Sequence record: OL960581
DNA from: Escherichia phage vB_EcoM_SA20RB
DNA: 64,000 nucleotides
Direction: 5' to 3' (one strand)
Positions 1-64,000 of the stretch are shown one piece after another; positions within the stretch are counted from its first letter, which is position 1, and the number at the start of each line of letters is the position of its first letter. The notes beneath the pieces were generated by a model. The model did no database searches and had not been told where the DNA came from. It was given only the letters and a program-made list of their open reading frames with translations. The position numbers and the translations under genes were made by a program.

Positions 1-1
1 C

Positions 2-169
2 TTCCAACCAGTAATGGGATTCAAAACTCGTTACGGTATCGGTATCAACCCATTTGCAGAATCCGCTGCTCAGGCTCCGGCTTCTCGCATCCAGAGCGGT
101 ATGCCTTCTATTCTGAATAGCCTTGGTAAAAACGCTTACTTCCGCCGTGTATATGTTAAAGGTATCTAA
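2..169 (+). CDS. 23: major capsid protein gp23, C-terminal fragment (5-prime end outside window)
   Basis: Frame translates to ...GFKTRYGIGINPFAESAAQAPASRIQSGMPSILNSLGKNAYFRRVYVKGI*, matching the T4 gp23 C-terminus as recalled; followed by a terminator hairpin. Confidence 0.9.
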   Translation, partial: FQPVMGFKTRYGIGINPFAESAAQAPASRIQSGMPSILNSLGKNAYFRRVYVKGI

Positions 170-184
170 TCTTTGACGATTTAA

Positions 185-212
185 GGGACCTTCGGGTCCC
201 TTTAGTTGTTTT
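185..212 (+). terminator. rho-independent terminator hairpin GGGACC-TTCG-GGTCCC plus T-run
   Basis: Perfect 6-bp GC stem with UUCG tetraloop followed by TTTAGTTGTTTTT, directly after the gene 23 stop. Confidence 0.7.
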
Positions 213-218
213 TATGGT

Positions 219-226
219 ATAAATAA
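219..226 (+). promoter_or_regulatory. T4-type late promoter TATAAATA for gene 24
   Basis: Exact TATAAATA 27 nt upstream of the gp24 ATG. Confidence 0.7.
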
Positions 227-252
227 ATCATATAAACCAAAAGGAAAGCGCA

Positions 253-1536
253 ATGGCTAAAATCAACGAACTTCTGCGCGAATCAACCACAACGAATAGC
301 AACTCAATCGGTCGCCCAAATCTCGTTGCTTTGACTCGCGCTACCACTAAATTAATATATTCTGACATTGTAGCAACGCAAAGAACTAATCAACCTGTTG
401 CTGCTTTTTATGGTATCAAATACCTTAACCCAGACAATGAATTTACATTTAAAACTGGTGCTACTTACGCTGGCGAAGCTGGATATGTAGACCGAGAACA
501 AATCACAGAATTAACAGAAGAGTCTAAATTAACTCTCAATAAAGGCGATTTATTCAAATATAATAATATCGTTTATAAAGTATTAGAAGATACACCATTT
601 GCTACCATTGAAGAAAGCGATTTAGAACTAGCTCTTCAGATTGCAATTGTTCTTTTAAAGGTTCGTCTATTTTCTGACGCAGCGTCAACGAGCAAATTTG
701 AAAGCTCTGATAGCGAAATTGCTGATGCTAGATTCCAGATTAATAAATGGCAAACCGCAGTTAAATCTCGTAAACTTAAAACTGGCATTACAGTTGAATT
801 AGCACAAGATTTAGAAGCAAATGGATTCGATGCTCCTAATTTCTTGGAAGATTTGCTTGCAACTGAAATGGCGGATGAAATCAATAAAGATATTCTACAG
901 TCTTTGATTACAGTGTCAAAACGCTATAAAGTTACAGGAATTACTGATACTGGATTCATTGATTTGAGTTATGCATCTGCACCTGAAGCTGGTCGTTCAT
1001 TATACCGAATGGTGTGTGAAATGGTTTCGCATATCCAAAAAGAATCAACTTATACTGCAACGTTCTGTGTTGCTTCAGCTCGTGCCGCTGCGATTCTTGC
1101 TGCATCAGGTTGGTTAAAACATAAACCAGAAGATGATAAATATCTTTCACAAAATGCCTATGGGTTCTTAGCTAATGGTTTACCGCTTTATTGCGATACT
1201 AACAGCCCATTAGATTATGTAATCGTTGGCGTAGTAGAAAATATTGGTGAAAAAGAAATTGTCGGATCAATTTTCTATGCTCCGTATACAGAAGGTCTTG
1301 ACTTAGATGACCCTGAACATGTAGGTGCATTTAAAGTTGTAGTTGATCCAGAAAGTTTGCAGCCATCTATCGGTTTATTGGTTAGATATGCTTTATCTGC
1401 AAATCCTTACACTGTAGCAAAAGACGAAAAAGAAGCAAGAATAATTGATGGTGGAGACATGGATAAAATGGCGGGTCGTTCAGATTTGTCTGTTTTATTA
1501 GGTGTTAAGCTACCAAAAATTATCGTCGATGAATAA
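253..1536 (+). CDS. 24: head vertex protein gp24
   Basis: 427 aa, same length as T4 gp24; sequence recognised; sits directly after gene 23. Confidence 0.95.
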   Translation: MAKINELLRESTTTNSNSIGRPNLVALTRATTKLIYSDIVATQRTNQPVAAFYGIKYLNPDNEFTFKTGATYAGEAGYVDREQITELTEESKLTLNKGDLFKYNNIVYKVLEDTPFATIEESDLELALQIAIVLLKVRLFSDAASTSKFESSDSEIADARFQINKWQTAVKSRKLKTGITVELAQDLEANGFDAPNFLEDLLATEMADEINKDILQSLITVSKRYKVTGITDTGFIDLSYASAPEAGRSLYRMVCEMVSHIQKESTYTATFCVASARAAAILAASGWLKHKPEDDKYLSQNAYGFLANGLPLYCDTNSPLDYVIVGVVENIGEKEIVGSIFYAPYTEGLDLDDPEHVGAFKVVVDPESLQPSIGLLVRYALSANPYTVAKDEKEARIIDGGDMDKMAGRSDLSVLLGVKLPKIIVDE

Positions 1537-1567
1537 AACAAAGGGACCTTTCGGTCCCTTTTTATTT
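1537..1567. terminator. bidirectional terminator hairpin GGGACC-TTTC-GGTCCC between convergent genes 24 and rnlB
   Basis: GC stem flanked by an A-run on one side and a T-run on the other. Confidence 0.7.
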
Positions 1568-2570
1568 AACTTACCAATTCAATCCAAGCCGGGCGAAGTA
1601 CATCTTGTACCATTTTAACTAATTCCTTTTTAATCAAAGAAGGATTATCCGCTTGAGTTAAAGTAATACCTTCACGAGAAGTTTCTTCCAAAATATCTTG
1701 AACAGTTAGTCCCATCACCTTTCCAAAATCCTTCGGACCAATTTCGCCAATTTTAGAAATAACGTTATTTACCCGGTTCAGTGTAACGTAACAAGCTAAA
1801 ATTCCCACCAATTTGTTATCAGCTTCTGACAGTTCAACTTTAGCTTTAATAGGCTTATCAGACTTTTTCTTTTCGCTAAATTTAGAGTTCTTGCATTTAA
1901 TAGCTACACGATTGCCATTAGGCATCCAAGAAGGATAACAAGGTTTCAATACATAACCTTCAGCGGTAAATACTTCGCCTTTTGCTTCGGCATTCCAAAC
2001 GCATTTATTTGCATCAACTAATCCAGCATGGTCTACTGTAAAATTATAATCTTGAACGACAGAATCTAAATCGTTTGGCAATTTAATAAGCTCTTCAAAT
2101 TTACCGCGACCTAAAAGTGGAGCCATTTTAAATTTAAATGTATTACAGAATGATTCCATCATATAATCATCGACATAAGTCACATCACCACTTTCGGTAG
2201 TAACAATAATGTCAAATACATAAAAATCTTTATCGCCATAATCGACATTCTTCTGAATGCCAGGTCCAGCGAATTCGCCAAAGACTTGATAAGATACAAC
2301 CGCTGAAGTTTCCATAATATCTTGTACTGCTTTAATGGAATCAGCATAATTCTTTAGAATAATTTCATACCCAAAGAAATCTTCAGCAGGAAGAATCGGT
2401 CCAGTACGTTTAGCACAAGTTGCTTTATCGCGCTCAATAATCAACGAGAAATTTGTACCATGAATCTTTTCACGAGCTACCCATTCGCCGCCAGTCAATC
2501 CTAGACTGTAAAGTTTTTCAATGAATTTAGAGTTGTAATGATTTTCAAGACTGCTATACTTTTTAAACAT
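1566..2570 (-). CDS. rnlB: RNA ligase 2
   Basis: 334 aa, same length as T4 Rnl2 (gene 24.1); nucleotidyltransferase lysine motif EKIHGTN near the N-terminus. Confidence 0.9.
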
Positions 2571-2579
2571 AATTAATCC

Positions 2580-2858
2580 TCAAAATGTAATTTCTAACCA
2601 ATCACCATCACGCTGATCACTATTGACTTTAAAGCTAAATCCTTCTTTTCTCAGCCAATCACCAATTTCTTCAGTAATCAATTTATCGCGAGCGGTACAA
2701 TAATAACTAAAATATGTTTTACCTTGTTCAGCTGCTTTATTAGCAAGTTCTGAAAAATCTTTAATAAAACACTCTAGCTTAAACTGTTTACTTTTAAGTG
2801 CTTTTTCGCGTAATTGATTAGCAAAAGATTCATTTTCATAAAGATCATACTGTTCCAT
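2580..2858 (-). CDS. hypothetical protein (position of T4 24.2)
   Basis: 92-aa ORF, position conserved relative to rnlB and hoc. Confidence 0.6.
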   Translation of the reverse strand: MEQYDLYENESFANQLREKALKSKQFKLECFIKDFSELANKAAEQGKTYFSYYCTARDKLITEEIGDWLRKEGFSFKVNSDQRDGDWLEITF

Positions 2859-3060
2859 TTTTCACCTTTTTATTAATATGTCTTTTTCTATAGACAACTT
2901 TTTCTCGAGTCTCAAATTTATTCTTAGCAGTCATAGCTCGAGCCCATAATACAGCCACTTCTTTCGCCTGTAAGTTCAATTCACGAGCAATTTCAATGAA
3001 TGACTTTCCAGACTCATGGAGTGTAAACACCACAACCTCAGTTCTCATAATCAATCTCAT
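2845..3060 (-). CDS. hypothetical protein (position of T4 24.3), possible helix-turn-helix
   Basis: 71-aa ORF overlapping the downstream gene by a few codons. Confidence 0.55.
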   Translation of the reverse strand: MRLIMRTEVVVFTLHESGKSFIEIARELNLQAKEVAVLWARAMTAKNKFETREKVVYRKRHINKKVKNGTV

Positions 3061-3117
3061 GTTATCGAGTTGGTGCCATTATATACATCGTTTTCCGATT
3101 GTGTTTTGTGTGCTTTC

Positions 3118-3146
3118 AAAATGAAGAAAGGGGCCGAAGCCCCTGA
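3118..3146 (-). terminator. terminator hairpin GGGGC-CGAA-GCCCC downstream of hoc
   Basis: GC stem and tetraloop followed on the minus strand by TTTCTTCATTTT. Confidence 0.6.
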
Positions 3147-3148
3147 GA

Positions 3149-4567
3149 TTATGGATAGGTATAGATGATACCAGTTTCTAAAGCAGTTTTATGAATGATG
3201 TATCCATTACGTGATTCTTGAACATCAACTTCTGGATAGTCTTTCATCATCTTCTGAAGAGTGTAACGATGCAAGTAGTATTTACTATCTGGATCTTCAG
3301 TTTTCCAATCTTTACCTTCTTCAGTCATTTTTTGGATTTCATCCATAACCCACCAACCGCACCAGATATAAGCTGAAGTACGATGTGGAAGAGGATGAAC
3401 ATAAGGTAATTCACCTTCTGGTTCCGGAGCAACTTTATCAGTTACCTGAACTTGACCTTCTGCTGTGATAGTTTTGCTATCATAATCAGTGGCAGTAACA
3501 GTTGCAGTAACTTCAATAGTTTGACTTCCAATAGATGATGTATCAACGGTGTATACATTAGTTGACCCTTCTACAGGAGAAGAATCTTTCTTCCATGAAT
3601 ACGTAATTTGTGCTTCTTCCGGAGCATCCGTAACATTAGCAGTAAATGTAGCCGAAGCATCTTGCTGAACATTAATAGAAGGAGGAGTCAATGTAACCTG
3701 TGGATTCATTGTCTTCTTATTAACTGTCAATGATACTTCATTAGAAGTAACTTCCTTTTCATTATAATTTTCTGCAGTTACTTGGGCTACGCATTTAATT
3801 CTTTTTACTCCACTTGTAGTTGGAGTATAGTTAAATGTAGAGTTAGTTTCTCCACCAACTTGTGAATCATCTACATACCACTGATACGTGGCAGACGCTC
3901 CATCAGGTTGAGAAGCTAAGGCAGCAGTAAATTGAACCGGGGTTCCAATTACTCCAGCAGCAGGACTAGCAGGAGTTACTGCCAAGGTAGTTGTCTGCGT
4001 CTTTTTATTAACAGTCAGTGACACTTCATTAGAAGTAACTTCCTTTGTATCATAATCTGCCGCGGTTACTTGAGCTACACACTTAATTGTTTTAACTCCG
4101 CTTGTGGAAGGAGTGTAATTGAATGTAGCAGAAGTTGCTTCGCCTACAGGAGAACCGTCAACGTACCATTGATACGTAGCAGTTGCGCCAGATGGCTGTG
4201 AAGCTAAGGCAGCAGTAAATTCAACGGCTGTTCCGATTACTCCTTCTGGAGGACTATTAGGAGTTACAGCTAAGGTAGTTGTTTGTGTCTTATTTTGAAC
4301 TGTGATAGTTATAGTAGCTTCTGCTGTTTCAGCATCAGTATCTGGAACTGGGTTTGTTGCAACTACTTTAATAGTTTTTTGACCGGCAGGTCCTTTTAGT
4401 ACATAACTAAAAGTTGCTTCAGTTCCATCTTGTGGAACATCGTCTACAGTCCAAGCATATGTAATAGGTCCATCTCCAGTTTGACCACTGGGTGTAGCAG
4501 TAAACTGCTGAGTCTGATCTATAACTCCAGTAGGTGTTTTAGGAGTTATATCAACTGTAAAAGCCAT
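3149..4567 (-). CDS. hoc: highly immunogenic outer capsid protein Hoc, with four Ig-like domains
   Basis: 472 aa; recognisable Hoc C-terminal capsid-binding region; two near-identical tandem 96-aa Ig-like modules; T4 Hoc as recalled is 376 aa. Confidence 0.9.
   Translation of the reverse strand: MAFTVDITPKTPTGVIDQTQQFTATPSGQTGDGPITYAWTVDDVPQDGTEATFSYVLKGPAGQKTIKVVATNPVPDTDAETAEATITITVQNKTQTTTLAVTPNSPPEGVIGTAVEFTAALASQPSGATATYQWYVDGSPVGEATSATFNYTPSTSGVKTIKCVAQVTAADYDTKEVTSNEVSLTVNKKTQTTTLAVTPASPAAGVIGTPVQFTAALASQPDGASATYQWYVDDSQVGGETNSTFNYTPTTSGVKRIKCVAQVTAENYNEKEVTSNEVSLTVNKKTMNPQVTLTPPSINVQQDASATFTANVTDAPEEAQITYSWKKDSSPVEGSTNVYTVDTSSIGSQTIEVTATVTATDYDSKTITAEGQVQVTDKVAPEPEGELPYVHPLPHRTSAYIWCGWWVMDEIQKMTEEGKDWKTEDPDSKYYLHRYTLQKMMKDYPEVDVQESRNGYIIHKTALETGIIYTYP
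3719..4294 (-). repeat. tandem duplication of a 288-bp Ig-like domain coding unit inside hoc
   Basis: Protein segments KKTQTTTLAVTPNSP...SNEVSLTVN and KKTQTTTLAVTPASP...SNEVSLTVN are about 85 percent identical; the DNA copies are visibly similar. Confidence 0.85.
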
Positions 4568-4576
4568 AAGTTATCC

Positions 4577-5257
4577 TTATTTTAATGTTACGAAAGAAGA
4601 ATTGCGTGTTTCACGAATTAGAACTGATCCGTCGCGATTAATGTAATAAATTAAGCTAAATAAAGTTTGGTGTGCCAACGCATGTTCAAAACTAGTTGGG
4701 TGAGATTTCCAATCCGGAGTTTCAGCAATCCACTGGTAAATCCACCAAGGAACAGTGCAGAATCCTGGATTTTTTCCAATTAGCTGAAGATTCGGACTAA
4801 AGTTTTCCGGAAGAGTAAATACAGACGGCTTTTCAGATTCAATAATCTCAGCTACAGCCTGTTCGAATTTTTCTTCAACAAAAGGAGTATCTTCAATCAA
4901 AACATCGGTATTTTCAGGAATTTTATCCGTTTCTACTACTTCAATTTTAATGTCAGATTTAACCGGAGAATCAATCAGAAGTGCTGCTTCTGGATTGACT
5001 TCTTCATCGTCATATTTTAACCCCTCTGCAGCATCAGCAGCATTGATTAAGTCTTTAATAGATAACCCATCAGTCTCTGGCATAGGTTCACTAGCGAGCT
5101 TCTGGAGGGCTTCTTCAATATCAACAACGATATTATCAAAAGATTTATTCTTTTTGACCTTTATACCAAACTGTTCAGCATATTCAGCTAATTTAGCCTT
5201 AGCTTCTTTATTATCATCAAGAGCCTTCAGCTCTGCAATATAATCTTTATCTATCAT
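4577..5257 (-). CDS. inh: inhibitor of prohead protease Inh
   Basis: 226 aa, acidic; position between hoc and uvsW as in T4; SD GAGGAAA upstream. Confidence 0.8.
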   Translation of the reverse strand: MIDKDYIAELKALDDNKEAKAKLAEYAEQFGIKVKKNKSFDNIVVDIEEALQKLASEPMPETDGLSIKDLINAADAAEGLKYDDEEVNPEAALLIDSPVKSDIKIEVVETDKIPENTDVLIEDTPFVEEKFEQAVAEIIESEKPSVFTLPENFSPNLQLIGKNPGFCTVPWWIYQWIAETPDWKSHPTSFEHALAHQTLFSLIYYINRDGSVLIRETRNSSFVTLK

Positions 5258-5270
5258 AATATTTCCTCAG

Positions 5271-5278
5271 TATAAATA
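5271..5278 (+). promoter_or_regulatory. late promoter TATAAATA for uvsW
   Basis: Exact TATAAATA about 30 nt upstream of the uvsW ATG. Confidence 0.6.
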
Positions 5279-5307
5279 TAGATATATTTATTACATGGTA
5301 TTTAGAC

Positions 5308-6819
5308 ATGACTGACATTAAAGTACATTTTTATGATTTTAGTCACGTGAGAATTGATTGTGAAGAAAGTACATTTCATGAACTCCGTGATTTCTTTAGC
5401 TTTGAAGCTGATGGGTATCGTTTTAATCCGAAGTACAAATATGGCCACTGGGATGGACGAATCCGTCTTTTAGATTATAATCGTCTTCTTCCATTCGGCT
5501 TAGTCGGACAAATTAAAAAGTTCTGCGATAACTTTGGCTATAAAGCTTGGATTGACCCACAGATTAACGAAAAAGAAGAATTATCAAGAAAAGATTTTGA
5601 TGAATGGCTTTCTAAGTTAGAAATCTATTCAGGAAATAAAAGAATTGAACCACACTGGTATCAAAAAGATGCAGTGTTCGAAGGATTAGTTAATCGTCGT
5701 AGAATTCTTAATCTTCCAACATCCGCAGGTAAATCTTTAATTCAAGCTTTGCTTGCACGTTATTATTTGGAAAATTATGAAGGTAAAATTCTTATCATTG
5801 TTCCAACAACTGCTCTGACAACTCAGATGGCTGATGACTTTGTTGACTATCGTTTATTCAGTCATGCAATGATAAAGAAAATCGGCGGTGGAGCATCAAA
5901 AGATGATAAATATAAAAATGATGCACCGGTAATTGTTGGTACATGGCAAACTGTAGTAAAACAACCAAAAGAATGGTTCTCACAGTTTGGAATGATGATG
6001 AATGATGAATGCCATCTTGCCACAGGAAAAAGTATTTCATCTATCATATCAGGTTTAAATAACTGCATGTTCAAATTCGGTTTGTCTGGTTCATTACGTG
6101 ATGGCAAAGCCAATATCATGCAGTATGTTGGAATGTTTGGTGAAATATTTAAGCCAGTAACGACTTCTAAATTAATGGAAGATGGACAAGTAACTGAGCT
6201 AAAAATTAATAGTATTTTTCTTCGTTATCCTGATGAGTTCACTACTAAATTAAAGGGAAAAACTTACCAAGAAGAAATAAAAATTATTACTGGGCTCAGT
6301 AAAAGAAATAAATGGATCGCTAAATTAGCTATTAAACTTGCGCAAAAAGATGAAAACGCTTTTGTCATGTTTAAGCATGTATCACATGGTAAAGCTATTT
6401 TCGATTTAATTAAAAATGAATACGATAAAGTTTATTACGTATCAGGGGAAGTTGATACCGAAACACGCAACGTAATGAAAACCCTAGCTGAAAACGGTAA
6501 AGGAATAATTATAGTAGCTAGTTATGGTGTATTTTCTACTGGTATTTCAGTTAAAAATCTGCATCACGTTGTTTTAGCACACGGTGTTAAATCTAAAATT
6601 ATTGTATTGCAAACAATAGGTCGCGTATTACGTAAGCATGGTTCTAAAACAATCGCAACGGTCTGGGACCTCATAGATGATTGCGGTGTTAAGCCAAAAT
6701 CTGCTAATACGAAAAAGAAATATGTTCATTTGAACTATCTTTTAAAACACGGCATTGATCGTATTCAGCGATACGCAGATGAAAAATTTAATTACGTAAT
6801 GAAAACAGTTAATTTATAA
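5308..6819 (+). CDS. uvsW: UvsW DNA/RNA helicase (SF2)
   Basis: 503 aa; Walker A PTSAGKS and DECH box; sequence recognised. Confidence 0.95.
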   Translation: MTDIKVHFYDFSHVRIDCEESTFHELRDFFSFEADGYRFNPKYKYGHWDGRIRLLDYNRLLPFGLVGQIKKFCDNFGYKAWIDPQINEKEELSRKDFDEWLSKLEIYSGNKRIEPHWYQKDAVFEGLVNRRRILNLPTSAGKSLIQALLARYYLENYEGKILIIVPTTALTTQMADDFVDYRLFSHAMIKKIGGGASKDDKYKNDAPVIVGTWQTVVKQPKEWFSQFGMMMNDECHLATGKSISSIISGLNNCMFKFGLSGSLRDGKANIMQYVGMFGEIFKPVTTSKLMEDGQVTELKINSIFLRYPDEFTTKLKGKTYQEEIKIITGLSKRNKWIAKLAIKLAQKDENAFVMFKHVSHGKAIFDLIKNEYDKVYYVSGEVDTETRNVMKTLAENGKGIIIVASYGVFSTGISVKNLHHVVLAHGVKSKIIVLQTIGRVLRKHGSKTIATVWDLIDDCGVKPKSANTKKKYVHLNYLLKHGIDRIQRYADEKFNYVMKTVNL

Positions 6820-6832
6820 GGGCTTTGGCCCT

Positions 6833-7075
6833 TTGGAGAAAAAGATGTTACTAGAATTTAAACAATTTCTTTATGAAGCTTCTATTGATGAATTTATGGG
6901 TAAAATTGCCTCTTGTCAAACATTAGAAGGTCTAGAAGAACTTGAAGCTTATTACAAGAAAAGAGTTAAAGAAACTGAATTAAAAGATACTGATGACATC
7001 TCTGTGAGAGATGCTTTGGCAGGAAAAAGAGCTGAATTAGAAGATTCAGACGATGAAGTAGAAGAAAGCTTTTAA
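6833..7075 (+). CDS. uvsW.1: UvsW.1 small acidic protein
   Basis: 80-aa ORF immediately after uvsW with SD GGAG; position as in T4. Confidence 0.7.
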   Translation: MEKKMLLEFKQFLYEASIDEFMGKIASCQTLEGLEELEAYYKKRVKETELKDTDDISVRDALAGKRAELEDSDDEVEESF

Positions 7076-7130
7076 ATTAAAAAAGGCCCAACCAAAAAGG
7101 AAGGGCCAAAACTATAGACTAAAGGTCACA

Positions 7131-7298
7131 CTATAGCAAAAGTTGTGTTTCATTTAATTGTTCTTCCGAACTTTCTGAAACTGGTAGTTCTTTAATGTAA
7201 TTATAACAAGGCCCAGGATGTACAGGACCTTTGTCTGTTTCAACAACCAATGCAGAATCGATTGGAGTTTTACAGACAACACAAATCTTATCTGACAT
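7131..7298 (-). CDS. small Cys-containing protein (position of T4 uvsY.-2)
   Basis: 55-aa ORF read by hand (MSDKICVVCKTPIDSALVVETDKGPVHPGPCYNYIKELPVSESSEEQLNETQLLL); SD GAGGAG 7 nt upstream; late promoter upstream; below the 60-aa cutoff of the ORF track. Confidence 0.55.
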   Translation of the reverse strand: MSDKICVVCKTPIDSALVVETDKGPVHPGPCYNYIKELPVSESSEEQLNETQLLL

Positions 7299-7323
7299 GA
7301 TTGTCTCCTCTAAATTATATATC

Positions 7324-7331
7324 TATTTATA
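7324..7331 (-). promoter_or_regulatory. late promoter TATAAATA (minus strand)
   Basis: Exact TATAAATA on the minus strand 26 nt upstream of the 55-aa ORF. Confidence 0.55.
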
Positions 7332-7551
7332 TAACTCTCATATGCATATCAATGCCCATATCTTTAGAATAAAAATATTCATCAAGATATCCGGCAAATT
7401 TTCCTTTAATATAAAGTACATCTTCACCGCATGGATGGTCGGCCAGGATACGAATATCCTGACGCTTGAGATTATACTTTTTCATTAAGAATTGAATTTC
7501 CGTTTCAAATTCTTCTTCATAATTAAAAGCATCATCAATGCTATATTTCAT
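7327..7551 (-). CDS. hypothetical protein (position of T4 uvsY.-1)
   Basis: 74-aa ORF whose start overlaps the uvsY stop. Confidence 0.6.
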   Translation of the reverse strand: MKYSIDDAFNYEEEFETEIQFLMKKYNLKRQDIRILADHPCGEDVLYIKGKFAGYLDEYFYSKDMGIDMHMRVI

Positions 7552-7964
7552 TATTTTCCAGCCTCAAATGCTCGCATGTCTTGAATATGCTTAATAGCAA
7601 ATCCACGTGATTTAATAGCATCAAGAGCTCCGCTACAGAAATCCAATAAAATTCCCCAATATTGTAATGAAGTATCAACTTTTAAAACATCCTTATCAGC
7701 TGATAGAACTGTCTTCATTTCTGATTTCTCATAACGGTCCATACTAAATTCATCACCATCTCCTCGTCCCGAGTAGTAGTCTAATTTAGCTTTAAGAGCA
7801 ACTTTTTTCTGTGCGTCAATTCTAAGCATTTCCTTTTTAATACTTGAATGCTTATTGAGCCATTTACTATATAACATCACATTATTAGCTGCTTCATACT
7901 GTAATTTAGTCGAATCTATAAACACATCTTTCTTCAATTCTTCTTGAAGATCTTCTAATTTCAT
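7551..7964 (-). CDS. uvsY: UvsY recombination mediator
   Basis: 137 aa, same length as T4 UvsY; sequence recognised. Confidence 0.95.
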   Translation of the reverse strand: MKLEDLQEELKKDVFIDSTKLQYEAANNVMLYSKWLNKHSSIKKEMLRIDAQKKVALKAKLDYYSGRGDGDEFSMDRYEKSEMKTVLSADKDVLKVDTSLQYWGILLDFCSGALDAIKSRGFAIKHIQDMRAFEAGK

Positions 7965-8004
7965 ATTGTTCTCTATTCAATTGTTATTGGATGGACTTAG
8001 ATTC

Positions 8005-8030
8005 ATTATACCACGTTTATACGTGAAGCA
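8005..8030 (-). promoter_or_regulatory. MotA-dependent middle promoter for uvsY
   Basis: Minus strand reads TGCTTCA, 13 nt, TATAAT, about 35 nt upstream of the uvsY ATG. Confidence 0.65.
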
Positions 8031-8429
8031 TTATACTCTGTTACTGGAAGCCAGTTGTAGTTTTATCTGCTCAATATCATCAGGGTTATCGATGACCGAA
8101 AAGCGTATTTCTACTATCAGAGTATAATCATCATAAACTGGTATTACATTAACTGCTAATTTATCAATACGTGGCTCGTAGTTTCTTACTGCGCTTTCAA
8201 TGTTACGCTCAACAGTATCAGCAGTAAGAGGAGTCATATTCTCAAAAAGCTGATCAGATAAATCGCATCCAAATTCTGGGTCAAATGGCCTTGACCCTTT
8301 CCTGGTTGTAATAATTCCTAAAAGACTATTTTTAATTGACCTTAATCCAAGAGATCTGGAAACGTCTTTGTCCCAATCCATTTTCATTTCTGGGTCAATG
8401 TCAGAATAAAGCTTATTAATATTTGCCAT
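8031..8429 (-). CDS. 25: baseplate wedge protein gp25
   Basis: 132 aa, same length as T4 gp25; conserved position. Confidence 0.9.
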   Translation of the reverse strand: MANINKLYSDIDPEMKMDWDKDVSRSLGLRSIKNSLLGIITTRKGSRPFDPEFGCDLSDQLFENMTPLTADTVERNIESAVRNYEPRIDKLAVNVIPVYDDYTLIVEIRFSVIDNPDDIEQIKLQLASSNRV

Positions 8430-9055
8430 TACAATAGCTCAAAGAATTCTTTGAGTCCTCTTATTACATGAGCGTGAGATTTTCCACACTCTGGACACTT
8501 AATTGGAACAGCCAAATAAACAGTAGGCTTTAAAAGCATATCTTTTATAGCTACAATATCTGACTCTGTGATGATAGAATATAAATCTTCCAACTCTTTT
8601 TCATTTAAGTCTTCAATTGGAATGCTTTCACCGTTAGCATGAATCGTTTCTATACATGATACTATCATGTGGGCTATATTTTTATCATCAAAAATTTTAG
8701 GGTAATGGAACTTAATTTTAATGTCACCCAGTGTATACCAGAGGTCTTCTGGTGCATCTATTTGTGTATGTAATAGATTTATATGGGTTGGTATTTCAGT
8801 TCCGCAGGTGCACTTCCAGGAGTTTTCGTGATTAACTTCTCCAAGAGAATGTGCCCATAAATGAATCAATAGTAGTTCTGATTCTTGGCGGTTTAAATCT
8901 TTTGCATTTGTGCATTCTTTGATTAGCTTTTTAACGATCTCTTCTACTGAACCGTTCTTTTTAGCAGTAATAAGTTCTAGATATTCTTTAAGAGTAAATG
9001 CGCGACAGTTGATTATTTTAGAACCAACTCTCACATCAAATTTGTATTCATACAT
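8429..9055 (-). CDS. 26: baseplate hub protein gp26
   Basis: 208 aa as in T4; start/stop overlap with gene 25. Confidence 0.85.
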
Positions 9056-9076
9056 ATTTAGCTCCTTTATTTATCA

Positions 9077-9088
9077 TATTTATAAATA
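9077..9088. promoter_or_regulatory. overlapping divergent late promoters for genes 26 (minus) and 51 (plus)
   Basis: TATTTATAAATA contains TATAAATA on both strands, 22 nt and 18 nt from the two ATGs. Confidence 0.6.
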
Positions 9089-9105
9089 GAATAAAAGGAG
9101 CATCT

Positions 9106-9855
9106 ATGGCAAACATTATTCGTTGTAAATTACCAGATGGTGTTCATCGTTTTAAACCATTTACGGTAGAAGATTATCGAGATTTTTTGTTAGTTCGAAA
9201 CGATATAGAACATCGGTCACCACAAGAACAAAAAGAAATAATTGCTGATTTAATTGCTGATTATTTTGGAGACTATCCGAAGACTTGGCAACCATTTATA
9301 TTTTTGCAGGTATTTGTAGGGTCAATAGGTAAAACTAAAGTACCGGTCACATTTGTATGTCCAAAATGTAAAAAAGAAAAGACAGTTCCATTTGAAATAT
9401 ATCAAAAAGAATTAAAGGAACCTGTTTTTGATGTAGCTAATGTTAAAATTAAATTAAAGTTTCCTTCTGAGTTTTATGAAAATAAAGCAAAGATGATTAC
9501 TGAAAATATTCATTCTGTTCAAGTAGATGAAACATGGTATGATTGGAAGGAAATTAGTGAATCAAGTCAAATAGAACTTGTTGATGCCATCGAGATAGAA
9601 ACATTAGAAAAAATTCTCGATGCAATGAATCCTATTAATTTAACGCTACACATGTCCTGCTGTGATAAGTATGTAAAAAAATACACTGATATAGTAGATG
9701 TGTTTAAGCTATTAGTTAACCCAGATGAGATATTTACTTTTTATCAAATTAATCACACACTCGTAAAAAGTAATTATAGCTTAAATTCAATAATGAAAAT
9801 GATTCCTGCCGAGCGCGGATTCGTATTAAAACTGATTGAGAAGGATAAACAATAA
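9106..9855 (+). CDS. 51: baseplate hub assembly protein gp51
   Basis: 249 aa as in T4. Confidence 0.85.
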
Positions 9856-11030
9856 TGAGTATGTTGCAACGCCCAGGATATCCAAATCTCAGCGTTAAAT
9901 TATTTGATAGCTACGACGCTTGGAGTAATAATAGATTTGTTGAATTAGCTGCTACTATTACCACATTAACTATGCGGGATTCTCTTTATGGCCGAAATGA
10001 AGGAATGCTGCAGTTTTATGATTCTAAAAATATCCATACAAAAATGGATGGAAATGAAATAATTCAGATTTCTGTAGCTAATGCAAACGATATTAATAAT
10101 GTTAAAACACGAATTTATGGATGTAAGCATTTTTCCGTGTCAGTAGATTCAAAGGGTGATAACATCATTGCTATTGAATTGGGAACTATTCATTCTATAG
10201 AAAATCTTAAATTTGGCAGACCGTTTTTCCCTGATGCAGGTGAATCTATAAAGGAAATGCTTGGCGTCATTTATCAAGATCGCACATTATTAACTCCAGC
10301 GATAAATGCTATAAATGCTTATGTTCCTGATATTCCGTGGACTAGCACATTTGAAAACTATTTGTCGTATGTCAGAGAAGTTGCTCTAGCTGTAGGAAGT
10401 GACAAATTTGTGTTTGTGTGGCAAGACATCATGGGAGTTAACATGATGGACTATGATATGATGATAAATCAAGAACCGTATCCAATGATTGTCGGTGAGC
10501 CATCTTTAATAGGCCAATTCATCCAAGAATTAAAATATCCATTAGCATATGATTTCGTTTGGTTGACTAAATCGAATCCTCACAAACGTGACCCAATGAA
10601 AAACGCTACTATCTATGCGCATTCATTTTTAGATTCTTCATTGCCAATGATTACTACAGGAAAGGGCGAAAACTCTATTGTAGTGTCAAGGTCAGGTGCT
10701 TATTCTGAAATGACTTATAGGAATGGATATGAAGAAGCTATTCGTCTTCAAACTATGGCACAATACGATGGCTATGCTAAATGTTCTACTGTCGGTAATT
10801 TTAACTTGACTCCTGGCGTTAAAATTATTTTTAATGATAGTAAAAACCAATTTAAAACAGAATTTTACGTTGATGAAGTTATCCATGAATTATCTAATAA
10901 TAATTCAGTAACTCATTTATATATGTTCACTAATGCAACGAAACTGGAAACAATAGACCCAGTTAAGGTTAAAAATGAATTTAAATCTGATACTACCACT
11001 GAAGAAAGTAGTTCTTCCAATAAGCAATAA
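9855..11030 (+). CDS. 27: baseplate hub protein gp27
   Basis: 391 aa as in T4. Confidence 0.9.
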
Positions 11031-11508
11031 AGAAGTTTCTATTCCTAAAATGGGTCTTAAACATTATAACATTTTAAAAGATGTTAAAGGTCCTGATGAA
11101 AATTTAAAACTTCTTATTGATTCTATTTGCCCGAATTTATCACCAGCAGAAGTTGATTTCGTTTCCATTCATTTATTGGAATTTAATGGAAAGATTAAAT
11201 CTCGTAAAGAAATAGATGGTTATACTTATGACATTAATGATGTTTATGTATGCCAAAGATTAGAATTTCAATACCAAGGAAATACATTTTATTTTAGACC
11301 TCCTGGAAAATTTGAACAATTTTTAACGGTGAGCGATATGTTATCCAAATGCTTGCTTAAGGTCAATGATGAAGTTAAAGAAATTAATTTTCTTGAGATG
11401 CCAGCATTCGTTTTAAAATGGGCAAATGATATTTTTACAACTTTAGCAATTCCTGGCCCTAATGGTCCAATAACCGGAATTGGCAATATTATTGGATTAT
11501 TTGAATGA
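10975..11508 (+). CDS. 28: baseplate hub distal subunit gp28
   Basis: 177 aa as in T4; overlaps the gene 27 3-prime end. Confidence 0.8.
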
Positions 11509-13277
11509 AAAAGCCACAAGAAATGCAAACGATGCGTAGAAAAGTTATTTCAGATAATAAACCAACACAGGAAGCAGCTAAATCCGCTTCTAACACTTTA
11601 TCTGGACTTAACGATATATCTACGAAATTGGATGATGCTCAAGCTGCTTCTGAATTAATTGCTCAAACTGTCGAAGAAAAATCGAATGAAATAATTGGAG
11701 CAATTGACAATGTAGAAAGCGCAGTGAGTGATACTACTGCTGGTTCTGAGTTAATTGCTGAAACTGTCGAAATTGGCAATAATATTAATAAAGAAATCGG
11801 TGAATCGCTCGGAAGTAAATTAGATAAATTAACAAGTTTACTCGAGCAAAAAATCCAGACAGCCGGAATTCAACAAACAGGAACTAGTTTAGCTACGGTT
11901 GAAAGCGCTATTCCTGTTAAAGTTGTTGAGGACGATACAGCTGAATCTGTGGGTCCTTTATTACCGGCTCCTGAAGCAGTTAATAATGATCCTGATGCTG
12001 ATTTTTTCCCTACCCCTCAGCCAGTTGAACCTAAACAAGAATCGCCAGAAGAAAAACAGAAAAAAGACGCATTTAACTTAAAATTATCTCAAGCTTTAGA
12101 TAAATTAACAAAGACTGTTGATTTTGGATTTAAGAAATCTATTTCAATTACTGATAAAATATCAAGCATGTTATTTAAGTATACCGTCAGTGCTGCTATT
12201 GAAGCCGCTAAAATGACTGCAATGATATTGGCTGTTGTTGTTGGAATAGATCTGCTGATGGTTCATTTCAAATATTGGTCAGATAAATTTTCGCAGGCTT
12301 GGGATTTGTTTAGTTCAAACTTTACTAAATTCTCTAGCGAAACCGGAACATGGGGTCCTTTATTACAGAGCATCTTTAGTTCTATTGATGAAATTAAAAA
12401 ATTCTGGGAAGAGGGAGATTGGGGCGGTTTGACGGTAGCTATTGTAGAAGGGCTTGGAAAGGTTCTTTATAATTTAGGAGAACTTATTCAGCTTGGAATG
12501 GCTAAATTATCTGCTGCAATTCTTCGAGTCATTCCTGGCATGAAGGATACCGCTGATGAAGTAGAAGGAAGAGCACTAGAAAATTTCCAAAATTCTACTG
12601 GAGCATCTCTCAATAAAGAAGACCAGGAAAAAGTTGCAAATTATCAAGATAAACGAATGAACGGAGACCTTGGTCCGATAGCAAAAGGATTAGATAAAAT
12701 TGCTAATTGGAAAACTCGTGCATCTAACTGGATTCGTGGCGTTGATAATAAAGAAGCACTAACTACCGACGAAGAACGCGCAGCAGAAGAAGAAAAATTA
12801 AAGCAACTTTCACCAGAAGAAAGAAAAAATGCTTTAATGAAGGCTAATGAAGCCCGGGCCGCGATGATTCGTTTTGAAAAATATGCTGATTCAGCTGATA
12901 TGAGTAAAGACTCAACGGTTAAATCAGTTGAAGCTGCCTATGAAGACCTTAAAAAACGGATGGATGACCCGGATTTAAATAATTCACCGGCAGTTAAAAA
13001 AGAACTTGCTGCTAGATTTTCTAAAATTGATGCTACTTATCAAGAGCTCAAGAAAAATCAGCCTAATGCCAAACCTGAAACTTCTGCTAAATCGCCAGAA
13101 GCAAAACAAGTCCAGGTAATAGAAAAGAACAAAGCACAGCAAGCTCCTGTTCAACAAGCATCTCCTTCAATCAATAATACTAATAATGTTATTAAGAAAA
13201 ATACTGTCGTTCATAATATGACACCCGTAACGAGCACGACTGCTCCTGGTGTATTTGATGCGACCGGAGTTAATTAA
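11505..13277 (+). CDS. 29: tail tube tape-measure / baseplate hub protein gp29
   Basis: 590 aa as in T4. Confidence 0.9.
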   Translation: MKKPQEMQTMRRKVISDNKPTQEAAKSASNTLSGLNDISTKLDDAQAASELIAQTVEEKSNEIIGAIDNVESAVSDTTAGSELIAETVEIGNNINKEIGESLGSKLDKLTSLLEQKIQTAGIQQTGTSLATVESAIPVKVVEDDTAESVGPLLPAPEAVNNDPDADFFPTPQPVEPKQESPEEKQKKDAFNLKLSQALDKLTKTVDFGFKKSISITDKISSMLFKYTVSAAIEAAKMTAMILAVVVGIDLLMVHFKYWSDKFSQAWDLFSSNFTKFSSETGTWGPLLQSIFSSIDEIKKFWEEGDWGGLTVAIVEGLGKVLYNLGELIQLGMAKLSAAILRVIPGMKDTADEVEGRALENFQNSTGASLNKEDQEKVANYQDKRMNGDLGPIAKGLDKIANWKTRASNWIRGVDNKEALTTDEERAAEEEKLKQLSPEERKNALMKANEARAAMIRFEKYADSADMSKDSTVKSVEAAYEDLKKRMDDPDLNNSPAVKKELAARFSKIDATYQELKKNQPNAKPETSAKSPEAKQVQVIEKNKAQQAPVQQASPSINNTNNVIKKNTVVHNMTPVTSTTAPGVFDATGVN

Positions 13278-13285
13278 GGAATAAT

Positions 13286-14380
13286 ATGGCAATTGTTAAA
13301 GAAATAACTGCTGATTTAATTAAAAAGTCCGGTGAGAAAATTTCAGCCGGACAGAGTACTAAATCAGAAGTAGCAACTAAAACATACACTGCCCAGTTTC
13401 CAACTGGGCGTGCTAGTGGTAATGACACTACAGGGGACTTCCAGGTAACAGATCTATATAAGAATGGATTATTATTTACTGCATACAATATGTCATCTAG
13501 GGATTCTGGAAGTCTTAGATCGATGAGATCTAACTACTCTTCTTCATCTTCGAGTATTTTAAGTACAGCTAGAAACACTATTAGTAGTACAGTATCAAAA
13601 CTATCAAATGGATTAATATCAAACAATAATTCAGGAACAATAAGTAAAGCTCCTGTGGCAAATATTCTTTTGCCGAGATCTAAATCTGATGTTGATACAT
13701 CATCACACCGATTTAATGATGTTCAAGAAAGTCTTATCAGCAGAGGCGGAGGTACTGCTACTGGCGTGTTAAGTAATATTGCTTCAACTGCAGTATTTGG
13801 TGCGCTAGAAAGTATAACACAAGGTATAATGGCTGATAATAATGAACAGATTTATACGACAGCCAGAAGTATGTATGGCGGTGCTGAGAATAGAACTAAA
13901 GTGTTTACATGGGATTTGACTCCACGTTCAACAGAAGATTTAATGGCTATTATTAATATCTATCAATATTTTAACTATTTTTCTTATGGTGAAACGGGCA
14001 AATCTCAATATGCTGCTGAAATAAAGGGGTATTTGGATGATTGGTATCGTTCTACGTTAATTGAACCTTTATCTCCGGAAGACGCAGCTAAAAATAAAAC
14101 GCTATTTGAGAAAATGACATCGAGTTTAACTAACGTTCTAGTAGTTTCAAACCCGACAATTTGGATGGTGAAAAACTTTGGTGCAACATCTAAGTTTGAT
14201 GGAAAAACGGAAATATTTGGCCCATGCCAAATACAGAGCATCAGATTTGATAAAACACCTAATGGTAACTTTAACGGATTAGCTATTGCTCCAAACCTCC
14301 CTAGTACATTTACTCTTGAGATTACTATGAGAGAAATTATCACGTTAAACCGTGCTTCTTTATATGCGGGGACTTTTTAA
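13286..14380 (+). CDS. 48: baseplate tail-tube junction protein gp48
   Basis: 364 aa as in T4. Confidence 0.9.
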   Translation: MAIVKEITADLIKKSGEKISAGQSTKSEVATKTYTAQFPTGRASGNDTTGDFQVTDLYKNGLLFTAYNMSSRDSGSLRSMRSNYSSSSSSILSTARNTISSTVSKLSNGLISNNNSGTISKAPVANILLPRSKSDVDTSSHRFNDVQESLISRGGGTATGVLSNIASTAVFGALESITQGIMADNNEQIYTTARSMYGGAENRTKVFTWDLTPRSTEDLMAIINIYQYFNYFSYGETGKSQYAAEIKGYLDDWYRSTLIEPLSPEDAAKNKTLFEKMTSSLTNVLVVSNPTIWMVKNFGATSKFDGKTEIFGPCQIQSIRFDKTPNGNFNGLAIAPNLPSTFTLEITMREIITLNRASLYAGTF

Positions 14381-15345
14381 TGTATTCTTTAGAGGAATTT
14401 AATAATCAAGCAATAAACGCAGATTTCCAACGTAATAATATGTTTAGCTGCGTTTTTGCGACAACTCCATCAACTAAAAGCTCTTCGTTGATAAGTTCAA
14501 TTAGCAACTTTTCTTATAATAACTTGGGTCTAAATTCAGATTGGTTAGGATTGACTCAAGGCGATATTAATCAGGGAATTACCACGCTAATTACTGCTGG
14601 CACACAAAAACTGATAAGAAAATCAGGGGTTAGTAAATATCTTATTGGTGCCATGAGTCAACGCACAGTTCAAAGTTTATTGGGCTCATTTACAGTTGGT
14701 ACATATTTAATTGACTTCTTTAACATGGCATATAACTCATCTGGATTGATGATATATTCTGTAAAAATGCCAGAGAATAGATTATCCTATGAAACTGACT
14801 GGAACTATAATTCTCCTAATATTCGTATAACTGGGAGAGAATTAGACCCTTTGGTTATTTCATTTAGAATGGATTCAGAAGCTTGTAACTATCGTGCAAT
14901 GCAAGACTGGGTTAACGCTGTTCAAGACCCAGTAACTGGATTGCGTGCTTTGCCACAAGATGTCGAGGCAGATATTCAGGTTAATCTTCATGCTCGTAAT
15001 GGATTACCTCATACTGCGGTGATGTTCACTGGATGCATTCCAGTGTCAGTGAGCGCTCCTGAGTTATCATATGATGGAGATAACCAAATAACTACATTTG
15101 ATGTTACTTTTGCGTATAGAGTCATGCAGGCTGGGTCGGTTGATAGACAAGCTGCGCTTGAATGGCTTGAATCTGCTGCTATAAACGGTATTCAAAGCGT
15201 TCTTGGAAATAGTGGAGGTGTTACTGGACTATCTAATTCGCTTTCACGACTTAGTAGATTAGGAGGAACTGCTGGAAGCATTTCAAACATTAATACTATG
15301 ACGGGAATTGTCAACTCGCAAAGTAAAATATTAGGAGCAATATAA
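14380..15345 (+). CDS. 54: baseplate tail-tube initiator gp54
   Basis: 321 aa (T4 about 320). Confidence 0.9.
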   Translation: MYSLEEFNNQAINADFQRNNMFSCVFATTPSTKSSSLISSISNFSYNNLGLNSDWLGLTQGDINQGITTLITAGTQKLIRKSGVSKYLIGAMSQRTVQSLLGSFTVGTYLIDFFNMAYNSSGLMIYSVKMPENRLSYETDWNYNSPNIRITGRELDPLVISFRMDSEACNYRAMQDWVNAVQDPVTGLRALPQDVEADIQVNLHARNGLPHTAVMFTGCIPVSVSAPELSYDGDNQITTFDVTFAYRVMQAGSVDRQAALEWLESAAINGIQSVLGNSGGVTGLSNSLSRLSRLGGTAGSISNINTMTGIVNSQSKILGAI

Positions 15346-15349
15346 CAAT

Positions 15350-15378
15350 GGGGACCTTTCGGTCCCCATATTTTTATT
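15350..15378 (+). terminator. terminator hairpin GGGGACC-TTTC-GGTCCCC after gene 54
   Basis: 7-bp GC stem followed by ATATTTTTATTT. Confidence 0.7.
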
Positions 15379-15664
15379 TACGGAATGAAATAAAAGCAGC
15401 AACTGAAGCAACTAAACTGTCTTCAATATAAACTTCAATTTTTACCGGAGCTTCTGACTCAAATTTACCTGTTACTACACCTTGGAAAATGCTTTCAGTC
15501 TGTTCTGGCTTTGAAAAATTTTCAGAAGGAAAAATTCCGAACTTTTTATCTGTTCCAAAAATTTTGATAAATTCATCGTAAACCGCTTCATTAAAAGCAT
15601 TATCAGCAGGAATAACGCCTTCAACTACGAGTTCTTGACCTAAAAAGCGCAAAGAAGATTTCAT
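15374..15664 (-). CDS. hypothetical protein (alt-distal ORF)
   Basis: 96-aa ORF; SD AGGA; early promoter immediately upstream. Confidence 0.6.
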   Translation of the reverse strand: MKSSLRFLGQELVVEGVIPADNAFNEAVYDEFIKIFGTDKKFGIFPSENFSKPEQTESIFQGVVTGKFESEAPVKIEVYIEDSLVASVAAFISFRK

Positions 15665-15695
15665 TTTGTGTTCCTCATGTTATATCAGTAAGTCT

Positions 15696-15725
15696 ACTAT
15701 AACACAACATGAGGGACTTGTAAAC
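15696..15725 (-). promoter_or_regulatory. T4-type early promoter
   Basis: Minus strand reads GTTTACA, 17 nt, TATAGT. Confidence 0.6.
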
Positions 15726-17782
15726 TACATCTTGAACTTTTTAGACATTCCGTTGATGTTAACCAAAGAAGCTAAGATTTGAGAAACTTCGTTTTCCTCT
15801 TCTTTTGATTCTTCTACAAGGAATTGGTTAAATCCAGTCATTGGACGAACTTCACCAGTTTCCATCAGATGATCGCCATCATATACCGATTCTTCTAATT
15901 GTTCAGAAGGAGGAACGATTGTGCCTTCGATTAGATACTTGTTATAAGCAGTTTCTTTCATCATGTACGTGCTTACTTTATTAATCTTCAACAAAATTCC
16001 ACGCGGTAAAATAACTTCAGCTTCTGATGGAAATCCTGATAAATGACCTGGAACGATAACTTTAATTCGCTCAGCTCCTTTTATTACCATACCTACGCTA
16101 GTTTCAGCATCTTCATTAGCATATGCAGAATGACTACCCATATGCATTAAATCTTCAGCATCAACGGAACCTTCTCCTTCACCAGAAAATACTGCACCGG
16201 AATCATCTAGAGCCATATAGTTTTTACCATGCTCACCGAAGATATTTGGTTTAAGCGATGTTGATACGAAGTTCTTGAAATAGAACATTTTATTTTCAAT
16301 ATTATGACGTAAAGTTTTAAAGGTAACTTCTTGTCCACGGTAAAGTGTAGTTCCTGGAGGAAGAACTGATCCTTTGGCAAAGGCAGAATCCATTGTCTCG
16401 ATGTGTTTAATAGCTCGTTCCATGTATTCTTCACGGGTAGAATCTGGTTTACCCAAGAGGAACGAGTTCATTTCAACATATGAATCTGCACAATAATCTT
16501 CAATTACATCAGACTCAGCCTGAGTCAGTCCTTTTGGAGTTACTTCGGTGCTTGCGTATTCATATGCCTGAGCAGCAGATTCATTAATCAATTTATAAAT
16601 GCTATTCATGACAAATTGAATAATAGCTACTTTTTCGTCTGGCGTGGCTTTAGAACCTTTAACTAAATCATTGATAATTTTCTTAATAACATCAAAGCTA
16701 TTAGAAATATTAATGTCAGCGAGATCGCTTAAAATTTTATCAGTTTTATAATCAAAAAATTCTTTATTCTTTAAATATTCTTTAGAACCTTGATATGTTA
16801 TATCGCTCTGCAGCTTGATAGATGGATCACGTAAACGTGCATGGGCCAATGCAATATGATTTCGGAAGCTTTCTAGTTCATAATCGTTAGATTTAAAACG
16901 AGAAGCACTTCTCATACCACCGATAGCTCCTTTGCCGAAGTTTGAACCAATCTGAATAACACCAGAGTTCATTGGTCCTTCTGCTTTATATACCGGAACT
17001 TTAGATTCAAACTCTTGATATTTCTTGGCAGCGAAGCTATCACCCTGAAGTGAAGCATCGACAGTAGAATATTGAGCTTGTGCTGCTAATCGACGACTAA
17101 TTTTAGTTTTCTGAATAACAGCTTGATCCGTGCGCTTATCATTTTCTAAAGCAATAGAAGCAGCAACAGCAACAGCTTTAGGAACAGCATTACCTGTTTT
17201 AACATCTACATAAACATCACCAACCTTTGATTCAACTTTTGTGAATAACTCAGTTGAAATAGGAGGTACACCTGGAATGTCTTCTAAATTGGCATTTTTA
17301 CGGTAAACCATAATATATGCATACTTTTTATCATAATCCCAAATTTCCTTTAAAAGAACATATCGACCTGCTCCTTTAGTACGTACTAAACGGTCAGCAA
17401 TAACTTGCATTTGACGAGCAGCGCCATTTGTTTTACTTTTTAGTACGCGGAATAGGCATGCGTCAATTTTATACTGTTTCATTGTTTGAAGAGCAGTATC
17501 AAAAACCGCATTAATGACACCAATTGGATTTCCACCCAAGTTTTTAAGTTTAACGAGCGATAGTTTCTCATTGACACCTATCATTACGATATGCATCATT
17601 TTATCGCCTGGCTTAACGTTTTTATTTGTATCACCGCCAGAGGTGTATGTACAAAATCTAAATCCAGGAAGCACACTTTCTTCGCCGGCTTGAATAGCAA
17701 AAATTTGAGGTATTTTATGCTTAGGATTTAAGTTAACAACCGGCGCCGAAGCGCCGTCAAATAATTCTGTAATAAGTTCCAT
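15725..17782 (-). CDS. Alt-family ADP-ribosyltransferase paralogue (possibly the ORF called alt.-2 in T4-type genomes)
   Basis: 685 aa; N-terminus MELITELFD... shared with the adjacent Alt; C-terminal region with an R...STS...E ART-like signature. Confidence 0.8.
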   Translation of the reverse strand: MELITELFDGASAPVVNLNPKHKIPQIFAIQAGEESVLPGFRFCTYTSGGDTNKNVKPGDKMMHIVMIGVNEKLSLVKLKNLGGNPIGVINAVFDTALQTMKQYKIDACLFRVLKSKTNGAARQMQVIADRLVRTKGAGRYVLLKEIWDYDKKYAYIMVYRKNANLEDIPGVPPISTELFTKVESKVGDVYVDVKTGNAVPKAVAVAASIALENDKRTDQAVIQKTKISRRLAAQAQYSTVDASLQGDSFAAKKYQEFESKVPVYKAEGPMNSGVIQIGSNFGKGAIGGMRSASRFKSNDYELESFRNHIALAHARLRDPSIKLQSDITYQGSKEYLKNKEFFDYKTDKILSDLADINISNSFDVIKKIINDLVKGSKATPDEKVAIIQFVMNSIYKLINESAAQAYEYASTEVTPKGLTQAESDVIEDYCADSYVEMNSFLLGKPDSTREEYMERAIKHIETMDSAFAKGSVLPPGTTLYRGQEVTFKTLRHNIENKMFYFKNFVSTSLKPNIFGEHGKNYMALDDSGAVFSGEGEGSVDAEDLMHMGSHSAYANEDAETSVGMVIKGAERIKVIVPGHLSGFPSEAEVILPRGILLKINKVSTYMMKETAYNKYLIEGTIVPPSEQLEESVYDGDHLMETGEVRPMTGFNQFLVEESKEEENEVSQILASLVNINGMSKKFKM

Positions 17783-17785
17783 GAT

Positions 17786-19882
17786 TTATCCTTGAACGAA
17801 CTTGTAAGGCATGTTTGCAATATCTATGCAAGATGCAATAATTCCAAGAGATGATTCTACTTTTTGTTTAACATTTGATGAAACAAATGATGCAAAGTCA
17901 ACTCTGTCTTCTATTTCAATATCACCTGTCATTGCAACTACTTCACCAGTTTCCATTAGACGGTCACCGTCATAAATTACTGATTCGGTGAGTTCTTCCG
18001 TAGTCATAACTTCAGCTTGAATGAGTTTTGTATTATTAGATGTTGTTCCGTCATTATTAGAAGCATCAGTTATTTTATTAACTTTGACCATCAATCCGCG
18101 TGGTAGAATTACTTCAGCTTCTGTTGCTATTCCTAGACTTCCTGGATATACAACATTAACTTTATGAGCTCCATCAATTGCCCATCCTATTTGAACTTTA
18201 ACGTATTCAGGATTTTCTTTATACGCTCTTATTTCGTTTGGATTAATAGTTATTCCTTCTTCATTTTTATCAACTGTCAATTCATTACGAGCTTCTGGTT
18301 CTAAAAGACCAATACCAGCATGTGTAATTCCAAAACGTCCAAAAATGATAGGAGTTAAAGAAGTAGATACAAAATTTCTGAAATAGAACACTTTATTTTT
18401 AACTAGTGCTTCGTATATAGGAGCAGTCATGCTTTGAGCACGATAAACTGTAATGCCTTCTGGTATACGATCACCATTTTCAAAAGCTGAATCTAAGTTA
18501 TTTATAGCAGATTCAATTTCTTTTTCACTCATTACATCATATCGTTCTGGATTGTAACGACCCAAAAGAAGATTATTGATGTCAGTATATCCTGAACCAC
18601 AATACTCTCTAATGCCGCGCTTTTGTGATGGAGTATATTTAGAACCATCACGGGCAATAGTAATATCAATCATTGGACCTGCACCAATTCCAGAAAAGCT
18701 ATAAATCATTCTTTTAAGGAATTTAGTTTTTGCTGCGTTCCAGGAATTTTTAGTTATTTCTTCCCAGACTTCATCTGGCTGCCCTTTACGAGTTTTATTA
18801 TGTTTATCAAGCCAATTATCTTTATATTCTTCAAAGAATTGATTAACAGCTGCTGCGTATTTCTCTAAACATTTTATTGAAGTAGTTGGTTCATTTTTAA
18901 TCGCATTAAGAATTACATCTTTAATTTTTTCAGAAACTTCATTAACCTCACTTTTTGAAAAGAATTTATAATCATAGTGAAGTTCATTTGCAGTTCCTTC
19001 AGCAATAATTTTTGCTGTCTTTGTTTTAGAAGCTAATGAATTAATTCCAAGCTTCATTTCTTCTGCTTCGGGAATTAAAGGAGCGGTAGCAGGTTTATTG
19101 AAATTAGCTGCGGTAGATTCATACTTCTGGAATAATTCACTTTCAAATCTAGAAGATTCTAATGATTGACTTTGCGCAATTGCTCTACGGGAAATTTTAA
19201 CTTTAACGATTACAGCTTGGTCAGAACGTTTATCATTTTCTTGCGCAATAGATGCAGCAATTGCCTCATTTTTAGTTACTTGAGCTCCAGTATCTTTATT
19301 GATATAAACATCACCAACCTTCGATTCAACTTTAGTAAAGAGCTCGGTACTAATTTCCGGAACTCCTGGAATGTCTTCTAGTGATACATTTTTGCGATGT
19401 ATAAGAATATATGCATACTTTTTATCGTAATCCCAAAGTTCCTTAAGAAGGACGTATCTGCCGCCTGAGCGACTACGGATAAGTCTATCAGCAATAAGTT
19501 GAATTTGACGAGCTTGACCAGCAGTTTTAGACTTAAGAATACGGAGCATGCAGGCATCAATTTTATACTGACGCATCGTCTGCATCGCAACAGTAAAAAC
19601 TGAATTGATGTAATTAATTGGGCTTGGACCGAGACCTTTTAATTTAGCAATTGAACCTTTAGCAGTTAATGTAAAAGGAACAATATGCATCATTTTATCG
19701 CCCATTTTTAAATCGCGATTAGTATCACCTCCAGATGTATAGGTACATAAACGAAAGCCTGGTTGTTCAATTGCGTCATCAACATGAACTGAAAAAATTT
19801 GCGGTATTTTCTTCTTTGGATTTAAGTTTGTAATCGGAAGAGTAGTATCTTCGTCAAATAATTCTGTAATGAGTTCCATCAT
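17786..19882 (-). CDS. alt: Alt ADP-ribosyltransferase (packaged head protein)
   Basis: 698-aa ORF (697 if the second Met is used); adjacent to gene 30 as in T4; late promoter upstream. Confidence 0.85.
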   Translation of the reverse strand: MMELITELFDEDTTLPITNLNPKKKIPQIFSVHVDDAIEQPGFRLCTYTSGGDTNRDLKMGDKMMHIVPFTLTAKGSIAKLKGLGPSPINYINSVFTVAMQTMRQYKIDACMLRILKSKTAGQARQIQLIADRLIRSRSGGRYVLLKELWDYDKKYAYILIHRKNVSLEDIPGVPEISTELFTKVESKVGDVYINKDTGAQVTKNEAIAASIAQENDKRSDQAVIVKVKISRRAIAQSQSLESSRFESELFQKYESTAANFNKPATAPLIPEAEEMKLGINSLASKTKTAKIIAEGTANELHYDYKFFSKSEVNEVSEKIKDVILNAIKNEPTTSIKCLEKYAAAVNQFFEEYKDNWLDKHNKTRKGQPDEVWEEITKNSWNAAKTKFLKRMIYSFSGIGAGPMIDITIARDGSKYTPSQKRGIREYCGSGYTDINNLLLGRYNPERYDVMSEKEIESAINNLDSAFENGDRIPEGITVYRAQSMTAPIYEALVKNKVFYFRNFVSTSLTPIIFGRFGITHAGIGLLEPEARNELTVDKNEEGITINPNEIRAYKENPEYVKVQIGWAIDGAHKVNVVYPGSLGIATEAEVILPRGLMVKVNKITDASNNDGTTSNNTKLIQAEVMTTEELTESVIYDGDRLMETGEVVAMTGDIEIEDRVDFASFVSSNVKQKVESSLGIIASCIDIANMPYKFVQG

Positions 19883-19902
19883 ATCCTCTCTAGTGTTTAT
19901 TC

Positions 19903-19910
19903 TATTTATA
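19903..19910 (-). promoter_or_regulatory. late promoter TATAAATA for alt
   Basis: Exact TATAAATA on the minus strand about 20 nt upstream of the alt ATG. Confidence 0.6.
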
Positions 19911-19931
19911 AAATTAAAGGCCCGAAGGCCT

Positions 19932-20120
19932 TTAATAATCTATTGGTAAGAGAGTACGATATATTTCAAACTTTGGACCTTTTTCGTAGGCATCAAATGT
20001 TTCTGTAAATTTATTATAAGCATATGCATCTATAAATTCAATCATAATTTGTGATACAGAAGTAGAAACATCTCCACCTTCTTTTTGAGCAACGACAATT
20101 GTTTCTAAGTAAGCTTTCAT
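19932..20120 (-). CDS. hypothetical protein
   Basis: 62-aa ORF whose start overlaps the gene 30 stop. Confidence 0.5.
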   Translation of the reverse strand: MKAYLETIVVAQKEGGDVSTSVSQIMIEFIDAYAYNKFTETFDAYEKGPKFEIYRTLLPIDY

Positions 20121-21580
20121 AGACCAGTTACCTCATGAAAATCACCAAATACATCCTCGAATGTATTAGCTTTAGTTTTATCTTCACGTAAACGAATCGC
20201 AATCGGAAGAAATAATTTAACGTAATCAGTGCGGCCATCAGATTTTAGCCAACCGTTGCATTCGCACTCTAGAATTTTTCCAATATAATAATTTTGGTTT
20301 TCCATAATGCGAGTACGGTCAAGTTCATGTGATTTTACACCGGCTTTATCTTTTAAGCCTGAACCAGCATTTACTTTAATTTTTCCACACTCTGATTCAA
20401 GAATAAATCCACCTGCTTTAGTAGGGTCTTTACGGTGAGGATAAATTCCTACAATTTTTAAATCAACATCAATTACTTCTTTAAATTTATAGAGATTTTT
20501 TGAACGAGCATTTTCCCACAATCCATCGGTATTTTTGAGAATAATACCTTCAAGACCTTGGTCAATATATTTTTTATAAATTACCTTAGCTTCATCTAGG
20601 TTATTTACTACCTGGTTTTCAATTAAAATTACTTTATCATATCCTGATGTCATTTGTTCTAGTTTAGAAAAACGTACATCATATTTTAAACGAAACGCCG
20701 GAAGACCGTATATTTCTACCAACGGGACATAATCCCAGACCTGAAACTTCATGCATTTGGCTTCTTTTTCGGAAATGGTTCCTTTTAAGGATTTATTGGC
20801 GATTCCATTAGAAGTAGTACGAGATTCCGCTACTTCGGCGAATTCTTTAGCTTTACTAATTTCAGGATAAGCATCAAAAAGAAAATCTAGGCCTTCTGGT
20901 TCCTTTTTAACTTGCTCATGGTATACCAATTCGCCATCAATTAACACACCTTCTGGATGAATCTGGCGGGCTTCAGCAGTCATTTTGATTAACTCTTCCT
21001 TAAGAAGATCTAATCCTAGATATTCATTACCAGCTCGTGATAAAAGACGAACATCATCTAATTCATCACCTCGAACTTCAGCAAAACACCGAGCTCCATC
21101 TGCTTTTAGCTGTGCAAAAGCTGGAAACTTGATATTCTTACTAATGCCTTTTTCATCATAAGAACTTGCCAGCATTTGAGGTTGTTCAGGAATTAAACCT
21201 GGCCAAACTTTGTTTGCAATAGATACTGAAGCACCGCATTCAAGGTCTCGCATCATAACTCGACGCAAAACTTCAACATCATCCTTTTTACCATCAGTGA
21301 TATATCCAGTTAATTCCTCAATTGCAGCATTTCCAGTCAATTTCCGAGTAGCTAACGTGAATTCAATGAAGTCAAGCATATCGGTAATAGTCAGCATTCC
21401 AAAACTCTGGGTAGCAATACCAGGTTTAGGCCATTTCTTTATATAATACTGTAACCCACGAGAATAAGTCAGACGATATACCCGTTTAAGCAATTCATTA
21501 TCTTTATTCTTTTCAAGAATTGCTTGCTTCTGCTTAGTTGATCCAATAGATGCTATTTCATTCAGAATTTTAAGAATCAT
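20117..21580 (-). CDS. 30: ATP-dependent DNA ligase gp30
   Basis: 487 aa as in T4; KxDG adenylation motif (LKADGAR). Confidence 0.95.
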   Translation of the reverse strand: MILKILNEIASIGSTKQKQAILEKNKDNELLKRVYRLTYSRGLQYYIKKWPKPGIATQSFGMLTITDMLDFIEFTLATRKLTGNAAIEELTGYITDGKKDDVEVLRRVMMRDLECGASVSIANKVWPGLIPEQPQMLASSYDEKGISKNIKFPAFAQLKADGARCFAEVRGDELDDVRLLSRAGNEYLGLDLLKEELIKMTAEARQIHPEGVLIDGELVYHEQVKKEPEGLDFLFDAYPEISKAKEFAEVAESRTTSNGIANKSLKGTISEKEAKCMKFQVWDYVPLVEIYGLPAFRLKYDVRFSKLEQMTSGYDKVILIENQVVNNLDEAKVIYKKYIDQGLEGIILKNTDGLWENARSKNLYKFKEVIDVDLKIVGIYPHRKDPTKAGGFILESECGKIKVNAGSGLKDKAGVKSHELDRTRIMENQNYYIGKILECECNGWLKSDGRTDYVKLFLPIAIRLREDKTKANTFEDVFGDFHEVTGL

Positions 21581-21846
21581 TGTTCATCCTTCAGAGTTTG
21601 ATTTACAGCTCTATTATAAATCAATTCATCATTAAGCTCAGGCAAAGACTTATGATATGTAGTTCTAACTTTATTTCCTTGCATCCAGTGCTTGACATAA
21701 ATGAAACCTTGCTCTACACATTTTTTAAAAATTCGTTCGTCTTTTTGAGCTCGGAATTCTGGATTGCATCTAAAAAATTGATTTACGTGACCGTAATCAC
21801 GTGTAGTATTACCTTCATTTTCATAAATAGTGTGAACGACAAACAT
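21577..21846 (-). CDS. hypothetical protein (30.1 position)
   Basis: 89-aa ORF overlapping its neighbours by 4 nt. Confidence 0.55.
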   Translation of the reverse strand: MFVVHTIYENEGNTTRDYGHVNQFFRCNPEFRAQKDERIFKKCVEQGFIYVKHWMQGNKVRTTYHKSLPELNDELIYNRAVNQTLKDEQ

Positions 21847-22709
21847 TAGAATGCTCCTTGGAAAATATTATCACCACTAGTAAATCTATTAAAATACCCT
21901 GCATCGCCAGGCTTGGTATAACTCCACGTATGGAATGGATTCATATGATATGGGTGTGTATAATATGGATTATATGGATGTGTATAATATGGATTATACG
22001 GATTAAATCCAGGAGTTCTCCAGGTAGTGTTCCAACGAAAAGAATCGTTTTTAACCATCTTCTCAATTACATCTTTTATAGCTTTTTCACTATCAAAACT
22101 TTCTTTATTTTCCTTTGGTGAAAAAAGCTTATTTTCTATATCATTCCATGTATAAACTCGCTGTGCAGTTTTTGGAATTTTATCACGCTCTCCTCGAGCC
22201 ATCCAATAAACCGGAACATTTAATATTTCACTCGCATGGTCGCAGTGGTGAGCGAGATCGTCAATATAACAAATTACGTTATATTTCTCTTTTGCCTTTT
22301 TGAATAACTCTTCTTTTGAAGAATCATGACCACACATCATTACTTCTGAGAAGGCACCAGGAAAAAGAGCATTCAAATTAAATTGACGATTCAACAGAGC
22401 GTCAATAGAATCACCCAATGCTGTAACAGCTACAAAATTATAATCTTCTTTTAATTTGTTAATTACACACAGGGCATCTTTATACGGAGACAAATAACGA
22501 ATAAAATCTGAACGATTGTATTTTTCAATTAACTTGACACCAAGTTCTTCATCACAATTAAAGAGTTTACCTGGAGAAATAAATTTCTCATCTTGGATCA
22601 TTTTTAAAATATGTTCTAACGGAAGATTATATTTCTGAGCAAAATAAGGAAGGCCTGATTGCCAGCTTAAACATACTCCATCAATATCAGTCAAAATAGT
22701 TGGCTTCAT
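21846..22709 (-). CDS. HAD-like hydrolase with a C-terminal Pro/Tyr-rich repeat (30.2 position)
   Basis: 287 aa; N-terminal DIDGV motif typical of HAD phosphatases; C-terminal NPYNPYYTHPYNPYYTHPY. Confidence 0.65.
   Translation of the reverse strand: MKPTILTDIDGVCLSWQSGLPYFAQKYNLPLEHILKMIQDEKFISPGKLFNCDEELGVKLIEKYNRSDFIRYLSPYKDALCVINKLKEDYNFVAVTALGDSIDALLNRQFNLNALFPGAFSEVMMCGHDSSKEELFKKAKEKYNVICYIDDLAHHCDHASEILNVPVYWMARGERDKIPKTAQRVYTWNDIENKLFSPKENKESFDSEKAIKDVIEKMVKNDSFRWNTTWRTPGFNPYNPYYTHPYNPYYTHPYHMNPFHTWSYTKPGDAGYFNRFTSGDNIFQGAF
21955..22002 (-). repeat. 24-bp tandem repeat (2 copies) encoding NPYYTHPY
   Basis: TGTGTATAATATGGATTATA recurs with a 24-bp period. Confidence 0.7.
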
Positions 22710-23170
22710 AGAGAGTCTCTTAATAGGTTTAACACATCAATAAATTCAGCTTCGGTTAGTATTGTATCATCTTTTGTTAGACCACTAGCCATGCTATGCT
22801 TCAAAACTTTTCCTTTCGAGGCTTGTAATGCATTGCGAAATCCCTTGTTTTGGATCGCTGCTTCAAAATATGCATTTGTGTATAATTCTTTCCATGCTTC
22901 GGAATATCTTGAAAACGGAGTTCCAAGCCAGAACAACGTGCCACGGTCCTGAGCTCTTGCATAAGACCTTCCAGCTTGTTGGGCGGCAAGCCCGGATAAC
23001 CCAAATATACGACGCTGTTGTTCAACATTTTTCACCTTGCACCCTTGGAGGAATCCTTCAAGACCTCCAAATTGAATACCATCCATAACGAAAGGCCATT
23101 TGGCGAAATTACTTAATGCACATGATGGCCACCTAAAATTGCTTCTAATCTCTAACTCAGACATTTTCAA
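22706..23170 (-). CDS. hypothetical protein (30.3 position)
   Basis: 154-aa ORF. Confidence 0.6.
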   Translation of the reverse strand: MKMSELEIRSNFRWPSCALSNFAKWPFVMDGIQFGGLEGFLQGCKVKNVEQQRRIFGLSGLAAQQAGRSYARAQDRGTLFWLGTPFSRYSEAWKELYTNAYFEAAIQNKGFRNALQASKGKVLKHSMASGLTKDDTILTEAEFIDVLNLLRDSL

Positions 23171-23363
23171 TGCTTATAATTTCAACATCAGCCCAATGAC
23201 CATAGCAAGGAAGACGAAATTCAACTGGCCAGTTAGGGTCCTTTTCTAATATAATAGACTTAACTTGTGGTTCTTCATGTTCATCTGTATACGGATTTTT
23301 ATCTGTTACTTTATATGTGACCTTAATGTACTGAATTCCAAAAATCTTATTAATTATATTCAT
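23157..23363 (-). CDS. hypothetical protein
   Basis: 68-aa ORF. Confidence 0.5.
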   Translation of the reverse strand: MNIINKIFGIQYIKVTYKVTDKNPYTDEHEEPQVKSIILEKDPNWPVEFRLPCYGHWADVEIISIENV

Positions 23364-23557
23364 ACTAATTCCTTTAATCCATAGATAGGAGATAATTCAT
23401 CACCCATACGAAGGTCTTCATTTCCATCTACCCAGGAAACAATATAAGCATCTTTTACTTGAACATCTCCCAATTTAAATGCAGGTAAAACCTTAGAAAT
23501 TAATCCAGGTATACCAATTCCCTTTAATTCAACAGTTTGACCTAAAAAGAATTTCAT
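23360..23557 (-). CDS. hypothetical protein
   Basis: 65-aa ORF. Confidence 0.5.
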   Translation of the reverse strand: MKFFLGQTVELKGIGIPGLISKVLPAFKLGDVQVKDAYIVSWVDGNEDLRMGDELSPIYGLKELV

Positions 23558-23844
23558 TAGAACCTCATCTGAAAACCATGCGATTTAACATTACCACCAC
23601 CAATATCAGAGATATTAATTTCGCGCGCAATTGAAGGGTCAATGTCAATTTCGCGATTGAGTTTAGTGATAGCTAAAGTATCACGCCCATTTACAGTACG
23701 GAACTCTAAAGGGCAGACTACATTAACGTAGTTTTTAATTGATTCACTGGTAGGTTGCAAATGAGCAGGAAGGTCTTTAGGTGCCTTAGAGAAAACCACT
23801 TCACAGAAATTTTTGCGGGTATCAAAATAAGTAGTCATAAACAT
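23557..23844 (-). CDS. hypothetical protein
   Basis: 95-aa ORF; SD GAGGA. Confidence 0.55.
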   Translation of the reverse strand: MFMTTYFDTRKNFCEVVFSKAPKDLPAHLQPTSESIKNYVNVVCPLEFRTVNGRDTLAITKLNREIDIDPSIAREINISDIGGGNVKSHGFQMRF

Positions 23845-23861
23845 AGTATTTTCCTCAGTAA

Positions 23862-23888
23862 GGGGCCGAAGCCCCTCATTTTTATTTT
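23862..23888. terminator. GC-rich tetraloop hairpin GGGGC-CGAA-GCCCC in an intergenic gap
   Basis: Hairpin between two minus-strand ORFs; the T-run is on the plus strand, so its role on the coding strand is unclear. Confidence 0.4.
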
Positions 23889-24252
23889 AAATATCAAATT
23901 CGTTAAGAACTACATCAAAGATCGCTTCAAGATGCTCAGGTTTAGCTCTGTTACTCAGAATATGACGAATCCAAGTTTTAACCAGAAGCTTACGATTGAC
24001 GCCATTCCAGCAAGGATGAGTACCTAAATCGCGTTGACGGAAATCATCATCTAATGCGATTTTAAAAGAAGAACCTTCTTTCGTGATTGAAACCGTGATG
24101 CCATTTTCAAATCGCATATAAACGTAGTTAGGAGTCATATACTGTTCAATTTCGCATACTGATCCATTTTGATGTTTCCAAAGGCAGATAGTATCAATAG
24201 AACCTGCAATACCATTAGAAACATATTTACGTTCAAAGTTGATGTAGTTCAT
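23887..24252 (-). CDS. hypothetical protein
   Basis: 121-aa ORF; early promoter upstream. Confidence 0.6.
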   Translation of the reverse strand: MNYINFERKYVSNGIAGSIDTICLWKHQNGSVCEIEQYMTPNYVYMRFENGITVSITKEGSSFKIALDDDFRQRDLGTHPCWNGVNRKLLVKTWIRHILSNRAKPEHLEAIFDVVLNEFDI

Positions 24253-24289
24253 TTTTATTCTCCGAGATGTTTAATTGCGGTACAGGTAT

Positions 24290-24318
24290 ATAATATCATA
24301 TCCTGTACCAAAGTAAAC
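24290..24318 (-). promoter_or_regulatory. T4-type early promoter
   Basis: Minus strand reads GTTTAC, 17 nt, TATTAT. Confidence 0.55.
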
Positions 24319-24320
24319 AA

Positions 24321-24653
24321 TTATTTTACTACTTTCCAATGTTGCATGTCAAGTTTACCAACTTTTTTCATCTTCTCAATTAAGCGTTCGGCACGTTGGC
24401 GGGCTGTAACATAATACCATTCACCCAATTCATTTTGTTCAATTTTTCCAACGATTACTGTATTCAATTCATAAATCCAACCAGTAAAGAAATTATGAAC
24501 TTGAATTGTAAAGGTGAAATCTGTTCCCATACCTTCTGTTGTTTCTACTTCAATAATATCACCTTCAACTGCCATTAAGAACCACATAGTTTCATCATAT
24601 TTACCATTGAAGCATTTAGTTTTAACTGTAGCGTTCAGATTAATCGTTTTCAT
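24321..24653 (-). CDS. hypothetical protein
   Basis: 110-aa ORF; early promoter upstream. Confidence 0.6.
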   Translation of the reverse strand: MKTINLNATVKTKCFNGKYDETMWFLMAVEGDIIEVETTEGMGTDFTFTIQVHNFFTGWIYELNTVIVGKIEQNELGEWYYVTARQRAERLIEKMKKVGKLDMQHWKVVK

Positions 24654-24680
24654 TTTATTCTCCTTTGTTTGTGTAAGATA

Positions 24681-24710
24681 ATACTATCACAAAGGAACTA
24701 TACTGTAAAC
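24681..24710 (-). promoter_or_regulatory. T4-type early promoter
   Basis: Minus strand reads GTTTACA, 17 nt, TAGTAT. Confidence 0.55.
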
Positions 24711-24723
24711 AACTTTATGCAAT

Positions 24724-24758
24724 CTTTGGAAAATAAAAAAGGACTCCCGAAGGAGTCC
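24724..24758 (-). terminator. terminator hairpin GGACTCC-CGAA-GGAGTCC plus T-run
   Basis: 7-bp stem followed on the minus strand by TTTTTTATTTT, directly after the upstream ORF stop. Confidence 0.65.
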
Positions 24759-24763
24759 TCAAC

Positions 24764-24982
24764 TTATGCTTTCTGCTTACCAAAACGAGAAGCATCATCT
24801 CGAAGAACCGCACGTGCTCGGCGCATGATCTTCTCAACAGTTTGATTGATACGAGAGTTCGACCCACGCTTGTAACCAGCGCGTTTAGAATCACCAACTT
24901 TCTTTTCAACTGCTTTCTTTGCTTTAGCTTGTTTTGCCATTATAAATTCTCTTTTAAATGAAAATGCAGGACTTATTGGCAT
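24764..24982 (-). CDS. small highly basic protein (start may be the internal Met at 24940)
   Basis: 72-aa ORF; the MAKQAKAKKAVEKK... portion is Lys/Arg-rich. Confidence 0.5.
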   Translation of the reverse strand: MPISPAFSFKREFIMAKQAKAKKAVEKKVGDSKRAGYKRGSNSRINQTVEKIMRRARAVLRDDASRFGKQKA

Positions 24983-25134
24983 TGCCTGCGAAAGCCCTCA
25001 AGGGGTACTTAGGTTTTGAATATTTACCGACAGGATAACCATAAACCTCGTCAACATTCAAGAGGTACACCGTAAAACAAAGTTCGACGGCTCCTCGTTT
25101 TAACTTCACACTAAGGCAGTGACTCTCCAATAAA

Positions 25135-25383
25135 TTACTTCAGTGTTACCACAAAGTGACGAACTGCTTTTCGTGCAGCAGAAGCCAGAGGCTTAGCATA
25201 CTTAAGTTCATCTTTTTCCTGAAGCTCAGCGGCTAATGCAGTTTGAGCAGGATTCAGATGTTTGAAATAACGCAGGATTTCAAGAGCTTCGGCTTCAACA
25301 TCAATAGATGCGCCATAGTTTTCGTGACCATTATTCCATGCGTTTCGTTGCAGTTCAAGAGCGTGTTGTAATTGTTTAATCAT
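25135..25383 (-). CDS. rIII: rIII lysis-inhibition accessory protein
   Basis: 82 aa as in T4; position between 30.x and 31. Confidence 0.8.
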   Translation of the reverse strand: MIKQLQHALELQRNAWNNGHENYGASIDVEAEALEILRYFKHLNPAQTALAAELQEKDELKYAKPLASAARKAVRHFVVTLK

Positions 25384-25522
25384 TTAAAAATTCTCGTTAG
25401 AGATTAAAACTCGGTAGTCACGTTCTTCTGAATTTCATCTTCTTTCGACAGATCTCTCAGTTGTAGACTACCACATAGAATTGTTCGGTTAACTTATTAT
25501 TCCGACACCCAATTCATATTAT

Positions 25523-25530
25523 TATTTATA
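25523..25530 (-). promoter_or_regulatory. late promoter TATAAATA downstream of 31, upstream of rIII
   Basis: Exact TATAAATA on the minus strand immediately after the gene 31 stop. Confidence 0.5.
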
Positions 25531-25866
25531 TCACTTATAAAGACACGGAATAGCTTTATAGTGACAGGTTACGAATTTTTGTTTAATTTCTTTTGGCTGC
25601 TTAAGACCCAGAGCTACAAAAGGATGAGGAACGTTTCGAATTTGACCAACTGGAAGAGAAGTCAAATCACCAACTTCGCAGAAACCTTCAGGAACATCAG
25701 GACCAACAGAGTGAACTACACACAGTTCAGGAACTTCACCTTGGACACGTTTACCAATAATAAGTCCTGATTCTGTAACTTCTTCATCACCGGCTTGTGC
25801 AGGTTCAGAAACTAAAATAACATATTCACCGACAGCACGAATTGGTAGCTGTTGTACTTCAGACAT
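25531..25866 (-). CDS. 31: co-chaperonin gp31 (GroES analogue)
   Basis: 111 aa as in T4; sequence recognised. Confidence 0.95.
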
Positions 25867-25896
25867 CGTTTTTCCTTTTTGTTAACAGATGAATTA

Positions 25897-25921
25897 ATAA
25901 TAACAAATAATTCTTAAAGCA
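25897..25921 (-). promoter_or_regulatory. MotA-dependent middle promoter for gene 31
   Basis: Minus strand reads TGCTTTA, 12 nt, TATTAT, about 30 nt upstream of the ATG. Confidence 0.55.
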
Positions 25922-25922
25922 T

Positions 25923-26231
25923 TTATTTACCAATAAATTGAAGCAAATGCTCAACTTTCATGCCATTAACGGAAATCAATTTGTCAATAGAAAAACCTCG
26001 CCATGCACCGAGCTCAACATCAAATACCGGAATCATATCAGTAGATTCTTTCCGAGTAGATTCAGTCAATTTACCAGTTTGCATGGTTGGCATAAAGTCT
26101 GCATCACGAGTGCCTTTCATGGTACGAATAGTACCATCAGACTTTTCAAAAACCACGTTTGAAATACCCATGGACAATTTAGTTTTCAAAATTTCACGAA
26201 TTGCTACTTTCTGTTCAGTTGTCAATTTCAT
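25923..26231 (-). CDS. hypothetical protein (31.1 position)
   Basis: 102-aa ORF. Confidence 0.6.
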   Translation of the reverse strand: MKLTTEQKVAIREILKTKLSMGISNVVFEKSDGTIRTMKGTRDADFMPTMQTGKLTESTRKESTDMIPVFDVELGAWRGFSIDKLISVNGMKVEHLLQFIGK

Positions 26232-26468
26232 TTATTTACCTATTACAGTTTTAATATGGGTTGTTCCACGTTCTTTAAGAGTGGAAAGCAACTTTTGGCA
26301 TTTTTCTAAATCAGATTTCCAACTATACGGCCTATCAATACAAACCCATTCTGACTTATAATACTGTTTCCATTTAGAGAAAAAATACTTCTTATACTCT
26401 ACAGCAAATGAAATGTTCTCGTTAGAATAAGAACTAATTGCTGTGAGCTGTACCAAACGAAATTTCAT
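26232..26468 (-). CDS. hypothetical protein (31.2 position)
   Basis: 78-aa ORF. Confidence 0.55.
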   Translation of the reverse strand: MKFRLVQLTAISSYSNENISFAVEYKKYFFSKWKQYYKSEWVCIDRPYSWKSDLEKCQKLLSTLKERGTTHIKTVIGK

Positions 26469-27049
26469 TATTCACCACAGAATTCGTTGATATTTTCCCA
26501 ATTTAACTTATTCAAGTTTTTCTTAGGAACATTAAACACTTCAATACCTGCATTTCGCAGAATATCATCCCAGCCAGGTTTATTCTTATCGTATGTTTCG
26601 CAATAAACCAGTTTTTTAATTCCAGATTGAGCTATGGCTTTTGCACAATCCGGACAAGGAGAAAGTGTTACATACATAGTAGCACCTTCAATTGAAGAAC
26701 CATTTCGCGCAGCAAACAAAATCGCATTTAGTTCAGCATGAATTTCATTTTTAGACGACCACTCAGAGTGAGCACTACGATGTTCTTTCGCCAAGACAAA
26801 ACGATCAGTTGAACCAAATGATACACATTCAGGCTTATGACCTTGAATAATAGTATGTTTAGGCTTATTTAGCAACCAACCTTGCTCAACAGCATAATCG
26901 CAGCAATTCACACCCCCGGCAGGTGAACCATTATATCCGGTAGAAATAATACGTCCATTCTTTTCAATTACCGCTCCTACCTTCCAGGAGCAACATTTTG
27001 ATTCTTGTGATACTAAATATGCAATTTGAAGTACTGTACTCGCTTTCAT
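26468..27049 (-). CDS. cd: dCMP deaminase
   Basis: 193 aa as in T4; zinc-binding HAE and PCxxC motifs. Confidence 0.95.
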   Translation of the reverse strand: MKASTVLQIAYLVSQESKCCSWKVGAVIEKNGRIISTGYNGSPAGGVNCCDYAVEQGWLLNKPKHTIIQGHKPECVSFGSTDRFVLAKEHRSAHSEWSSKNEIHAELNAILFAARNGSSIEGATMYVTLSPCPDCAKAIAQSGIKKLVYCETYDKNKPGWDDILRNAGIEVFNVPKKNLNKLNWENINEFCGE

Positions 27050-27384
27050 TTCATAATCACCAGATAAGCAGATTTAGCAGTTTCAACACGATAAATTTCG
27101 TGACGAAGTTTAGTTATACTTTTAATAACAGAACTAATTATATTCTGCCCATCTTTAAAGCGGTTTTTCTTATCAATAAAAATTGCACCAACCATCTTTT
27201 TGTGAAGCTCAACAGGATACTTCGTCACAATAATAGCATCATACACAGAAGGATGAATACTGTTCACCAGAGTATCGTTCATTAAAGTTATTCTAATGAA
27301 CTGTGCTGTTTCAGAATCAAGCGCTCTATGATCGCCAGTATCATTTTCAAGACAATTATCAATTATATCAGTTAAATTCATCAT
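27046..27384 (-). CDS. hypothetical protein (cd.1 position)
   Basis: 112-aa ORF. Confidence 0.55.
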   Translation of the reverse strand: MMNLTDIIDNCLENDTGDHRALDSETAQFIRITLMNDTLVNSIHPSVYDAIIVTKYPVELHKKMVGAIFIDKKNRFKDGQNIISSVIKSITKLRHEIYRVETAKSAYLVIMK

Positions 27385-27617
27385 AGTACGCCATACACCC
27401 TTTGTGCTTCAACTAATCCATCAAAATCCAGTTTAAGATGTGTTATTTGGTCACCATCACCTGGATTCACAATTACTAATACTGAACGAGGAGTTTCGGT
27501 AATAACACGAACCGATGTTTCAGGAAATCGTTCAGAAACCTTATTTACCAATTCCTGAGCAAATAGTTTAACTTTTTCTTGGAATTCTTTAGTAGTAATT
27601 GGTTTTTCACTTAGCAT
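27381..27617 (-). CDS. hypothetical protein (cd.2 position)
   Basis: 78-aa ORF. Confidence 0.55.
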   Translation of the reverse strand: MLSEKPITTKEFQEKVKLFAQELVNKVSERFPETSVRVITETPRSVLVIVNPGDGDQITHLKLDFDGLVEAQRVYGVL

Positions 27618-28138
27618 GTTGATCCCAGCTCCTTACTTTCAACGTTTTTAACTAATTTGACAGAAACTAATTCGGCATCTTGGGTAATCATTACCGGGCC
27701 TTCTTCATACTCTTCAAGATATTCTAGAGCTTTCTTTTTAGCTTCTTCCTTCGTATCAGTTTGAGCATAGATATAAAACATACAACCAGTAATACCTACT
27801 ACTTTCCACTTAATTTCTTTATCAGTTTTAATTTCAAATTTACTGATAGAGTCATCTTTTTGAACTTCTTCGAAAAAATAATATTCTGACATATAAGTAA
27901 TTGAAAATAGCGGGCTTTCTTTATAAGATTCGCCCATTACATCAACAGCTTTATACCAGCAATCGTCAATTTCGCGTTTAATGCTAATAACATTTTTCGC
28001 AGGATCTATTTTTACTTTAAATGAATTTTCCCCAATAAACTGAGCAATTCGTTTATTAGCCCCACAAGTTTCATTAAAAATATCTTTATATCCAGCTTTA
28101 AAGCGATAAACCTTATCTTCTTCAAACCATTCGCTCAT
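27611..28138 (-). CDS. hypothetical protein (cd.3 position)
   Basis: 175-aa ORF; early promoter upstream. Confidence 0.6.
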   Translation of the reverse strand: MSEWFEEDKVYRFKAGYKDIFNETCGANKRIAQFIGENSFKVKIDPAKNVISIKREIDDCWYKAVDVMGESYKESPLFSITYMSEYYFFEEVQKDDSISKFEIKTDKEIKWKVVGITGCMFYIYAQTDTKEEAKKKALEYLEEYEEGPVMITQDAELVSVKLVKNVESKELGSTC

Positions 28139-28168
28139 TTCAATTTCCTCATTTGTTTTGGTAGAGCT

Positions 28169-28198
28169 ATAATATCACAACTCTACCGTAAAGTAAAC
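28169..28198 (-). promoter_or_regulatory. T4-type early promoter
   Basis: Minus strand reads GTTTAC, 17-18 nt, TATTAT. Confidence 0.5.
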
Positions 28199-28200
28199 TA

Positions 28201-28476
28201 TTAAATTGCTTTGAATTCTGATGTCTGTGATTCAAAGCGAATATCGCCTTTGATGACTAGCTCAGCATCAAGACCGAATACGACAATAATATGAGCAGAA
28301 CCTGGATACAGAGTAATTGCAATAGAATCCACCTGGTCTGGAAGCAAAGTATTCAATACATGAGTCACTTGAGCATGAATTCGAAGCTCAGCTGCATTAT
28401 CAAGCTTTTCAAACATATTATTAGCAATAATTTGGCTAAACACTACTTCTACGATTTTAGAATAAGTTGGAAACAT
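28201..28476 (-). CDS. hypothetical protein (cd.4 position)
   Basis: 91-aa ORF. Confidence 0.55.
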   Translation of the reverse strand: MFPTYSKIVEVVFSQIIANNMFEKLDNAAELRIHAQVTHVLNTLLPDQVDSIAITLYPGSAHIIVVFGLDAELVIKGDIRFESQTSEFKAI

Positions 28477-28478
28477 AT

Positions 28479-28679
28479 TTACCTCACATAATTTTCTTCA
28501 AGCCAATCAATAACATCCAACGCATTATCAAAAGTTGAACCATCTACTTTATCTTCTGTTTCATAATCAAGAACATCTAAGCCTACTCTTCCATCAACAA
28601 TAGGCCATAAACAAAATAGATATTTCTTTTCTTTTTCAATTTTATCACAAAGTCGATAAATCTTTTCTATGTTATTCAT
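28479..28679 (-). CDS. hypothetical protein (cd.5 position)
   Basis: 66-aa ORF. Confidence 0.5.
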   Translation of the reverse strand: MNNIEKIYRLCDKIEKEKKYLFCLWPIVDGRVGLDVLDYETEDKVDGSTFDNALDVIDWLEENYVR

Positions 28680-28868
28680 AAGTTTTCCATGGTAAAGGCA
28701 GTTTAGTTTTCTTTACTGTTAGTTCAACATCAGGATTCTTTTCTCTTAATTTAAGGCATTCCTCCCAAGCTCTGATTTCACTAGTGAATACACAAAATTG
28801 TCCATTACTAGTACCAACTAAACCACTATTTACAATAACAATAGACCAAGTTTCATGATGCCACGCCA

Positions 28869-28869
<1 letters not shown>
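28672..28869 (-). CDS. hypothetical protein
   Basis: 65-aa ORF. Confidence 0.5.
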
Positions 28870-30072
<1,203 letters not shown>

Positions 30073-30076
<4 letters not shown>

Positions 30077-30309
30077 TTATTTTTCTCAACTAATGATTGA
30101 ATATAATCATGCAGGTCTTTAGATGCTTTACCCCACTTATTTTGATATTCATTTTTAAGATTAGCACGTGATTGAGCTAATAAAACATCATTGGTTGGAG
30201 GTAAAGATTCTAATCGTTGAATCTGGCGTCCATAAATCATTGCAGCCATCTCGGATTCATAAATCAATCCTTTGAGATGTTCAAATTGATGCCATGAAAT
30301 CATTTGCAT
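30073..30309 (-). CDS. hypothetical protein
   Basis: 78-aa ORF. Confidence 0.5.
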
Positions 30310-30599
30310 TTATCCTCTTTTAACTCTTGGCGATAATAACATATCATAGTTTTTTGGTCATGTACATATCGTTTTACATCATTAAGCCAAATACGAAATT
30401 CCTGGGAATCTTCGAATGGCATACCGACCCAAGCTTTACCATCAATAACTTTAACTTGCCAGGATAGTTTAGCTTCATCATATGACTTTATCTGCACAGG
30501 CCAATTAGGATGAACTGTTTCTTTCTTTACTTCTAGAGGCTTTGTCGAACAACCAACTAGAAGACCAATAGATAATATTACTGCTGATAGTTTAATCAT
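30300..30599 (-). CDS. outer-membrane lipoprotein, likely o-spanin (position of T4 pseT.2)
   Basis: 99 aa; signal peptide with lipobox LLVGC; translationally coupled to the upstream TM/coiled-coil ORF. Confidence 0.7.
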   Translation of the reverse strand: MIKLSAVILSIGLLVGCSTKPLEVKKETVHPNWPVQIKSYDEAKLSWQVKVIDGKAWVGMPFEDSQEFRIWLNDVKRYVHDQKTMICYYRQELKEDKCK

Positions 30600-30949
30600 T
30601 TAGAAAGGTCCTGGATGTCTTCTGCGAACTTGTTGAAGGAGTTGTTGATTTGTTTTTCAACCAATCCTGGCTTATGAGCCACCACATCCGCCTTCTTTGC
30701 GTCTTTGCGCAGTTTTTCATTTTCACGCTCAATAGCAGCAATTGCCTCACGATTTTTATTATTCATCGCATCAATATAATTATACTGAATTCGCAAATTA
30801 TCTAATGCTAAAGCGTTTTCATTGGCCGTTTTTGTAATTTCTACAACAGACGTTTCTAATCTTTCAATTTTACTTTTTAAAATTAAAGAAGTTCCGCCCA
30901 ATGCAATTACAATTAATAGCAAGCCTGCTGTCGTATTACTTAATTGCAT
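30596..30949 (-). CDS. N-terminal TM plus coiled-coil protein, likely i-spanin (position of T4 pseT.3)
   Basis: 117 aa; hydrophobic N-terminal segment then a charged helical region; ATGA overlap with the lipoprotein ORF. Confidence 0.7.
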   Translation of the reverse strand: MQLSNTTAGLLLIVIALGGTSLILKSKIERLETSVVEITKTANENALALDNLRIQYNYIDAMNNKNREAIAAIERENEKLRKDAKKADVVAHKPGLVEKQINNSFNKFAEDIQDLSK

Positions 30950-31446
30950 AAAGTTTTAATAACCTCTATAATATCGTCTTGAGAAAGACCGTTAATTAAA
31001 ATATGATGTTCAGCAGGAGATTTAGAAATTTTAAAGCATGCCTCAACATCTTCTGCCATATCCGATGCGCTACGATTTGGATTACTGATTCCAAGACGAT
31101 GTTTTCCCGTCAAAGGATTAACGATGATGTAGCATTTACAATTATTGATATGAACATTAGGTTGAGTCTGATTAATGAACACATCACAATCATATTTCGC
31201 AAGCTGATTTTCTAAAAAGACTTTCATCTCCTCAACTGCATCAGGAAGCATATCACGGGCTTGCTCAAGACGACGATTTCGATATTCTTTAATGGTCGTT
31301 TTCCGCTTGACTTGCTTAGCTAAATCTTTCTTAAGATCGGTGATATATCCAACTCGACGATTTCCTTTAAATACAGAAATCCCATCTGTAGTATCACCGT
31401 ATGCTTCAACGACCATCTCAGTAGTAATAAGCTGCAAATCCATCAT
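30940..31446 (-). CDS. alc: Alc, inhibitor of host transcription on cytosine-containing DNA
   Basis: 168-aa ORF (167 from the second Met, as in T4); sequence recognised. Confidence 0.85.
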   Translation of the reverse strand: MMDLQLITTEMVVEAYGDTTDGISVFKGNRRVGYITDLKKDLAKQVKRKTTIKEYRNRRLEQARDMLPDAVEEMKVFLENQLAKYDCDVFINQTQPNVHINNCKCYIIVNPLTGKHRLGISNPNRSASDMAEDVEACFKISKSPAEHHILINGLSQDDIIEVIKTLCN

Positions 31447-31474
31447 AAAGTCCTCATGTTATGTCAGTAAAATT

Positions 31475-31504
31475 ACTATAACACAACACGAGGGACTTGT
31501 AAAC
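31475..31504 (-). promoter_or_regulatory. T4-type early promoter, near-identical to the copy at 15696-15725
   Basis: Minus strand reads GTTTACA, 17 nt, TATAGT; the spacer differs from the other copy at one position. Confidence 0.6.
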
Positions 31505-31507
31505 AGC

Positions 31508-33095
<1,588 letters not shown>

Positions 33096-33122
33096 AATAA
33101 AATGGGCCTTGCGGCCCACTCC
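33096..33122 (-). promoter_or_regulatory. structured ribosome-binding site: hairpin between the SD and the denA start codon
   Basis: Minus strand reads TAA-GGAG-TGGGCCGCAAGGCCCA-TTTTATT-ATG; the 5-bp GC hairpin would bring the SD to a normal distance from the ATG. Confidence 0.45.
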
Positions 33123-34292
33123 TTAAAAATATTTTTTAAAACTCATCATAACTTTATCATCAACATCATTATCAATCTGTGCTACAAGGTAAGATGACAG
33201 TTCTACTTCTTGTGGCGCGGATTGAACATTATCAGAATTAAGATATTCACGAATCCAAGGATACGGGTGTTTAACCGGAGCATCGGTAATTGGGCATGGA
33301 AGACCGCACTGTTTCATACGAGATACAGTTAAGTAATCAATAAAGCTCCACATGCTATTTGTATTTAATCCAGGAACATCACCATCTTTAAATAAATGAA
33401 CTGCCCAGTCTTTTTCTTGACGGTTAACTTCCATGAAAATATCAACTGCTTCTTGTTCACACTCTTGGGTGATTTTAACCCATTCATCACCATCAGTGCC
33501 AAGTTGAAGTTGACGAATAATATATTGGGTGCCTTTAAGGTGAAGCTGCTCATCACGTGCAATGAACTTCATAATCTTGGCATTACCTTCCATGATTTCC
33601 ATGTTCTTATGGAAGTTAAAGGTACATGCGAAAGATACATAAAAACGAATAGCTTCCAATGCGTTGATTACGTGCAGGCAGAGGTAAAGAGATTTCATTA
33701 GTGCTCGTTTAGTACATTCAACAACTTTGCCTAACTCTTCTTTACGAAATCCTTCTGATAAAATTCCTTCATAATCTTCAACCGCATTCTGATATTCACG
33801 AGTCTTAACTAGAACATCATCATAATAGCGACCGATAGATTCAGCACGTTTCATGATAGCTTCATCTAGTACAATCTCATCAAATACCTTCGATGGATCA
33901 GTATAAAGATTTCGCATGATATGAGTATATGAACGACTGTGAATAGTTTCACTAAAAGTCCATGTAGCAACCCATGTATCAAGACTTGGGTCTGAAATTA
34001 ATGACATAAGTACAGCAGACGGTGCACGACCCTGAATGCTATCTAGAAGTGATTGATACTTCAAGTTATTAGTAAAAATATCTTGCTGATACTGAGGAAG
34101 CTTGTTAAATTGTGCAGCATCCATCATCAAGTTTACTTCTTCAGGACGCCAGAAAAATGATAATTGCTTTTCGGTTAAATCTTCAAAAACTTTATGGCGT
34201 TGAATATCATAACGCGCAATACCAAGACCTGAACCGAAGAACATAGGTTCTTTTAAAACATCAACTGGATTTGTATTAAAAACTGTGCTCAT
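33123..34292 (-). CDS. nrdB: ribonucleotide reductase beta subunit (uninterrupted, no intron)
   Basis: 389 aa continuous ORF; T4 NrdB as recalled is 388 aa. Confidence 0.95.
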   Translation of the reverse strand: MSTVFNTNPVDVLKEPMFFGSGLGIARYDIQRHKVFEDLTEKQLSFFWRPEEVNLMMDAAQFNKLPQYQQDIFTNNLKYQSLLDSIQGRAPSAVLMSLISDPSLDTWVATWTFSETIHSRSYTHIMRNLYTDPSKVFDEIVLDEAIMKRAESIGRYYDDVLVKTREYQNAVEDYEGILSEGFRKEELGKVVECTKRALMKSLYLCLHVINALEAIRFYVSFACTFNFHKNMEIMEGNAKIMKFIARDEQLHLKGTQYIIRQLQLGTDGDEWVKITQECEQEAVDIFMEVNRQEKDWAVHLFKDGDVPGLNTNSMWSFIDYLTVSRMKQCGLPCPITDAPVKHPYPWIREYLNSDNVQSAPQEVELSSYLVAQIDNDVDDKVMMSFKKYF

Positions 34293-34343
34293 AAATTTTC
34301 CGCTTAGTTAATAGATAGTGACTCGTCCGTGAGTCAAATTATA

Positions 34344-36608
34344 TCATAATTTACAGGATGAACAATCTTCAGCTTTTGGAGTTTCTATTTCATAATCATC
34401 AGTACCAGAACCGTCGCGAGTATTATGATAATAGAAATTTTTTCCGCCAAAATACCAAAAGTACAAAAGGTCATCAATCATTATTGACATTGGAACCTTT
34501 CCTTTTGGAAAAATCTGCGGGTCATAATATGTATTCGCTGAAGCTGATTGACATACCCATTTCAGCATAATAGCTACCTGCGTAAGATAAGGTTTATTAC
34601 CTTTCTTAGCTAATTTCCATGTATAATCATATAGGTCTATGTTATGTTCAATATTGGGCACGACTTGATTAAAGGAACCCTCTTTTGATTCTTTAACAGA
34701 GACTGGTCCACGTGGAGGCTCGATACCGTTTGTACTGTTAGAAACTTGGGAAGATGACTCACATGGCATAAGTGCTGATAATGTGCTATTACGGATGCCA
34801 AAGAGCTTAAGGTCTTCCCGCAGCGACGACCAGTCACAAACGTATTTTGGAGCTGCGATTTGGTCAATCTTTTTATTGTACCAGTCGATAGGTAATTCGC
34901 CTCGAGACCAACGAGTGTCTGAATAATATTCGCAAGGTCCTTTTTCTTTGGCGAGCTTAATGGATGCTTTAATGAGTCCATACTGTAATCTCTCAAATAG
35001 TTCATGTGTTAAATCGTTAGCATCTTCATAAGAAGCAAAGTTACTTGCCAACCAAGCTGCATAGTTAGTAACACCTACACCAAGATTTCGACGCTTTTTA
35101 GCCTTTTCTGCTTCAGGAACTGGATATCCTTGGTAATCCAAAAGATTATCAAGAGCACGAACTTGGACTTCTGCTAATTCATTAATTTTATCTTGGTCTT
35201 GCCAATCGAAGTTATCTAACACAAATGCAGATAACGTGCACAATCCAATTTCAGCATCAGGACTATTCACATCATTTGTTGGAATAGCAATTTCACAGCA
35301 CAAGTTACTCTGACGAATAGGTGCCTTTTCACGAATAAATGGAGTATAGTTATTCGTATTATCAATGAACTGTACATAAATCCTTGCTGTTCCTGATCGT
35401 TCAGTCATGAGCAATTCAAACAGTTCACGGGCTTTAATACGCTTTTTGCGAATATTAGGGTCTTTTTCTGCGGCTTCATACAATTCACGGAAACGGTCTT
35501 GGTCTTTAAAATAAGAATAATAAAGCTCGCCACCCATTTCGTGTGGACTGAACAAAGTAATGTAGTCGTTCTTTCCGAATCGTTCCATCATCAAATCATT
35601 CAGTTGAACGCCATAATCCATATGACGGATACGGTTTTCTTCTACGCCTTTGTTATTTTTCAAAACGAGAAGATTTTCAACTTCCAAATGCCAAATAGGA
35701 TAATAAGCAGTAGCAGCGCCGCCACGAATTCCGCCTTGTGAACATGATTTAACAGCAGTCTGAAAATGTTTCCAAAAAGGAATAACGCCAGTATGACGCA
35801 CTTCACCTGTGCCAATCTTAGAACCTTCAGCACGAATCATACCAACGTTAATGCCAATTCCAGCTCGTTTAGAAATATACTCAACAATTGAAGCAGAAGC
35901 CTTATTGATAGACTTCAGCGAATCACCTGCTTCAATAACAACGCATGAACTAAACTGTCGAGTTGGAGTACGACAACCAGCCATAATAGGAGTTGGCAAT
36001 GAAATCTGTCGAGTAGATACTGCTTCATAAAAACGGATAACGTGTTTTAATCTATCAACAGGTTCATCTTGATGCAATGCCATTCCAATAGTCATAAATG
36101 CAAACTGTGGAGTTTCATAAATTTGACCAGTGGTTTTATCTTTAACTAGATATTTTTCTTTTAATTGCATCGCCCCGGAATAAGTAAATTCCATATCCCG
36201 CTCATGCTTAATTTTTGATTCTAAAAATGTAATTTCTTCGGCAGAATATTTTGACAACAATTCAGGGTCGTATTTACCTTCATTTACACAGTAAGAAATA
36301 TGATCAATAAATGAACGTGGTTCATACTGCCCATAAACATGCTTACGAAGAGCGAACATTAAACAGCGTGCAGCTACATATTGATAATCAGGCTCTTCAA
36401 CTGAAATAGAATTCGCAGCAGCCTTAATGACAATGGTTTGAATGTCATCAGTTGTCATTCCATCACGGAGATATGATTTAATATTTTCATATAATTCATA
36501 AGGATCTACAGATGTTCCTTCAGCTGCCCAAGATAAAACTTTAATAATTTTTTGCGGGTCAAAGCTCTGAGAAACACCACTACTTTTGATAACATTAATT
36601 AATTGCAT
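34344..36608 (-). CDS. nrdA: ribonucleotide reductase alpha subunit
   Basis: 754 aa as in T4. Confidence 0.95.
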   Translation of the reverse strand: MQLINVIKSSGVSQSFDPQKIIKVLSWAAEGTSVDPYELYENIKSYLRDGMTTDDIQTIVIKAAANSISVEEPDYQYVAARCLMFALRKHVYGQYEPRSFIDHISYCVNEGKYDPELLSKYSAEEITFLESKIKHERDMEFTYSGAMQLKEKYLVKDKTTGQIYETPQFAFMTIGMALHQDEPVDRLKHVIRFYEAVSTRQISLPTPIMAGCRTPTRQFSSCVVIEAGDSLKSINKASASIVEYISKRAGIGINVGMIRAEGSKIGTGEVRHTGVIPFWKHFQTAVKSCSQGGIRGGAATAYYPIWHLEVENLLVLKNNKGVEENRIRHMDYGVQLNDLMMERFGKNDYITLFSPHEMGGELYYSYFKDQDRFRELYEAAEKDPNIRKKRIKARELFELLMTERSGTARIYVQFIDNTNNYTPFIREKAPIRQSNLCCEIAIPTNDVNSPDAEIGLCTLSAFVLDNFDWQDQDKINELAEVQVRALDNLLDYQGYPVPEAEKAKKRRNLGVGVTNYAAWLASNFASYEDANDLTHELFERLQYGLIKASIKLAKEKGPCEYYSDTRWSRGELPIDWYNKKIDQIAAPKYVCDWSSLREDLKLFGIRNSTLSALMPCESSSQVSNSTNGIEPPRGPVSVKESKEGSFNQVVPNIEHNIDLYDYTWKLAKKGNKPYLTQVAIMLKWVCQSASANTYYDPQIFPKGKVPMSIMIDDLLYFWYFGGKNFYYHNTRDGSGTDDYEIETPKAEDCSSCKL

Positions 36609-36925
36609 AAGTCCTCAACTTGAAAATCGTCTTTAAACAATCGGTTAACTATATGAGCTATTATATCACCATGACACGGCTTTGGTTTACATGTGCATCC
36701 TAGCCTCATTCCACGTAAAGGCTCTAAATGTGCTTTAGTTATTTCTCCGGATTTAATTCGACGTATAAAATCTTTTTTGAATAATTCAATGGCAGCCTCC
36801 CGGCTGCCAGCATCTTTACCGACGTAATTTCCCCAAAATGTACCACGGTGAATATTAACATCAAAGTCGGATTTATATTTATTCACTACCCGGCATAGAC
36901 GGCCCGCGCGGTAATAGTTCGTCAT
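36599..36925 (-). CDS. conserved hypothetical protein with a GCxCxPxPCHGD motif (nrdA.1 position)
   Basis: 108-aa ORF; Cys/His motif [20 protein letters not shown]. Confidence 0.6.
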
Positions 36926-37154
36926 ATTGTTTTTCCGTTAAAACAGTAATATCATAATAACAATCTGAAGAAGTTTTAACTGTAGAAATTTTATTGTCAA
37001 AATACTCACGAGTCATTTTATGAGTATAATATTTTTTGCCATAAATGATAATAGGCTGTTCTGGTCCTGGAACTTCTAACTCGCTTGGATTAGGAAGTGT
37101 AAAAAGAACGACACCAGAAGTATCCTTAAATCGTAAAATCATATATCCTCTCAA
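36879..37154 (-). CDS. hypothetical protein (nrdA.2 position)
   Basis: 91-aa ORF. Confidence 0.55.
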
Positions 37155-37165
37155 TTAAATTAAAA

Positions 37166-38026
37166 TTACACCGCCATCTTTCCTTTCAAGACACCATGGG
37201 ACTGATAATCTTTGAGAACGAAATCTCGTGCTGTCATATATTCAGTTAACCAATACATTTGAGTTTCAGTATCGCATTGACTGAATCCATTAGGCCAATT
37301 AATACTAAGTTTGCATAGATCCATAGGAGTTCTATTTAATATCTCTTTGCATTGCTCAATATGGTTAGAATAAATGTGTGTATTACCACCCGAGAATACC
37401 AAATCGCCCGGAACTAGTTCACACATGTCAGCAACAATATGTAAAAGAGCAGCATAACTCGCGATGTTAAATGGAAGACCGAGGAAAACATCTACCGAAC
37501 GTTGATACCATTGTAGGTCAAGGTATCCGTTACGCACATTAAACTGATAGAACATATGACAAGGTGGTAATGCCATCTGCTTGAGTTCAGCTGGATTCCA
37601 TGCCGACACAATTTGACGTCTATCATTGGGAAATGTTTTAATACGATTAACAACTTCTACAATTTGATCTACACCACCAAAATCACGCCACTGTTTTCCG
37701 TAAATTGGACCAAGTTCACCGCTATGATAACCTAAGTCTTTGGCCTGGTTTTCGTAGTTTTCATCCCAAATTGTTTTTCCTGCAATTAAAGATCCATGAG
37801 TACGTTGACGTAAATCATTTACGTTAGTACTTCCTGATAAGAACCACAATAACTCAGAAATACATGCATTCCAGGCGAGCTTCTTAGTTGTTACTGCAGG
37901 AAAACCTTTAGTTAAATCCCAGCGTAATTTAGTACCGAACAAAGCAATTGTTCCTGTGCCTGTTCGGTCATCAGTTTCATAGCCGTTTTCAAAAATGTCT
38001 TTAATTAAATCTTGGTATTGTTTCAT
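37166..38026 (-). CDS. td: thymidylate synthase (uninterrupted, no group I intron)
   Basis: 286 aa continuous ORF, same length as the spliced T4 Td; catalytic motif PPCH. Confidence 0.95.
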   Translation of the reverse strand: MKQYQDLIKDIFENGYETDDRTGTGTIALFGTKLRWDLTKGFPAVTTKKLAWNACISELLWFLSGSTNVNDLRQRTHGSLIAGKTIWDENYENQAKDLGYHSGELGPIYGKQWRDFGGVDQIVEVVNRIKTFPNDRRQIVSAWNPAELKQMALPPCHMFYQFNVRNGYLDLQWYQRSVDVFLGLPFNIASYAALLHIVADMCELVPGDLVFSGGNTHIYSNHIEQCKEILNRTPMDLCKLSINWPNGFSQCDTETQMYWLTEYMTARDFVLKDYQSHGVLKGKMAV

Positions 38027-38070
38027 TTAGTACCTTATATAAATTATAATACATTTTATGAAGCTAATAA

Positions 38071-38418
38071 TTAATACGGTTTAGCATCAAATTTTCTTTC
38101 AATTTCAGGCGTAAAATACAATTCTTTACCACGCTTGGAAAAGCGACCAATAATATGATAATTATTCTCATCAAACGTGATATTGCCGATATCCATAGCT
38201 TTCAACCAAATATCGATATTTCTGTCAAGCTTTATATCAAAATTCCAATACGGAGAACTATTACCGAAAATACTACAAGCGGATTCAGTGAAACAACTGC
38301 TATAAATCTTGTCTTTAGGAACTACTAATTGATAGACGCCTTTAATAAACTGAGGACCCTGCCAATTTGGTTGTTTCGCGTCTTTTTCTAATAGAATAGG
38401 GTAATAATTAAAATTCAT
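38071..38418 (-). CDS. hypothetical protein in a frd-td insertion
   Basis: 115-aa ORF occupying a 411-bp gap between frd and td; no motif recognised by eye. Confidence 0.6.
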   Translation of the reverse strand: MNFNYYPILLEKDAKQPNWQGPQFIKGVYQLVVPKDKIYSSCFTESACSIFGNSSPYWNFDIKLDRNIDIWLKAMDIGNITFDENNYHIIGRFSKRGKELYFTPEIERKFDAKPY

Positions 38419-38437
38419 ATTTTCCGCCAGTGTTATT

Positions 38438-39260
<823 letters not shown>

Positions 39261-39264
<4 letters not shown>

Positions 39265-39503
39265 TTTAATTCCTCAATATAAAATATGTCAGACGGTTCA
39301 ATATAATTGTTAGAGCGTTGGCCATGATAATTATAAATGCAAAAGTAAAATTTATTTTTAAATTTATTTCGCACTAAAGAAACCGTATAGTAATCACCAT
39401 TTAAGGTTTGAACGACAAATAAATTATCATAATAAGTTAGATTTTTGTAGATATCAGCAATATCTATGTCTTCCCCAACCTTAAGCAAATTTAGTGTTTT
39501 CAC
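39261..39503 (-). CDS. hypothetical protein
   Basis: 80-aa ORF. Confidence 0.55.
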
Positions 39504-39512
39504 TATATTTCC

Positions 39513-39755
39513 TCAGACAGACTTTTTCACAATTTTCCAATCAGCTTTAAACTGATCAACGTCAGAATGGTAAATCCAGAATCCTGCGCTTTCTCCATCC
39601 TCATAAAGAGGGCATCCATCGCATTCATCTTCCCATCCCATATCACGCAAAAGACGTTCAGCTTTTTCAACAAGTTCAGAATCTTTACCGATGATATTAA
39701 AATACCATTTACCCCTAACTTCTGAATCTTTAATGCTCTGACGTTGTAATCTCAT
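39513..39755 (-). CDS. hypothetical protein
   Basis: 80-aa ORF; early promoter upstream. Confidence 0.55.
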   Translation of the reverse strand: MRLQRQSIKDSEVRGKWYFNIIGKDSELVEKAERLLRDMGWEDECDGCPLYEDGESAGFWIYHSDVDQFKADWKIVKKSV

Positions 39756-39780
39756 TTTATTCTCCTTAGTTGATAGGGTA

Positions 39781-39810
39781 ATAGTATCACACTACTACCC
39801 TTCTGTAAAC
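39781..39810 (-). promoter_or_regulatory. T4-type early promoter
   Basis: Minus strand reads GTTTACA, 17 nt, TACTAT. Confidence 0.55.
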
Positions 39811-40187
39811 TACTTTTTGAAAGTTTTTCGCAAAAGTTCAATGATTTCATCTACATTGTTTTCGTCAACAATGCAATGAATTTTTGTTACGCCAGAAACC
39901 TTGTCTTCGACTTCATCTTCAGAAGTCGGTTCTTTATACTCACGAAAACAATGAAATTCATCTTCGCAAATTTCTAAAAGTCTATCTTTGAGATAAAAAT
40001 GCTTTCCATTTGCACATTCAATGTGTTTTACTGCTTTGTATCCATTGGCGACGGAAACTTCTTTAACTTCAAACCATCCGCCATTATCTCGAATAGCTTT
40101 AACTATTGATGAATTAGAACGTGGGCTATAATTAATAAATGTATCAATAAGTCTTGGAACAAGTTCATACTTTTTGCCAATATACAT
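39810..40187 (-). CDS. hypothetical protein
   Basis: 125-aa ORF. Confidence 0.6.
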   Translation of the reverse strand: MYIGKKYELVPRLIDTFINYSPRSNSSIVKAIRDNGGWFEVKEVSVANGYKAVKHIECANGKHFYLKDRLLEICEDEFHCFREYKEPTSEDEVEDKVSGVTKIHCIVDENNVDEIIELLRKTFKK

Positions 40188-40231
40188 TACGTTTTCCTCA
40201 TTTTAACGGGGCTGTAATAGCCCCCTGATAA

Positions 40232-40462
40232 TTATTGTTCAATCAATCCCATGTAAAATTCTGCGTCTTCAGAATCCATGCCGTCACAATACTCATTAGC
40301 CATAAAGCGGGTGAGGTCTTCAAGAGGACCTTCAATGACAATAGAAAAATTGCAATAATTGGGATCATCGTGAATACTTGTGATACTAAGTTCAGGATAA
40401 CGATTACGAATAATTTCTTCAATATATTCAAAATCAACGATGTCAATATCAACTTTAGCCAT
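40232..40462 (-). CDS. hypothetical acidic protein
   Basis: ORF track gives 40232..40483; the internal Met (MAKVDIDIV) is preceded by SD AAAGAGGAAA, so the shorter form is preferred. Confidence 0.5.
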
Positions 40463-40505
40463 ATTATTTTCCTCTTTAATCATCAGCAGTATTGCCGATA
40501 GTTGT

Positions 40506-40535
40506 ATAGTACCACGGAAGAACAGGGATGTAAAC
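40506..40535 (-). promoter_or_regulatory. T4-type early promoter
   Basis: Minus strand reads GTTTACA, 17 nt, TACTAT, with an AT-rich upstream element. Confidence 0.6.
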
Positions 40536-40551
40536 AGTTTTGTGAAAAAAT

Positions 40552-40585
40552 TTTTGAAATAAAAAAGGGGACCTCTAGGGTCCCC
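40552..40585 (-). terminator. terminator hairpin GGGGACC-TCTA-GGGTCCCC downstream of gene 32
   Basis: GC stem followed on the minus strand by TTTTTTATTTC. Confidence 0.7.
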
Positions 40586-40607
40586 AATTAATTAGTAATA
40601 TAATCTA

Positions 40608-41516
40608 TTAAAGGTCATTCAAAAGGTCATCCAGGTCCGTGTCATCAGCACTAGATGAACTGCCAGAGCTTGAGCTCATAAAATCATCTTCAGTTTTTGT
40701 TTTGAAGTCATCAACATTAAATGCATCCAAATCATCAGCAACTTTATCAGCTTTCTTAGCGGCAGTCGCTGCGGCACCACCCATAGCAGCAGTTCCCATA
40801 ACTTGACTGAACTTAGTGCTCAGTTCTTCAAACGATTTGAATTTATCTTTAGAAGTCATTTCAGAAAGGTCAACCATTTGTTCGAACAGTTCTTTCTGGA
40901 AAGATTCATCATCAATGTTTGGAATCGCAGATTGATTCAGGAATTTAGATTCGTCGTAGTTACTAAAACCAGAAACTTGTTTAACTTTCAGTACAAAGTT
41001 AGCACCTTCCCACGGACAAGTTACATCAACCGGAGTTTCACCCATTTCAACATCAACTGCAATCATTGCATTGATTTTATCCCAGATTTTCTTACCGAAA
41101 CGGTATTTAAATACTTTACCTTCATTTTCTGGAGCAGCTGGGTCTTTTACAACAAGAATGTTAGCCCAGTAAGAAGTTTTACGTTTAACAAGACCGTACT
41201 CTTTATTGTCAGTGTTATACAAATCATTTTTACTGATGTACTGACATACTGGACAAGAATCGTAATCACCGTAGGTAGATGAGCATGTTTCGATATACCA
41301 TTTACCATTTTTCTTGAAACCGTGATTTACAAGAAGTGCAAATGGTGCTTGTTCATCATTTTTAGACGGAAGAAAACGAATTACTGCTTGACCGTTACCC
41401 GCATTATCGAGTTTCAGTTTCCACTCGCCTTTATCTTCAGAAGAAAAACCACCTTTATTTCCAGCCAGTTTAGCCATTTGTGCAGCGAGTTCAGCAGTAG
41501 ATTTACGTTTAAACAT
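40608..41516 (-). CDS. 32: single-stranded DNA-binding protein gp32
   Basis: 302 aa (T4 301); sequence recognised, including the acidic C-terminal tail. Confidence 0.95.
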
Positions 41517-41553
41517 TTTTATTTCCTTTTTAATTTAATTTAATTTAATTAAC
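41517..41553 (-). promoter_or_regulatory. gene 32 translational operator (AT-rich repeated UUAAA region)
   Basis: Minus strand reads GTTAATTAAATTAAATTAAATTAAAAAGGAAATAAAA-ATG, matching the known gp32 autoregulatory binding region. Confidence 0.6.
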
Positions 41554-41576
41554 AGTTGGTGCTATGACACTTTACC

Positions 41577-42209
41577 TCATAGCTGGCATAATTCGCAATA
41601 CTCTGGGTCTTCGAGAGGTATCCAACCTGAGTTGAAATACTTTACCATCGATTTAGCAGTTGTATCAGTTATATTTATATTACCTTTAACTCTTCGCCAT
41701 CCAGGAGTTTTACCGTACAGATTAGAGGATAATAATAACACATAATTCTCGTAAGCAATATGAGATAATTTCCAAGACTCTATATTAGCTCGTGATGTTT
41801 TCCAAGGTCTAAAATCGTCACGGTTCATATAATTAGCCAATCTCATATGCTCTCTAACTTCCGGGTCTTTGGCTGGATGAGTTTCACCACTCACACCAAA
41901 TCCACCACCAGCATATACCAGATTAAAATAGTCTGGATTATCTCTGGCATTTACTTCAAGTTGGTATTTTCGTTCTGCTTCAATAACATCCAAGTCATCA
42001 TCAATTTGAATTATTTTAACGCTCGGTTTTTGAAGCATTAGCGCATTCAAAAATCTTTTTTGTTTACATGAGCTCCAGTATTCCTTTCCGGAAGAGTCAT
42101 ATATTATTCCGTTCTCAAATGAGCAATTTAATTTACTACCGATATAGTAGTATGGCGGAGTCTTATTTTTGACACGGTCTTCAAATGTAAACCAATATAC
42201 TATATTCAT
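41577..42209 (-). mobile_element. free-standing GIY-YIG homing-endonuclease-like gene between 32 and 59 (segG-like)
   Basis: 210-aa ORF; N-terminal GIY-YIG-like motif IVYWFTF...YYYIGSK; occupies the position of T4 segG. Confidence 0.7.
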
Positions 42210-42210
42210 A

Positions 42211-42864
42211 TTAATACTTGCAAGATTTCACAGTTTCAATGAAAACACTTTTGGCTTTCTGTGAATCAATATTTAAAATTTTTCTATAAGCTTTTAACTT
42301 TATAGAATAATTATTCCAGACTAAATTATCAGTCTGTTCATCATGTTTATCGATTATATTTAAAAACGAATCAAGCAAGATAAACGTCTCAAACGAAATT
42401 ATATTCGATTGAAGTAGTTTAAAAATATAACTTGATTGAACTTTTGGATTATATTCAAAAATTTCTTTAAAAGCAGAAACTTCAACTTTTTTACTAAAAT
42501 AATAAATGTTGCGAATATCTTCTTCAAACTTAAATTTAATTTGCTTTAAGCGTCCGATATATTCACGATAAAACACAAGTGCATCAGCGTCAGAGATGTC
42601 ACCAATCCAAGCATCTTGGTTAGCAACAAGATTGCTTATAAAGATTAAAGCAAGTTCCTTTAATTTATATTTTTCTGATAACTTCTGGAAAAAATACTTA
42701 TCCCTTCGCTTTTGATAAGCGGCATCAGACACCCGCATGCACCAATTATACTTAATTACATCATACTTTCCATTCATATGTTGTTTTATCATTAAGTATA
42801 ATTTATAAACTGATTTACCATCAATGTATCTTTCACCACCAGCAGGCATGCGGAGTTTAATCAT
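42211..42864 (-). CDS. 59: helicase loader gp59
   Basis: 217 aa as in T4. Confidence 0.9.
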   Translation of the reverse strand: MIKLRMPAGGERYIDGKSVYKLYLMIKQHMNGKYDVIKYNWCMRVSDAAYQKRRDKYFFQKLSEKYKLKELALIFISNLVANQDAWIGDISDADALVFYREYIGRLKQIKFKFEEDIRNIYYFSKKVEVSAFKEIFEYNPKVQSSYIFKLLQSNIISFETFILLDSFLNIIDKHDEQTDNLVWNNYSIKLKAYRKILNIDSQKAKSVFIETVKSCKY

Positions 42865-43199
42865 AGTAGAAAATCTAATGTATTAGTTTTTTCACAACGA
42901 ACAACAGAAGGACGTAAAAGATTTTCGTCGATAGCTTCTGACTGAATTTTTTCAATTATACCCGAAGGAATAAATTTAGCAAATTGAGTTTCAGGAATAG
43001 AATTTTCTTCTAAGAATGCTGTTGTAGCTTCAAGATAACTCATTCCAAACTCTTCTACCATTTTTTCAATAATAAATCCATTTTCTTGACGGTCAAGAAG
43101 CTTTGCTATTTCATCCTTTTCTTTCTTAATTGAAAGTTCTTTTTCTGAAAGACCGGTCTCATCGACCGGACGAATATCATTTAGAGAAAACTGTGTCAT
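42861..43199 (-). CDS. 33: late transcription co-activator gp33
   Basis: 112 aa from MTQFSLNDI (T4 length); the ORF track extends 3 codons upstream. Confidence 0.85.
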   Translation of the reverse strand: MTQFSLNDIRPVDETGLSEKELSIKKEKDEIAKLLDRQENGFIIEKMVEEFGMSYLEATTAFLEENSIPETQFAKFIPSGIIEKIQSEAIDENLLRPSVVRCEKTNTLDFLL

Positions 43200-43446
43200 A
43201 AAGTTCAACTACCTCTTCAGTTTCAGCTTCAAACACATCACGGTTATCTTTATGATACAAAGCTAATAGACGATTAAACATCTTACCATCAACGCCAAGT
43301 TCATCTTTGGCACGAATTCGAATATCTTTAATCAATTCATTATAACCAGAAATTTTCAGTTTATGGTCAGATGCTTCTTTAATAAATTTAGCTAAGTCTT
43401 CGCCATGGATAGCTTCATCAAATTCAACCATTTCTTTTTTAGCCAT
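43177..43446 (-). CDS. dsbA: dsDNA-binding protein DsbA
   Basis: 89 aa as in T4; position between rnh and 33. Confidence 0.8.
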   Translation of the reverse strand: MAKKEMVEFDEAIHGEDLAKFIKEASDHKLKISGYNELIKDIRIRAKDELGVDGKMFNRLLALYHKDNRDVFEAETEEVVELYDTVFSK

Positions 43447-43454
43447 TATTCACC

Positions 43455-44372
43455 TCAAAATTCATTAATGCTATTAGTTAATTTAGAAAGACCCGCTTTT
43501 ACAAAATATGAATAAATTTTGCCGCGCGGTGGTAATTTATATGAATTATAGTAATTCACAATGTTTGAAGCAATATTATCAGGAATATAATCAAAATCAA
43601 TTAGAACTAAATTTTCTTTATACCGATTATATTCAGATTCAGTGAGAAGCACCTTAGCTTGCTCACGGTCATTAGCAATAGCTTCAACAATAGAGGTTTT
43701 CATTGAAGGAGTTCGTTCACCTTCAACTCTGGTAAACCAAAAGTCAGATCGTACTTTAACTGAAGCAACGTTATCCTTTTTGTCACCTTTAAGGATTTTA
43801 GTCATACAGTCAATTTCAGCAGAACCGCTTTTAATTTTAACCCATTTCTTGTGCATCGGTGACCATTGCTTAACATTTGGGTATTTGTGAAGTTGAGTAA
43901 AGTCACCATCCGATGAAATGATTAAAATCTTATGTCCTTCTAAAGAGAACTTTTTAACAAGAACAGCAATATGGTCATCTGCTTCATACTTATCAATATC
44001 CATAACAATGTATGGCATATAAGCTTTCAATTCATCTATAACTTTATGACTGGATTCAAAATAACCTTCCCAGTCCCAAGTAGATTCTTCTCGTGCTTTT
44101 CCACGGTTTTTCTTATAATAATAAGCAAAATCACGACGCCAGTATCCAGATTTCGCGTTATCAATACACAGTACAATTTTAGTGTATCCAAGAGTTTTTG
44201 CTTTTTTGACATTAAACTTAATTGAGTTCAATATCAAATGACGAACCATTGATAAATTAATTTTTTCTTTATCTGGGAAGTTTACCAAAGCAGTTGAAAG
44301 CGCAATTTGACTAAAGTCAATTAAGCAGATTCCTTCTTTGTAATCTTCATCCAGCATCATTTCTAAATCCAT
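43455..44372 (-). CDS. rnh: RNase H (5-prime to 3-prime exonuclease, FEN family)
   Basis: 305 aa from MDLEMMLDE (T4 length); the ORF track extends 5 codons upstream. Confidence 0.9.
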   Translation of the reverse strand: MDLEMMLDEDYKEGICLIDFSQIALSTALVNFPDKEKINLSMVRHLILNSIKFNVKKAKTLGYTKIVLCIDNAKSGYWRRDFAYYYKKNRGKAREESTWDWEGYFESSHKVIDELKAYMPYIVMDIDKYEADDHIAVLVKKFSLEGHKILIISSDGDFTQLHKYPNVKQWSPMHKKWVKIKSGSAEIDCMTKILKGDKKDNVASVKVRSDFWFTRVEGERTPSMKTSIVEAIANDREQAKVLLTESEYNRYKENLVLIDFDYIPDNIASNIVNYYNSYKLPPRGKIYSYFVKAGLSKLTNSINEF

Positions 44373-44434
44373 ATGAACCTCGTTCAATTAGTGAGATTTC
44401 TATTATATACCATCCGAATCTTAAAGTAAACAAG

Positions 44435-44442
44435 TATAAATA
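44435..44442 (+). promoter_or_regulatory. late promoter TATAAATA for gene 34
   Basis: Exact TATAAATA 35 nt upstream of the gp34 ATG, in the divergent rnh/34 intergenic region. Confidence 0.65.
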
Positions 44443-44476
44443 CTTATTATTGAAAACACAATAGGAGCCCGGGAGA

Positions 44477-47400
44477 ATGGCCGAGATTAAAAGAAAGTTC
44501 AGAGCAGAAGACGGTCTGGACGCAGGTGGCGATAAAATAATCAACGTAGCTTTAGCTGATCGTACCGTAGGAACTGACGGTGTTAACGTTGATTACCTAA
44601 TTCAAGAAAACACAGTTCAACAATATGATCCAACTCGTGGATATTTAAAAGATTTTGTAATCATTTATGATAACCGCTTTTGGGCTGCTATAAATGATAT
44701 TCCAAAACCAGCAGGAACTTTTAATAGTGGACGCTGGAGAGCATTGCGTACTGATGCTAACTGGATTACAGTTTCATATGGTTCATATCAATTAAAATCC
44801 GGTGAAGCTATTTCGGTTAACACTGCAGCTGGTAATGATATTACGTTTACTTTACCATCTTCCCCAATTGACGGTGATACTATCGTTCTCCAAGATATTG
44901 GAGGAAAACCTGGAGTTAACCAAGTTTTAATTGTAGCTCCAGTGCAAAGTATTGTAAACTTCAGAGGTGAACAAGTACGTTCAGTACTAATGACTCATCC
45001 AAAGTCACAGCTAGTTTTAATTTTTAGTAATCGTCTGTGGCAAATGTATGTAGCTGATTATAGTAGAGAAGCTGTAGTTGTAACACCAGCGAATACTTAT
45101 CAAGCACAATCCAACGATTTTATCGTACGTAGATTTACTTCTGCTGCACCGATAAATATTAAACTTCCGAGATTTGCTAATCACGGCGATATTATTAATT
45201 TCGTCGATTTGGATAAATTAAACCCTCTTTATCATACAATTGTTACTACATATGATGAAACGACATCAGTACAAGAAGATGGAACTCATTCCATTGAAGG
45301 CCGTACATCGATTGACGGTTTCTTGATGTTTGATGATAATGAGAAATTATGGAGATTGTTTGACGGGGACAGTAAAGCACGTTTACGTATCATAACAACT
45401 AATTCAAACATTCGTCCAAATGAAGAAGTTATGGTATTTGGTGCGAATAATGGAACAACTCAAACGATTGAGCTTCAGCTTCCAACTAATATTTCTGTTG
45501 GTGATACTGTTAAAATTTCCATGAATTACATGAGAAAAGGACAAACGGTTAAAATCAAAGCTGCCGGTGAAGATAAAATTGCTTCTTCAGTTCAATTGCT
45601 GCAATTCCCAAAACGTTCAGAATATCCACCTGAAGCTGAATGGGTGACTGTCCAAGAATTAGTTTTTAACGGTGAAACTAATTATGTTCCAGTTTTACAA
45701 CTTGCTTATATAGAAGATTCTGATGGAAAATACTGGGTTGTACAGCAAAACGTTCCAACTGTAGAAAGAGTTGATTCTTTAAATGATTCTACTAGAGCAA
45801 GATTAGGCGTGATTGCTTTAGCTACACAAGCGCAAGCTAATGTCGATTTAGAAAATTCTCCGCAAAAAGAATTAGCAATTACTCCAGAAACATTAGCTAA
45901 CCGTACTGCTACAGAAACTCGTAGAGGTATCGCAAGAATAGCAACCACTGCTCAAGTAAATCAGAACACCACATTCTCTTTTGCTGATGATATTATCATC
46001 ACTCCTAAAAAGCTGAATGAAAGAACTGCTACAGAAACTCGTAGAGGTGTTGCTGAAATTGCTACGCAACAGGAAACTAATGCAGGTACTGATGATACTG
46101 CAATCATCACTCCTAAAAAGCTTCAAGCTCGTCAGGGTTCTGAATCATTATCTGGTATTGTAACCTTTGTATCTACCGCAGGAGCTACTCCAGCTTCTAG
46201 TCGTGAATTAAATGGTACAAACGTTTATAATAAAAACACTAATAATTTAGTTGTTTCGCCTAAAGCTCTGGATCAGTATAAAGCTACTCCAACACAGCAA
46301 GGTGCAGTAATTTTAGCAGTTGAAAGCGAAGTAATTGCTGGACAGAGTCAAGAAGGATGGGCAAATGCGGTTGTAACACCAGAAACGTTACATAAAAAGA
46401 CATCAACTGATGGAAGAATTGGTTTAATTGAAATTGCTACGCAAAGTGAAGTTAATACAGGAACTGATTATACTCGTGCAGTCACTCCTAAAACTTTAAA
46501 TGACCGTAAAGCAACTGAAAGTTTAAGTGGTATAGCTGAAATTGCTACGCAAGTTGAATTCGACGCAGGCGTCGACGATACTCGTATCTCTACACCATTA
46601 AAAATTAAAACTAGATTTAATAGTACTGATCGTACTTCTGTTGTTGCTCTATCTGGATTAGTTGAATCAGGAACTCTCTGGGACCATTATACCCTTAATA
46701 TTCTTGAAGCAAATGAGACACAGCGTGGTACACTTCGTGTAGCTACACAAGTTGAAGCTGCTGCAGGAACATTAGATAATGTTTTAATAACTCCTAAAAA
46801 GCTTTTAGGTACTAAATCTACCGAATCGCAGGAAGGTGTTATTAAAGTTGCAACTCAGTCTGAAACTGTAACTGGAACGTCAGCAAATACTGCTGTATCT
46901 CCAAAAAATTTAAAATGGATTGTACAGAGTGAACCTACTTGGGCAGCTACTACTGCGATAAGAGGCTTTGTTAAAACTTCATCTGGCTCAATTACATTCG
47001 TTGGTAATGATACAGCTGGTTCAACGCAGGACTTAGAGTTATATGAGAAAAATAGCTATGCAGTATCACCATATGAATTAAACCGTGTATTAGCAAATTA
47101 TTTGCCATTAAAAGCAAAAGCTGCTGACGCAAATTTATTGGATGGTCTAGATTCATCCCAGTTCATTCGTAGGGATATTGCACAGACTGTTAATGGTTCA
47201 CTAACCTTAACCCAACAAACGAATCTGAGTGCCCCTCTTGTATCATCTAGTACTGCTACGTTTGGCGGATCAGTTTCGGCAAACAGCACATTAACTATTT
47301 CTAATACTGGAACGGCAACTCGTCTGATTTTTGAGAAAGGACCTCAAACTGGAACTAACCCAGTACAGACGATGACTATCAGAGTTTGGGGAAATCAGTT

Positions 47401-48346
47401 TGGTGGCGGTTCAGATACAACACGTTCTACTGTATTTGAAGTTGGTGATGAAACGTCTAATCACTTTTATTCTCAACGCAATAAAGCTGGGAATATAACG
47501 TTTAGTATCAATGGTACTGTAATGCCAATAAATGTTAATGCTTCGGGTTCTTTGAATGCGAACGGCGTTGCAACATTTGGTAGCTCAGTTACAGCAAATG
47601 GTGAATTCATCAGCAAGTCTGCAAATGCTTTCAGAGCAATAAACGGTGATTATGGATTCTTTATTCGTAATGATGCTGCTAACACCTATTTTATGCTTAC
47701 TGCATCGGGTGATCAGACTGGCGGATTTAATGGATTACGTCCTTTAGCTATTAATAATGCATCTGGTCAAGTAACGATTGGTGAAAGCTTAATCATTGCC
47801 AAAGGTGCTACTATAAATTCAGGTGGTTTAACTGTTAACTCGAGAATTCGTTCTCAAGGTACTAAAACATCTGACCTATACACCCGTGCGCCAACATCTG
47901 ATACTGTAGGATTCTGGTCAATTGACATTAATGATTCAGCTACTTATAACCAGTTCCCGGGTTATTTTAAAATGGTTGAAAAAACTAATGAAGTGACTGG
48001 ACTTCCATACTTAGAACGTGGCGAAGAAGTTAAATCTCCTGGTACATTAACTCAGTTTGGTAACACACTTGATTCGCTTTACCAAGATTGGATTACTTAT
48101 CCAACGACTCCAGAAGCGCGCACCACTCGCTGGACACGCACATGGCAGAAAACCAAAAACTCCTGGTCAAGTTTTGTTCAGGTATTTGATGGAGGTAACC
48201 CTCCTCAACCATCTGATATTGGTGCTTTACCATCTGATAATGCTACAATGGGGAATCTTACTATTCGTGATTTCTTACGAATTGGTAATGTTCGCATTAT
48301 TCCTGACCCAGTGAATAAAACGGTTAAATTTGAATGGGTTGAATAA
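44477..48346 (+). CDS. 34: long tail fibre proximal subunit gp34
   Basis: 1289 aa as in T4; internal tandem repeats of the ATQ..GT..T.ITPKKL type. Confidence 0.95.
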   Translation: MAEIKRKFRAEDGLDAGGDKIINVALADRTVGTDGVNVDYLIQENTVQQYDPTRGYLKDFVIIYDNRFWAAINDIPKPAGTFNSGRWRALRTDANWITVSYGSYQLKSGEAISVNTAAGNDITFTLPSSPIDGDTIVLQDIGGKPGVNQVLIVAPVQSIVNFRGEQVRSVLMTHPKSQLVLIFSNRLWQMYVADYSREAVVVTPANTYQAQSNDFIVRRFTSAAPINIKLPRFANHGDIINFVDLDKLNPLYHTIVTTYDETTSVQEDGTHSIEGRTSIDGFLMFDDNEKLWRLFDGDSKARLRIITTNSNIRPNEEVMVFGANNGTTQTIELQLPTNISVGDTVKISMNYMRKGQTVKIKAAGEDKIASSVQLLQFPKRSEYPPEAEWVTVQELVFNGETNYVPVLQLAYIEDSDGKYWVVQQNVPTVERVDSLNDSTRARLGVIALATQAQANVDLENSPQKELAITPETLANRTATETRRGIARIATTAQVNQNTTFSFADDIIITPKKLNERTATETRRGVAEIATQQETNAGTDDTAIITPKKLQARQGSESLSGIVTFVSTAGATPASSRELNGTNVYNKNTNNLVVSPKALDQYKATPTQQGAVILAVESEVIAGQSQEGWANAVVTPETLHKKTSTDGRIGLIEIATQSEVNTGTDYTRAVTPKTLNDRKATESLSGIAEIATQVEFDAGVDDTRISTPLKIKTRFNSTDRTSVVALSGLVESGTLWDHYTLNILEANETQRGTLRVATQVEAAAGTLDNVLITPKKLLGTKSTESQEGVIKVATQSETVTGTSANTAVSPKNLKWIVQSEPTWAATTAIRGFVKTSSGSITFVGNDTAGSTQDLELYEKNSYAVSPYELNRVLANYLPLKAKAADANLLDGLDSSQFIRRDIAQTVNGSLTLTQQTNLSAPLVSSSTATFGGSVSANSTLTISNTGTATRLIFEKGPQTGTNPVQTMTIRVWGNQFGGGSDTTRSTVFEVGDETSNHFYSQRNKAGNITFSINGTVMPINVNASGSLNANGVATFGSSVTANGEFISKSANAFRAINGDYGFFIRNDAANTYFMLTASGDQTGGFNGLRPLAINNASGQVTIGESLIIAKGATINSGGLTVNSRIRSQGTKTSDLYTRAPTSDTVGFWSIDINDSATYNQFPGYFKMVEKTNEVTGLPYLERGEEVKSPGTLTQFGNTLDSLYQDWITYPTTPEARTTRWTRTWQKTKNSWSSFVQVFDGGNPPQPSDIGALPSDNATMGNLTIRDFLRIGNVRIIPDPVNKTVKFEWVE
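45840..46920 (+). repeat. intragenic tandem repeat motifs in gene 34 (about eight copies of a 35-45-aa unit)
   Basis: Reiterated TETRRG(I/V)A(R/E)IAT...TPKKL units; they generate the spurious antisense ORFs in the track. Confidence 0.7.
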
Positions 48347-48354
48347 GAGGTATT

Positions 48355-49470
48355 ATGGAAAAATTTATGGCAGAGTTTGGACAAGGATATGTCCAAACGC
48401 CATTTTTATCGGAAAGTAATTCAGTAAGATACAAAATAAGTATAGCGGGTTCTTGCCCGCTTTCTACAGCAGGACCATACGTTAAATTTCAGGATAATCC
48501 TGTCGGAAATCAAACATTTAGCGCAGGTCTTCATTTAAGAGTTTTTGATCCTTCCACCGGAGCATTAGTTGATAGTAAGTCATATGCTTTTTCGACTTCA
48601 AATGATACTACATCAGCTGCTTTTGTTAGTTTCATGAATTCTTTGACGAATAATAGACTTGTTGCTATATTAACTAACGGAAAGGTTAATTTTCCTCCTG
48701 AAGTAGTATCTTGGCTAAGAGCCGCAGGAACGTCTGCTTTTCCATCTGATTCTATATTGTCAAGATTCGACGTATCATATGCTGCTTTTTACACTTCTTC
48801 TAAAAGAGCTATTGCATTAGAGCATGTTAAATTAAGTAATAGAAAAAGCACAGATGATTATCAAACTATTTTAGATGTTGTATTTGACAGTTTAGAAGAC
48901 GTTGGAGCTACCGGATTTCCAAGAAGAACGTATGAAAGCGTTGATCAATTTATGTCGGCAGTTGGCGGAACTAATAATGAAATTGCGCGATTGCCAACTT
49001 CAGCTGCCATAAGTAAATTATCTGACTATAATTTAATTCCTGGTGATGTTCTTTATCTTAAAGCTCAGTTATATGCTGATGCCGATTTACTTGCGCTTGG
49101 AACTACAAATATATCTATCCGTTTTTATAATGCATCGAATGGATATATTTCTTCAACACAAGCTGAGTTTACCGGACAAGCTGGGTCTTGGGAATTAAAG
49201 GAAGATTATGTAGTTGTTCCAGAAAATGCAGTAGGATTTACGATATACGCACAAAGAACTGCACAAGCCGGTCAAGGTGGCATGAGAAATTTAAGCTTTT
49301 CTGAAGTGTCAAGAAATGGAGGTATTTCGAAACCTGCTGAATTTGGCGTCAATGGTATTCGTGTTAATTATATCTGTGAATCTGCTTCACCTCCGGATAT
49401 AATGGTACTTCCTACGCAAGCATCGTCTAAAACTGGTAAAGTGTTTGGGCAAGAATTTAGAGAAGTATAA
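48355..49470 (+). CDS. 35: long tail fibre hinge connector gp35
   Basis: 371 aa (T4 372). Confidence 0.9.
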   Translation: MEKFMAEFGQGYVQTPFLSESNSVRYKISIAGSCPLSTAGPYVKFQDNPVGNQTFSAGLHLRVFDPSTGALVDSKSYAFSTSNDTTSAAFVSFMNSLTNNRLVAILTNGKVNFPPEVVSWLRAAGTSAFPSDSILSRFDVSYAAFYTSSKRAIALEHVKLSNRKSTDDYQTILDVVFDSLEDVGATGFPRRTYESVDQFMSAVGGTNNEIARLPTSAAISKLSDYNLIPGDVLYLKAQLYADADLLALGTTNISIRFYNASNGYISSTQAEFTGQAGSWELKEDYVVVPENAVGFTIYAQRTAQAGQGGMRNLSFSEVSRNGGISKPAEFGVNGIRVNYICESASPPDIMVLPTQASSKTGKVFGQEFREV

Positions 49471-49475
49471 ATTGA

Positions 49476-49503
49476 GGGAGCCTTCGGGTTCCCTTTTTCT
49501 TTA
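49476..49503 (+). terminator. terminator hairpin GGGAGCC-TTCG-GGTTCCC after gene 35
   Basis: GC stem with UUCG loop followed by TTTTTCTTTAT. Confidence 0.65.
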
Positions 49504-49509
49504 TAAATA
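49502..49509 (+). promoter_or_regulatory. late promoter TATAAATA for gene 36
   Basis: Exact TATAAATA 24 nt upstream of the gp36 ATG. Confidence 0.65.
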
Positions 49510-49532
49510 CTATTAAAATAAAGGGGCATACA

Positions 49533-50192
49533 ATGGCTGATTTAAAAGTAGGTTCAACAACCGGAGGCTCTGTCATTTGGCATCAAGGAAATTTTCCATT
49601 GAATCCAGCCGGTGACGATGTACTCTATAAATCATTTAAAATATATTCAGAATATAATAAACCACAAGCTGCTGATAACGATTTCGTTTCTAAAGCTAAT
49701 GGCGGTATTTATCTAAACCGAGTTACCTTTAACCAGGGTATTCAAGTCCCGGGAGCTGGCAATGGTCTGACCGGGATGTTTGTTGGGCCAGGTGATGGAG
49801 CAACTTATGATAATGTTAACCTTGATATAATATCTTGGTATGGTATCGGATTTAAATCATCTCAAGGAACAGGACCTAGGACAATTGTTTTTAACGTTCG
49901 TGACGGTGAAATTTCGGCCCGTGGTAATATAAATTCACAGCGTCAGGTGCGAGCCGAAGCCGCAGCGCCCATTGCCGCAAATGACCTTACTAGAAAGGAC
50001 TATGTTGATGGAGCAATAAATACTGTTACGGCAAATGCGAACTCTAGAGTGTTACGATCTGGCGATACTATGACGGGTAACTTAACCGCACCAAACTTTT
50101 TCTCGCAGAATCCTGCATCTCAACCTTCACACGTTCCGCGATTTGACCAAATCGTAATTAAGGATTCTGTTCAAGATTTCGGCTATTATTAA
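49533..50192 (+). CDS. 36: long tail fibre distal connector gp36
   Basis: 219 aa (T4 221). Confidence 0.9.
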   Translation: MADLKVGSTTGGSVIWHQGNFPLNPAGDDVLYKSFKIYSEYNKPQAADNDFVSKANGGIYLNRVTFNQGIQVPGAGNGLTGMFVGPGDGATYDNVNLDIISWYGIGFKSSQGTGPRTIVFNVRDGEISARGNINSQRQVRAEAAAPIAANDLTRKDYVDGAINTVTANANSRVLRSGDTMTGNLTAPNFFSQNPASQPSHVPRFDQIVIKDSVQDFGYY

Positions 50193-50200
50193 GAGGACTT

Positions 50201-53200
50201 ATGGCTACTTTAAAACAAATACAATTTAAAAGAAGCAAAACCGCAGGTGCACGTCCTGCTGCTTCAGTATTAGCCGAAGGTGAATTGGCTATAAACTTAA
50301 AAGATAGAACACTTTTTACTAAAGATGATTCAGGAAATATCATTGATTTAAGCATTTCCACTGGCGGTAATATCAGTGGAAATATCACTCAAACTGGTGA
50401 TTATTTACAAAATGGAACATATAATCTTAATGGAAACCAGTTTGTTTATGCAGGAAAATATATTGAATTTTTACCTAAAACTGCTGGTAATGGTGCTTGG
50501 GCAAACCAACATAAAAATAAAGCTCCTATCTTTACCGATTTGAGTTCAACTACTTCTACTTCAGAATACCATCCGCTAATTAAACAACGCTATAAAGATG
50601 GAACTTTTTCTGTTGGTACGTTAGTAAATGAAGGAAGTTTTAAAATTCAATATATCAATGAATCTGGTGATTCAAAATATTGGACTTTTAATCGAAACGG
50701 TAGTTTTATTGTAGATAATGGCAGTATTGAAGTCCGTGCAGGTAATATTTCGGCTTCAGGTAATATTAACTCGGCAACTGGATTTGTTTCTGCACCGCGC
50801 GTCAATACAAAAAATATTAACCTGAGTTCTAAAACCTTTATACCGAATAATGACACGGGTTATGACATTGTTTCTTTACCTACTTGGATTTATAATCCAC
50901 CAGCAGATGGTTCTGACCGTGATACAAACGGATTGAACTACATGCGTAAAATGCGGGCTTCAAATACTTCTAGCATTTTCCATGAAATAGTTGACTGTCG
51001 TTCGGGAAAGCCGCAAGAAATTTCTTGGTGGACCGGCGTAGGACCTTCGTCTTTCCAGTGGGCGTTTGATACCTCTGGACGTATTACCGCAGGTAAATCT
51101 ATTTCAGTAGGTCTTCCTGATAATGGTACAAATGGGCGTTATCCTTTAGAGTCTGCCATTTCCATTGGTATTGCAATTGGCGATAACGATACTGGTATTA
51201 AATGGGTCCGTGATGGCGTTTATGACCTGATGGCTAACGGTATTTCATCCGCTACCATTTTGAATAATGGTATTAATAGTACTAAAAAATTGATGGTTGG
51301 TTATAGCCGTGATTCCGGCTCTACTTGGGATTTCCCAAATAACAACCAGGCAATGTTTACTGCGCGTACCGATGTTGATGGTAATAATAACGGCGATGGT
51401 CAGACTCATATCGGTTATAGCAGCAATTCTAAAATGTATCACTATTTCCGTGGCACAGGTCGTATGTCTGTTAGCATGGGCGATGGACTTCTTGTTGAGC
51501 CAGGTATTTTAGATATTAAAACTGGGTCTAATAGAGTTGCTATTAGAGCAGATGGTACATTTGACTCAACCCAACGTATTTCAATGCGCACTGGGTTATT
51601 TTTATCAGGTGATGACAATACCAATGCTCTGTCATTTAAAGCGCCTACAGGTGTTGACGGGACAAAAACCATTAACTGGGATGCAGGTACTCGTAATGGT
51701 CAGAATAAAAATACTGTAACCATTAAAGCGTGGGGTAACTCATTTAACTCAAATCCGGGTAATAGAGAAACTGTATTCGAAGTTTCAGATTCACAAGGTT
51801 ATTATTTCTACGCTCAACGTACTAATCCTGCGCCAGGTCAAACAGTAGGTCCGGTTAACTTTAAATTTAACGGAACTGTCGAAACAGGCCATATCATAGG
51901 CCTTGGTAATATAAGTGCCTCTGGTACAGGTTCTTTTGGTGGCAATGTTACCATGTCTAATGGTTTGTTTGTTCAAGGTGGTTCTTCTATTACTGGACAG
52001 GTAAAAATTGGTGGAACAGCTGATGCATTAAGAATTTGGAATGCTGAATATGGTGCTATTTTCCGCCGTTCGGAAAGTAATCTTTATATTATCCCGACTC
52101 CTAAAGGTGCCGGAGAATCAGGCGGTATAAGTAATCTTAGACCATTGATAATAGAACTGAACACCGGCACAGTTAAAATGTCGCATGATGTTCATTTAGG
52201 AGATTCTGGATCTGGTACAGGATTATTACAAGTAAGTAATAGTCTTAAAACTATTAAAATGATATGTCCAGTAACTATTAATGAACGTAATGCAGCGCTT
52301 ACTTTAGATTCTCCTTCATCTTCTTCTGCTAATTATTTGCAGGGTTCTAAAGCTGGAACTAGATCGTGGTATGTTGGTCTTGGTGGTGCTGGAAATGATT
52401 TATCACTTTATAGCCAATCTTATGGACATGGTCTTGTTATAAGTGATAATTTCACGTCAATCACTAAACCTCTTAAAGTCGGAAATGCCCAACTAGGAAC
52501 TGACGGTAATATTACCAACGGTTCAGGAAACTTTGCCAACTTAAATACCACGTTAAATCGTAAAGTTAATTCTGGATTTATTACTTACGGTTCAACTGCT
52601 GGATGGTATAAGTTTGCAACAGTAACAATGCCACAATCTACTTCGACAGTCTTCTTTAAAATAGTTGGAGGTTCTGGATTTAATAGCGGATTATTCACCC
52701 AATGTAATATTGCTGAAATTGTTTTACGTACTAGTAATGAAAGACCTGCTGACTTAAATGCTGTATTATACACAAGAACATCTGGAATGTATAGCGCAGC
52801 ATTTAGAAATATTTCAGTTAACAATGTCTCTGGAAATACATATGACATTTATGTTTATGCTGGAACATATTGTAATCAACTAGTTTGTGAGTGGTCATGT
52901 ACCGAAAATGCTACTGTTAGTGTTATTGGTATTAACTCATCTACCCAATCACCGGTGGATGCTCTTCCAGATACAGCAGTCGATGGGCAAGTTGCTAATG
53001 TTCTTAATAATTTAGTTGATCGTGGCAAAGTTAAGCGCTTCGAAGCTGATTCTGAAATAGCTATTAATAATCAAACCGGTATTCGTATCAGAAGCAACAG
53101 CGATAAAACTGGTTCTGTTGCTACAATGCTACGAAATGATGGCGGTAGTTTTTATATTCTATTTACAGATAAAAATGCCACCGATGGCGCAGCAACCGTT

Positions 53201-54010
53201 AATGGTGATTGGAATAGTAAACGTCCTTTTGCAATTAACTTAACAACCGGCGAAGTGCTAATGAATAACGGCATAGCTGTTCGCAGCGCTGCTTTATTCT
53301 ATAATAGTATAAATGTCAAAGATAACGGTTCTATTAACTTTGATAAGTCTGGTGCTAACCCAAGAAATATGAGAATATTTCATGCTGGCGATGCTTCTCG
53401 TGGTAACCGTATTGAAATTGCAGATGAAACTAACTATATTGCTTACTTTGAAAAAGCTCCAGGTGGAGCTAACCGCTTTGTAGTAAATAATGCTACTGTA
53501 GCTGGTGTTAATCAAATGAATTCATTTGGTATTAACATCAATAACGCACTTGGTGGAAATAGTATAGCATTTGGTGATAATGATACTGGAATTAAACAAT
53601 CCGGCGACGGACTTCTTGATATTATTACTAACGCCGCACGCCGAATGAGATTCCAGACGGGTGACACTTATTCTGACATGAATATAAATGCCCCAAACGT
53701 TTATATTCGTTCTGATATTCGTTTGAAATCTAATTTCAGACCTATTGAAAATGCTCTTGAAAAGGTTGAACAGCTTGATGGTTTAATCTATGATAAAGCT
53801 GACTATATAGGTGGTGAAATTGTTCAGACTGAAGCGGGTATTGTGGCTCAAACACTGCAAGACGTTTTACCAGAAGCAGTTCGTGAAGTTGAAGACATTA
53901 AGGGTAATAAAATACTCACTGTTTCTTCTCAATCCCAGATTGCTCTTCTAGTTGAAGCTGTGAAAACACTTTCTTCTCGTGTAAAAGAACTTGAATCTAA
54001 ACTTATGTAA
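50201..54010 (+). CDS. 37: long tail fibre distal subunit gp37 (T2-type, with a C-terminal intramolecular chaperone domain)
   Basis: 1269 aa (T4 1026); C-terminal 99 aa starts with SDIRLKSNF, typical of auto-cleaving chaperone domains; a mid-region segment is homologous to gp34. Confidence 0.9.
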   Translation: MATLKQIQFKRSKTAGARPAASVLAEGELAINLKDRTLFTKDDSGNIIDLSISTGGNISGNITQTGDYLQNGTYNLNGNQFVYAGKYIEFLPKTAGNGAWANQHKNKAPIFTDLSSTTSTSEYHPLIKQRYKDGTFSVGTLVNEGSFKIQYINESGDSKYWTFNRNGSFIVDNGSIEVRAGNISASGNINSATGFVSAPRVNTKNINLSSKTFIPNNDTGYDIVSLPTWIYNPPADGSDRDTNGLNYMRKMRASNTSSIFHEIVDCRSGKPQEISWWTGVGPSSFQWAFDTSGRITAGKSISVGLPDNGTNGRYPLESAISIGIAIGDNDTGIKWVRDGVYDLMANGISSATILNNGINSTKKLMVGYSRDSGSTWDFPNNNQAMFTARTDVDGNNNGDGQTHIGYSSNSKMYHYFRGTGRMSVSMGDGLLVEPGILDIKTGSNRVAIRADGTFDSTQRISMRTGLFLSGDDNTNALSFKAPTGVDGTKTINWDAGTRNGQNKNTVTIKAWGNSFNSNPGNRETVFEVSDSQGYYFYAQRTNPAPGQTVGPVNFKFNGTVETGHIIGLGNISASGTGSFGGNVTMSNGLFVQGGSSITGQVKIGGTADALRIWNAEYGAIFRRSESNLYIIPTPKGAGESGGISNLRPLIIELNTGTVKMSHDVHLGDSGSGTGLLQVSNSLKTIKMICPVTINERNAALTLDSPSSSSANYLQGSKAGTRSWYVGLGGAGNDLSLYSQSYGHGLVISDNFTSITKPLKVGNAQLGTDGNITNGSGNFANLNTTLNRKVNSGFITYGSTAGWYKFATVTMPQSTSTVFFKIVGGSGFNSGLFTQCNIAEIVLRTSNERPADLNAVLYTRTSGMYSAAFRNISVNNVSGNTYDIYVYAGTYCNQLVCEWSCTENATVSVIGINSSTQSPVDALPDTAVDGQVANVLNNLVDRGKVKRFEADSEIAINNQTGIRIRSNSDKTGSVATMLRNDGGSFYILFTDKNATDGAATVNGDWNSKRPFAINLTTGEVLMNNGIAVRSAALFYNSINVKDNGSINFDKSGANPRNMRIFHAGDASRGNRIEIADETNYIAYFEKAPGGANRFVVNNATVAGVNQMNSFGININNALGGNSIAFGDNDTGIKQSGDGLLDIITNAARRMRFQTGDTYSDMNINAPNVYIRSDIRLKSNFRPIENALEKVEQLDGLIYDKADYIGGEIVQTEAGIVAQTLQDVLPEAVREVEDIKGNKILTVSSQSQIALLVEAVKTLSSRVKELESKLM
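53711..54007 (+). other. gp37 C-terminal intramolecular chaperone / autoproteolysis domain
   Basis: Motif SDIRLKSNFRPIENALEKVEQLDGLIYDK followed by a helical tail; this family is removed from mature fibres in T2-type phages. Confidence 0.7.
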
Positions 54011-54011
54011 A

Positions 54012-54029
54012 AGAGGGCTTCGGCCCTCT
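54012..54029 (+). other. RNA hairpin AGAGGGC-TTCG-GCCCTCT between genes 37 and 38
   Basis: 7-bp stem with UUCG loop immediately before the gene 38 SD AAGGA. Confidence 0.5.
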
Positions 54030-54040
54030 AAGGATTTTTA

Positions 54041-54832
54041 ATGGCAATTGTAGGTGTTCCTGGCTGGATTGGTGAATCTGCCGTAAATGAAACTGGACAA
54101 CGCTGGATGGATGCTGCGATGAAAGCAGTTCGTGTTTCAGTTCCTGGTTGGATGAGCTCAATGGCTGGACAATCTAAAGAAGTATATTACAGTATTGGTG
54201 CTAGCAATTCTTATAATAAAGACACACTAATAAATTGGATAAAAGCCCAAGGAAGTACTCCTGTTGTTATTACAATTACAGGCAATATCGTTTCTTCATC
54301 GACAGGTCAACCATGCTTAGATTTTCCTAGCTCATTAACTAATGCATACGTTACCTTAAATATTAATAGCGGGGTTCATGTATTAGGTCGGGGAGGAAAT
54401 GGCGGAAGTAACTCTGCCGGTGGAGCAGGCGGAACTGCAATAAATAACGGAATTGGAACTCGTTTAAGAATAAACAATAATGGTATTATCGGTGGTGGTG
54501 GTGGCGGGGGCGCTGGTGCTAGATATCATCCTTTCCCCCAAATGGATATGATATTTGGTGGCGGCGGCGGTCGTCCATTTGGTGCAGCAGGTGCAGCAGG
54601 CGGCGGCGCAGCGGCAGCATCTGCCGCTACAATTTCTGCTCCTGGTAAAGGCACTGTTTCTGGGGTTCACCATGGAGGAGATGGTGGAGATTTGGGGGCT
54701 GCGGGCAAATCTTCATATATTCAAGGTGGTACTGGAGGAACTGTTCACTCGGGTGGCGCAGCAGGTAAAGCTGTTACTGGTAATGCTCCAACTTGGACTA
54801 AAGTTGGTACAATATATGGTGCAAGAGTATAA
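54041..54832 (+). CDS. 38: tail fibre tip adhesin gp38 (T2-type, glycine-rich motifs)
   Basis: 263 aa (T4 gp38 chaperone is 183 aa; T2 adhesin about 262); C-terminal half has poly-Gly blocks (GGGGGGG, GGGGG, GGG) separating variable segments. Confidence 0.85.
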   Translation: MAIVGVPGWIGESAVNETGQRWMDAAMKAVRVSVPGWMSSMAGQSKEVYYSIGASNSYNKDTLINWIKAQGSTPVVITITGNIVSSSTGQPCLDFPSSLTNAYVTLNINSGVHVLGRGGNGGSNSAGGAGGTAINNGIGTRLRINNNGIIGGGGGGGAGARYHPFPQMDMIFGGGGGRPFGAAGAAGGGAAAASAATISAPGKGTVSGVHHGGDGGDLGAAGKSSYIQGGTGGTVHSGGAAGKAVTGNAPTWTKVGTIYGARV

Positions 54833-54863
54833 TTTTGAATAAATATCCTTAAAAGGAGGGTCT

Positions 54864-55520
54864 ATGGCAGCACCTAGAATATCATTTTCGCCCTCTGATA
54901 TTCTGTTTGGTGTTCTAGATCGCTTGTTCAAAGATAACGCTACCGGGAAAGTTCTTGCTTCCCGGGTAGCTGTCGTAATTCTTTTGTTTATAATGGCGAT
55001 TGTTTGGTATAGGGGAGATAGTTTCTTTGAGTACTATAAGCAATCAAAGTATGAAACATACAGTGAAATTATTGAAAAGGAAAGAAATGCACGCTTTGAA
55101 TCTGTCGCCCTGGAACAACTCCAGATAGTTCATATATCATCTGAGGCAGACTTTAGTGCGGTGTATTCTTTCCGCCCTAAAAACTTAAACTATTTTGTTG
55201 ATATTATAGCATATGAAGGAAAATTACCTTCAACAATAAGTGAAAAATCACTTGGAGGATATCCTGTTGATAAAACTATGGATGAATATGCAGTTCATTT
55301 AAATGGACGTCATTATTATTCCAACTCAAAATTTGCTTTTTTACCAACCAAAAAGCCTACTCCCGAAATAAATTACATGTACAGTTGTCCATATTTCAAT
55401 TTGGATAATATCTATGCTGGAACAATAACCATGTACTGGTATAGAAATGATCATATAAGTAATGACCGCCTTGAATCAATATGTGCTCAGGCGGCCAGAA
55501 TATTAGGAAGGGCTAAATAA
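54864..55520 (+). CDS. t: holin T
   Basis: 218 aa as in T4; sequence recognised; single N-terminal TM. Confidence 0.95.
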   Translation: MAAPRISFSPSDILFGVLDRLFKDNATGKVLASRVAVVILLFIMAIVWYRGDSFFEYYKQSKYETYSEIIEKERNARFESVALEQLQIVHISSEADFSAVYSFRPKNLNYFVDIIAYEGKLPSTISEKSLGGYPVDKTMDEYAVHLNGRHYYSNSKFAFLPTKKPTPEINYMYSCPYFNLDNIYAGTITMYWYRNDHISNDRLESICAQAARILGRAK

Positions 55521-55793
55521 TTATTTGTTCGTATACATCTCTAGATATCGATATACACCCTCAAAACCCTCGTTGAATTCGTCGATGAGGGTTTTCTTAT
55601 CTTCTTGAGTTAATTCAGAAACAATTTTACGGAATGAATTCTGATTTAATTTTCTACCTTCATGCGTTACTCCAATCTCATTCAGAAATGCAATAAAATT
55701 AGCACGATTCTCAACAATATCTTCTCTGGAAAATTTAATCAAAATAGACGCAACAGTAATAATTTCACGAACTGTATCAATATTTTTATTCAT
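55521..55793 (-). CDS. asiA: anti-sigma-70 factor AsiA
   Basis: 90 aa as in T4; sequence recognised. Confidence 0.95.
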   Translation of the reverse strand: MNKNIDTVREIITVASILIKFSREDIVENRANFIAFLNEIGVTHEGRKLNQNSFRKIVSELTQEDKKTLIDEFNEGFEGVYRYLEMYTNK

Positions 55794-55805
55794 TAACTAT
55801 ACCAC

Positions 55806-55958
55806 TCAATTAGTTGACTTTATTATAATATCATCAGACGCTTGATTTGTAAACTGGTCTGTGTTATTTTCTTCAAAAATTTTTTCTACGAATTCCTTGA
55901 ACGACTCACGTTCCTGAGCTACATTATGCTCGATTACTTTTTCAAGATTATGACTCAT
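55806..55958 (-). CDS. small acidic hypothetical protein
   Basis: 50-aa ORF read by hand; its ATG overlaps the arn stop (ATGA); only a weak SD. Confidence 0.4.
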   Translation of the reverse strand: MSHNLEKVIEHNVAQERESFKEFVEKIFEENNTDQFTNQASDDIIIKSTN

Positions 55959-56233
55959 TCGAAATAATCTTCAATTTCATAATCAAGGACATAAATCATT
56001 ATAGTTTTTAATACATCATCAATACTTTTTCCTGGAGCTGGAATTACGTAAAAATATCCCGCCTTTGAGGTATCTTTATAAGTTCCAACCAAGAAATCAT
56101 TATTCTCGAGATGTAGTTCTTCAACTAATTCATTAACAATTGAGTGGTATAAATTTGGTAGAAACTTATATAGCTTTTCTAGAATATCAATTTTGATTGT
56201 GTATTGAACCACAGATTGAGAATCAATAATCAT
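55955..56233 (-). CDS. arn: Arn, anti-restriction inhibitor of McrBC
   Basis: 92 aa as in T4; position between asiA and motA. Confidence 0.8.
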   Translation of the reverse strand: MIIDSQSVVQYTIKIDILEKLYKFLPNLYHSIVNELVEELHLENNDFLVGTYKDTSKAGYFYVIPAPGKSIDDVLKTIMIYVLDYEIEDYFE

Positions 56234-56316
56234 AGACCTTCCCCTTATGTTTCTGTTTGCGATTAGATTCTTTAAACGCTTTCTTCTTATCCTTATGAAC
56301 AGAAGCTTTATTAAAA

Positions 56317-56535
56317 TTATGTTTTGCGACTAAATTGTTCATAGTGCTGAATTACCTCTCTCAAACATTTGCATGTGAATGAAAACTTTTTAGCTACACC
56401 ACATTCAAATATATGTTCTCTTAAATCACGTGTGTCAGTATATCCCATCTCAACAATAAAATGTCGTATTAGATTTTTATCTTTATCATTGAGAGAATTA
56501 AAATAATCGGATTTTGAATTAATTTCCCTGGCCAA
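56317..56535 (-). CDS. hypothetical Cys-containing protein
   Basis: 72-aa ORF. Confidence 0.5.
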   Translation of the reverse strand: MAREINSKSDYFNSLNDKDKNLIRHFIVEMGYTDTRDLREHIFECGVAKKFSFTCKCLREVIQHYEQFSRKT

Positions 56536-56815
56536 ATTGAATAACCTTTAGTTGACGTTTTAGTTCTTTTATCATTTCTTCGTTCATCGCAATATAAAGA
56601 TCGCGTAAAGCAGGTTTTAACATGTCATTTATTATAGAACTAAATGGACATACATAATCTTTTCCTACAAGCTTTTTAGTGAATTCCATATCGCAGAACT
56701 TAAATCCCGGTTCATTGGCATAAATTCCCCAATTAGTTGACATCATTTTATTAGCATATTCCAGTGCCTGGATTTGATTCATAATTCCATCAATTTGAAA
56801 CTTTTTAATATTCAT
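56519..56815 (-). CDS. hypothetical protein
   Basis: 98-aa ORF. Confidence 0.55.
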   Translation of the reverse strand: MNIKKFQIDGIMNQIQALEYANKMMSTNWGIYANEPGFKFCDMEFTKKLVGKDYVCPFSSIINDMLKPALRDLYIAMNEEMIKELKRQLKVIQFGQGN

Positions 56816-57276
56816 TAGTAAAGGTCCTCAGAGTAAAGTTCTTTTTCACTACCACCGCGTTCAATACGTACTTGTCCGGCGTAAGTTGCAATAATCATTG
56901 CTTCTTCACGTGTCCAATAATTACTATATTGGTCAATAAACCCTTGGTCATCATCACAAACTTGCTGAGTAACTAATTGAGGTTTAACTACATCTAAAAC
57001 TTCTGCCATATCTTTAGAATAATGACGAGCACCTGGAATAACAAGAGTTCGTCCATCTTTTAATTTAAAACGGTTGGCTGCGCAAACAATTCGTCGTTGA
57101 TACTTTTGGTTTTCGTCCCAATATGCGGTTTGCCAACAGATTTCAGGAACTTCTGCAAGAATATCTTCTTCTGTGCATTTATAACCATGTGCTTTAAATT
57201 TTTCAACAAGACTTTCTGGAGTTTCACGAGATAAAGGCACATTCAGCATTTTTAAACGATTAATAAATGGGTTCAT
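56815..57276 (-). CDS. hypothetical protein
   Basis: 153-aa ORF. Confidence 0.6.
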
Positions 57277-57602
57277 TTAAACCATCCTTTAATACGCTGC
57301 CACAAAGTTTTCTGTTGAGCTTTGTTAACACCAATTGAGCGAATAACTGGTTGAGATTCCTGGAATTCTTTATAATCAGCAAGGTAAATTTCGTAAGCTG
57401 AATCCGTAAAGGAACTTATCGCTGCCATGAAATTATTGCGAATACCTACTGGAGCATCTTTACTTTCACGAATAATCATGTATTTACCAGTCTTAATCTT
57501 TACAATAGTTCCAAGATAAGCTCCGTGGTACCAGATGTCCCACCCCTCTTGAGTGGGTTCTGCACAACGACGAAGTTCATTGATAATTTCTAACTTGTTC
57601 AT
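57273..57602 (-). CDS. hypothetical protein
   Basis: 109-aa ORF. Confidence 0.55.
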
Positions 57603-57612
57603 TATTTATTCC

Positions 57613-58248
57613 TCACAGTTCAGATGCTACGGTGATTACTGCTTCAATGTTTTCTGCCGAGCGTTTAATGTCAAGATACACATTACCGTTTTTAGCGATT
57701 TTACATGACATTCCGATATCAGTAAATTTCTGAATATGGTGTTCCATCATTTTGTATCCAAAAATTCGCATATTTCCATTGTTATTAATTTCAAAATTGC
57801 GAATTCCGTGAGTGCGTTTTTCTAAAATAGCAAGATAGTTACTGCGGTAAGTTTCAACCTTTTTAAGAACAAATCCATTTTCATCTAAAAGTTTTAACAT
57901 GAAGTCTTTATCTTCTTCCATATCGGAAGTAATCTCACGAGCTTTACGAGTTGCTCGTTTTTTCAGCAGTTCAGGAGCGTTTTCCTGTGCGTATAAAGTT
58001 GCTGCATTTGAAATAATATCCTGAGCTTCACCCGTAATGATTAATCCATCACCAGATTTCTCTACCAGGCCTTTTTTAATCAATACACCAATATTACTAT
58101 TAACTACTGCATTACCTAAATCTGGATGCACCTCACGAACTTCTGCAGCTGTAATGAAATCTTTCTTAGCAATGGTAATTAAAATCGCAGCAGTTTTTTC
58201 ATTCAGAACATCGTTAGAAGCTTTGATGATGTAAGTTACTTTAGACAT
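57613..58248 (-). CDS. motA: MotA middle-transcription activator
   Basis: 211 aa as in T4; sequence recognised. Confidence 0.95.
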   Translation of the reverse strand: MSKVTYIIKASNDVLNEKTAAILITIAKKDFITAAEVREVHPDLGNAVVNSNIGVLIKKGLVEKSGDGLIITGEAQDIISNAATLYAQENAPELLKKRATRKAREITSDMEEDKDFMLKLLDENGFVLKKVETYRSNYLAILEKRTHGIRNFEINNNGNMRIFGYKMMEHHIQKFTDIGMSCKIAKNGNVYLDIKRSAENIEAVITVASEL

Positions 58249-58289
58249 TTTCTAATCTCCGTAATTCTGTATCAGTAGTTGATAGTTGT

Positions 58290-58319
58290 ATAGTACCACA
58301 GTATGCTTTGGTTGTAAAC
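58290..58319 (-). promoter_or_regulatory. T4-type early promoter for motA
   Basis: Minus strand reads GTTTACA, 17 nt, TACTAT, preceded by an AT-rich UP-like element. Confidence 0.65.
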
Positions 58320-58340
58320 CGTTTTGTGAAAAAATTTTTG

Positions 58341-58369
58341 AAATAAAAAGGGAGAGCCTCGGCTCTCCC
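58341..58369 (-). terminator. terminator hairpin GGGAGAGC-CTCG-GCTCTCCC
   Basis: 8-bp stem followed on the minus strand by TTTTTATTTC. Confidence 0.7.
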
Positions 58370-58374
58370 TAAAA

Positions 58375-58524
58375 TTACTGCATGACTGTGATAACTGTCA
58401 TGATAACACGTTGAATTCCGAATGCAAGAAGACCTCCTGCTACGGCTGGAACAACACCTAACCCCGCCAGTAAAATGCCACCAGATACTAATGCAGCGCT
58501 TGTAATACCAATGAATGGACTCAT
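58375..58524 (-). CDS. small hydrophobic membrane protein
   Basis: 49-aa ORF read by hand (MSPFIGITSAALVSGGILLAGLGVVPAVAGGLLAFGIQRVIMTVITVMQ); SD GAGGAAA; ATG overlaps the gene 52 stop. Confidence 0.55.
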   Translation of the reverse strand: MSPFIGITSAALVSGGILLAGLGVVPAVAGGLLAFGIQRVIMTVITVMQ

Positions 58525-59849
58525 TTGATTTCCTCTAAATCTTTGGTGTATTCAGTAACTACATCAGTAGTTTTCCAATATTCGTTTTCTTCTTTTTTGG
58601 CTTTAGCTTCTTCAGCAAGTTTCTTCGCTTCATCGGAAGTCATATGAAAAATATTCATTCCGACTAGTTTATCAACATAAGAAGAATACATCTCAATTTT
58701 AGAAAGTTCTTCGGTCAGTTCTTTACGAGTTTTACCCTGCACAACAATTTCACCTGAAATTACTTTCTTAATGAAATGTGCCTTGGCAAAGGCTAAACGA
58801 AATGCTGATTCAGTTTCTTTGATTTTGTTATCAATTCGTTTTTGGACATAAGTTTTACGAACTTCAACGAAGTCTTTAATTAAATCAACTACGTTATCGT
58901 AAACTTGTAACTTTCCTTTCTCGTTGATGATTGTAATATTTTGGGAACGACGCTCAATCAACCCGAAGTCTTTCATGATTTTTGCATGGCGTTCTTCTTC
59001 GTTATCGCTCAAAGAATATTCTTTGCGGAATTTAACTTTAAAGCCAAAACCATGCTCACCGCAAGCATCATCCCACGTAATGAAGCCTTTATCTTCAAGC
59101 GGGTCTAAGATTTTACTCACATAAGTTTCACGATCATACTTATACGGAATCTCAGTGATATGCATTTGAGTTCGTGAAGTAAACTTGTACGTTCCACGAA
59201 TTTCATATTGACCGTCAATTTCAACGACTTCACCGCGAAATTCTGGGAATTCTACCTTCGGTTTAGTTACTTTCTTTCCTTGAAGAGCTTGCAATACAGC
59301 TTTCTTGACAGAAGAAACACTATGAGGAAGAATGTAAGTTGCATAACCAGTTGCAATACCGGAAACACCATTAAGAAGAACAGTAGGAATAATAGGCAAA
59401 TAGAAAGCAGGCGGAATGTGTTCTTTATCTTGATGTACCGGAGCATATTCAGTATCTTTATATACGTTATAGAAATTTTTACTTACACGAGCAAAAATAT
59501 AACGACTTGCTGCTGCTTTTTGGACGGTACGAGAACCAAAGTTTCCTTGACCATCTAACAGAGGGAAGTTATTATTCCAAGTATTAGCCATCAAAGCCCC
59601 CGCATCTTGTGCAGAGTTTTCACCATGATGATATCCAAGGTCAGCTACACCACCTGCAATAGAAGCAAGTTTGTGAAACTTATCTTTATTTCCTCGCGCC
59701 AAATCAAGAGCTCGAGCAATAACAAATCGTTGAACTGGCTTAAATCCATCAATCATATTTGGAATAGCACGATTTTCAACCGTGTACATAGCATAAGCCA
59801 ATGCTTCATTATCAATGATACTTTTTAAATCGCGATTATTCAGTTGCAT
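58521..59849 (-). CDS. 52: DNA topoisomerase II medium subunit gp52
   Basis: 442 aa as in T4; GyrA-like N-terminal region. Confidence 0.95.
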   Translation of the reverse strand: MQLNNRDLKSIIDNEALAYAMYTVENRAIPNMIDGFKPVQRFVIARALDLARGNKDKFHKLASIAGGVADLGYHHGENSAQDAGALMANTWNNNFPLLDGQGNFGSRTVQKAAASRYIFARVSKNFYNVYKDTEYAPVHQDKEHIPPAFYLPIIPTVLLNGVSGIATGYATYILPHSVSSVKKAVLQALQGKKVTKPKVEFPEFRGEVVEIDGQYEIRGTYKFTSRTQMHITEIPYKYDRETYVSKILDPLEDKGFITWDDACGEHGFGFKVKFRKEYSLSDNEEERHAKIMKDFGLIERRSQNITIINEKGKLQVYDNVVDLIKDFVEVRKTYVQKRIDNKIKETESAFRLAFAKAHFIKKVISGEIVVQGKTRKELTEELSKIEMYSSYVDKLVGMNIFHMTSDEAKKLAEEAKAKKEENEYWKTTDVVTEYTKDLEEIK

Positions 59850-59986
59850 AAATTTACCATACTAGTGAATGTAGTGCCATAATAACATCAGAAATGAAAA
59901 GCACGACTTGAATTAATCCGAACATTACTCCATAATATAGTGCTACTAATAAAGTAGCAAGGGCTAATGAATAGCCCAAGATTTTC

Positions 59987-60145
59987 TTAATCATTAGTAG
60001 ATAACAACACAAATGTTAAATATGCACACATACCCTGGGCTAAAGCTTGCGAAAACACGCTGCTGGCATCAATACAGATAGTTAAAACACATGCTACTAT
60101 CCAACAAATAAATGAAATAACTCCTAATAATTTTGCGATATTCAT
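59987..60145 (-). CDS. small membrane protein, possibly Ac (acriflavine-sensitivity protein)
   Basis: 51-aa hydrophobic ORF read by hand (MNIAKLLGVISFICWIVACVLTICIDASSVFSQALAQGMCAYLTFVLLSTND); strong SD GAGGAAAA; sits between stp and 52; the ac identity is from recalled T4 gene order only. Confidence 0.5.
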   Translation of the reverse strand: MNIAKLLGVISFICWIVACVLTICIDASSVFSQALAQGMCAYLTFVLLSTND

Positions 60146-60155
60146 ATTTTCCTCA

Positions 60156-60233
60156 CTAGCGTCCGAAGATGCCTTTAGTTTTAAGATTGTTACGATAGAA
60201 CTGCATTACATGTTCGTTATGAAAATTACTCAT
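60156..60233 (-). CDS. stp: Stp peptide (suppressor of pseT; modulator of the host PrrC anticodon nuclease)
   Basis: 25-aa [28 protein letters not shown], matching T4 Stp as recalled (26 aa); ATG overlaps the ndd stop. Confidence 0.8.
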
Positions 60234-60688
60234 TAGTATGCCTGCAAAACAAATTTAAAGTTATCAGCCAACATACGGTTCATTTCTTCAAGTGTTTGAT
60301 ACTCAGAATGATGATTACGAGTAAACGCCAAAGCTAACTGACCTTTTCCAAATCCCGTCGTCAGAGGTTTCATCTTAGAAGCAGGTAGATAAAATACCGT
60401 GTATGGAACATTGTTATTTGCAATAGTACGCGCGAGCTGAGACCGACGTTGACGAATATGACTTAGAACTGCACTAAATCCTTGCTTAGAACGCTGATTA
60501 CCTACATAAAATCGCGCAGATACGCACGGACTATCAAATGGACCACCAAATTTGCTCACTAAAAAGTAAAATCCAGGGTTAGATAAAATGTCTTTATGCG
60601 GAGTTCCAAAAACCCATTCACCGCCCTTGATTGTACCAATAACAGTTGCGCCTGCATTATTCAGATCAGTAACAGTCATGTATTTCAT
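60233..60688 (-). CDS. ndd: nucleoid disruption protein Ndd
   Basis: 151 aa from MKYMTVTDL, preceded by SD GAGGAAA; the ORF track extends 16 codons upstream. Confidence 0.85.
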
Positions 60689-60748
60689 ATTGATTTCCTC
60701 TAAATTATTTTCTACTCCAAGGCCGCATGAATACACACGGCCAATAAA

Positions 60749-60964
60749 TTAATCGTCGCAGTCGACGCTCAATTCCCAGAACTCTTCTACGGTATAAGTT
60801 TCAGTATCATTTTCAATACAGAAACGTTCATTACTGTTATTTGCTAAAGTAGCGTTAACTGTCATTTTCTCGCTAGTGCTCTTAAGAGGAGAAATACGAA
60901 TTAACTGATCACCATTATCTAAACAGAAAATTTCACCAACTTTTACATCTTTAAAAATTTTCAT
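60749..60964 (-). CDS. hypothetical protein
   Basis: 71-aa ORF. Confidence 0.5.
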   Translation of the reverse strand: MKIFKDVKVGEIFCLDNGDQLIRISPLKSTSEKMTVNATLANNSNERFCIENDTETYTVEEFWELSVDCDD

Positions 60965-61079
60965 AATTCACCTCAAGGAGTATAAAATCCAAATGCAGTT
61001 GTTGACCATCCCATCCAATATGGGATATTTGCGCCAATGTAAAATACAAGAATATAAAACCAAATGCTTAGTAAATTCA

Positions 61080-61298
61080 TTATTTTACACCATTCCAAAT
61101 TGTTTCAACCACAGATTTCAAACCATTTTGGTGAATATCCATTCCGACAACTGCCATCAAATAAATTCCAACTACAACTGAACCCAAGGCGAAAATCAGC
61201 ATGAAAATGAATAAAGCCGGAAAAATATTATCGAAAAACCATTCAATAAATGTAAAAGCACTGCGTTTACGCTTCATATTTTCCTCACATAAATCCAA
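61080..61298 (-). CDS. small membrane protein (start may be the internal MKRKR Met)
   Basis: 72-aa ORF with one strongly hydrophobic segment. Confidence 0.5.
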   Translation of the reverse strand: MDLCEENMKRKRSAFTFIEWFFDNIFPALFIFMLIFALGSVVVGIYLMAVVGMDIHQNGLKSVVETIWNGVK

Positions 61299-61398
61299 AG
61301 TAAGCGTTTAATATATCAATCATTAAAACGATTGGGAATATACTCAAAACTACTAGTATTATAACTACATTCCATATAGCTTTAACAATCTTTTTCAT
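61285..61398 (-). CDS. small membrane protein
   Basis: 37-aa form MKKIVKAIWNVVIILVVLSIFPIVLMIDILNAYFGFM with SD GGAGG; the 82-aa track ORF would run through the early promoter upstream. Confidence 0.45.
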   Translation of the reverse strand: MKKIVKAIWNVVIILVVLSIFPIVLMIDILNAYFGFM

Positions 61399-61426
61399 TT
61401 TCTGTTCCTCCGTAGTTGATAGGATA

Positions 61427-61456
61427 ATAATACCACAGAGGAACAGTCTTGTAAAC
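61427..61456 (-). promoter_or_regulatory. T4-type early promoter
   Basis: Minus strand reads GTTTACA, 17 nt, TATTAT. Confidence 0.55.
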
Positions 61457-61641
61457 AACTTTTTTAAAAATATTCGTAATAAATGTGAATACCAACTACT
61501 ACCGCTGAAACTTGTGCAACCCACCACGCACAAGCAATAAGTACAGAATTCAAAATTTTCATAATAACCTCATCACAAAAGTAAATGTTAAACAAATTAA
61601 TGGAATACTAATTAACCAAACGAAACACCACCATAATGAAC

Positions 61642-61914
61642 TCATAGTTCAATCTCAGCGATTTTCATTTCATTACTATTAATAGCCGCTTTAAGACTAT
61701 TTGAAAGAATTACATTCCAGTGGTCATTCATATGACCATTAACTAAGCGTGTAATTTCTTCGGGAGTTGAAAAATAAGGCGTATCAGACTCCCAATGCGA
61801 TAGTCCCAAGCGAGTATAAATCATACCTTCATCATCGCTAGAATATTCAACTGACACAAACTCATCAGTTATTTTATGTTTAGCGTAATAAAATTTAAAT
61901 TTCATTTTACTCAA
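61642..61914 (-). CDS. hypothetical protein
   Basis: 90-aa ORF. Confidence 0.55.
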   Translation of the reverse strand: MSKMKFKFYYAKHKITDEFVSVEYSSDDEGMIYTRLGLSHWESDTPYFSTPEEITRLVNGHMNDHWNVILSNSLKAAINSNEMKIAEIEL

Positions 61915-62117
61915 TAATCCGCTAAAAGATCGACGATTGCATCACGAAGACACTTATTCGCAATACGTTTAAGAGCAATTTCAGTTTCTGGAGCATTTTG
62001 AATAATCATTGAATTCAATTCAGCCTCAGCAAACTGAAGTTCTTTAACTAATTCAGCTTTATATTTTCCTTGCCCTTTCTTAGCTTTTGCTCGTTTTAAT
62101 TCAGCTGTAGTAAACAT
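61911..62117 (-). CDS. hypothetical protein
   Basis: 68-aa form from MFTTAELKR with SD GGAGAA; the longer track ORF would overlap the early promoter and denB. Confidence 0.5.
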   Translation of the reverse strand: MFTTAELKRAKAKKGQGKYKAELVKELQFAEAELNSMIIQNAPETEIALKRIANKCLRDAIVDLLADY

Positions 62118-62151
62118 TTTATTCTCCAAATCCGTATCAGTTGATAGTTGT

Positions 62152-62181
62152 ATAGTACCACGGTCCTTGTGGTATGTAAAC
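62152..62181 (-). promoter_or_regulatory. T4-type early promoter
   Basis: Minus strand reads GTTTACA, 17 nt, TACTAT. Confidence 0.6.
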
Positions 62182-62197
62182 CGTTTTGTGAAAATTT

Positions 62198-62755
62198 TTA
62201 AATGGAAAGATACCATCCGTTGTAGTTGCTTTTTCTTACAACCTTACGAAGGTCTTCTCTGTCACCGATGAACTTCGGAGTGTACTGGATGACACCTGGA
62301 TGAATTTCTTTAGTGTTGAATATAATTATACAGTCAGCGACCTGATGATTCAGAATGGGCCCTAGATTTATTCCAGAACCATATGGATACTCTCCGCTGC
62401 ATCCGGTTGTTACCGAAATCCAACGTGAGTCAGTTTGATGTGTCTTAACTTCTACACGAAGCCCACAGTATTTTGGATGCGCCAATACATCCCATGCATA
62501 TGTGTACGGATCATCGACATCTTCTTGACCTTTGTTAACATACCCGCTCAGCCAATCTGCTACAAAAAACTCTGCGTACACAGCGATACGGCATCTTTCG
62601 ATAACTTCTGCCTTATCCTGATTCGGATTTTGTTTTAAAGAGTATCTTGCTGTATCAGCAATTTTGACCTTCATTTCACTAGTCAAGTCACTGTTCGATA
62701 GAGTAAATGTCGGAATCTGAAATAGTCTCTGTAACCCAGGATTCGTTTTCTGCAT
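62198..62755 (-). CDS. denB: endonuclease IV (position of T4 denB)
   Basis: 185 aa, same length as T4 DenB; adjacent to rIIB as in T4. Confidence 0.65.
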   Translation of the reverse strand: MQKTNPGLQRLFQIPTFTLSNSDLTSEMKVKIADTARYSLKQNPNQDKAEVIERCRIAVYAEFFVADWLSGYVNKGQEDVDDPYTYAWDVLAHPKYCGLRVEVKTHQTDSRWISVTTGCSGEYPYGSGINLGPILNHQVADCIIIFNTKEIHPGVIQYTPKFIGDREDLRKVVRKSNYNGWYLSI

Positions 62756-62811
62756 TTAAACTTTCCTTTATGTCGGAATCACTGATATTCATATAAATCA
62801 TAATTTCTCTT

Positions 62812-62836
62812 AAAACAAAAGGGCCGAAGCCCTTTA
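62812..62836. terminator. hairpin GGGC-CGAA-GCCC flanked by A-run and T-run
   Basis: Short GC stem with GAAG/CGAA loop between two minus-strand ORFs. Confidence 0.5.
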
Positions 62837-62838
62837 TT

Positions 62839-63033
62839 TTACTTGAATTGTGCAATTCTTTTCTCTAGACATTCAGCATAAGATTTCATTGAGATAAACT
62901 GCGAAAGTAGCAGTTCTTGCTCAACTGCACTAACCGTTAGAAACTTTGTGCTTTCTAAAAATTTACTCAGTGCATTAATTTTGAGCATTAATTGATCGTA
63001 TTCTTCTTTTACTCGTGCTTGATAACCTAACAT
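62839..63033 (-). CDS. hypothetical protein
   Basis: 64-aa ORF with SD AAGGA. Confidence 0.5.
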   Translation of the reverse strand: MLGYQARVKEEYDQLMLKINALSKFLESTKFLTVSAVEQELLLSQFISMKSYAECLEKRIAQFK

Positions 63034-63049
63034 AATTTTCCTTAGTTAA

Positions 63050-63061
63050 GGGCCGAAGCCC
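63050..63061 (-). other. RNA hairpin GGGC-CGAA-GCCC between rIIB and the downstream ORF
   Basis: Same hairpin sequence as at 62821-62832; lies just upstream of the SD of the next ORF. Confidence 0.45.
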
Positions 63062-64000
63062 TTATTTAAATTGTTCAGTAACGTCTTCAACTACTTCGTA
63101 TTGGCAGGTACGCATTTTAGCATCGTTGTAATCAATCGGAATTGATACTACATCGCGTGGATGTACTTTAACTTTTACAACTCGGCTGGTTGAACCACCG
63201 AAGTGACGAATATAAGATTTAGAACACACATGCAGACCACGAGAACAAGTTTGTGTATCATCGTCATTCACACGAGTACGCGGCATTTTAACTACTTTAC
63301 CCGGACTGTTATCAAAGGTGTTTGAGTGACAGTCAAAGTAATTGCTGCGAACTACTTTCCAAGCATAGAAGTAACCATCTTCTGTAATTTCAATATCGTT
63401 TGCTACCAAGAAATCAAAGAGTCGAGATACCGCTTTTTGGCTTGGGTTTTCCAGCAGATTTTCCAAGAACGGAAAATAAAATTCAAAGTTTTCGCCTTTT
63501 TCCATCGAGTCAAGAATACGATCAACCAAACCAGACCGCAATTCGATATTTTGATAGAACAAGCTTCCACCTTCAATTCGAACATCACCGGAAATATATT
63601 TTTCAACAGCACGGCGAACATTAATTTTTTGTGCAGCTTCTTCCAGCTTATCCGCTACAAGCAGATTAAGAATTTCCTGGAAGTTTAAATGAGTATTAGG
63701 AGTTGCGTTATAAGTTACGCCGTCAACAGTAATTGAAATGAATTTTTTAGATGCATTCCAAATAATGTCAGATTTAGCAACTGGAGCAATAGCTACATCG
63801 CTCTTAACTTCAACTGTAATGTCACCGCTAATGGCAACTTTGGAGCGTTCAGCTTCTTCAGCATTTTTCAAAACACGACGGATTGTGTCCACCGATACAT
63901 CTTTCCAATAAGCCAATTCCTGTTGGGTATAATTACCGCTTGAATACAGTTTAACAATTTCAGCTTGTTCGTTTTTGGTCAGGCATTTAATATTGTACAT
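63062..64000 (-). CDS. rIIB: rIIB protein
   Basis: 312 aa as in T4; sequence recognised; the start codon is the last 3 bases of the window. Confidence 0.9.
   Translation of the reverse strand: MYNIKCLTKNEQAEIVKLYSSGNYTQQELAYWKDVSVDTIRRVLKNAEEAERSKVAISGDITVEVKSDVAIAPVAKSDIIWNASKKFISITVDGVTYNATPNTHLNFQEILNLLVADKLEEAAQKINVRRAVEKYISGDVRIEGGSLFYQNIELRSGLVDRILDSMEKGENFEFYFPFLENLLENPSQKAVSRLFDFLVANDIEITEDGYFYAWKVVRSNYFDCHSNTFDNSPGKVVKMPRTRVNDDDTQTCSRGLHVCSKSYIRHFGGSTSRVVKVKVHPRDVVSIPIDYNDAKMRTCQYEVVEDVTEQFK

Follow-up and report, generated by a model that had tools for sequence, protein, structure and literature searches.

A predicted ToxI-like RNA antitoxin mimic in the spacer between rIII and 30.9 of T4-type phages

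Abortive infection mediated by ToxIN, in which the small RNA ToxI restrains the suicide ribonuclease ToxN, is studied with T4 and its relatives as the reference system, and we know of no counter-defence against ToxIN described for them so far other than the protein TifA. The canonical layout of a type III toxin–antitoxin locus consists of a promoter, a repeat array, a terminator and the toxin gene, the repeat being the RNA antitoxin ToxI (PMC8860590, PMC3401426), and ToxI, being labile, is lost once the phage has shut off host transcription, so that ToxN is freed (PMC10853763, PMC8860590). Pectobacterium phage PhiTE encodes a ToxI-like RNA (pseudo-ToxI) that suppresses ToxN (Blower et al. 2012, PMC3475682), its native 1.5 repeats being inactive until they are expanded (PMC3475682); these repeats are out of phase and hold no complete unit, and escape follows only after their expansion or the hijacking of ToxI. 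The plasmid-borne E. coli ToxIN studied by the Laub laboratory strongly protects against T2, T4 and T6, while RB69 is affected least, owing to its TifA (PMC9391042). TifA (T4 gp61.4; PMC9391042, PMC10853763) is a protein whose gene lies at another place in the genome, whereas the element described here, which would likewise protect T4-type phages from ToxN, is an RNA, predicted from sequence comparison in the spacer between rIII and 30.9.

A 901-nt segment around this locus was 100% identical to Escherichia phage vB_EcoM_G50 and 98–99% identical to many Tequatroviruses, and by these identities the source of the window (the whole 64-kb stretch of DNA that was analysed) is a Tequatrovirus. The genes cd, 31.2, 31.1, 31, rIII, 30.9 and 30.8 all lie on the minus strand, in the same order as in T4, and the transcribed strand reads 31, rIII, spacer, 30.9 and terminator (Table 1). 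An earlier reading made from the letters of the window (the sequence-only reading) had placed the spacer before rIII; in the direction of transcription it follows rIII and precedes 30.9, and it comprises the 3' region of the former and the leader of the latter. The segment formed by rIII, the spacer and 30.9 is bounded upstream of rIII by a TATAAATA box, which we take to be the T4 late-promoter consensus and which is here a predicted promoter, and past 30.9 by an intrinsic terminator that is predicted to end an rIII–RNA–30.9 transcription unit. The spacer had also been described as having no recognisable promoter, and in agreement with this, a scan of it detected no sigma-70-type promoter and no TATAAATA late box was seen on reading it. 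ARAGORN found neither a tRNA nor a tmRNA in the window.

The open reading frame at 24764–24982 on the minus strand, previously described as encoding a Lys/Arg-rich polypeptide that might bind nucleic acid or ribosomes, does exist, and its product has a pI of 11.3–11.4, 29–33% Lys+Arg and a net charge of +14 to +15. Judged by sequence, profile match and position, it is the conserved T4 gene 30.9, in synteny with T4, PP01 and T2 (rIII upstream, the terminator and 30.8 downstream), and differs from it only in the start codon chosen before. The start at 24940 (MAKQAKAK..., 58 aa) is the one annotated for 30.9 in T4, PP01, T2 and G50. In place of the upstream ATG at 24982, RB69, QL01 and YenM_P8 have ACG, and in LF82-7 this ATG is in another frame, which meets an early stop. 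Since 30.9 starts at 24940 and the upstream ATG is not conserved, the spacer extends from 24941 to 25134 and measures 194 nt instead of the 152 bp given originally. PHROG 1427, which has no assigned function, was the sole profile match of gp30.9, and no relative was found in Pfam, NCBIfam or the PDB; gp30.9 was also considered as a TifA-like or otherwise known protein and rejected, as it showed no similarity to TifA or to entries of these three databases. The gene is kept in both RB69 and LF82-7, which have no ToxI-like unit, a pattern that gives no indication of a link between gp30.9 and the RNA.

Table 1. Features of the rIII–30.9 locus (positions in the window)
Feature	Position	Strand	Basis or remarks
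Intrinsic terminator, GGACUCC-UUCG-GGAGUCC followed by a U run	24739–24760	-	Annotated as a terminator in G50 and Aplg8
Gene 30.9, basic protein, 58 aa, pI 11.4	24764–24940	-	Annotations; PHROG 1427, full-length profile match (residues 1–58), E = 2.3e-31; composition
Shine–Dalgarno-like GAGA of 30.9	24948–24951	-	
HP4, GCAGG...CCUGC	24966–24989	-	Just upstream of the 30.9 ribosome-binding site
HP3, small G+C hairpin GUACCCCUUGAGGGCUU	24992–25008	-	Sequence comparison
HP2, GAC(G)AGG...CCUGUC, conserved loop GGUUAU, then an A-rich linker ending in CAAAACC	25029–25052	-	By eye
HP1, companion hairpin GAGGAGCCGUCGAACUUUGUUUUACGGUGUACCUC, GAGGAGCCGUCGAAC...ACGGUGUACCUC, short form	25062–25096	-	Alignment A5; directly 3' of the unit
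Single ToxI-like unit AUUGGAGAGUCACUGCCUUAGUGUGAAGUUAAAAC, 35 nt, predicted antitoxin-mimic pseudoknot	25097–25131	-	Model R1, BLAST, kept pairs
rIII, lysis inhibition accessory protein, 82 aa	25135–25383	-	PHROG 1457, E = 4.7e-44 (~5e-44); annotations of relatives
TATAAATA box	25523–25530	-	Read from the sequence; directly 3' of the stop codon of gene 31 and ~140 nt ahead of rIII

When 95 nt of the spacer were compared by BLAST with 72,556 plasmids, six matches were obtained, all of them to the first 36 nt. One of these, on a Pantoea plasmid, is a 38-nt tandem repeat of 5.8 copies located between a TTGACT/TATAAT promoter and a terminator, and the array lies directly upstream of an annotated ToxN/AbiQ toxin gene (Pfam ToxN_toxin, E = 3e-39). 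The phage unit, which begins 3 nt past the rIII stop codon, shares ~94% identity with the 38-nt ToxI repeats that precede ToxN genes in Enterobacterales, and it departs from the repeat of Proteus, Yersinia and Pectobacterium (AUCGGAGAGUCACUACCGUUAAGUGUGAAGUUAAAAC) at two substituted positions and by the lack of 2 nt in loop 2. We gathered ToxN homologues, fetched their bacterial loci and extracted the upstream repeats, and built a covariance model (R1) from 33 distinct ToxI repeats, all bacterial and all adjoining ToxN genes (alignment A3). Used on both strands of the 64-kb window with filters off, R1 gave a sole significant match, from 25131 to 25097 on the minus strand (38 bits, E = 5.8e-6). 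A second match, at 38916–38950 (15.5 bits, E = 0.31), was attributed to chance, since it falls inside a coding gene and only the tails match. Homology between the unit and ToxI, the RNA antitoxin of type III toxin–antitoxin (abortive-infection) systems, is well supported by these comparisons. An Rfam scan of 24000–26000 (E <= 10) returned nothing in 24941–25134, a result that says nothing either way, since a genuine ToxI array (L007) also went unmatched at E <= 1. Complete E. coli genomes, searched by BLAST with the spacer, gave no match, the query being too short and gapped to be informative.

The unit and the bacterial 38-nt ToxI repeats of Pantoea, Proteus, Yersinia and Pectobacterium belong to a common family of 35–38-nt sequences and have the pseudoknot core in common. 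Unlike the bacterial repeats, the phage unit does not form a tandem array, lacks both a promoter and a terminator proper to it, is not accompanied by toxN, has altered junctions and resides in a lytic phage. No tandem repeat was found at 24700–25450, where R1 recognised one unit only; two Arsenophonus toxIN loci are also single-unit, so that a tandem array is a usual and not an absolute feature of ToxI. A promoter and a terminator belonging to the unit itself were both absent, as was a toxN gene downstream or elsewhere near the spacer, and the downstream gene 30.9 carries no ToxN_toxin domain. The junctions of bacterial arrays read AAAA(A/C)AAUCGG, while the window unit has no AAAU-type junctions, its 5' flank being UUUAUU (UUUAUUGG) and its 3' flank AAAACGAGG; AAAU is kept 3' of the unit in T4 and PP01. 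In ToxIN_Pa the ToxN processing site is AA^AU, in an A-rich junction, and this may not be the motif of the 38-nt-type ToxN.

The pseudoknot core comprises G2G3:C14C15 and a 4-bp helix that joins positions 8/9–11 with 23–25/26. To number the positions, the ToxI_Pa sequence was checked against PMC3475682 (U-1, U9-A25, U16–18, C27 and U28) and confirmed on a Klebsiella plasmid array, and the U9–A25 register matches the crystal-structure numbering of ToxIN quoted in PMC3475682. All six core pairs can form in the window unit, including C9–G25, A10–U24 and C11–G23. In the bacterial repeats, the core pairs were present in 95.5% of cells, pair 12–26 was changed from A–U to G–C in 12 of the 33 sequences, and none of 500 shuffles reached the observed pairing values. 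Among 18 phage-borne units, in an alignment (A4) that was fitted to the model and so favours the structure, the core pairs were present in 99.1% of cells, with 5 compensatory cells, and no shuffle reached the observed values. Compensatory changes from A–U to G–C were seen in both sets. Loop 2 of the window unit is 2 nt shorter than in the bacterial repeats, and the shortened loop was present in all units found among T4-type phages. As a whole, the fold of the spacer was unremarkable when compared with shuffles (z = -1.07); its sequence, judged by the R1 search, lies far outside random expectation. The sequence-only reading had suggested a structured leader or a small RNA and proposed a covariance analysis of the spacer across relatives. 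In such an analysis both the unit and HP1 showed compensatory base changes, and the idea of a non-coding stretch with conserved RNA structures was broadly borne out; the ToxI identity could not have been seen by that reading.

HP1, which is short in the window, has a long form of 89 nt in T4, T2 and RB69 and of 98 nt in PsgM04F. In an alignment of 9 sequences, the same 9 from which the structure was derived, it shows 25 pairs, with 98.9% of cells paired and compensatory changes in 6 pairs. HP1 was also found in a Phapecoctavirus, in PsgM04F and in two contigs, the jumbo contig L033 and L164: in L033, a 341-kb phage contig, it adjoins ToxI-like units (GGAGCAGUCGAAC...ACUGUGUACCUU), and in L164, a 76-kb viral contig, it occurs alone, after a stop codon and ahead of a terminator. 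The stem-loops that had been noticed in the spacer are thus present, and three further ones lie between HP1 and 30.9. The stem of HP2 varies among relatives (GUC(A)UAG/CUAGAC in CHI14; GUGG/CCAC in SEA1 and Roth34), the HP3 element is found directly 3' of the rIII stop codon in KMB19 and CHI14, and HP4 becomes ACUGG...CCAGU in SEA1, a compensatory change that is suggestive only. RNAalifold found no covariation to support these hairpins in the 3' half of the spacer and proposed another fold for HP2, and for this reason HP2 to HP4 are put forward from comparison by eye only. A part in processing or stability, or in the translation of 30.9, is probable for HP1 and for the hairpins that follow it.

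Across T4-type phages, the unit in the spacer varies. Among the Tequatroviruses, the window and G3G7 carry a unit with the 3' tail GAAGUUAAAAC, T4 carries GGAGAUUCACUGCCUUAGUGUGAGCUAAAUC, and PP01, T2 and Aplg8, together with the Gaprivervirus P479, carry a unit with the 3' tail ...GAGCUAAAAUC; T6 matches a query made of the unit plus the hairpin. Yersinia phage YenM_P8 has the unit AGGUGAUUCGCUACCUUAGUGCGGCUCGAAAAUC and Klebsiella phage Roth34 the unit CGGUGAUUUGCUACCAAAGUGCAGCUAGAAAU, while in KMB19 (Karamvirus) and CHI14 (Winklervirus) a 38-nt-type unit is sited after HP2, and in SEA1 (Gelderlandvirus) the unit is truncated. It is precisely deleted, with HP1 kept, in RB69 (Mosigvirus) and QL01 (Dhakavirus), and both the unit and HP1 are absent from LF82-7 (Mosigvirus). 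Between the window and PP01, 5 of the 35 unit positions differ, as compared with 5 of 159 in the rest of the spacer. The ToxI repeat carried by 70 small plasmids from E. coli, Salmonella and Klebsiella shares ~94% identity with the Roth34 unit, and the ToxN encoded on one such plasmid (L163) matches the ToxN_Pa structure 2XD0 (E = 3e-100). The T4-type unit had no match among the plasmids, and the search thus brought up no cognate ToxI cluster for it. At the level of sequence, the comparison shows that ToxI-type units have repeatedly been gained, replaced and lost at the rIII–30.9 locus, and the unit types resemble the toxIN types of the corresponding host ranges. Since relatives carry units of other ToxI types, the locus appears to behave like an exchangeable specificity cassette.

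A sensitive BLAST search of 50,697 phage records returned, besides T4-type phages, Phapecoctavirus 'nieznany' and Pseudomonas phage PsgM04F, which match ~50–80 nt of the spacer. In both of these unrelated phages the match occupies a gap that has no annotation within a tRNA cluster; it is flanked by tRNA-Pro and tRNA-Gln and lies on the tRNA strand, and in the Phapecoctavirus the gap holds the unit together with HP1. Other units were found with R1 on the tRNA strand of the gap between the Ile and Met tRNAs at two loci (L089 and L097) and between the Asn and Asp tRNAs at another (L119). The jumbo contig L033 carries four different unit types within ~450 nt, and two Vibrio plasmids carry an orphan unit and a terminator, with no toxN annotated nearby. 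A first pattern scan of IMG/VR was too permissive, most of its 120 loci being chance matches, and was filtered by context. Among 5,426 complete E. coli genomes, toxIN of the 38-nt type was found in none and the ToxN_Pa type in 52; in E. coli the former was limited to a single draft assembly and a single read-set assembly. The 38-nt-type ToxN is distant from the solved ToxN structures (E ~1e-25).

Compared with the PhiTE pseudo-ToxI, the element is similar in that both are phage-encoded and non-coding, resemble the ToxI repeat of a host toxIN and have no toxN beside them, and in both the length of loop 2 is flexible and positions 9–25 show compensatory changes; the action proposed here, RNA mimicry of the antitoxin against ToxN, is drawn by analogy with that system. 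As is the case for a pseudo-ToxI, we found a phage ToxI-like sequence that has no toxN and that resembles the ToxI of systems in the host range (38-nt repeats, including those of one E. coli assembly, and the plasmid repeats matched by Roth34). Unlike in PhiTE, there is one complete, in-phase unit, it lies inside a predicted mRNA between two genes and is accompanied by a conserved hairpin, and it is kept across many Tevenvirinae and in several ToxI types. The literature that we covered on ToxIN, TifA, pseudo-ToxI and type III systems, which is incomplete enough for an earlier report to be possible, contained no ToxI-like RNA in T4-type phages or in the rIII–30.9 spacer. The spacer content is probably a previously unannotated phage-encoded ToxI mimic that belongs to a known kind.

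From ToxIN biology, the PhiTE precedent and the comparative pattern, we infer, with somewhat more confidence than doubt, that the rIII–30.9 spacer encodes a phage-borne ToxI mimic that would neutralise ToxN in the manner of the PhiTE pseudo-ToxI. Given its position between the TATAAATA box and the terminator, the unit would be transcribed from phage promoters within an rIII–30.9 mRNA. When the phage shuts off host transcription and the labile ToxI of the host decays, the phage-made unit would replace it, bind the free ToxN and hold it inactive, and with ToxN inactive the phage mRNAs would remain uncut and the infection would not be aborted. Judging by its sequence, the window unit is likely to be directed at the ToxN cluster whose ToxI repeats are 38 nt long (Pantoea, Proteus, Yersinia, Pectobacterium, Klebsiella and, rarely, E. 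coli). The T4-type unit is insufficient against the plasmid-borne E. coli ToxN, since T2 and T4 carry the unit and yet are blocked, and RB69, the phage least affected, is without it. The points that we counted against a mimic are the single unit, the shorter loop 2, the altered junctions and the inactivity of the native PhiTE repeats, together with the sensitivity of T2, T4 and T6, the absence of 38-nt-type toxIN from complete E. coli genomes and the loss of the unit in RB69, QL01 and LF82-7.

Several of these points would also be expected if the unit were a 'seed' or evolutionary relic, picked up when the phage recombined with a toxIN plasmid and inactive unless amplified, like the native 1.5 repeats of PhiTE. 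The presence of one unit only, with a shortened loop and no canonical junctions, is consistent with a relic, as are the block that E. coli ToxIN still imposes on T2, T4 and T6, the loss or truncation of the unit in RB69, QL01, LF82-7 and SEA1, and the need for wild-type PhiTE repeats to be expanded before they act. However, at least five genera retain a full unit, whose pairs form in 99% of cells and show compensatory changes, the unit types track those of host-range plasmids, like units have been placed independently in the tRNA clusters of unrelated phages, and single-unit toxIN loci exist in bacteria; we regard an inert relic as unlikely. The 38-bit match to ToxI, the host-type-specific variants of the unit and the occurrence of units in tRNA clusters with neither rIII nor 30.9 nearby would all be left unexplained if the spacer acted purely in cis, as a 3' stabiliser of the rIII mRNA and/or a translational leader of 30.9 with no function in trans, the idea of a structured leader being that of the sequence-only reading. 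Such a role would account for the conserved hairpins HP1–HP4, with 6 compensatory pairs in HP1, for the position of HP4 against the 30.9 ribosome-binding site, for the solitary HP1 between stop codon and terminator in L164 and for the retention of hairpins without the unit in RB69, but as the only role of the spacer we hold it to be improbable.

It is very hard to credit that the spacer instead hides a small protein-coding gene, such as a 58-codon ORF with a TTG start at 24954–25130 on the minus strand or a 72-aa extension of 30.9. Such ORFs do appear in a mechanical ORF list, so the earlier statement that the spacer contains no ORF does not hold to the letter; it does hold in substance, as the TTG ORF is not conserved and has no Pfam match, and is noncoding because relatives carry indels of 50, 94 and 204 nt that destroy its frame. 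The ATG that would begin the extension is likewise unconserved, and substitutions track RNA pairing and not codons. The hidden ORFs were rejected on the frame-breaking indels and the unconserved start codon.

Beyond the reading of the unit as a ToxI mimic, a broader picture is possible, which we offer tentatively and with more doubt than confidence. The rIII–30.9 spacer of T-even-type phages may be a site for hot-swappable anti-ToxN RNA cassettes, where units of differing ToxI specificity have come, gone and been exchanged at two positions in step with the toxIN types of each host range; the strategy may be widespread and unrecognised in large lytic phages, with units being freed from tRNA operons by the tRNA-processing machinery and with arrays in jumbo phages serving as multi-specificity 'cocktails'; and HP1 may be a new companion motif needed for the stability, processing or delivery of the mimic. 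If the spacer does hold an RNA antitoxin mimic, the best-studied phage family would have a second, RNA-based layer of counter-defence. No part of the spacer varies more than the unit, so that some of the differences in host range among near-identical phages could also be due to it. Model R1 would then be a simple sequence marker to predict which ToxIN types a therapeutic phage may evade, and the ToxI-like units in phage tRNA clusters would be suggested as anti-defence RNAs and not inter-tRNA junk.

The rIII-30.9 spacer was compared among related phages. The spacer of phage G3G7 holds an additional insert of ~200 nt (GCGGCAAGUGCAUGCUACCCCGAGGUGAUGGCCAAUCGGGAGUACGCCUCAAGGCC...; L151, about 640-850), which also occurs in P479 (L154) and in Klebsiella phage Roth34 (L158), so that members of three distinct phage groups have it in common. 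The insert is annotated as tiny hypothetical ORFs, and an Rfam search with it at E <= 1 returned no match. A further structured RNA of a mobile kind is one possible identity for it. Another insert, of ~45-55 nt (UACUAUCAYGCGUCAGAAAARGUUAUCUGUSUAAGUCKUGGU...), was found in the spacers of T2, RB69, QL01 and YenM_P8 (L150, L152, L155, L156), where it lies between HP1, the hairpin that follows the ToxI-like unit, and the next hairpin, HP2; it is missing from the spacers of the window and T4. The rIII-30.9 spacer is a mosaic built of short cassettes.

HP1 was also observed on its own. A 76-kb viral contig carries a solitary copy of the hairpin motif (GGAGCUGUCGAA...UUUUACAGUGUACCUC; L164, 2216-2260), flanked by a stop codon and a terminator and with no accompanying ToxI-like unit, and its stem carries a compensatory change. 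The hairpin may thus represent an independent RNA motif.

In the segment 24654-24763, downstream of the terminator of 30.9, the gene for a basic 58-aa protein, and ahead of 30.8, the minus strand presents a sigma-70-like site with a TG element (TTTACA-17-TAGTAT, 24709-24681). Its location fits that of the early promoters which, in T4, precede the gene 30 cluster. An Rfam match to Atu_C8 at 24725-24808 is sub-threshold (31 bits vs a threshold of 50), overlaps the 30.9 terminator and is most likely due to chance.

ToxI-like units were detected in tRNA gene clusters of at least three unrelated phage groups, where each unit occupies precisely the space between two neighbouring tRNA genes and has the same orientation as the tRNAs. 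The units either lack annotation or, in Pseudomonas phage PsgM04F, are mis-annotated as a small ORF.

ToxI-like units located in gaps between tRNA genes
Locus	Position	Strand
L005	2497-2590	tRNA strand
L047	5218-5310	tRNA strand
L089	11131-11177	tRNA strand
L119	11187-11256	tRNA strand

Two Vibrio plasmids, pMBL128 (L008, 1502-1538) and a replicon of 925 kb (L009, 1502-1537), each carry a single orphan unit followed by an intrinsic terminator. The units scored 58 and 50 bits, respectively, with R1, the covariance model built from 33 bacterial ToxI repeats, and no toxN annotation was present within 1.5 kb of either. They may be plasmid-borne antitoxin-only elements. On a 341-kb jumbo-phage contig (IMG/VR 3300011202_000010; L033, 1560-2120), four ToxI-like units, each of its own type, and an HP1-like hairpin lie inside ~450 nt, and the repeated motif UUGGCUUAUUC.UUAGAUACUUCUAC follows three of the four; this cluster looks like a multi-specificity anti-ToxN array.

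The start of the ToxI repeat differs with its position in the array, the first repeat beginning AAAGGUGAG and internal repeats AAUCGGAGAG, a pattern seen in every array of the bacterial toxIN loci (L007, L130, L140-L147). The unit of Phapecoctavirus and PsgM04F has the first-repeat form and that of the T4-type phages the internal form, which hints that the two were captured separately.

Follow-up and report, generated by a model that had tools for sequence, protein, structure and literature searches.

How does a ribosome start on a gene whose only Shine–Dalgarno (SD) sequence lies on the far side of a stable hairpin? The junction between nrdB and denA, the gene for endonuclease II, raises this question in Escherichia phage vB_EcoM_SA20RB (OL960581), from which a stretch of 64,000 nt (hereafter the window) was analysed. 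Split ribosome binding sites with a helper hairpin are, to our knowledge, a textbook curiosity confined to two T4 genes.

In T4 genes 38 and 25, a structure between the SD and the AUG cuts an over-long spacing, from 22 to 5 nt in gene 38 and from 27 to 11 nt in gene 25 (PMC3014915). For gene 25, destabilising mutations reduce initiation, DMS probing confirmed the structure, and the structure is kept in close T-even phages; this split (“accommodated”) initiation region was described by Nivinskas et al, 1999 and Malys & Nivinskas, 2009, summarised in PMC3014915. The initial annotation of the denA junction likened it to an arrangement known from certain T4 genes. Genes 38 and 25 are indeed such cases (PMC3014915), and gene 25 lies in the same window.

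Anatomy of the nrdB–denA junction

The nrdB–denA region is 99.6% identical to that of Escherichia phage REP4 and 95–99% identical to about 490 other records. The ORF upstream of denA encodes the ribonucleotide reductase small chain/subunit (Pfam PF00268), and the features of the junction are collected in Table 1. Read 5′ to 3′ on the minus strand, the sequence is AAA UAU UUU UAA GGAG U GGGCC GCAA GGCCC A UUUUAUU AUG AAA GAA. The hairpin, U-GGGCC-GCAA-GGCCC-A, has six pairs, of which five are G-C and the closing one is U-A. The order of GGAG, hairpin and TTTTATT-ATG given in the initial annotation was correct, although that description left out the sixth pair, made by the U that precedes GGGCC and the A that follows GGCCC. 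Its coordinates were exact, and the distance from SD to AUG, which it put at about 23 nt, is exactly 23 nt (positions 33118..33096).

Table 1. Features of the nrdB–denA junction in the window.
Feature	Position	Strand	Description
Window			Tequatrovirus (T4-like) genome segment; nrdB–denA junction on the minus strand
nrdB	33123..34292	−	389 aa, no intron; ORF list, Pfam PF00268 (E = 1e-37), relatives' annotation
nrdB stop UAA	33125–33123	−	First three bases of the denA SD UAAGGAG
SD UAAGGAG	33119..33125	−	GGAG at 33122–33119; sole SD-like sequence upstream of denA
In-frame GUG	33117..33119	−	denA start in T4 RefSeq (144-aa form); rejected as start codon
Hairpin	33103..33118	−	5′ arm UGGGCC 33118–33113; GNRA loop GCAA 33112–33109; 3′ arm GGCCCA 33108–33103
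Tail UUUUAUU	33096..33102	−	7 nt, U-rich, from hairpin to AUG; no SD pairing (0 kcal/mol)
denA (endonuclease II, 136 aa)	32685..33095	−	AUG 33095–33093, stop UGA 32687–32685; GIY-YIG Pfam match

The best duplex with the 3′ end of 16S rRNA is formed by UUAAGGAGU (−8.7 kcal/mol), directly 5′ of the hairpin. The hairpin takes up 16 of the 23 nt between GGAG and AUG, and folding it out reduces the gap to 7 nt if 6 bp form or to 9 nt if 5 bp form. The linear spacing had been called excessive unless the hairpin shortens it, and these values agree with that view: if about 15 nt is taken as the upper limit for normal initiation, 23 nt is too far, and 7–9 nt falls within the 5–11 nt of the known split sites. 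An alternative SD at normal spacing had been raised as the finding to look for against it; none is present, and the tail UUUUAUU pairs with 0 kcal/mol with the 16S 3′ end.

Predicted stability and folding of the hairpin

RNA folding had been suggested as a check, and it predicted a stable hairpin between the SD and the AUG. The minimum free energy of the 33-nt junction is −16.4 kcal/mol, compared with −6.2 ± 2.4 kcal/mol for 200 dinucleotide shuffles, none of which was as good (0/200, z = −4.2). By itself, the Watson–Crick 6-bp hairpin has −11.6 kcal/mol.

In the lowest-energy fold of the isolated junction, the stem is lengthened by weak G-U/A-U pairs onto GGAG. An extension of this kind, as modelled, would partly mask the SD, and we count it against a split initiation site. 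As a conserved structure, the pairing of GGAG with the U-run was rejected: in the 21 aligned sequences described below, its four pairs are purine-U only and show no two-sided changes, and each is unpaired in 4–10 sequences. In the RNAalifold consensus the hairpin helix alone is paired, exactly the 33118–33103 helix.

We also discarded a long-range pairing of nrdB codons (UUAUGAUGA) with the denA tail and AUG that was seen in a 91-nt fold, where it makes up 3.7% of the ensemble. The pairing of UUAUGAUGA with the tail is weak and rich in A-U/G-U pairs, and its conservation is not evident in Mosigvirus. A scan against Rfam 15 returned no family at the gathering score; below threshold there were chance matches to L20_leader (23.4 bits versus 58.7) and Ysr197 (15.4 versus 167).

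The start codon of denA

Two aspects of the junction were absent from the initial annotation, namely the terminator likeness of the hairpin and U-run, to which we return below, and the in-frame GUG start used in T4 RefSeq. T4 NC_000866.4 places denA at 137517..137951 (the 144-aa form), and a GTG-initiated ORF is likewise present in the ORF-finder list. If denA began at this GUG (33119–33117), the protein would have 144 aa and the hairpin would be coding sequence. We regard this as highly improbable. The GUG has zero spacing after the GGA of the SD, two of its bases lie within the stem, and the codon is missing outside T4-type phages. Among the junctions compared below, the distance from the stop codon to the AUG runs from 24 to 32 nt (27 in T4-type phages); since these distances do not differ by multiples of three, the frame linking denA to the GUG is not kept. 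The eight extra codons evolve like a base-paired stem, unlike codons.

The protein evidence points the same way. All of 13 DenA homologues keep M1 of the 136-aa form, which is also the form that most records annotate. Crystallised T4 endonuclease II (PDB 2WSH) has, after its His tag, the sequence MKEIATEY, which is the start of the 136-aa denA ORF, and the E118 numbering of the same entry agrees with the 136-aa DenA. The evidence points to an error in the T4 reference record, which gives denA a GUG start and 144 aa. In hundreds of T4-like genomes, gene finders that need an SD at 5–10 nt would place the denA start wrongly or give it a wrong score.

Comparison with other hairpins in the window and with genes 25 and 38

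We then asked how common this layout is. Both strands of the window were scanned for an SD-like tetramer followed by a hairpin, a tail of 4–12 nt without SD-like triplets, and ATG. Four of the 2473 ATG triplets in the window matched, and two of these begin ORFs of 50 aa or more, namely denA and gp25 (ORF at 8429; Pfam PF04965). The background was 2 in 2471 other ATGs.

The window holds about 20 stable GC-rich tetraloop hairpins, mostly with C(UUCG)G or GNRA loops and mostly intergenic. The denA hairpin is like these T4-like intercistronic hairpins and terminators in its GC-rich stem, its extra-stable tetraloop, its position after a stop codon and its U-run, and the stability of the approximately 20 others is similar to its own. 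The position of the SD is different. In all nine cases in which another hairpin lies within 45 nt of a gene start, a canonical SD (−5.7 to −9.1 kcal/mol) follows the hairpin and nothing SD-like precedes it, whereas at denA the SD lies before the hairpin (−8.7 kcal/mol) and nothing in the tail after it pairs (zero). The denA layout is not the default for hairpin-to-gene junctions in the window.

The closest counterpart is gene 25. The 26–25 junction reads UAAUAA GAGG A CUCAAAG AAUU CUUUGAG CUAUUGUA AUG in the window, that is, GAGG, 1 nt, a hairpin of 7 bp with a 4-nt loop, and an 8-nt tail; GAGG and AUG are 27 nt apart, which equals the literature value. The corresponding geometry at denA is GGAG, no gap (0 nt), 6 bp with a 4-nt loop, and a 7-nt tail. 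Both junctions therefore have the order stop codon(s), SD, 0–1 nt, hairpin with a 4-nt loop, SD-free tail of 7–8 nt and AUG. Both have an over-long linear spacing (27 nt in gene 25 versus 23 nt in denA) that becomes short on folding (~ 9 nt versus ~ 7 nt), both are conserved among T-even relatives, and both are recovered in the window by the same pattern scan.

The two hairpins themselves are dissimilar. That of gene 25 is AU-rich, with 7 bp, about −6.4 kcal/mol, no special tetraloop and no U-run (tail score −1.28), whereas that of denA is GC-rich (−11.6 kcal/mol), has a GNRA or, in relatives, a UUCG loop, and is terminator-like. The GC-rich tetraloop hairpin is much stiffer than the AU-rich one, and this counts against a split site at denA. 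Gene 25 is a late gene and denA a prereplicative one. Moreover, the gene 25 region was validated by mutagenesis and DMS probing, whereas the denA region is a candidate.

Gene 38 offers a further parallel. Its hairpin also lies between the SD and the AUG, with a linear spacing of 22 nt versus 23 nt for denA, but the split structure belongs to T4's own gene 38 allele. The gene 38 in the window encodes a T2/T6-type Gp38 adhesin (Pfam PF05268) and has an ordinary hairpin followed by UAAGGA, 6 nt and AUG.

Conservation and covariation across relatives

About 1300 phage records contain a DenA homologue. Junctions were taken from annotated phage genomes across many genera and from IMG/VR, where a DenA profile identified 46 loci. 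They comprise 20 distinct nrdB–denA junction variants, and the alignment (A2) contains 21 sequences since it adds a variant with a GUAA loop (L020). The variants represent at least ten genera (Tequatrovirus, Mosigvirus, Kagamiyamavirus, Gelderlandvirus, Winklervirus, Gaprivervirus, Kanagawavirus, Marfavirus, Karamvirus and Jiaodavirus) together with IMG/VR contigs.

All 20 variants have the same order of stop/SD, hairpin, SD-free tail of 6–10 nt (measured from Watson–Crick stems) and AUG; as they are related by descent, the GGA beside the stop codon does not stand for 20 independent events. The SD is fused to the stop codon in the forms UAAGGAG, UAAGGA(A/U/C), UAAAGGA, UAAAAGG and UAGGAG, or as a weaker UAAGAG in two variants. 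An upstream SD of UAAGGA, UAAAGGA or UAGGAG is kept in 18 of the 20 variants, with UAAGAG in the other two (2/20), and it is kept though the C-terminal codons of nrdB and the stem sequence, loop and tail have all diverged. No tail shows anti-SD pairing (20/20). The linear distance from GGA to AUG is 21–28 nt; with the hairpin folded it becomes 6–10 nt in 19 of the 20 variants and 13 nt in one.

Two observations in this set count against a split site. The variant with the effective spacing of 13 nt (S16) is one. The other concerns the two variants with UAAGAG (L046 and L047), in which the weak upstream SD (−4.2 kcal/mol) is partly continuous with the stem.

The stems have 4–7 Watson–Crick pairs and differ in sequence, among them GGGCC/GGCCC, GGGAC/GUCCC, GGGGC/GCCCC, GGGAGAC/GUCUCCC and (A/U/C)AGGGC/GCCCU(U/A/G). 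Most variants carry a UUCG loop; two have UUAG and CUUGA, and the T4-type phages have GCAA or GUAA. In the alignment 93.5% of stem cells are paired, and four of the six or seven pairs show two-sided changes. The covarying pairs include one with GC 12/CG 5/AU 2/GU 1, one with GC 14/AU 5, and the closing pair, which occurs as AU/UA/CG/GC/GU. Neither the pairing nor the covariation was matched in any of 500 column shuffles (0/500), and the signal disappeared when the partner columns were shifted. Judged from the alignment, the denA hairpin is maintained by compensatory changes. This conservation would be equal if the hairpin served termination or stability of the nrdB mRNA alone, a point against taking it as evidence for a split site.

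Natural exceptions to the SD–hairpin–AUG order

In Citrobacter phage CkP1 the junction is UAA-AGAG, a hairpin (AAAGAGGGU GUAU GCCCUCUUU), GAGG, CUUAAC and AUG. In Krischvirus, which has a different upstream gene, a hairpin (GGGCGGGA GAAA UCCCGCC) is followed by UUUGUUGUGACGU, GAGGAAAGGAUA and AUG. Both place a canonical SD (GAGG, or GAGGAAAGGA) after the hairpin, and the tail is 16–26 nt long. Thus, short, SD-free tails accompany an upstream SD, and long tails come with a downstream SD. We considered the SD after the hairpin as a trait of Karamvirus and rejected this: CkP1 is a single record, and Karamvirus ZX13 has the usual SD–hairpin–AUG order. In Aeromonas T4-like phages there is no hairpin, and denA overlaps or abuts a different upstream gene.

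Terminator likeness and transcription of denA

The hairpin and its U-rich tail also resemble an intrinsic terminator. Its d'Aubenton-Carafa-type tail score, −3.94, is close to those of the window's three best terminator-like hairpins (−4.07 to −4.99); hairpins that simply lie ahead of an SD score −0.3 to −2.0. The related records fPS-65, MM02 and WFK label the denA hairpin a terminator. A consensus terminator scan of the window did not list it, probably because the G-T extension of the stem uses up the T-run.

We asked whether the hairpin might act exclusively as an intrinsic terminator and/or a 3′-exonuclease barrier for the nrdA–nrdB mRNA, with denA translated poorly, from rare read-through mRNAs and without its help. 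Ribosomes that terminate on nrdB would then unwind the hairpin and start again 27 nt further on, or initiation would be SD-independent and S1-assisted on the U-rich leader, and the upstream GGAG would be incidental or would simply hold the terminating ribosome. The GC-rich stem, the extra-stable tetraloop, the UUUUAUU with its tail score and the terminator annotation by other groups all favour this explanation, as do the similar UUCG or GNRA hairpins that follow many genes in the window. Furthermore, denA ends its transcription unit, and a new promoter-like sequence for rnlA (TGCTTC...TACTAT) lies directly after the denA stop codon. The RNAs of denA and nrdB fall into different temporal classes (PMC9697503), and a low level of the nuclease would plausibly be wanted.

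Across the relatives, however, the U-tract, the defining part of a terminator, is the least conserved feature of the junction, whereas the SD, the hairpin and the short tail are kept. Tail scores range from −0.62 to −3.94 (Mosigvirus −1.22, Kanagawavirus −1.70, L034 −1.68, L046 −0.62), and several genera have poor U-runs such as ACUUUAUU, CUUUAGU, AUUUCAU and GUAAAGCU. The position of the SD and the length of the tail are conserved. Thus, what the subfamily appears to keep is the SD–hairpin–spacer–AUG arrangement and not a terminator as such. With an SD after the hairpin at nine of nine other junctions, the conserved combination of an SD-less tail and an upstream SD needs a reason, and so does the confinement of the tail to 6–10 nt. 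We consider a role in termination or mRNA protection alone rather unlikely, though a serious alternative. Its positive content is compatible with the split-site mechanism; it denies only the hairpin's help.

Reinitiation by ribosomes that have terminated on nrdB recalls termination–reinitiation coupling, and as in coupling, the denA SD overlaps the nrdB stop codon so that a terminating ribosome is already positioned on the SD. Typical coupled junctions in T4 have an AUGA overlap or lie within a few nucleotides, whereas the denA AUG is 27 nt past the stop codon, beyond a stable hairpin.

The 7 nt from hairpin to AUG are too few to hold a promoter for denA, and denA mRNA is thus expected to be nrdA/nrdB read-through with the hairpin in its leader. 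A scan for a MotA box with a −10 element gave 41 matches, close to the 37 ± 6 expected. None lay just upstream of denA as a denA-specific middle promoter would; the nearest (33846–33822) has one mismatch and lies inside nrdB. A time-course omics study of T4 places the RNAs of nrdB and rnlA in the early class and that of denA in the middle class, and it detected DenA protein (PMC9697503). Early nrdB and middle denA RNA classes are compatible with attenuation at the hairpin but are not proof of it.

Possible RNA processing at the GGAG motif

A further explanation is that the GGAG at the hairpin is mainly a processing or regulatory site, cut by RegB at GGAG or perhaps by RNase E in the AU-rich tail. 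A cut would part the denA AUG from its SD, or nrdB from denA, and the hairpin would position or protect the site. RegB does cleave GGAG in the SD sequences of early T4 genes (PMC1702504), and one cut in the tail would be enough to separate the AUG from its SD. A RegB site, however, needs about 11 nt of single-stranded RNA from the GGA, and GGAG in stable intergenic stem-loops or terminators is resistant (PMC1702504). The denA junction does contain GGAG, but it is followed directly by the 16 nt of the hairpin. Most of the relatives have GGAA, GGAU or GGAC in its place. We judge it improbable that processing is the main function of the motif.

A proposed split initiation region at denA

We think it probable that the denA junction is a split (“accommodated”) translation initiation region and, at the same time, a partial terminator. 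We assign it to the split type because the SD is too far from the AUG, a hairpin intervenes, folding restores the spacing, no other SD is present, the arrangement is conserved, and the layout is that of gene 25. We infer three things: initiation relies on the upstream SD, it requires the folded hairpin, and only part of the nrdA–nrdB transcripts terminate at the hairpin.

In the mechanism that we propose, the SD UAAGGAG would be free or weakly masked, and folding of the hairpin would bring the AUG to 7–9 nt from it in space. Initiation would proceed as at gene 25: a 30S subunit that sits on the SD, or that has just completed termination at the nrdB UAA, would receive the AUG in its P site. Since a ribosome finishing nrdB would end on the denA SD, reinitiation after termination may contribute. 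In T4-type phages the hairpin and UUUUAUU would at the same time form a partial intrinsic terminator and a 3′-end stabiliser for the nrdA–nrdB mRNA. A fraction of RNA polymerases would stop in the U-run, giving the nrdB mRNA a protective 3′ hairpin, and endonuclease II would then be made from a minority of transcripts.

More tentatively, the two jobs may be coupled, with the partial terminator setting the read-through and its fold being required to join the denA SD to the AUG; we hold this to be possible rather than probable. If true, synthesis of the nuclease that destroys host DNA would be gated twice by one structure, conserved across the Tevenvirinae. A single cut in the 7-nt tail could detach the SD from the start and so switch denA off. 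The junction would, moreover, be the first split ribosome binding site to use a terminator hairpin, and no other known in T4-like phages would be as widely conserved.

In the searchable literature we found no paper that treats the denA junction as a split site or maps a terminator there, although an earlier mention is possible; reporter, toeprint or DMS/SHAPE studies of the junction were likewise not found in that literature. The mechanism itself is known from genes 38 and 25. On our best reading of the sequence, denA would be the third T4 case. It may also be the more widely conserved one, with at least ten genera compared with the “close T-even phages” given for gene 25 in the wording of a review (PMC3014915).

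A third split site would show that this is a recurrent and not an accidental solution. The denA case would further show that ribosomes can cope with a spacer containing a very stable GC-rich hairpin. The junction would thereby be a simple system in which termination, mRNA 3′-end protection and translation initiation share one element.

The gene 25 split ribosome binding site, the gene 38 start and other hairpins in the window

The window carries the experimentally validated split ribosome binding site of gene 25 (minus strand, 8427-8460), with a gap of 27 nt between the SD and the AUG and a second hairpin directly upstream. The ORF at this site encodes gp25 (Pfam PF04965). Gene 38 of vB_EcoM_SA20RB is a T2/T6-type adhesin of 263 aa (Pfam GP38 and Gp38_N) in which hairpin, SD and AUG follow in the ordinary order, so the split site of the prototype, T4 gene 38, is missing here.

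About 20 very stable GC-rich hairpins were found on both strands of the window, almost all of them intergenic and closed by UUCG, GAAA, CGAA or similar tetraloops. Several are near-palindromic and can fold on both strands, and behind some of them (24760, 40585, 58370) the minus strand has a long U-run.

Coordinates of features in the window
Feature	Position	Strand	Description
Gene 25 junction	8460-8427	-	UAAUAA-GAGG(8460-8457)-A-CUCAAAG AAUU CUUUGAG(8455-8438)-CUAUUGUA-AUG(8429)
Second hairpin, gene 25	8491-8470	-	
Gene 38 start	54012-54043	+	hairpin AGAGGGC-UUCG-GCCCUCU, then UAAGGA, 6 nt, AUG
nrdB and nrdA-nrdB spacer	33123-34343	-	nrdB, 389 aa
nrdA-nrdB spacer hairpin	34336-34319		
Promoter-like TGCTTCCACATGGAGTGTGGTACTAT	32659-32684	-	adjoins denA stop UGA (32687-32685)
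GC-rich hairpins (examples)	202-183, 1561-1540, 3144-3129, 15369-15348, 17756-17741, 19936-19913, 23878-23859, 24760-24739, 40585-40567, 49474-49495, 58370-58349, 62835-62818, 63064-63047		

The denA start codon and its surroundings

In the T4 reference record (NC_000866.4, 137517..137951; positions 3518-3952 of the T4 locus L003), denA is annotated from an in-frame GUG, giving 144 aa. This GUG corresponds to 33117-33119 of the window, within the denA SD/hairpin element. The AUG 24 nt further downstream (136 aa) is favoured by the crystallised enzyme, by most related annotations and by the comparative data, and the GUG is probably a start-codon misannotation. The AU-rich surroundings of the denA start (33093-33105, minus strand; CAUUUUAUUAUGAAAGA) may resemble the AU-rich sites of the translational repressor RegA in T4 early mRNAs.

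Upstream, nrdB is uninterrupted, with neither a group I intron nor I-TevIII. Only 51 nt separate nrdA from nrdB, and mobE and nrdB.1 of T4 are thus missing. Within the spacer lie a TATAAT-like box and a hairpin, and the nrdB AUG at 34292 is preceded by a weak SD, AAGCGGA. Downstream of denA, the promoter-like sequence combines a MotA-box-like TGCTTC with a T4-type extended -10 (GTGGTACTAT); AAGAGGA and the AUG of rnlA (32632) come next. For rnlA the ORF finder proposed a GTG start at 32668, which probably makes the gene 12 codons too long.

The denA junction in RB49-like phages

In RB49-like phages (Krischvirus; L013, L051 and L053), denA is preceded by a different small ORF. About 50 nt upstream of denA, UAAUAAGGU, a hairpin (GGGCGGGA-GAAA-UCCCGCC) and a U-run are still present at these three loci, and a canonical SD (GAGGAAAGGA) is added between the U-run and the AUG. 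With respect to the split arrangement, the Krischvirus junction may be an intermediate or a relic.

Follow-up and report, generated by a model that had tools for sequence, protein, structure and literature searches.

The td gene of Escherichia phage vB_EcoM_SA20RB (sequence record OL960581) lies on the minus strand of the 64,000-nt stretch of DNA analyzed here, referred to below as the window, within the usual T4-type gene order of frd, td, nrdA.2, nrdA.1, nrdA, and nrdB. The features that bear on the homing endonuclease I-TevI and its relatives are as follows, with signed numbers counting nucleotides on the coding strand upstream (-) or downstream (+) of the intron insertion site:

37166..38026, minus strand: td, encoding thymidylate synthase; a continuous 861-nt ORF of 286 codons plus stop, with no intron
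37477..37478, minus strand: unoccupied intron insertion site, between codons 183 and 184 (GGT/CTT), in the same phase as in T4
37467..37504, minus strand: equivalent of the 38-bp I-TevI homing site (-27..+11); 32/38 positions identical to T4
37500..37504, minus strand: CAACG cleavage motif (CNNNG), -27..-23; identical to T4 and at the native distance from the insertion site
37485..37499, minus strand: I-TevI spacer of 15 bp; 13/15 identical to T4, with changes at positions 1 (-22) and 4 (-19)
37466..37485, minus strand: predicted primary binding region for the I-TevI DNA-binding domain (-8..+12); 15/20 identical to T4
33123..34292, minus strand: nrdB; continuous, 389 aa, Pfam Ribonuc_red_sm

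That td is a continuous ORF of 286 codons, as an earlier note on this DNA had stated, is borne out by the single 861-nt minus-strand ORF and by the end-to-end match of its product to Pfam PF00303 (Thymidylat_synt; E = 3e-95, residues 2-286 against profile positions 1-266 of 266); the translation also contains the catalytic Cys motif, LPPCHMFYQF. In T4 (NC_000866), the annotated td CDS is in two pieces and encloses I-TevI, and the spliced T4 gene aligns collinearly with that of the window. The window td is not interrupted by a group I intron, be it ORF-less or carrying I-TevI, and the gene is not an intron-containing td of the T4 type. Searches of the window with the td intron (blastn) and with I-TevI, mobE, and the truncated I-TevIII (tblastn) returned chance-level matches only; the best of these, at 24357..24566, sits in a 110-aa ORF without nuclease features and was dismissed. 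An Rfam scan of the whole window likewise gave no group I intron match, a result that is informative for ORF-less introns only. Specifically, an ORF-less td intron serving as positive control was detected at 73.8 bits, and the Intron_gpI model at its gathering threshold misses the full-length T4 td intron (T4 td stretch L001, 7000..9300), probably owing to the ~738-750-nt I-TevI ORF in its loop, so that a negative Rfam scan does not rule out ORF-containing group I introns. The td gene is thus intact and requires no splicing, which matters mainly for its correct annotation.

The window allele is shared by a group of close relatives. The td gene of Escherichia phage vB_Eco_T-01 is 100% identical to it, and those of ime09, G50, CrRp10, and others, all Tequatrovirus, are ~99% identical over td. 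The complete window-type allele was found in 25 records representing 19 distinct phages, every one of them without an intron, and among the IMG/VR relatives no close copy was found, the best full-length matches reaching 82-84% amino-acid identity. Relative to T4 td, the window gene is 76% identical at the nucleotide level, with 86% identity in exon 1 and 59% in exon 2. As a separate observation, part of the C-terminal coding region (~37226..37296; coding nt 730-800, +181..+241) is a strongly diverged cassette with 23-30% nucleotide identity to T4/T2, where the protein reads LSINWPNGFSQCDTETQMYWLTEYMTA in the window versus LVISGLPYKFRYLSTKEQLKYVLKLRP in T4.

Alignment with T4 defines the insertion site to the base. 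The T4 intron comprises 1017 nt and begins after coding nt 549, giving an exon 1 of 183 codons in the alignment, and the T4 junction sequence is ...TTCTTGGGT/TAATTGAGGCC...ACATAATG/CTACCG.... The empty insertion point that had been expected within 37452-37513 is indeed there, at 37478/37477; the exon junction does not lie elsewhere, and the region is not identical to the T4 homing site. Genomes that carry an intron point to the same position. In G2540-3, 121/2022-2B, pSe_SNUABM_01, and TB004, collinearity with the window breaks at exactly 37478/37477 and resumes at the next base, and a 91-nt probe spanning the site also ends at this junction base in intron-carrying records. From -30 to +21, the coding strand reads TATCAACGTTCGGTAGATGTTTTCCTCGGT/CTTCCATTTAACATCGCGAGT in the window and TATCAACGCTCAGTAGATGTTTTCTTGGGT/CTACCGTTTAATATTGCGTCA in T4. 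The close resemblance to the I-TevI site with several silent differences, which the earlier note had pointed out for the 45-nt coding-strand string CAACGTTCGGTAGATGTTTTCCTCGGTCTTCCATTTAACATCGCG (the reverse complement of 37460..37504), also holds, with 37/45 positions identical and every difference synonymous; the encoded peptide, YQRSVDVFLGLPFNIAS, is identical in T4. The changes from T4 to the window across this stretch are the following, the I-TevI target itself extending over 38 bp (PMC2988022):

-22: C>T, synonymous
-19: A>G, synonymous
-6 (37483): T>C, synonymous
-4 (37481): G>C, synonymous
+3 (37475): A>T, synonymous
+6 (37472): G>A, synonymous
+12 (37466): T>C, synonymous
+15: T>C, synonymous
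+19..+21: Ser codon TCA>AGT, synonymous

By this alignment, the homing-site DNA is neither unusually conserved nor unusually diverged, its identity being about that of the whole gene (76%; exon 1, 86%). Its likeness to the T4 site reflects homology of the gene in a conserved stretch of thymidylate synthase and is not due to chance, and 37467..37504 exists only because it encodes the conserved peptide QRSVDVFLGLPFN. The silent differences from T4 are most probably neutral third-position drift.

The cleavage motif of the target is unchanged. The I-TevI motif is 5'-CA^AC/G-3' (CNNNG), in which C1 and G5 are critical (PMC5009752), and the enzyme nicks 23 and 25 nt upstream of the insertion site (PMC5009752, PMC2988022). 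The CAACG at 37500..37504 has both critical bases and places the nicks at these same distances; the predicted nicks in the window fall between 37501 and 37500 on the top strand and between 37503 and 37502 on the bottom strand. The suggestion that substitutions lie within the cleavage motif does not stand, because the "CAACGCT" on which it was based contains two spacer bases, and the sole change there (-22 C>T, the first spacer base) lies outside the motif proper, CAACG, which is that of T4.

Such constancy is expected from the coding sequence. At -27 the C opens a Gln codon (CAR), and at -23 the G is the middle base of an Arg codon (CGN or AGR), so neither can change silently. Consistently, C at -27 and G at -23 occur in 74/74 phage td genes with the QRS motif in the IMG/VR sample, all of which read CA[A/G][C/A]G. 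The title of a 2004 paper by Edgell, Stanger and Belfort reportedly makes the point that I-TevI reads coding-constrained bases of td. The td site is a textbook illustration of an endonuclease that reads bases the host protein cannot change, namely the C of the Gln codon and the G of the Arg codon.

Published work on the spacer and binding region allows the remaining substitutions to be placed. When all 45 single substitutions of the spacer were assayed with an I-TevI-TALE fusion, changes at positions 2, 6, and 8 lowered activity, C3T alone was at background level, and many positions took any base (PMC4065259). Both spacer changes of the window, at positions 1 and 4, fall outside this sensitive set, as determined for the fusion and not for the native enzyme. 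In the same study, the spacers of several natural phage td genes were cleaved by I-TevI-TALE at the T4 level or better, with RB32 the sole exception, at reduced activity (PMC4065259). The primary binding region comprises ~20 bp centered on the insertion site, and I-TevI is generally tolerant of changes in its homing site (PMC2988022). Its affinity for its operator is the same as for the homing site (PMC2988022). The operator, located in the T4 intron, differs from the homing site at +3, +6, and other positions, and the two share CC at +4/+5 and TTTAATA at +7..+13. The +12 T>C change of the window falls inside this conserved TTTAATA block and is the one substitution whose effect the available data cannot discount.

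Phage T2 provides the most telling comparison. All T2 records have an intron-free td, and their junction region is identical throughout. The T2 site differs from that of T4 at -22, -7, -6, -4, +3, and +6, or 6/38 positions, the same count as for the window, with -6C, +3T, and +6A common to both; T2 matches T4 at 14/15 spacer and 15/20 binding-region positions, versus 13/15 and 15/20 for the window. Found in the window only, relative to both T4 and T2, are -19 A>G, +12 T>C, +15 T>C, T at -22, and C at -4. Progeny of T2 x T4 crosses carried I-TevI at 2.1 +/- 0.3 times the input frequency, whether or not mobE was deleted (PMC2790892). Since T2 is equally diverged and is efficiently invaded, a site as diverged as that of the window can be an efficient natural target.

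A further line of evidence comes from natural mosaics, which were found by searching with exon 1 alone. G2540-3, 121/2022-2B, pSe_SNUABM_01, and TB004 all contain an intron within a td gene whose exon 1 is 96-97% window-type; the TB004 intron is a diverged variant, and the other three are T4-type. Scoring was based on 179 diagnostic sites at which the window differs from both T4 and T2, and in the three phages with T4-type introns (G2540-3, 121/2022-2B, and pSe_SNUABM_01) the gene is made up as follows:

td 5' end to about -39, -88, or -100, depending on the phage: window-type
from -39/-88/-100 across the intron to +251: T4/T2-type
remainder of td, from +264 onward: window-type

The type changes within the nearest runs of perfect identity between the two alleles, namely -87..-53 upstream in 121/2022-2B and pSe_SNUABM_01 and +252..+263 downstream in all three; on the upstream side, G2540-3 is more of a patchwork and has window-type sites at -45..-39. 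Between +12 and +251, no perfect-identity run of at least 12 nt was found between window-type and T4-type sequences. Co-conversion around td has been reported (PMC2988022, PMC2790892), reaching up to 2 kb (PMC2790892). The mosaic pattern is consistent with the footprint expected from a break at -23 repaired from an intron-carrying donor. Read in this way, the mosaics illustrate a second textbook point, the persistence in nature of co-conversion tracts on either side of an intron that has moved in.

Co-conversion may also bear on splicing. The T4 exon bases -6..-1 (UUGGGU) can pair with intron bases 9-14 (GCCUGA), whereas CUCGGU in the window and CUUGGU in T2 would each mispair with this guide at 2/6 positions. 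Cleavage 23 nt upstream means that -22..-1 are necessarily replaced by donor sequence, and the donor base is present at -6 in 4/4 mosaics and at -4 in the three phages with T4-type introns; TB004 has A at -4. On the predicted pairing, the window bases at -6 and -4 would not pair with the intron guide unless co-converted. Compensatory P1 covariation between intron variants and exon was considered and rejected, as alternative exon/guide combinations also pair via G-U.

One alternative to a cleavable site is that the window allele is partly or fully refractory to I-TevI, through weakened binding (e.g., at +12 and +15) or cleavage (at -19 and -22), and that this keeps the lineage intron-free. The site carries 8 differences in 45 nt, several of them absent from T2, and spacer composition can lower I-TevI-TALE activity, as with RB32 (PMC4065259). 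Nevertheless, CAACG stands unaltered at its native distance from the insertion site, the published scan did not find spacer positions 1 and 4 to be sensitive (PMC4065259), and the equally diverged T2 is efficiently invaded (PMC2790892). The operator also differs at +3/+6, yet is bound with a reported equal affinity (PMC2988022), and the mosaic phages carry the intron inside window-type td genes. The full window-type allele lacks the intron in 25/25 records, which would fit a refractory site; however, homing overwrites exon 2, with co-conversion of up to 2 kb (PMC2790892), and an intron-free state is therefore expected anyway. Put differently, homing erases window-type exon 2, so all 25 records that retain it are intron-free, and their status was rejected as evidence of resistance because the diagnostic exon is the one replaced. 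A refractory allele is accordingly judged improbable, and the proposal that the substitutions might reduce cleavage is not supported, given an intact motif, spacer positions insensitive in the scan, an equally diverged but efficient recipient in T2, and the mosaics. A related question is repair. Exon 2 has 59% identity to T4 and, from +12 to +251, no perfect run of at least 12 nt, so that a T4-type donor may serve poorly for repair even where cleavage is normal. It is a long shot that the minority td allele of the 19 intron-free phages is a natural invasion-resistant variant, either through weaker I-TevI binding or cleavage (-19, +12, +15) or through starvation for exon 2 homology; if it were, exon divergence and not target-site loss would limit the spread of the intron.

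Two other histories must be weighed. The mosaics could have arisen by general homologous recombination without I-TevI cleavage, in which case they would say nothing about cleavability. T4-like phages recombine very frequently, the downstream junction shared by the three phages (+251/+264) is compatible with one ancestral exchange, and the recipient's original site is erased in the mosaics. Against this, the tract is short (~300-350 nt of exon) and centered on the intron, its upstream junctions vary by phage (-39, -88, and -100), and the junctions lie in the first perfect-identity runs flanking the site, as expected for a break at -23. This origin of the mosaics seems rather unlikely, and it would leave both the T2 comparison and the intact motif untouched. 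It is also conceivable that the intron was formerly present in this allele and was precisely deleted, the present site being a post-intron scar. Loss of introns belongs to the recognized life cycle of homing endonucleases. Degenerate td introns are found in relatives, such as the 262-nt ORF-less one of PD112, but intron-carrying relatives have a T4/T2-type tract from ~-88 to +251, whereas the window is window-type throughout, including -6 and -4, and no T4-type co-conversion tract was seen at 37477/37478 in the intron-free close relatives (25 records). The lack of a T4-type tract around the window site argues against recent loss; a loss would have to be ancient, or else followed by complete re-conversion, and is thus very improbable.

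Taken as a whole, these comparisons favor, with a probability of roughly 0.85, an ordinary intron-free td allele of a Tequatrovirus in which 37467..37504 is a natural I-TevI target whose silent differences from T4 most probably leave it cleavable. The claim of the earlier note that the allele is a potential homing target is thereby supported by the empty site, CAACG at the native distance, the T2 comparison, and the mosaics. Upon co-infection with an intron-carrying relative, the DNA-binding domain of I-TevI would be seated on -8..+12, the linker would measure the distance, and the GIY-YIG domain would cut each strand once within CAACG, at 23 and 25 nt upstream of the insertion point. The break would then be repaired from the intron-carrying td, and the intron would be copied in together with flanking donor exon sequence, replacing -22..-1 and restoring exon bases able to pair with the intron guide. 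The phage may thus be regarded as a potential recipient that is naive to the T4 td intron. An unoccupied td homing site is already known biology, well described among T4 relatives.

The intron-free state is in fact the majority state. An exon 1 probe matched 531 phage records, and the full-length intron (coverage of at least 80%) is present in 197 records. It is thus missing from ~60% of the T4-like td genes in the phage collection, and a few further records carry ORF-less or diverged td introns. For example, vB_vPM_PD112 (MH837626; stretch L089, 1254..1515) has, at the td insertion site, a group I intron of 262 nt without an ORF, which equals the T4 td intron minus nt 95-848, a clean deletion of the loop with the I-TevI ORF, and which scores 73.8 bits with Intron_gpI; by match pattern, CE1 (ON229909) and CJY920 (PQ349265) also carry an ORF-less td intron. 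Introns of the PD112 type represent the endonuclease-free stage of the intron life cycle in natural isolates. Diverged td introns at the same insertion site are present in Shigella phage TB004 (L088) and in the IMG/VR contigs L039 and L067; the IMG/VR set as a whole shows three more diverged td introns at this position. These diverged introns start with TAATTTAGGCCTAGG... or TAATGTTGGCC..., their upstream exons have CAGAG or CAACG at the cleavage position, and they probably encode I-TevI homologues with target preferences of their own.

Two other loci of the window deserve mention. Between frd and td lies an insertion of 415 nt (38027..38437) that holds a 115-aa ORF (38071..38418, minus strand) assigned to phrog_1928, for which a Pfam search gave no match. 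On either side of the insertion stands one copy of an imperfect 15-nt direct repeat, GTATTGTTTCATTTA (38015-38029) and GTGTTATTTCATTTA (38430-38444); the repeat duplicates the frd-stop/td-start junction, which overlaps in T4. The 115-aa ORF is also found in T2, RB32, and G2540-3 and is absent from T4, and its annotation in RB32 describes it as 'flanked by 9 bp repeat'. In addition, nrdB is continuous and is separated from nrdA by 51 nt (region 33123..34343), which leaves no T4 nrdB intron with I-TevIII and no free-standing mobE.

Compared with known systems, the window allele is closest to the td genes of vB_Eco_T-01, ime09, Shfl2, Kha5h, and others, 23/25 of these records being 95-100% identical to it and two 93-94%; all 25 are intron-free, are annotated simply as thymidylate synthase, and show no substantive difference from the window. 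With the T4 td junction it shares an identical peptide, CAACG at -27..-23, 32/38 identity, and an insertion point between codons 183 and 184, but the T4 site holds a 1017-nt intron encoding I-TevI, whereas the window site is empty. T2, the classical recipient of the T4 td intron, likewise has an uninterrupted td of 861 nt, in which the insertion point and CAACG are those of the window, as well as the same 115-aa ORF between frd and td. T2 differs in that its td is 96% identical to that of T4, versus 76% for the window allele (exon 2, 59%), and in having A, A, T, T, and T where the window has -22T, -19G, -4C, +12C, and +15C; its role as recipient is established by published crosses. Finally, RB32 also has a Tequatrovirus td without an intron and with silent changes in the I-TevI target, but its motif is altered (CAAAG) and its spacer has 6/15 changes, whereas the window keeps CAACG and differs from T4 at 2/15 spacer positions.

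Follow-up and report, generated by a model that had tools for sequence, protein, structure and literature searches.

The segG homing endonuclease gene of Escherichia phage vB_EcoM_SA20RB is identical to that of T4 and ends within the gene 32 operator pseudoknot

SegG of phage T4 is listed as an active free-standing GIY-YIG enzyme encoded between genes 32 and 59, with gene 32 as its target (PMC2988022, Table 1), and is considered the cause of the marker exclusion that T2 gene 32 undergoes when T4 and T2 are crossed (PMC2330249). SegA and other GIY-YIG enzymes make double-strand cuts with 2-nt 3' overhangs (PMC2988022). The cut made by such free-standing endonucleases falls hundreds of bp away from the endonuclease gene, which can be copied only if resection extends into the homologous flank (PMC2988022). 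The middle and late promoters of gene 32 are situated within segG, and the segG/gene 32 transcripts are processed by RNase E (PMC2988022). The overlap between the 3' end of segG and the gene 32 pseudoknot has already been described, as has the role of the UUAAA repeats in the gene 32 operator (PMC535899).

The window analyzed here is a 64,000-nucleotide stretch of Escherichia phage vB_EcoM_SA20RB (sequence record OL960581), and the coordinates of the features discussed are collected in Table 1. An earlier note on this DNA, made from the letters alone, had pointed to a 210-aa ORF with an IVYWF...YYYIGSK signature, placed where T4 has segG, as the gene of a Seg-type GIY-YIG homing endonuclease. 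The ORF was found exactly where described, with an ATG start and its stop codon within the range, IVYWF at residues 3-7 and YYYIGSK at residues 20-26. Comparison with T4 SegG (NP_049855) revealed identity at 210/210 amino acids and 633/633 nucleotides, well past anything that chance would give, and the slot between genes 59 and 32 of T4 is annotated as SegG, "site-specific DNA endonuclease; GIY-YIG family", which confirmed the proposed placement. The product also matched PHROG 7504, "homing endonuclease", over its full length with an E value of 1e-133. The gene order in the window, rnh-dsbA-33-59-segG-32 with gene 34 beyond on the other strand, is the same as in T4, and a single T stands between the stop codon of gene 59 and the start codon of segG (TAA T ATG). 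When the region was searched by megablast against phage genomes, hundreds of Tequatrovirus records were matched. It is very probable that the ORF is segG, the free-standing T-even homing endonuclease gene, and that it causes intronless homing and marker exclusion. Its identity was already known; this is a characterized gene met in a new isolate, and there is nothing novel in the gene itself. A 64-aa ORF on the plus strand (41847..42041) lies antisense within segG and was assumed to be a by-product of the segG reading frame.

Table 1. Positions of segG, its neighbors and associated sequence features in the window
Feature	Position	Strand	Basis
segG, free-standing homing endonuclease gene, 210 aa plus stop	41577..42209	minus	identity to T4 SegG; PHROG 7504
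N-terminal nuclease domain, putative divergent GIY-YIG type, about residues 1-105	41895..42209	minus	
C-terminal helical domain, about residues 116-210, predicted DNA-binding/target-recognition module	41580..41864	minus	
segG-specific segment, 621 nt, replacing 32 nt TGCTTATTATAAATAGATTATAATTATCTCAC of the T2-type spacer	41589..42209	minus	junction comparison
Gene 59, helicase loader, upstream of segG	42211..42864	minus	Pfam T4_Gp59_N and T4_Gp59_C
Gene 32, ssDNA-binding protein, downstream of segG	40608..41516	minus	Pfam gp32, E 5e-66
Gene 32 codon 77, ACA (Thr), candidate SegG-resistance or target-site polymorphism	41286..41288	minus	segG association
Gene 32 translational-operator pseudoknot	41561..41588	minus	mapped coordinates and covariation
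Pseudoknot stem 1, UGCC:GGUA	41585-41588 with 41573-41576	minus	
Pseudoknot stem 2, GCUAUGA:UCAUAGC	41577-41583 with 41561-41567	minus	
Unstructured operator part: four UUAAA/AATTA repeats, Shine-Dalgarno, spacer to gene 32 ATG	41517..41560	minus	
AAUUA matching RNase E consensus RAUUW, candidate segG/gene 32 mRNA processing site	41589..41593	minus	sequence match
T4 late-promoter consensus TATAAATA, candidate gene 32 late promoter	41672..41679	minus	exact match
MotA-box-like TTGCTTA, candidate gene 32 middle promoter element	41752..41758	minus	within segG
Collinearity-gap sites relative to T4, other homing elements absent	33625-33628, 34292-34348, 37186-37478, 5257-5314		

The gene had been called optional, and its distribution agreed. 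A query with the segG sequence matched 141 phage records, of which 118 reach at least 99% identity, against about 498 records matched at 95% identity or more by a junction-spanning query, 140 of which span the insert; segG is carried by about 28% of close relatives. Among loci from IMG/VR that encode gp32 relatives, segG itself was present in 2 of 80, one of these copies being frameshifted. The 32-59 junction was then compared between nine segG-carrying and nine segG-less Tequatrovirus loci, as had been proposed earlier, and the insertion boundaries were fixed to the base. In T2 and seven of the other eight non-carriers, the empty site separating genes 59 and 32 is a 99-nt spacer, laid out as a T, then TGCTTATTATAAATAGATTATAATTATCTCAC, then the operator; the spacer of the non-carrier JEP6 measures 109 nt owing to two extra UUAAA repeats. 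On the left, the insertion begins one base past the gene 59 stop codon. On the right, homology picks up at TG(A)CCAGCTATGAGGT, so the last four codons of segG belong to the operator and occur in segG-less phages as well, in agreement with the chimera idea put forward previously (PMC535899). Presence of the gene is thus polymorphic at a single position flanked by conserved genes, and relatives that lack it have a clean empty site.

Several copies of the gene departed from the common form. In a metagenomic Tequatrovirus contig (L022, 918-1548) segG is frameshifted by a 1-nt insertion, and in phage PTE-Eco15 (1369-2010 of locus L012) it bears a 9-nt in-frame insertion. The T4 record OL964745 has two homing-endonuclease features annotated under the segG match, which may represent a split segG. 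Some segG copies are decaying or altered.

The earlier note had also held that the 3' end of the ORF overlaps the regulatory region of gene 32, and this overlap could be placed precisely. The final 12 nt of segG (41577..41588, TGC CAG CTA TGA), stop codon included, supply the 5' strand of stem 1 and that of stem 2 in the pseudoknot. A scan of 40500..43000 with Rfam at E values up to 1 returned nothing, and no Rfam model matches the gene 32 pseudoknot; for this reason a covariation test was run, using five divergent alleles, one of the window/T4 type, one of the T2 type, and three taken from T4-like phages at a greater distance. Standard pairs were found in 55/55 cells, that is, for 11 pairs in five alleles. 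Compensatory changes had occurred in 7 of the 11 pairs, a result reached by 0 of 500 shuffles, and pairing fell to 27-53% when the register was shifted. The pseudoknot allele co-segregated with segG in 22/22 genomes examined, and conversion of the region would therefore also exchange the operator variant. Directly 5' of the pseudoknot is the AAUUA sequence that matches the RNase E consensus; the processing position in T4 we take to be -71.

In the unstructured part of the operator the four UUAAA/AATTA repeats occupy 41531..41550. The copy number of this repeat varies among close relatives, with two in T2, three in T4, and four in both the window and JEP6, and could tune the autoregulation exerted by gp32.

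Candidate promoter elements for gene 32 were found further upstream, inside segG. The late-promoter consensus TATAAATA lies 156-163 nt upstream of the gene 32 ATG, although the window as a whole shows no enrichment of this motif by itself, and the TTGCTTA sequence might tentatively be taken for the middle promoter element. The 32-nt segment replaced in the T2-type spacer holds a MotA box TTGCTTA, 12 nt, TATAAT, and the late promoter TATAAATA. The presence of both motifs inside segG fits the statement that the promoters of gene 32 are located there (PMC2988022). A generic sigma-70 promoter scan found 10 candidates where 6.9 were expected in shuffles, which is no better than chance, and its output was set aside.

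Since the protein encoded here does not differ from T4 SegG, the mechanism of a GIY-YIG homing nuclease is the best explanation for this locus. The gene would be transcribed as part of a 59-segG-32 unit, and its product would carry a divergent GIY-YIG nuclease domain at the N-terminus, followed by a flexible linker and a helical DNA-binding domain. During mixed infection with a segG-less relative, the enzyme would make a double-strand break in gene 32 of that phage, at a site that lies a few hundred bp away from the empty 59/32 junction. After resection, the break would be repaired by recombination with the segG-carrying genome as the template, and the cut phage would thereby acquire the 5' part of gene 32, the operator, and in some cases segG as well, the outcome being intronless homing together with local marker exclusion. 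We infer that SegG is expressed and active in this phage. Marker exclusion had been ascribed to such genes in the earlier note and would be expected here, the identical T4 protein being reported to exclude T2 gene 32 markers (PMC2330249). The gene would in addition be anchored in its host, with its last four codons making up half of the operator pseudoknot and the gene 32 promoters lying inside it.

This anchoring raises the question of whether segG is kept mainly as a regulatory scaffold, one that would have captured the gene 32 promoters and part of the operator pseudoknot after inserting, so that gene 32 expression would suffer from its loss irrespective of any homing by the nuclease. The 12 nt shared with both pseudoknot stems speak for such a role, as do the late-promoter consensus and the MotA-box-like sequence within the ORF, both of which the T2-type spacer segment replaced by segG had contained; embedded promoters are moreover considered to favor retention (PMC2988022). 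A scaffold role would, however, add to homing and not replace it, since the identical T4 SegG is reported to be active and to exclude gene 32 markers (PMC2988022, PMC2330249). The segG ORF is also intact in nearly all of the 141 records, though a scaffold needs no open frame, and frameshifted copies such as that of L022 show that the frame can go while the DNA stays. We regard it as very improbable that segG is retained chiefly as a scaffold, and favor a homing endonuclease gene that is additionally anchored by the regulatory elements it contains.

We turned to the nuclease domain itself, for which two kinds of search had been proposed earlier. BLASTP of SegG against T4 I-TevI yielded a weak match (E 0.03 over 54 residues), whereas nothing was returned against SegA, SegD, SegE, or SegF, although these four detect one another with E values of 1e-6 to 1e-26. 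Among curated profiles, Pfam gave no family at all for the segG product, and no PF01541 match for it or for 25 close relatives, at E values up to 1, and NCBIfam gave no match for the segG product at E values up to 10; the GIY-YIG assignment was instead upheld by comparison of deep profiles, as described below. Searches of PDB sequences found no chain of a GIY-YIG catalytic domain, whether the query was the protein alone or a profile of 26 or 103 sequences. The sole PDB match of the deep profile was the I-TevI DNA-binding domain, reached via NUMOD-like repeats in the C-terminal regions of the family members.

When 1.84 billion cluster representatives were searched with the N-terminal domain, at least 504 relatives (clusters at 50% identity) were recovered. 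From these family representatives 103 were sampled, and 77 of them have NUMOD3 motifs, as homing endonucleases typically do. None of the 103 matched Pfam PF01541 at E values up to 0.01, while seven weakly matched Pfam PF19835, SegE_GIY-YIG. The 103-member profile was compared by HHalign with an alignment of I-TevI, SegA, SegD, SegE, and SegF, which gave a probability of 95.5% and an E value of 1.3e-8 over SegG residues 1-101, in a register that places IVY with GIY, YIG with YVG, and N96 with N90. The deeper alignment was needed for this result, as a shallow one reached 47%, which is no more than suggestive. In a Foldseek search I-TevI was ranked top but was not significant (E 1.3).

The predicted domain has the alpha/beta fold of GIY-YIG nucleases, and the conserved positions of the family are Y5, Y22, G24, K26, Y44, S47, E79, and N96, with I23 included in Y22-I23-G24. 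In the GIY-type strand, I3-V4-Y5, the tyrosine is present in 101/101 ungapped representatives and aligns with Y6 of I-TevI. In the YIG-type strand, Y22-I23-G24, Y22 and G24 are invariant in the 103 representatives and align with I-TevI Y17 and G19. E79 is found in 102/103 and N96 in 103/103; N96 aligns with N90 of I-TevI, and E79 comes within one residue of E75. K26, Y44, and S47 are almost invariant in the SegG-type family. Other hallmarks are missing. Y5 and Y22 are 17 residues apart, compared to 11 between Y6 and Y17 of I-TevI and to the 10-11 residues of the usual motif spacing, and the structure model has a short helix at residues 10-15 between the two strands. No counterpart of the catalytic arginine, R27 at the start of helix 1 in I-TevI, is conserved across the 103 representatives; the equivalent helix begins with R52 in 20/26 close relatives, but this residue is not conserved across the larger set. 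R12, present in 90/97 representatives, or K26, present in 101/103, may stand in for the canonical arginine.

The possibility that SegG is a site-specific nuclease of a separate fold or catalytic type, with an IVY...YIG likeness that arose by convergence, is hardly credible: searches of Pfam PF01541, NCBIfam, and PDB sequences without a catalytic-domain match even for family profiles, the unconserved canonical arginine, and the non-significant Foldseek result would suit it, but it is opposed by the HHalign match over the whole domain with GIY, YIG, and Asn in register, by the weak SegE_GIY-YIG matches of the seven relatives, and by the fact that SegF, an accepted GIY-YIG enzyme, is missed by Pfam too. 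By all appearances SegG is a divergent member of the GIY-YIG superfamily, one that misses the motif spacing, the arginine, and the curated profile.

The structure model has two domains, in which a low-confidence linker (residues about 101-115) precedes the C-terminal domain. This latter domain resembles DNA binders of the HTH type, and relatives carry swapped C-terminal modules, among them NUMOD3, NUMOD1, and I-TevI_DNA-bd. SegG would accordingly combine a nuclease domain with a separate domain for which DNA binding is predicted.

The target gene was also examined for variation that follows segG. Codon 77 of gene 32 is ACA in 11/11 segG-carrying loci, one of which has a frameshifted segG, and is AAT or AAC (Asn) in 7/11 segG-less loci. 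This was the strongest association in gene 32 among 79 variable columns tested, with a raw Fisher p of 0.004 from 22 genomes, the IMG/VR scan for gp32 having given four close relatives only. In T2 the codon lies 99 + 230 = ~330 bp from the gene 59 stop. Liu et al. (J Mol Biol 334:13, 2003) reportedly placed the SegG cut 332 bp from the insertion site. The codon adjoins a zinc-binding cysteine codon of gp32. The variant may mark the SegG target or a resistance site, and is put forward as a candidate and not as a result.

The window and T4 are about 92-97% identical in most collinear blocks over the 64 kb, and less so in a few. Base-by-base alignment to T4 of 40165..44668 (~4.5 kb) gave 144 differing columns, indel columns included, among which gene 32 accounts for 45 in 909 nt and gene 59 for 11 in 654 nt. 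A tract of 678 nt (41534..42211) has zero differences from T4, where about nine would be expected at the lower of the flank rates. With this identical tract set between diverged flanks, the phage carries segG in its T4 haplotype between flanks of other history, and such a mosaic would be consistent with an element that moves by gene conversion. Horizontal spread is favored by the identity of segG to T4 amid flank differences of 2-5% and by the near identity of 118 of the 141 copies. Against it, the diversity of segG in nine deliberately spread carriers was 0.0165, about that of gene 59 (0.017) and somewhat lower than that of gene 32 (0.027). The proposition that segG varies much less than its flanks in carriers as a whole found no support in this nine-genome sample, and segG is itself mosaic in some phages. 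The gene is of some use as a marker of recombination history, with a T4-identical segG joined here to a gene 32 whose 5' end has another haplotype, in a phage that lacks the other T4 homing elements expected in this interval.

Other regions of the window were compared with T4 as well. Besides segG, four homing endonuclease genes of T4 would be expected in this interval, namely segE, I-TevIII with the nrdB intron, mobE, and I-TevI with the td intron. Collinearity gaps relative to T4 and tblastn showed all four to be absent, and only segG is present. The window has two tandem full-length paralogues of Alt-like ADP-ribosyltransferases, of 685 and 698 aa (15725-17782 and 17786-19882, minus strand), and T4 has at this position a single alt gene with the short remnants alt.-1, alt.-2, and alt.-3. 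The distal tail-fiber region (genes 37/38, 50347-54839) had no nucleotide match to T4, which suggests an adhesin module and a host range unlike those of T4.

SegG homologues with 64%, 59%, and 39% identity were found in more distant T4-like phages, all of them between genes 59 and 32. SegG-family genes in this identity range (39-64%) occupy the 59/32 junction in L104 (3001-3633), L105 (3001-3663), L101, and L102. The variant in L105 has a different C-terminal domain of the zinc-finger type; the host phages of this variant and of the 39% homologue in L104 have the same layout of neighboring genes and the same product lengths, and the two nucleases differ in their C-terminal domains. The L105 nuclease gene stops 3 nt short of the gene 32 start codon, and any gene 32 operator would therefore lie within coding sequence. 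In a T4-like metagenomic contig (L106, 2044-4703), a 292-aa relative with a SegG-type N-terminal domain interrupts uvsX. It stands between the RecA_N and UvsX_C parts, and the upstream part has a faint match to a Hint domain.

For the window itself these results have little import beyond the correct annotation of a textbook selfish element. What they add are incremental leads on how such nucleases choose sites and are retained, namely a Pfam blind spot, an altered catalytic set, a shared landing site, and codon 77. Joined together, they would describe the SegG type as a large GIY-YIG branch that is missed by present domain libraries and has an altered catalytic set, the 59/32 junction as a long-lived landing site in several T4-like lineages that has also taken up variants with swapped DNA-binding domains, and ACA in the two-base ACA/AAY difference at codon 77 as the allele that protects segG carriers from SegG; we advance this combination tentatively, and judge its chances to be somewhat below even.

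The closest known system is T4 SegG (gene 32.1), with which the window copy shares its protein, its DNA, its position between genes 59 and 32, and the overlap of its 3' end with the pseudoknot. Only the context differs, in that the flanks diverge by about 2-5%, the operator has one extra UUAAA repeat, and gp32 has 302 residues compared to 301 in T4. I-TevI, in contrast, is encoded by an intron (the T4 td intron), whereas SegG is free-standing. Relative to I-TevI, SegG has a longer GIY-YIG spacing with an inserted helix and hairpin, no R27 equivalent, and another C-terminal domain, and the distance between cleavage and insertion is reported as hundreds of bp for SegG and about 25 bp for I-TevI (PMC2988022). 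SegA, SegD, SegE, and SegF resemble SegG in being free-standing, optional genes located between conserved T-even genes and in intronless homing, and they share with it a Y-x-G/S-S motif after the YIG strand. These four are mutually related by BLASTP, and SegG stands apart from them in a subfamily of its own with at least 504 clusters at 50% identity.

Follow-up and report, generated by a model that had tools for sequence, protein, structure and literature searches.

In phage T2, the genes for the end of the long tail fibre lie in the order 36-37-38-t, and gp37 is made as a long precursor whose C terminus is proteolytically processed (Drexler, Riede and Henning 1986; Riede et al. 1987). For T2 and T6 alike, the literature describes this processing as being followed by capping with gp38 (PMC3157838). 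The structural prototype of such a capped fibre is the gp37 tip-gp38 complex of Salmonella phage S16 (PDB 6F45; Dunne et al. 2018). T4 is organized differently, in that its gp38 is, as the original prediction had it, a chaperone of 183 aa, unrelated to the protein described here.

We analyzed the corresponding genes in a 64,000-nt stretch of DNA from Escherichia phage vB_EcoM_SA20RB (record OL960581), referred to below as the window. The locus at 50201-54832 very probably represents the receptor-recognition end of a T2-type Tequatrovirus long tail fibre, a reading that includes cleavage of gp37, a gp38 cap and the Escherichia coli nucleoside channel Tsx as receptor. The arrangement is the well-known T2-like one, whose elements were all described in the years 1986 to 2026; publications or deposited records already cover the architecture, the cleavage, the layout of glycine-rich motifs (GRMs) and hypervariable segments (HVSs) and the gp38 allele.

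Gene order and boundaries of the tip module

As in T2, the order is g36-g37-g38 followed by the holin gene t, with g38 directly 3' of g37 and 5' of t (ORF list and Pfam). All four genes are on the + strand, where g37 (50201..54010) and g38 (54041..54832) are preceded by g36 (49533..50192; Pfam Phage_T4_gp36, E 2.5e-33), encoding the distal hinge connector between gp37 and the rest of the fibre, and followed by t (54864-55520; Phage_holin_T, E 2e-117). A motif search placed a late-promoter-like box, TATAAATA, at 49502..49509 (+), 24 nt before the start codon of g36; a twin copy at 44435 precedes g34. Across the window the motif shows no enrichment (11 found versus 9.3 expected); its position before g36 and g34 would fit the placement of late promoters in T4. 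The box at 49502 is likely the start of a g36-g37-g38 late transcript, from which the three genes would probably be expressed late. Between g37 and g38, a hairpin with a 7-bp GC-rich stem and a UUCG loop (54012..54029, +) has a fold energy of -13.4 kcal/mol, only 1.7 standard deviations better than shuffled sequence (z = -1.7), and is followed by AAGGA, a ribosome-binding site, and then the g38 ATG. A stem-loop in the phage K3 record X04747, a possible counterpart, is annotated as a potential terminator.

The window is about 95% identical to T4 over 46.7 kb, which bears out the expectation that the DNA outside the module would be T4-like, and its largest break from T4 spans exactly 50348-54838, from codon 50 of g37 to the end of g38. 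The left recombination boundary is formed by the conserved 5' end of g37 (50201..50347, +; about 49 codons), whose DNA homology to T4 ends at 50347-50350, and on the right T4 homology resumes at 96.6% in the DNA alignment (54839..55520, +). Genes flanking the exchanged block are 93-97% identical to those of T4. Within the block, g37 is mosaic, its segments coming from various T2-type phages: its distal shaft (aa 786-1165) consists of pieces that are 87-99% identical to REP4, NR1, Bas39, Sf22 or G50. Moreover, one Mosigvirus shares the tip and gp38 stretch at 95-97% identity, against 69-81% in the flanks. In a collection of 50,697 phage records, nothing matched the combination of this gp37 shaft mosaic with its adhesin over the full length at more than about 95%. 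Together, the sharp identity breakpoints, the internal mosaic and the sharing with a Mosigvirus support recombination at the tail-fibre tip.

The direction of the exchange is a separate matter. The original prediction, that the tip had been exchanged by recombination in an otherwise T4-like phage, is supported, as far as the exchange is concerned, by the breakpoints and the mosaic; import of the tip into a T4-like background is the less likely direction, T4 being the likelier recombinant. On balance, we favor the reading that the T2-type tip is older and resident and that T4 acquired a lambdoid-type fibre tip together with a Tfa chaperone, so that the gap at 50348-54838 would record an event on the T4 side. 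Adhesin-type gp38 occurs in 761 phage records and T4-type gp38 in 297 (the latter including lambdoid Tfa homologues), which argues that T4 is the likelier recombinant, although isolation bias affects such counts. A search with T4 gp38 also matched tail-fibre assembly proteins of non-T-even phages such as HK630 and 9g, at 27-30% identity, and Trojet et al. (2011) likewise call the adhesin the predominant form of gp38 and T4 the likelier recombinant. T4 is thus probably the exception in gp38 type. An event in T4 is nevertheless compatible with the T2-type module proposed here, whose g37 and g38 show evident recombination of their own, both in the mosaic and in the contrast between tip and flanks in the Mosigvirus.

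The gp37 precursor and its predicted cleavage

The ORF of g37 was found exactly where it had been predicted and encodes the precursor of the distal long-tail-fibre subunit (1269 aa, 136.1 kDa; ORF and Pfam); its Pfam matches, like those of gp38, are far beyond chance. The shaft contains a Gp34_trimer-like domain at aa 518-651 (51752..52153, +; PF21446, E 4e-10) and a trimerisation region at aa 700-772 (52298..52516, +; PF20744, E 8e-10), the latter also matching a "tail fiber protein" deposition, PDB 4A0T/4A0U (E about 7e-6). At the protein level, homology to T4 gp37 extends over the N-terminal 785 aa, at 41% identity, and ends there: the protein comparison found no similarity to T4 gp37 beyond aa 785, so that the T2-type-specific distal shaft, aa 786-1165 (52556..53695, +; protein homology), lacks a T4 counterpart.

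At its C-terminal end, gp37 carries the anticipated SDIRLKSNF-type domain, which starts at aa 1171 (nt 53711) and comprises the last 99 residues (aa 1171-1269; 53711..54007, +; 10.9 kDa), a putative intramolecular chaperone and self-cleaving domain. Pfam Peptidase_S74 matches aa 1171-1228 over profile positions 1-58 of 58 (E 8.2e-14; 52.1 bits, cut-off 22), and the signature of this family is present as S1171 and K1176, five residues apart, with R1174 nearby. A Ser/Lys i,i+5 dyad plus an arginine is the known mechanism of endosialidases (PMC3742443), and S1171/K1176 with R1174 is the predicted catalytic dyad of gp37. The domain is preceded by NVYIR (aa 1166-1170; 53696..53710, +), which alignment predicts to be the mature C terminus and the docking strand for the N-terminal domain of gp38. 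In an alignment of gp37 from 8 phages, T6 among them, the V, Y, I and R of NVYIR and the S, D, R, L and K of SDIRLK are invariant.

The cut itself is predicted at NVYIR(1170)^S(1171)DIRLK because this position aligns with the reported cleavage site of S16. Residues 1113-1267 of gp37 align with the S16 gp37 tip and chaperone (6F45_A, E 1.2e-8), with the cleavage motifs in register (SDIRLK over SDRRIK); S16 gp37 is reported to be cleaved at DLNVS^SDRRIKK, and the homologous site in fPS phages reads DVYIR^SDGRLKI (PMC7917993). S16 frees 113 residues after DLNVS (PMC7917993), whereas here 99 would go after NVYIR. By homology, then, gp37 would be made as a 136-kDa precursor whose last 99 residues act as a chaperone that nucleates folding of the trimer at its C-terminal end; next, the Ser1171/Lys1176 dyad would cut between R1170 and S1171, so that the chaperone comes free and the mature chain, of 125 kDa, ends in NVYIR; and the flat trimeric tip thus exposed would be capped by one copy of gp38, in a 3:1 stoichiometry.

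gp38 and its likely receptor

The ORF of g38 encodes a predicted monomeric tail-fibre-tip adhesin of 263 aa and 25.5 kDa (ORF, Pfam and homology). Membership in the adhesin family was judged on Pfam PF05268 and PF21721 at curated thresholds: Gp38_N matches aa 1-42 (E 7e-18; 64.7 bits, cut-off 25) and the GP38 adhesin domain aa 47-263 (E 1.4e-68; 231.5 bits, cut-off 25). Full-length alignments of gp38 were also obtained with the S16 adhesin (structure 6F45_D, E 3e-47) and the receptor-binding domain of PP01 gp38 (9V85, E 1.5e-30). The Gp38_N match marks an attachment domain of the T2 subtype (54041..54166, +), 95% identical to T2 and 67% to T6, in which W9, W22 and W37 are invariant in the alignment. 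N-terminal Trp residues of gp38 insert into the gp37 tip (PMC7917993), and this domain would plug into the tip in the same way.

Glycine accounts for 33% of aa 115-263 but only 10% of aa 1-114, and the glycine blocks foreseen for this protein resolve into five GRMs in conserved order, with four HVSs between them and a conserved C-terminal motif. The first block, GRM1 (GRGGNGG, aa 116-122; 54386..54406, +), begins 3 bases from the position noted earlier, 54383. It is followed on the same strand by the HVS1 region (aa 123-150; 54407..54490), whose boundaries we set from the alignment, GRM2 (GGGGGGG in the sequence, aa 151-157; 54491..54511), HVS2 (AGARYHPFPQMDMIF, aa 158-172; 54512..54556) and GRM3 (GGGGGRPFG, aa 173-181; 54557..54583), which is 100% identical in 11/11 phages. 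The remaining segments, likewise assigned by alignment, are HVS3 (aa 182-211; 54584..54673), GRM4 (aa 212-222; 54674..54706), HVS4 (aa 223-237; 54707..54751) and GRM5 (aa 238-245) with the C-terminal motif (aa 238-263 together; 54752..54829). Identity in the HVSs ranges from 0 to 100% among the 11 phages compared. Given the full-length homology to 6F45_D and 9V85, the C-terminal domain is inferred to be a sandwich of polyglycine type II helices formed by the five GRMs, with the variable segments as distal loops that would contact the receptor.

Next, we compared gp38 with receptor-typed alleles. It is 99.6% identical to ADUt and 97% to AV114/AV115 and Bas43; its specificity domain is identical to that of ADUt and differs by 3-5 residues from those of AV114 and Bas43 (here to there: A196G, H211Y, D214N and A261S, plus Q228K for Bas43). 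HVS2 is 100% identical to ADUt, AV114 and Bas43, compared with 47-53% for T6-type alleles and 0-7% for Sf22 and T2. HVS3 is 93% identical to AV114 and Bas43, the sole differences being A196G and H211Y, while D214N falls in GRM4; HVS4 is 100% identical to ADUt and AV114, 93% to Bas43 and 20% to T6-type alleles. The HVS set of gp38 was found in 37 phage records. Tsx is reported as the receptor recognised by AV114 and AV115 (PMC10844046) and is listed as the primary receptor of Bas43 (PMC8594841, supplementary file 5); for ADUt, no receptor was on record in the sources searched. Since HVS2-4 are near-identical to those of the experimentally Tsx-dependent AV114 and Bas43, the most likely primary receptor is Tsx. 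Aligning gp38 with the T2 and T6 alleles thus assigned the variable segments, as had been proposed, and the loop set, which is the RB18/Bas43/AV114/ADUt allele, suggests Tsx as the primary receptor.

Single-residue and few-residue changes of receptor are documented in gp38 HVSs: Q206L moves RB68 from OmpF to OmpW (bioRxiv 10.64898/2026.04.02.716166), and in PST a few residue changes add OmpA to Tsx. For this reason, the 3-5 residues that set gp38 apart from the typed alleles could be of consequence. With the architecture as described, the receptor might not be Tsx, or not Tsx alone, if the substitutions at 196, 211 and 214 redirect or broaden recognition to OmpA or another porin, and AV108, which uses OmpA, has a gp38 described as similar to those of AV109, AV114 and AV115 and differing in HVS3 and HVS4 (PMC10844046). 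We consider this unlikely, however: 3/3 receptor-typed members of the allele cluster use Tsx, HVS2 and HVS4 show no difference from those of AV114, and AV108 is not among the 37 records with the same HVS set. Likewise improbable is that A196, H211 and D214, which lie at the HVS3/GRM4 junction and are shared by ADUt, alter the range of Tsx loop variants bound or bring in a second porin; if so, host range would be unlike that of Bas43 and AV114.

That gp38 is only an assembly chaperone as in T4, with the gp37 tip binding the receptor, is effectively refuted: several database records name homologues "tail assembly protein" or "assembly catalyst", yet BLASTP finds no resemblance between this gp38 and the T4 chaperone of that name (best E = 13), its whole length matches both the adhesin family and adhesins of solved structure, including that of S16, the gp37 with which it is paired is unlike that of T4 past aa 785, and in related phages a gp38 swap alone changes the receptor (bioRxiv 10.64898/2026.04.02.716166). 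The alignment thus agrees with the adhesin role originally proposed, and the "assembly" names look like a carryover from T4.

Comparison with known fibre tips

Besides the Ser-x4-Lys dyad and arginine, the Peptidase S74 domains of endosialidases, T5 pb1 and MYRF share with gp37 a location at the C terminus of a trimeric fibre; here, however, the exposed gp37 end would dock a separate adhesin rather than itself being the receptor-binding or enzymatic end. S16 has this docking arrangement, but it binds Salmonella OmpC, and its loop sequences differ from the ones here.

The pairing of the gp37 C terminus with the gp38 N terminus is of the same subtype as in T2, whose gp37 shares 74% identity with this one over the last 179 aa. 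In contrast, the HVS2-4 loops of T2 are unrelated (7-17% identity), its gp37 is longer (1341 versus 1269 aa) with a mostly dissimilar central shaft, and it binds FadL/OmpF, as opposed to the likely Tsx here. The same gp38 allele is found, at 97-99.6% identity, in Bas43 (TadeuszReichstein), AV114/AV115, RB18, Shfl2, G50, REP4 and ADUt, but the gp37 shafts attached to it differ (1327 aa in ADUt, 1312 aa in Bas43 and 1257 aa in AV114). Finally, gp38 of T6, the classic Tsx binder, belongs to the same family, has the same GRM scaffold and probably shares the receptor, with leftover similarity in HVS2 (PFPQM) and the second half of HVS3. Overall identity to T6 gp38 is nevertheless 54%, falling to 20% in HVS4, and both the T6 attachment domain and the T6 gp37 tip (39% identity) are of a subtype of their own. 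Given that loops, attachment domain and tip all differ from T6, the locus described here would carry a second Tsx-associated loop set, mounted on a T2-type attachment.

Gene layout of the tail-fiber tip module

The distal long-tail-fiber gene g37 (50201-54010, + strand; a precursor of 1269 aa) and the gene for the tip adhesin, g38 (54041-54832, + strand; 263 aa), are flanked by g36 (49533-50192) and the holin gene t (54864-55520). Both open reading frames (ORFs) lie exactly where the original prediction had placed them. On every defining feature that can be tested in silico, the module belongs to the T2-type gp37/gp38 system. Experimental demonstrations of the fold, the cleavage, incorporation into the virion, and dependence on the receptor exist for close relatives; by analogy, all four would hold for this module as well. 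Three further ORFs (54464-54673 on the - strand, 54555-54842 on the + strand, and 54713-54931 on the - strand) had no supporting evidence and were rejected as frame artifacts of the Gly-rich region. The G+C content rises to 0.48-0.49 at 54250-54999, compared with ~0.35 in the surroundings. Foreign DNA was rejected as the source, because this peak reflects the glycine (GGN) codons of the specificity domain of gp38, where glycine accounts for 33% of aa 115-263 compared with 10% of the N-terminal part.

Boxes of the form TATAAATA are located just upstream of g34 (44435) and g36 (49502), and none lies ahead of g37 or g38. With 11 copies found and 9.3 expected in the window, this motif is not enriched, so the analysis drew only on where the g34 and g36 copies lie; sigma-70-like promoter matches in the region, being at shuffle level (24 versus 19.5), were set aside. 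Between g37 and g38, a GC-rich hairpin with a UUCG loop (54012-54029) is followed by AAGGA and the g38 ATG; the record of phage K3 has a stem-loop, which may or may not be the counterpart of this hairpin, annotated as a potential terminator. GC-rich hairpins with UUCG tetraloops occur directly after both g35 (49474-49495) and g37, and the region holds 10 terminator-like matches versus 4.2 expected from shuffles. Upstream, aa 58-123 of gp35 (48526-48723) score above threshold against the Pfam domain ILEI (PF15711, E 3e-8), presumably the "GG domain" common to phage gp35, FAM3, and POMGnT1 proteins.

Domains of gp37 and its predicted cleavage

Homology between gp37 and its T4 namesake is confined to aa 1-785 (41% identity), and the distal 480 residues have no counterpart in T4 gp37. 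Pfam detected a Gp34_trimer-like domain (aa 518-651), the gp37 trimerization region (aa 700-772), and a complete Peptidase_S74 domain, or "chaperone of endosialidase" (aa 1171-1228; E 8.2e-14, 52.1 bits with a cut-off of 22). The last of these falls within the C-terminal chaperone domain that had been proposed from the motif SDIRLKSNF, which indeed begins at aa 1171 (nt 53711), 99 residues from the end. Residues 1113-1267 aligned to the tip plus chaperone of gp37 from Salmonella phage S16 (6F45_A, E 1.2e-8), with SDIRLK placed over SDRRIK. In S16, gp37 is reported to lose its last 113 residues by auto-cleavage at DLNVS^SDRRIKK; the Yersinia fPS phages have DVYIR^SDGRLKI at the homologous site (PMC7917993). 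Because the homologous position here reads NVYIR^SDIRLKS, a cut is predicted at R1170|S1171, which would convert the 136.1-kDa precursor into a mature chain of 125.2 kDa and a fragment of 99 residues (10.9 kDa).

To this can be added that V-Y-I-R-S-D-x-R-L-K was invariant in all eight phages whose last ~180 gp37 residues were aligned (the phage under study, T2, T6, REP4, NR1, AV114, ADUt, and G50), including the otherwise divergent T6. In endosialidase-type chaperone domains, the catalytic dyad consists of a Ser and a Lys five residues on, while an Arg stabilizes the oxyanion (PMC3742443); the invariant Ser and Lys of gp37, with the same spacing, correspond to this dyad. For T2 and T6, gp37 is proteolytically processed and then capped by gp38, as described by Trojet et al. 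2011 (PMC3157838), who cite Drexler, Riede and Henning 1986.

A further motif, GDNDTGIK(W/Q)xxDG(V/L)xDL, occurs twice in gp37, at aa 327-344 (51179-51232) and aa 1125-1142 (53573-53626), and is also present in the S16 gp37 tip. Conserved motifs of this kind were reportedly proposed by Tetart et al. in 1998 as recombination sites in T-even fiber genes.

Mosaicism and exchange of the tip

The original prediction suggested that the tip had been exchanged by recombination into an otherwise T4-like window. When compared by megablast with T4 positions 100000-162000, the window was indeed ~95% identical over 46.7 kb, and the largest gap spanned exactly 50348-54838, beginning at g37 codon 50 and ending six bases beyond the g38 stop. 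Moreover, g37 is itself a mosaic among T2-type phages. It is closest to REP4 at 50283-52080 (89-99%), to NR1, Bas39, and Sf22 at 52083-52530 (91-99%, with REP4 at only 45-72%), to REP4, NR1, G50, Bas39, and Sf22 at 52533-53580 (87-97%), and to REP4 only at 53583-53880, comprising the tip and the start of the chaperone (96-99%, others 66-86%), while g38 is closest to ADUt (95-99%). UFV13 and others carry the piece missing in REP4 (52050-52540) at 97% identity, and no g37 segment lacks a close relative, each 150-nt window being at least 89% identical to at least one of eleven comparison phages. The exact mosaic, which has no full-length match above ~95% in the phage collection, is the sole point specific to this phage.

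The distal stretch at 53133-54832 (distal gp37, chaperone, and gp38) reaches 95-97% nucleotide identity with the Mosigvirus AV114, although some windows are lower, whereas the AV114 g36 and t genes flanking it are only 69-81% identical; this difference indicates lateral transfer of the stretch between genera. Taken together, the T4 gap, the g37 mosaic, and the sharing with AV114 make a recombinational exchange of the tip well supported. However, it is doubtful that the exchange ran in the direction which the original prediction implies, because adhesin-type gp38 is the commoner form, found in 761 phage records versus 297 with T4-type gp38, the latter count taking in tail-fiber assembly proteins from phages outside the T-even group, among them HK630 and 9g. 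Trojet et al. 2011 (PMC3157838) describe the adhesin as the predominant form of gp38.

Other differences from T4 were seen in the window. The center of g36 (49683-49982) is 97-99% identical to T2, but identity drops to 42-67% against T4, T6, and the eight further T2-type phages compared, and the T4 megablast match is lost at 49751-49958 within this gene; judged by these identities, the hinge connector has a T2-type allele of its own, apart from the g37/g38 mosaic. Four stretches of T4 are missing at 5294-5314, 33625-33628, 34292-34348, and 37186-37478, where T4 coordinates leap and those of the window hardly move; by T4 annotation they contain segE, the nrdB intron carrying I-TevIII, mobE, and the td intron carrying I-TevI. 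In the neighborhood of alt and alt.-1 to alt.-3, megablast leaves 15745-17434 and 18116-19140 unmatched to T4, with adjoining DNA 92-96% identical.

The gp38 adhesin, its receptor, and its relation to T2 and T6

The assignment of gp38 as an adhesin rather than a T4-like chaperone was borne out: BLASTP detects no similarity between it and T4 gp38 (183 aa; best E = 13), and it aligns end to end with the crystallized S16 adhesin (6F45_D, E 3e-47), as well as with the receptor-binding domain of PP01 gp38 (9V85, E 1.5e-30). Its homology to these solved structures is enough to establish which family it belongs to. Pfam places Gp38_N at aa 1-42 (E 7e-18) and assigns aa 47-263 to the GP38 adhesin family (E 1.4e-68). 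Tryptophans W9, W22, and W37 in the attachment domain do not vary across the alignment. Hypervariable segments HVS1-4 occupy the gaps between five glycine-rich motifs, GRM1 (aa 116-122, starting at nt 54386), GRM2 (aa 151-157), GRM3 (aa 173-181), GRM4 (aa 212-222), and GRM5 (aa 238-245). The T4 RefSeq record itself describes the "gp38" of the T2 subfamily as an unrelated adhesin, and g38 should not take from T4 the name "assembly chaperone" or "tail assembly protein", as it does in several database records.

In tblastn comparisons, gp38 shares 99.6% identity with that of ADUt, with an identical specificity domain, and 97-98% with those of G50, REP4, RB18, Shfl2, Kha5h, TadeuszReichstein (Bas43), and AV109/114/115; the stretch from HVS2 to the C terminus is shared at 93-100% identity by 37 records of Tequatrovirus and Mosigvirus. 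The nearest typed alleles all point to the same receptor: AV114 and AV115 were reported to recognize Tsx (PMC10844046), and Bas43 is listed with Tsx as its primary receptor and the deep LPS core as its terminal one (BASEL, PMC8594841 supplementary file 5). Only A196G, H211Y, D214N, and A261S, plus Q228K for Bas43, separate their specificity domains from the one studied here. With three typed phages using Tsx and nearly the same domain, Tsx is the best candidate and probably the primary receptor. This carries the caveat that single HVS changes can switch the receptor, as Q206L did from OmpF to OmpW in RB68 (bioRxiv 10.64898/2026.04.02.716166); in PST, OmpA was added to Tsx through a few residues of gp38. 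The main text of the 2026 receptor-screen preprint names none of RB18, Bas43, kaaroe, and Kha5h.

The practical value of the module lies in annotation and host-range prediction: this T4-like phage should be labeled a gp38-adhesin user, with Tsx as its probable primary receptor. Because gp38 swaps have already retargeted related phages, the module is also an obvious handle for host-range engineering. The original observation was correct and useful for annotation but ordinary, and opens no new biological question; the architecture, mechanism, GRM/HVS layout, structure (6F45, 9V85), receptor typing of the allele, and recombinational shuffling are already published. Among the classic phages, T2 is 95% identical in the gp38 attachment domain and 74% in the gp37 tip, compared with 67% and 39% for T6, and by these identities both regions are of the T2 subtype. 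The T6 loops are ~50% (HVS2), 37-50% (HVS3), and 20% (HVS4) identical to those of this adhesin, whose loop set is, at the sequence level, distinct from the classic T6 set.
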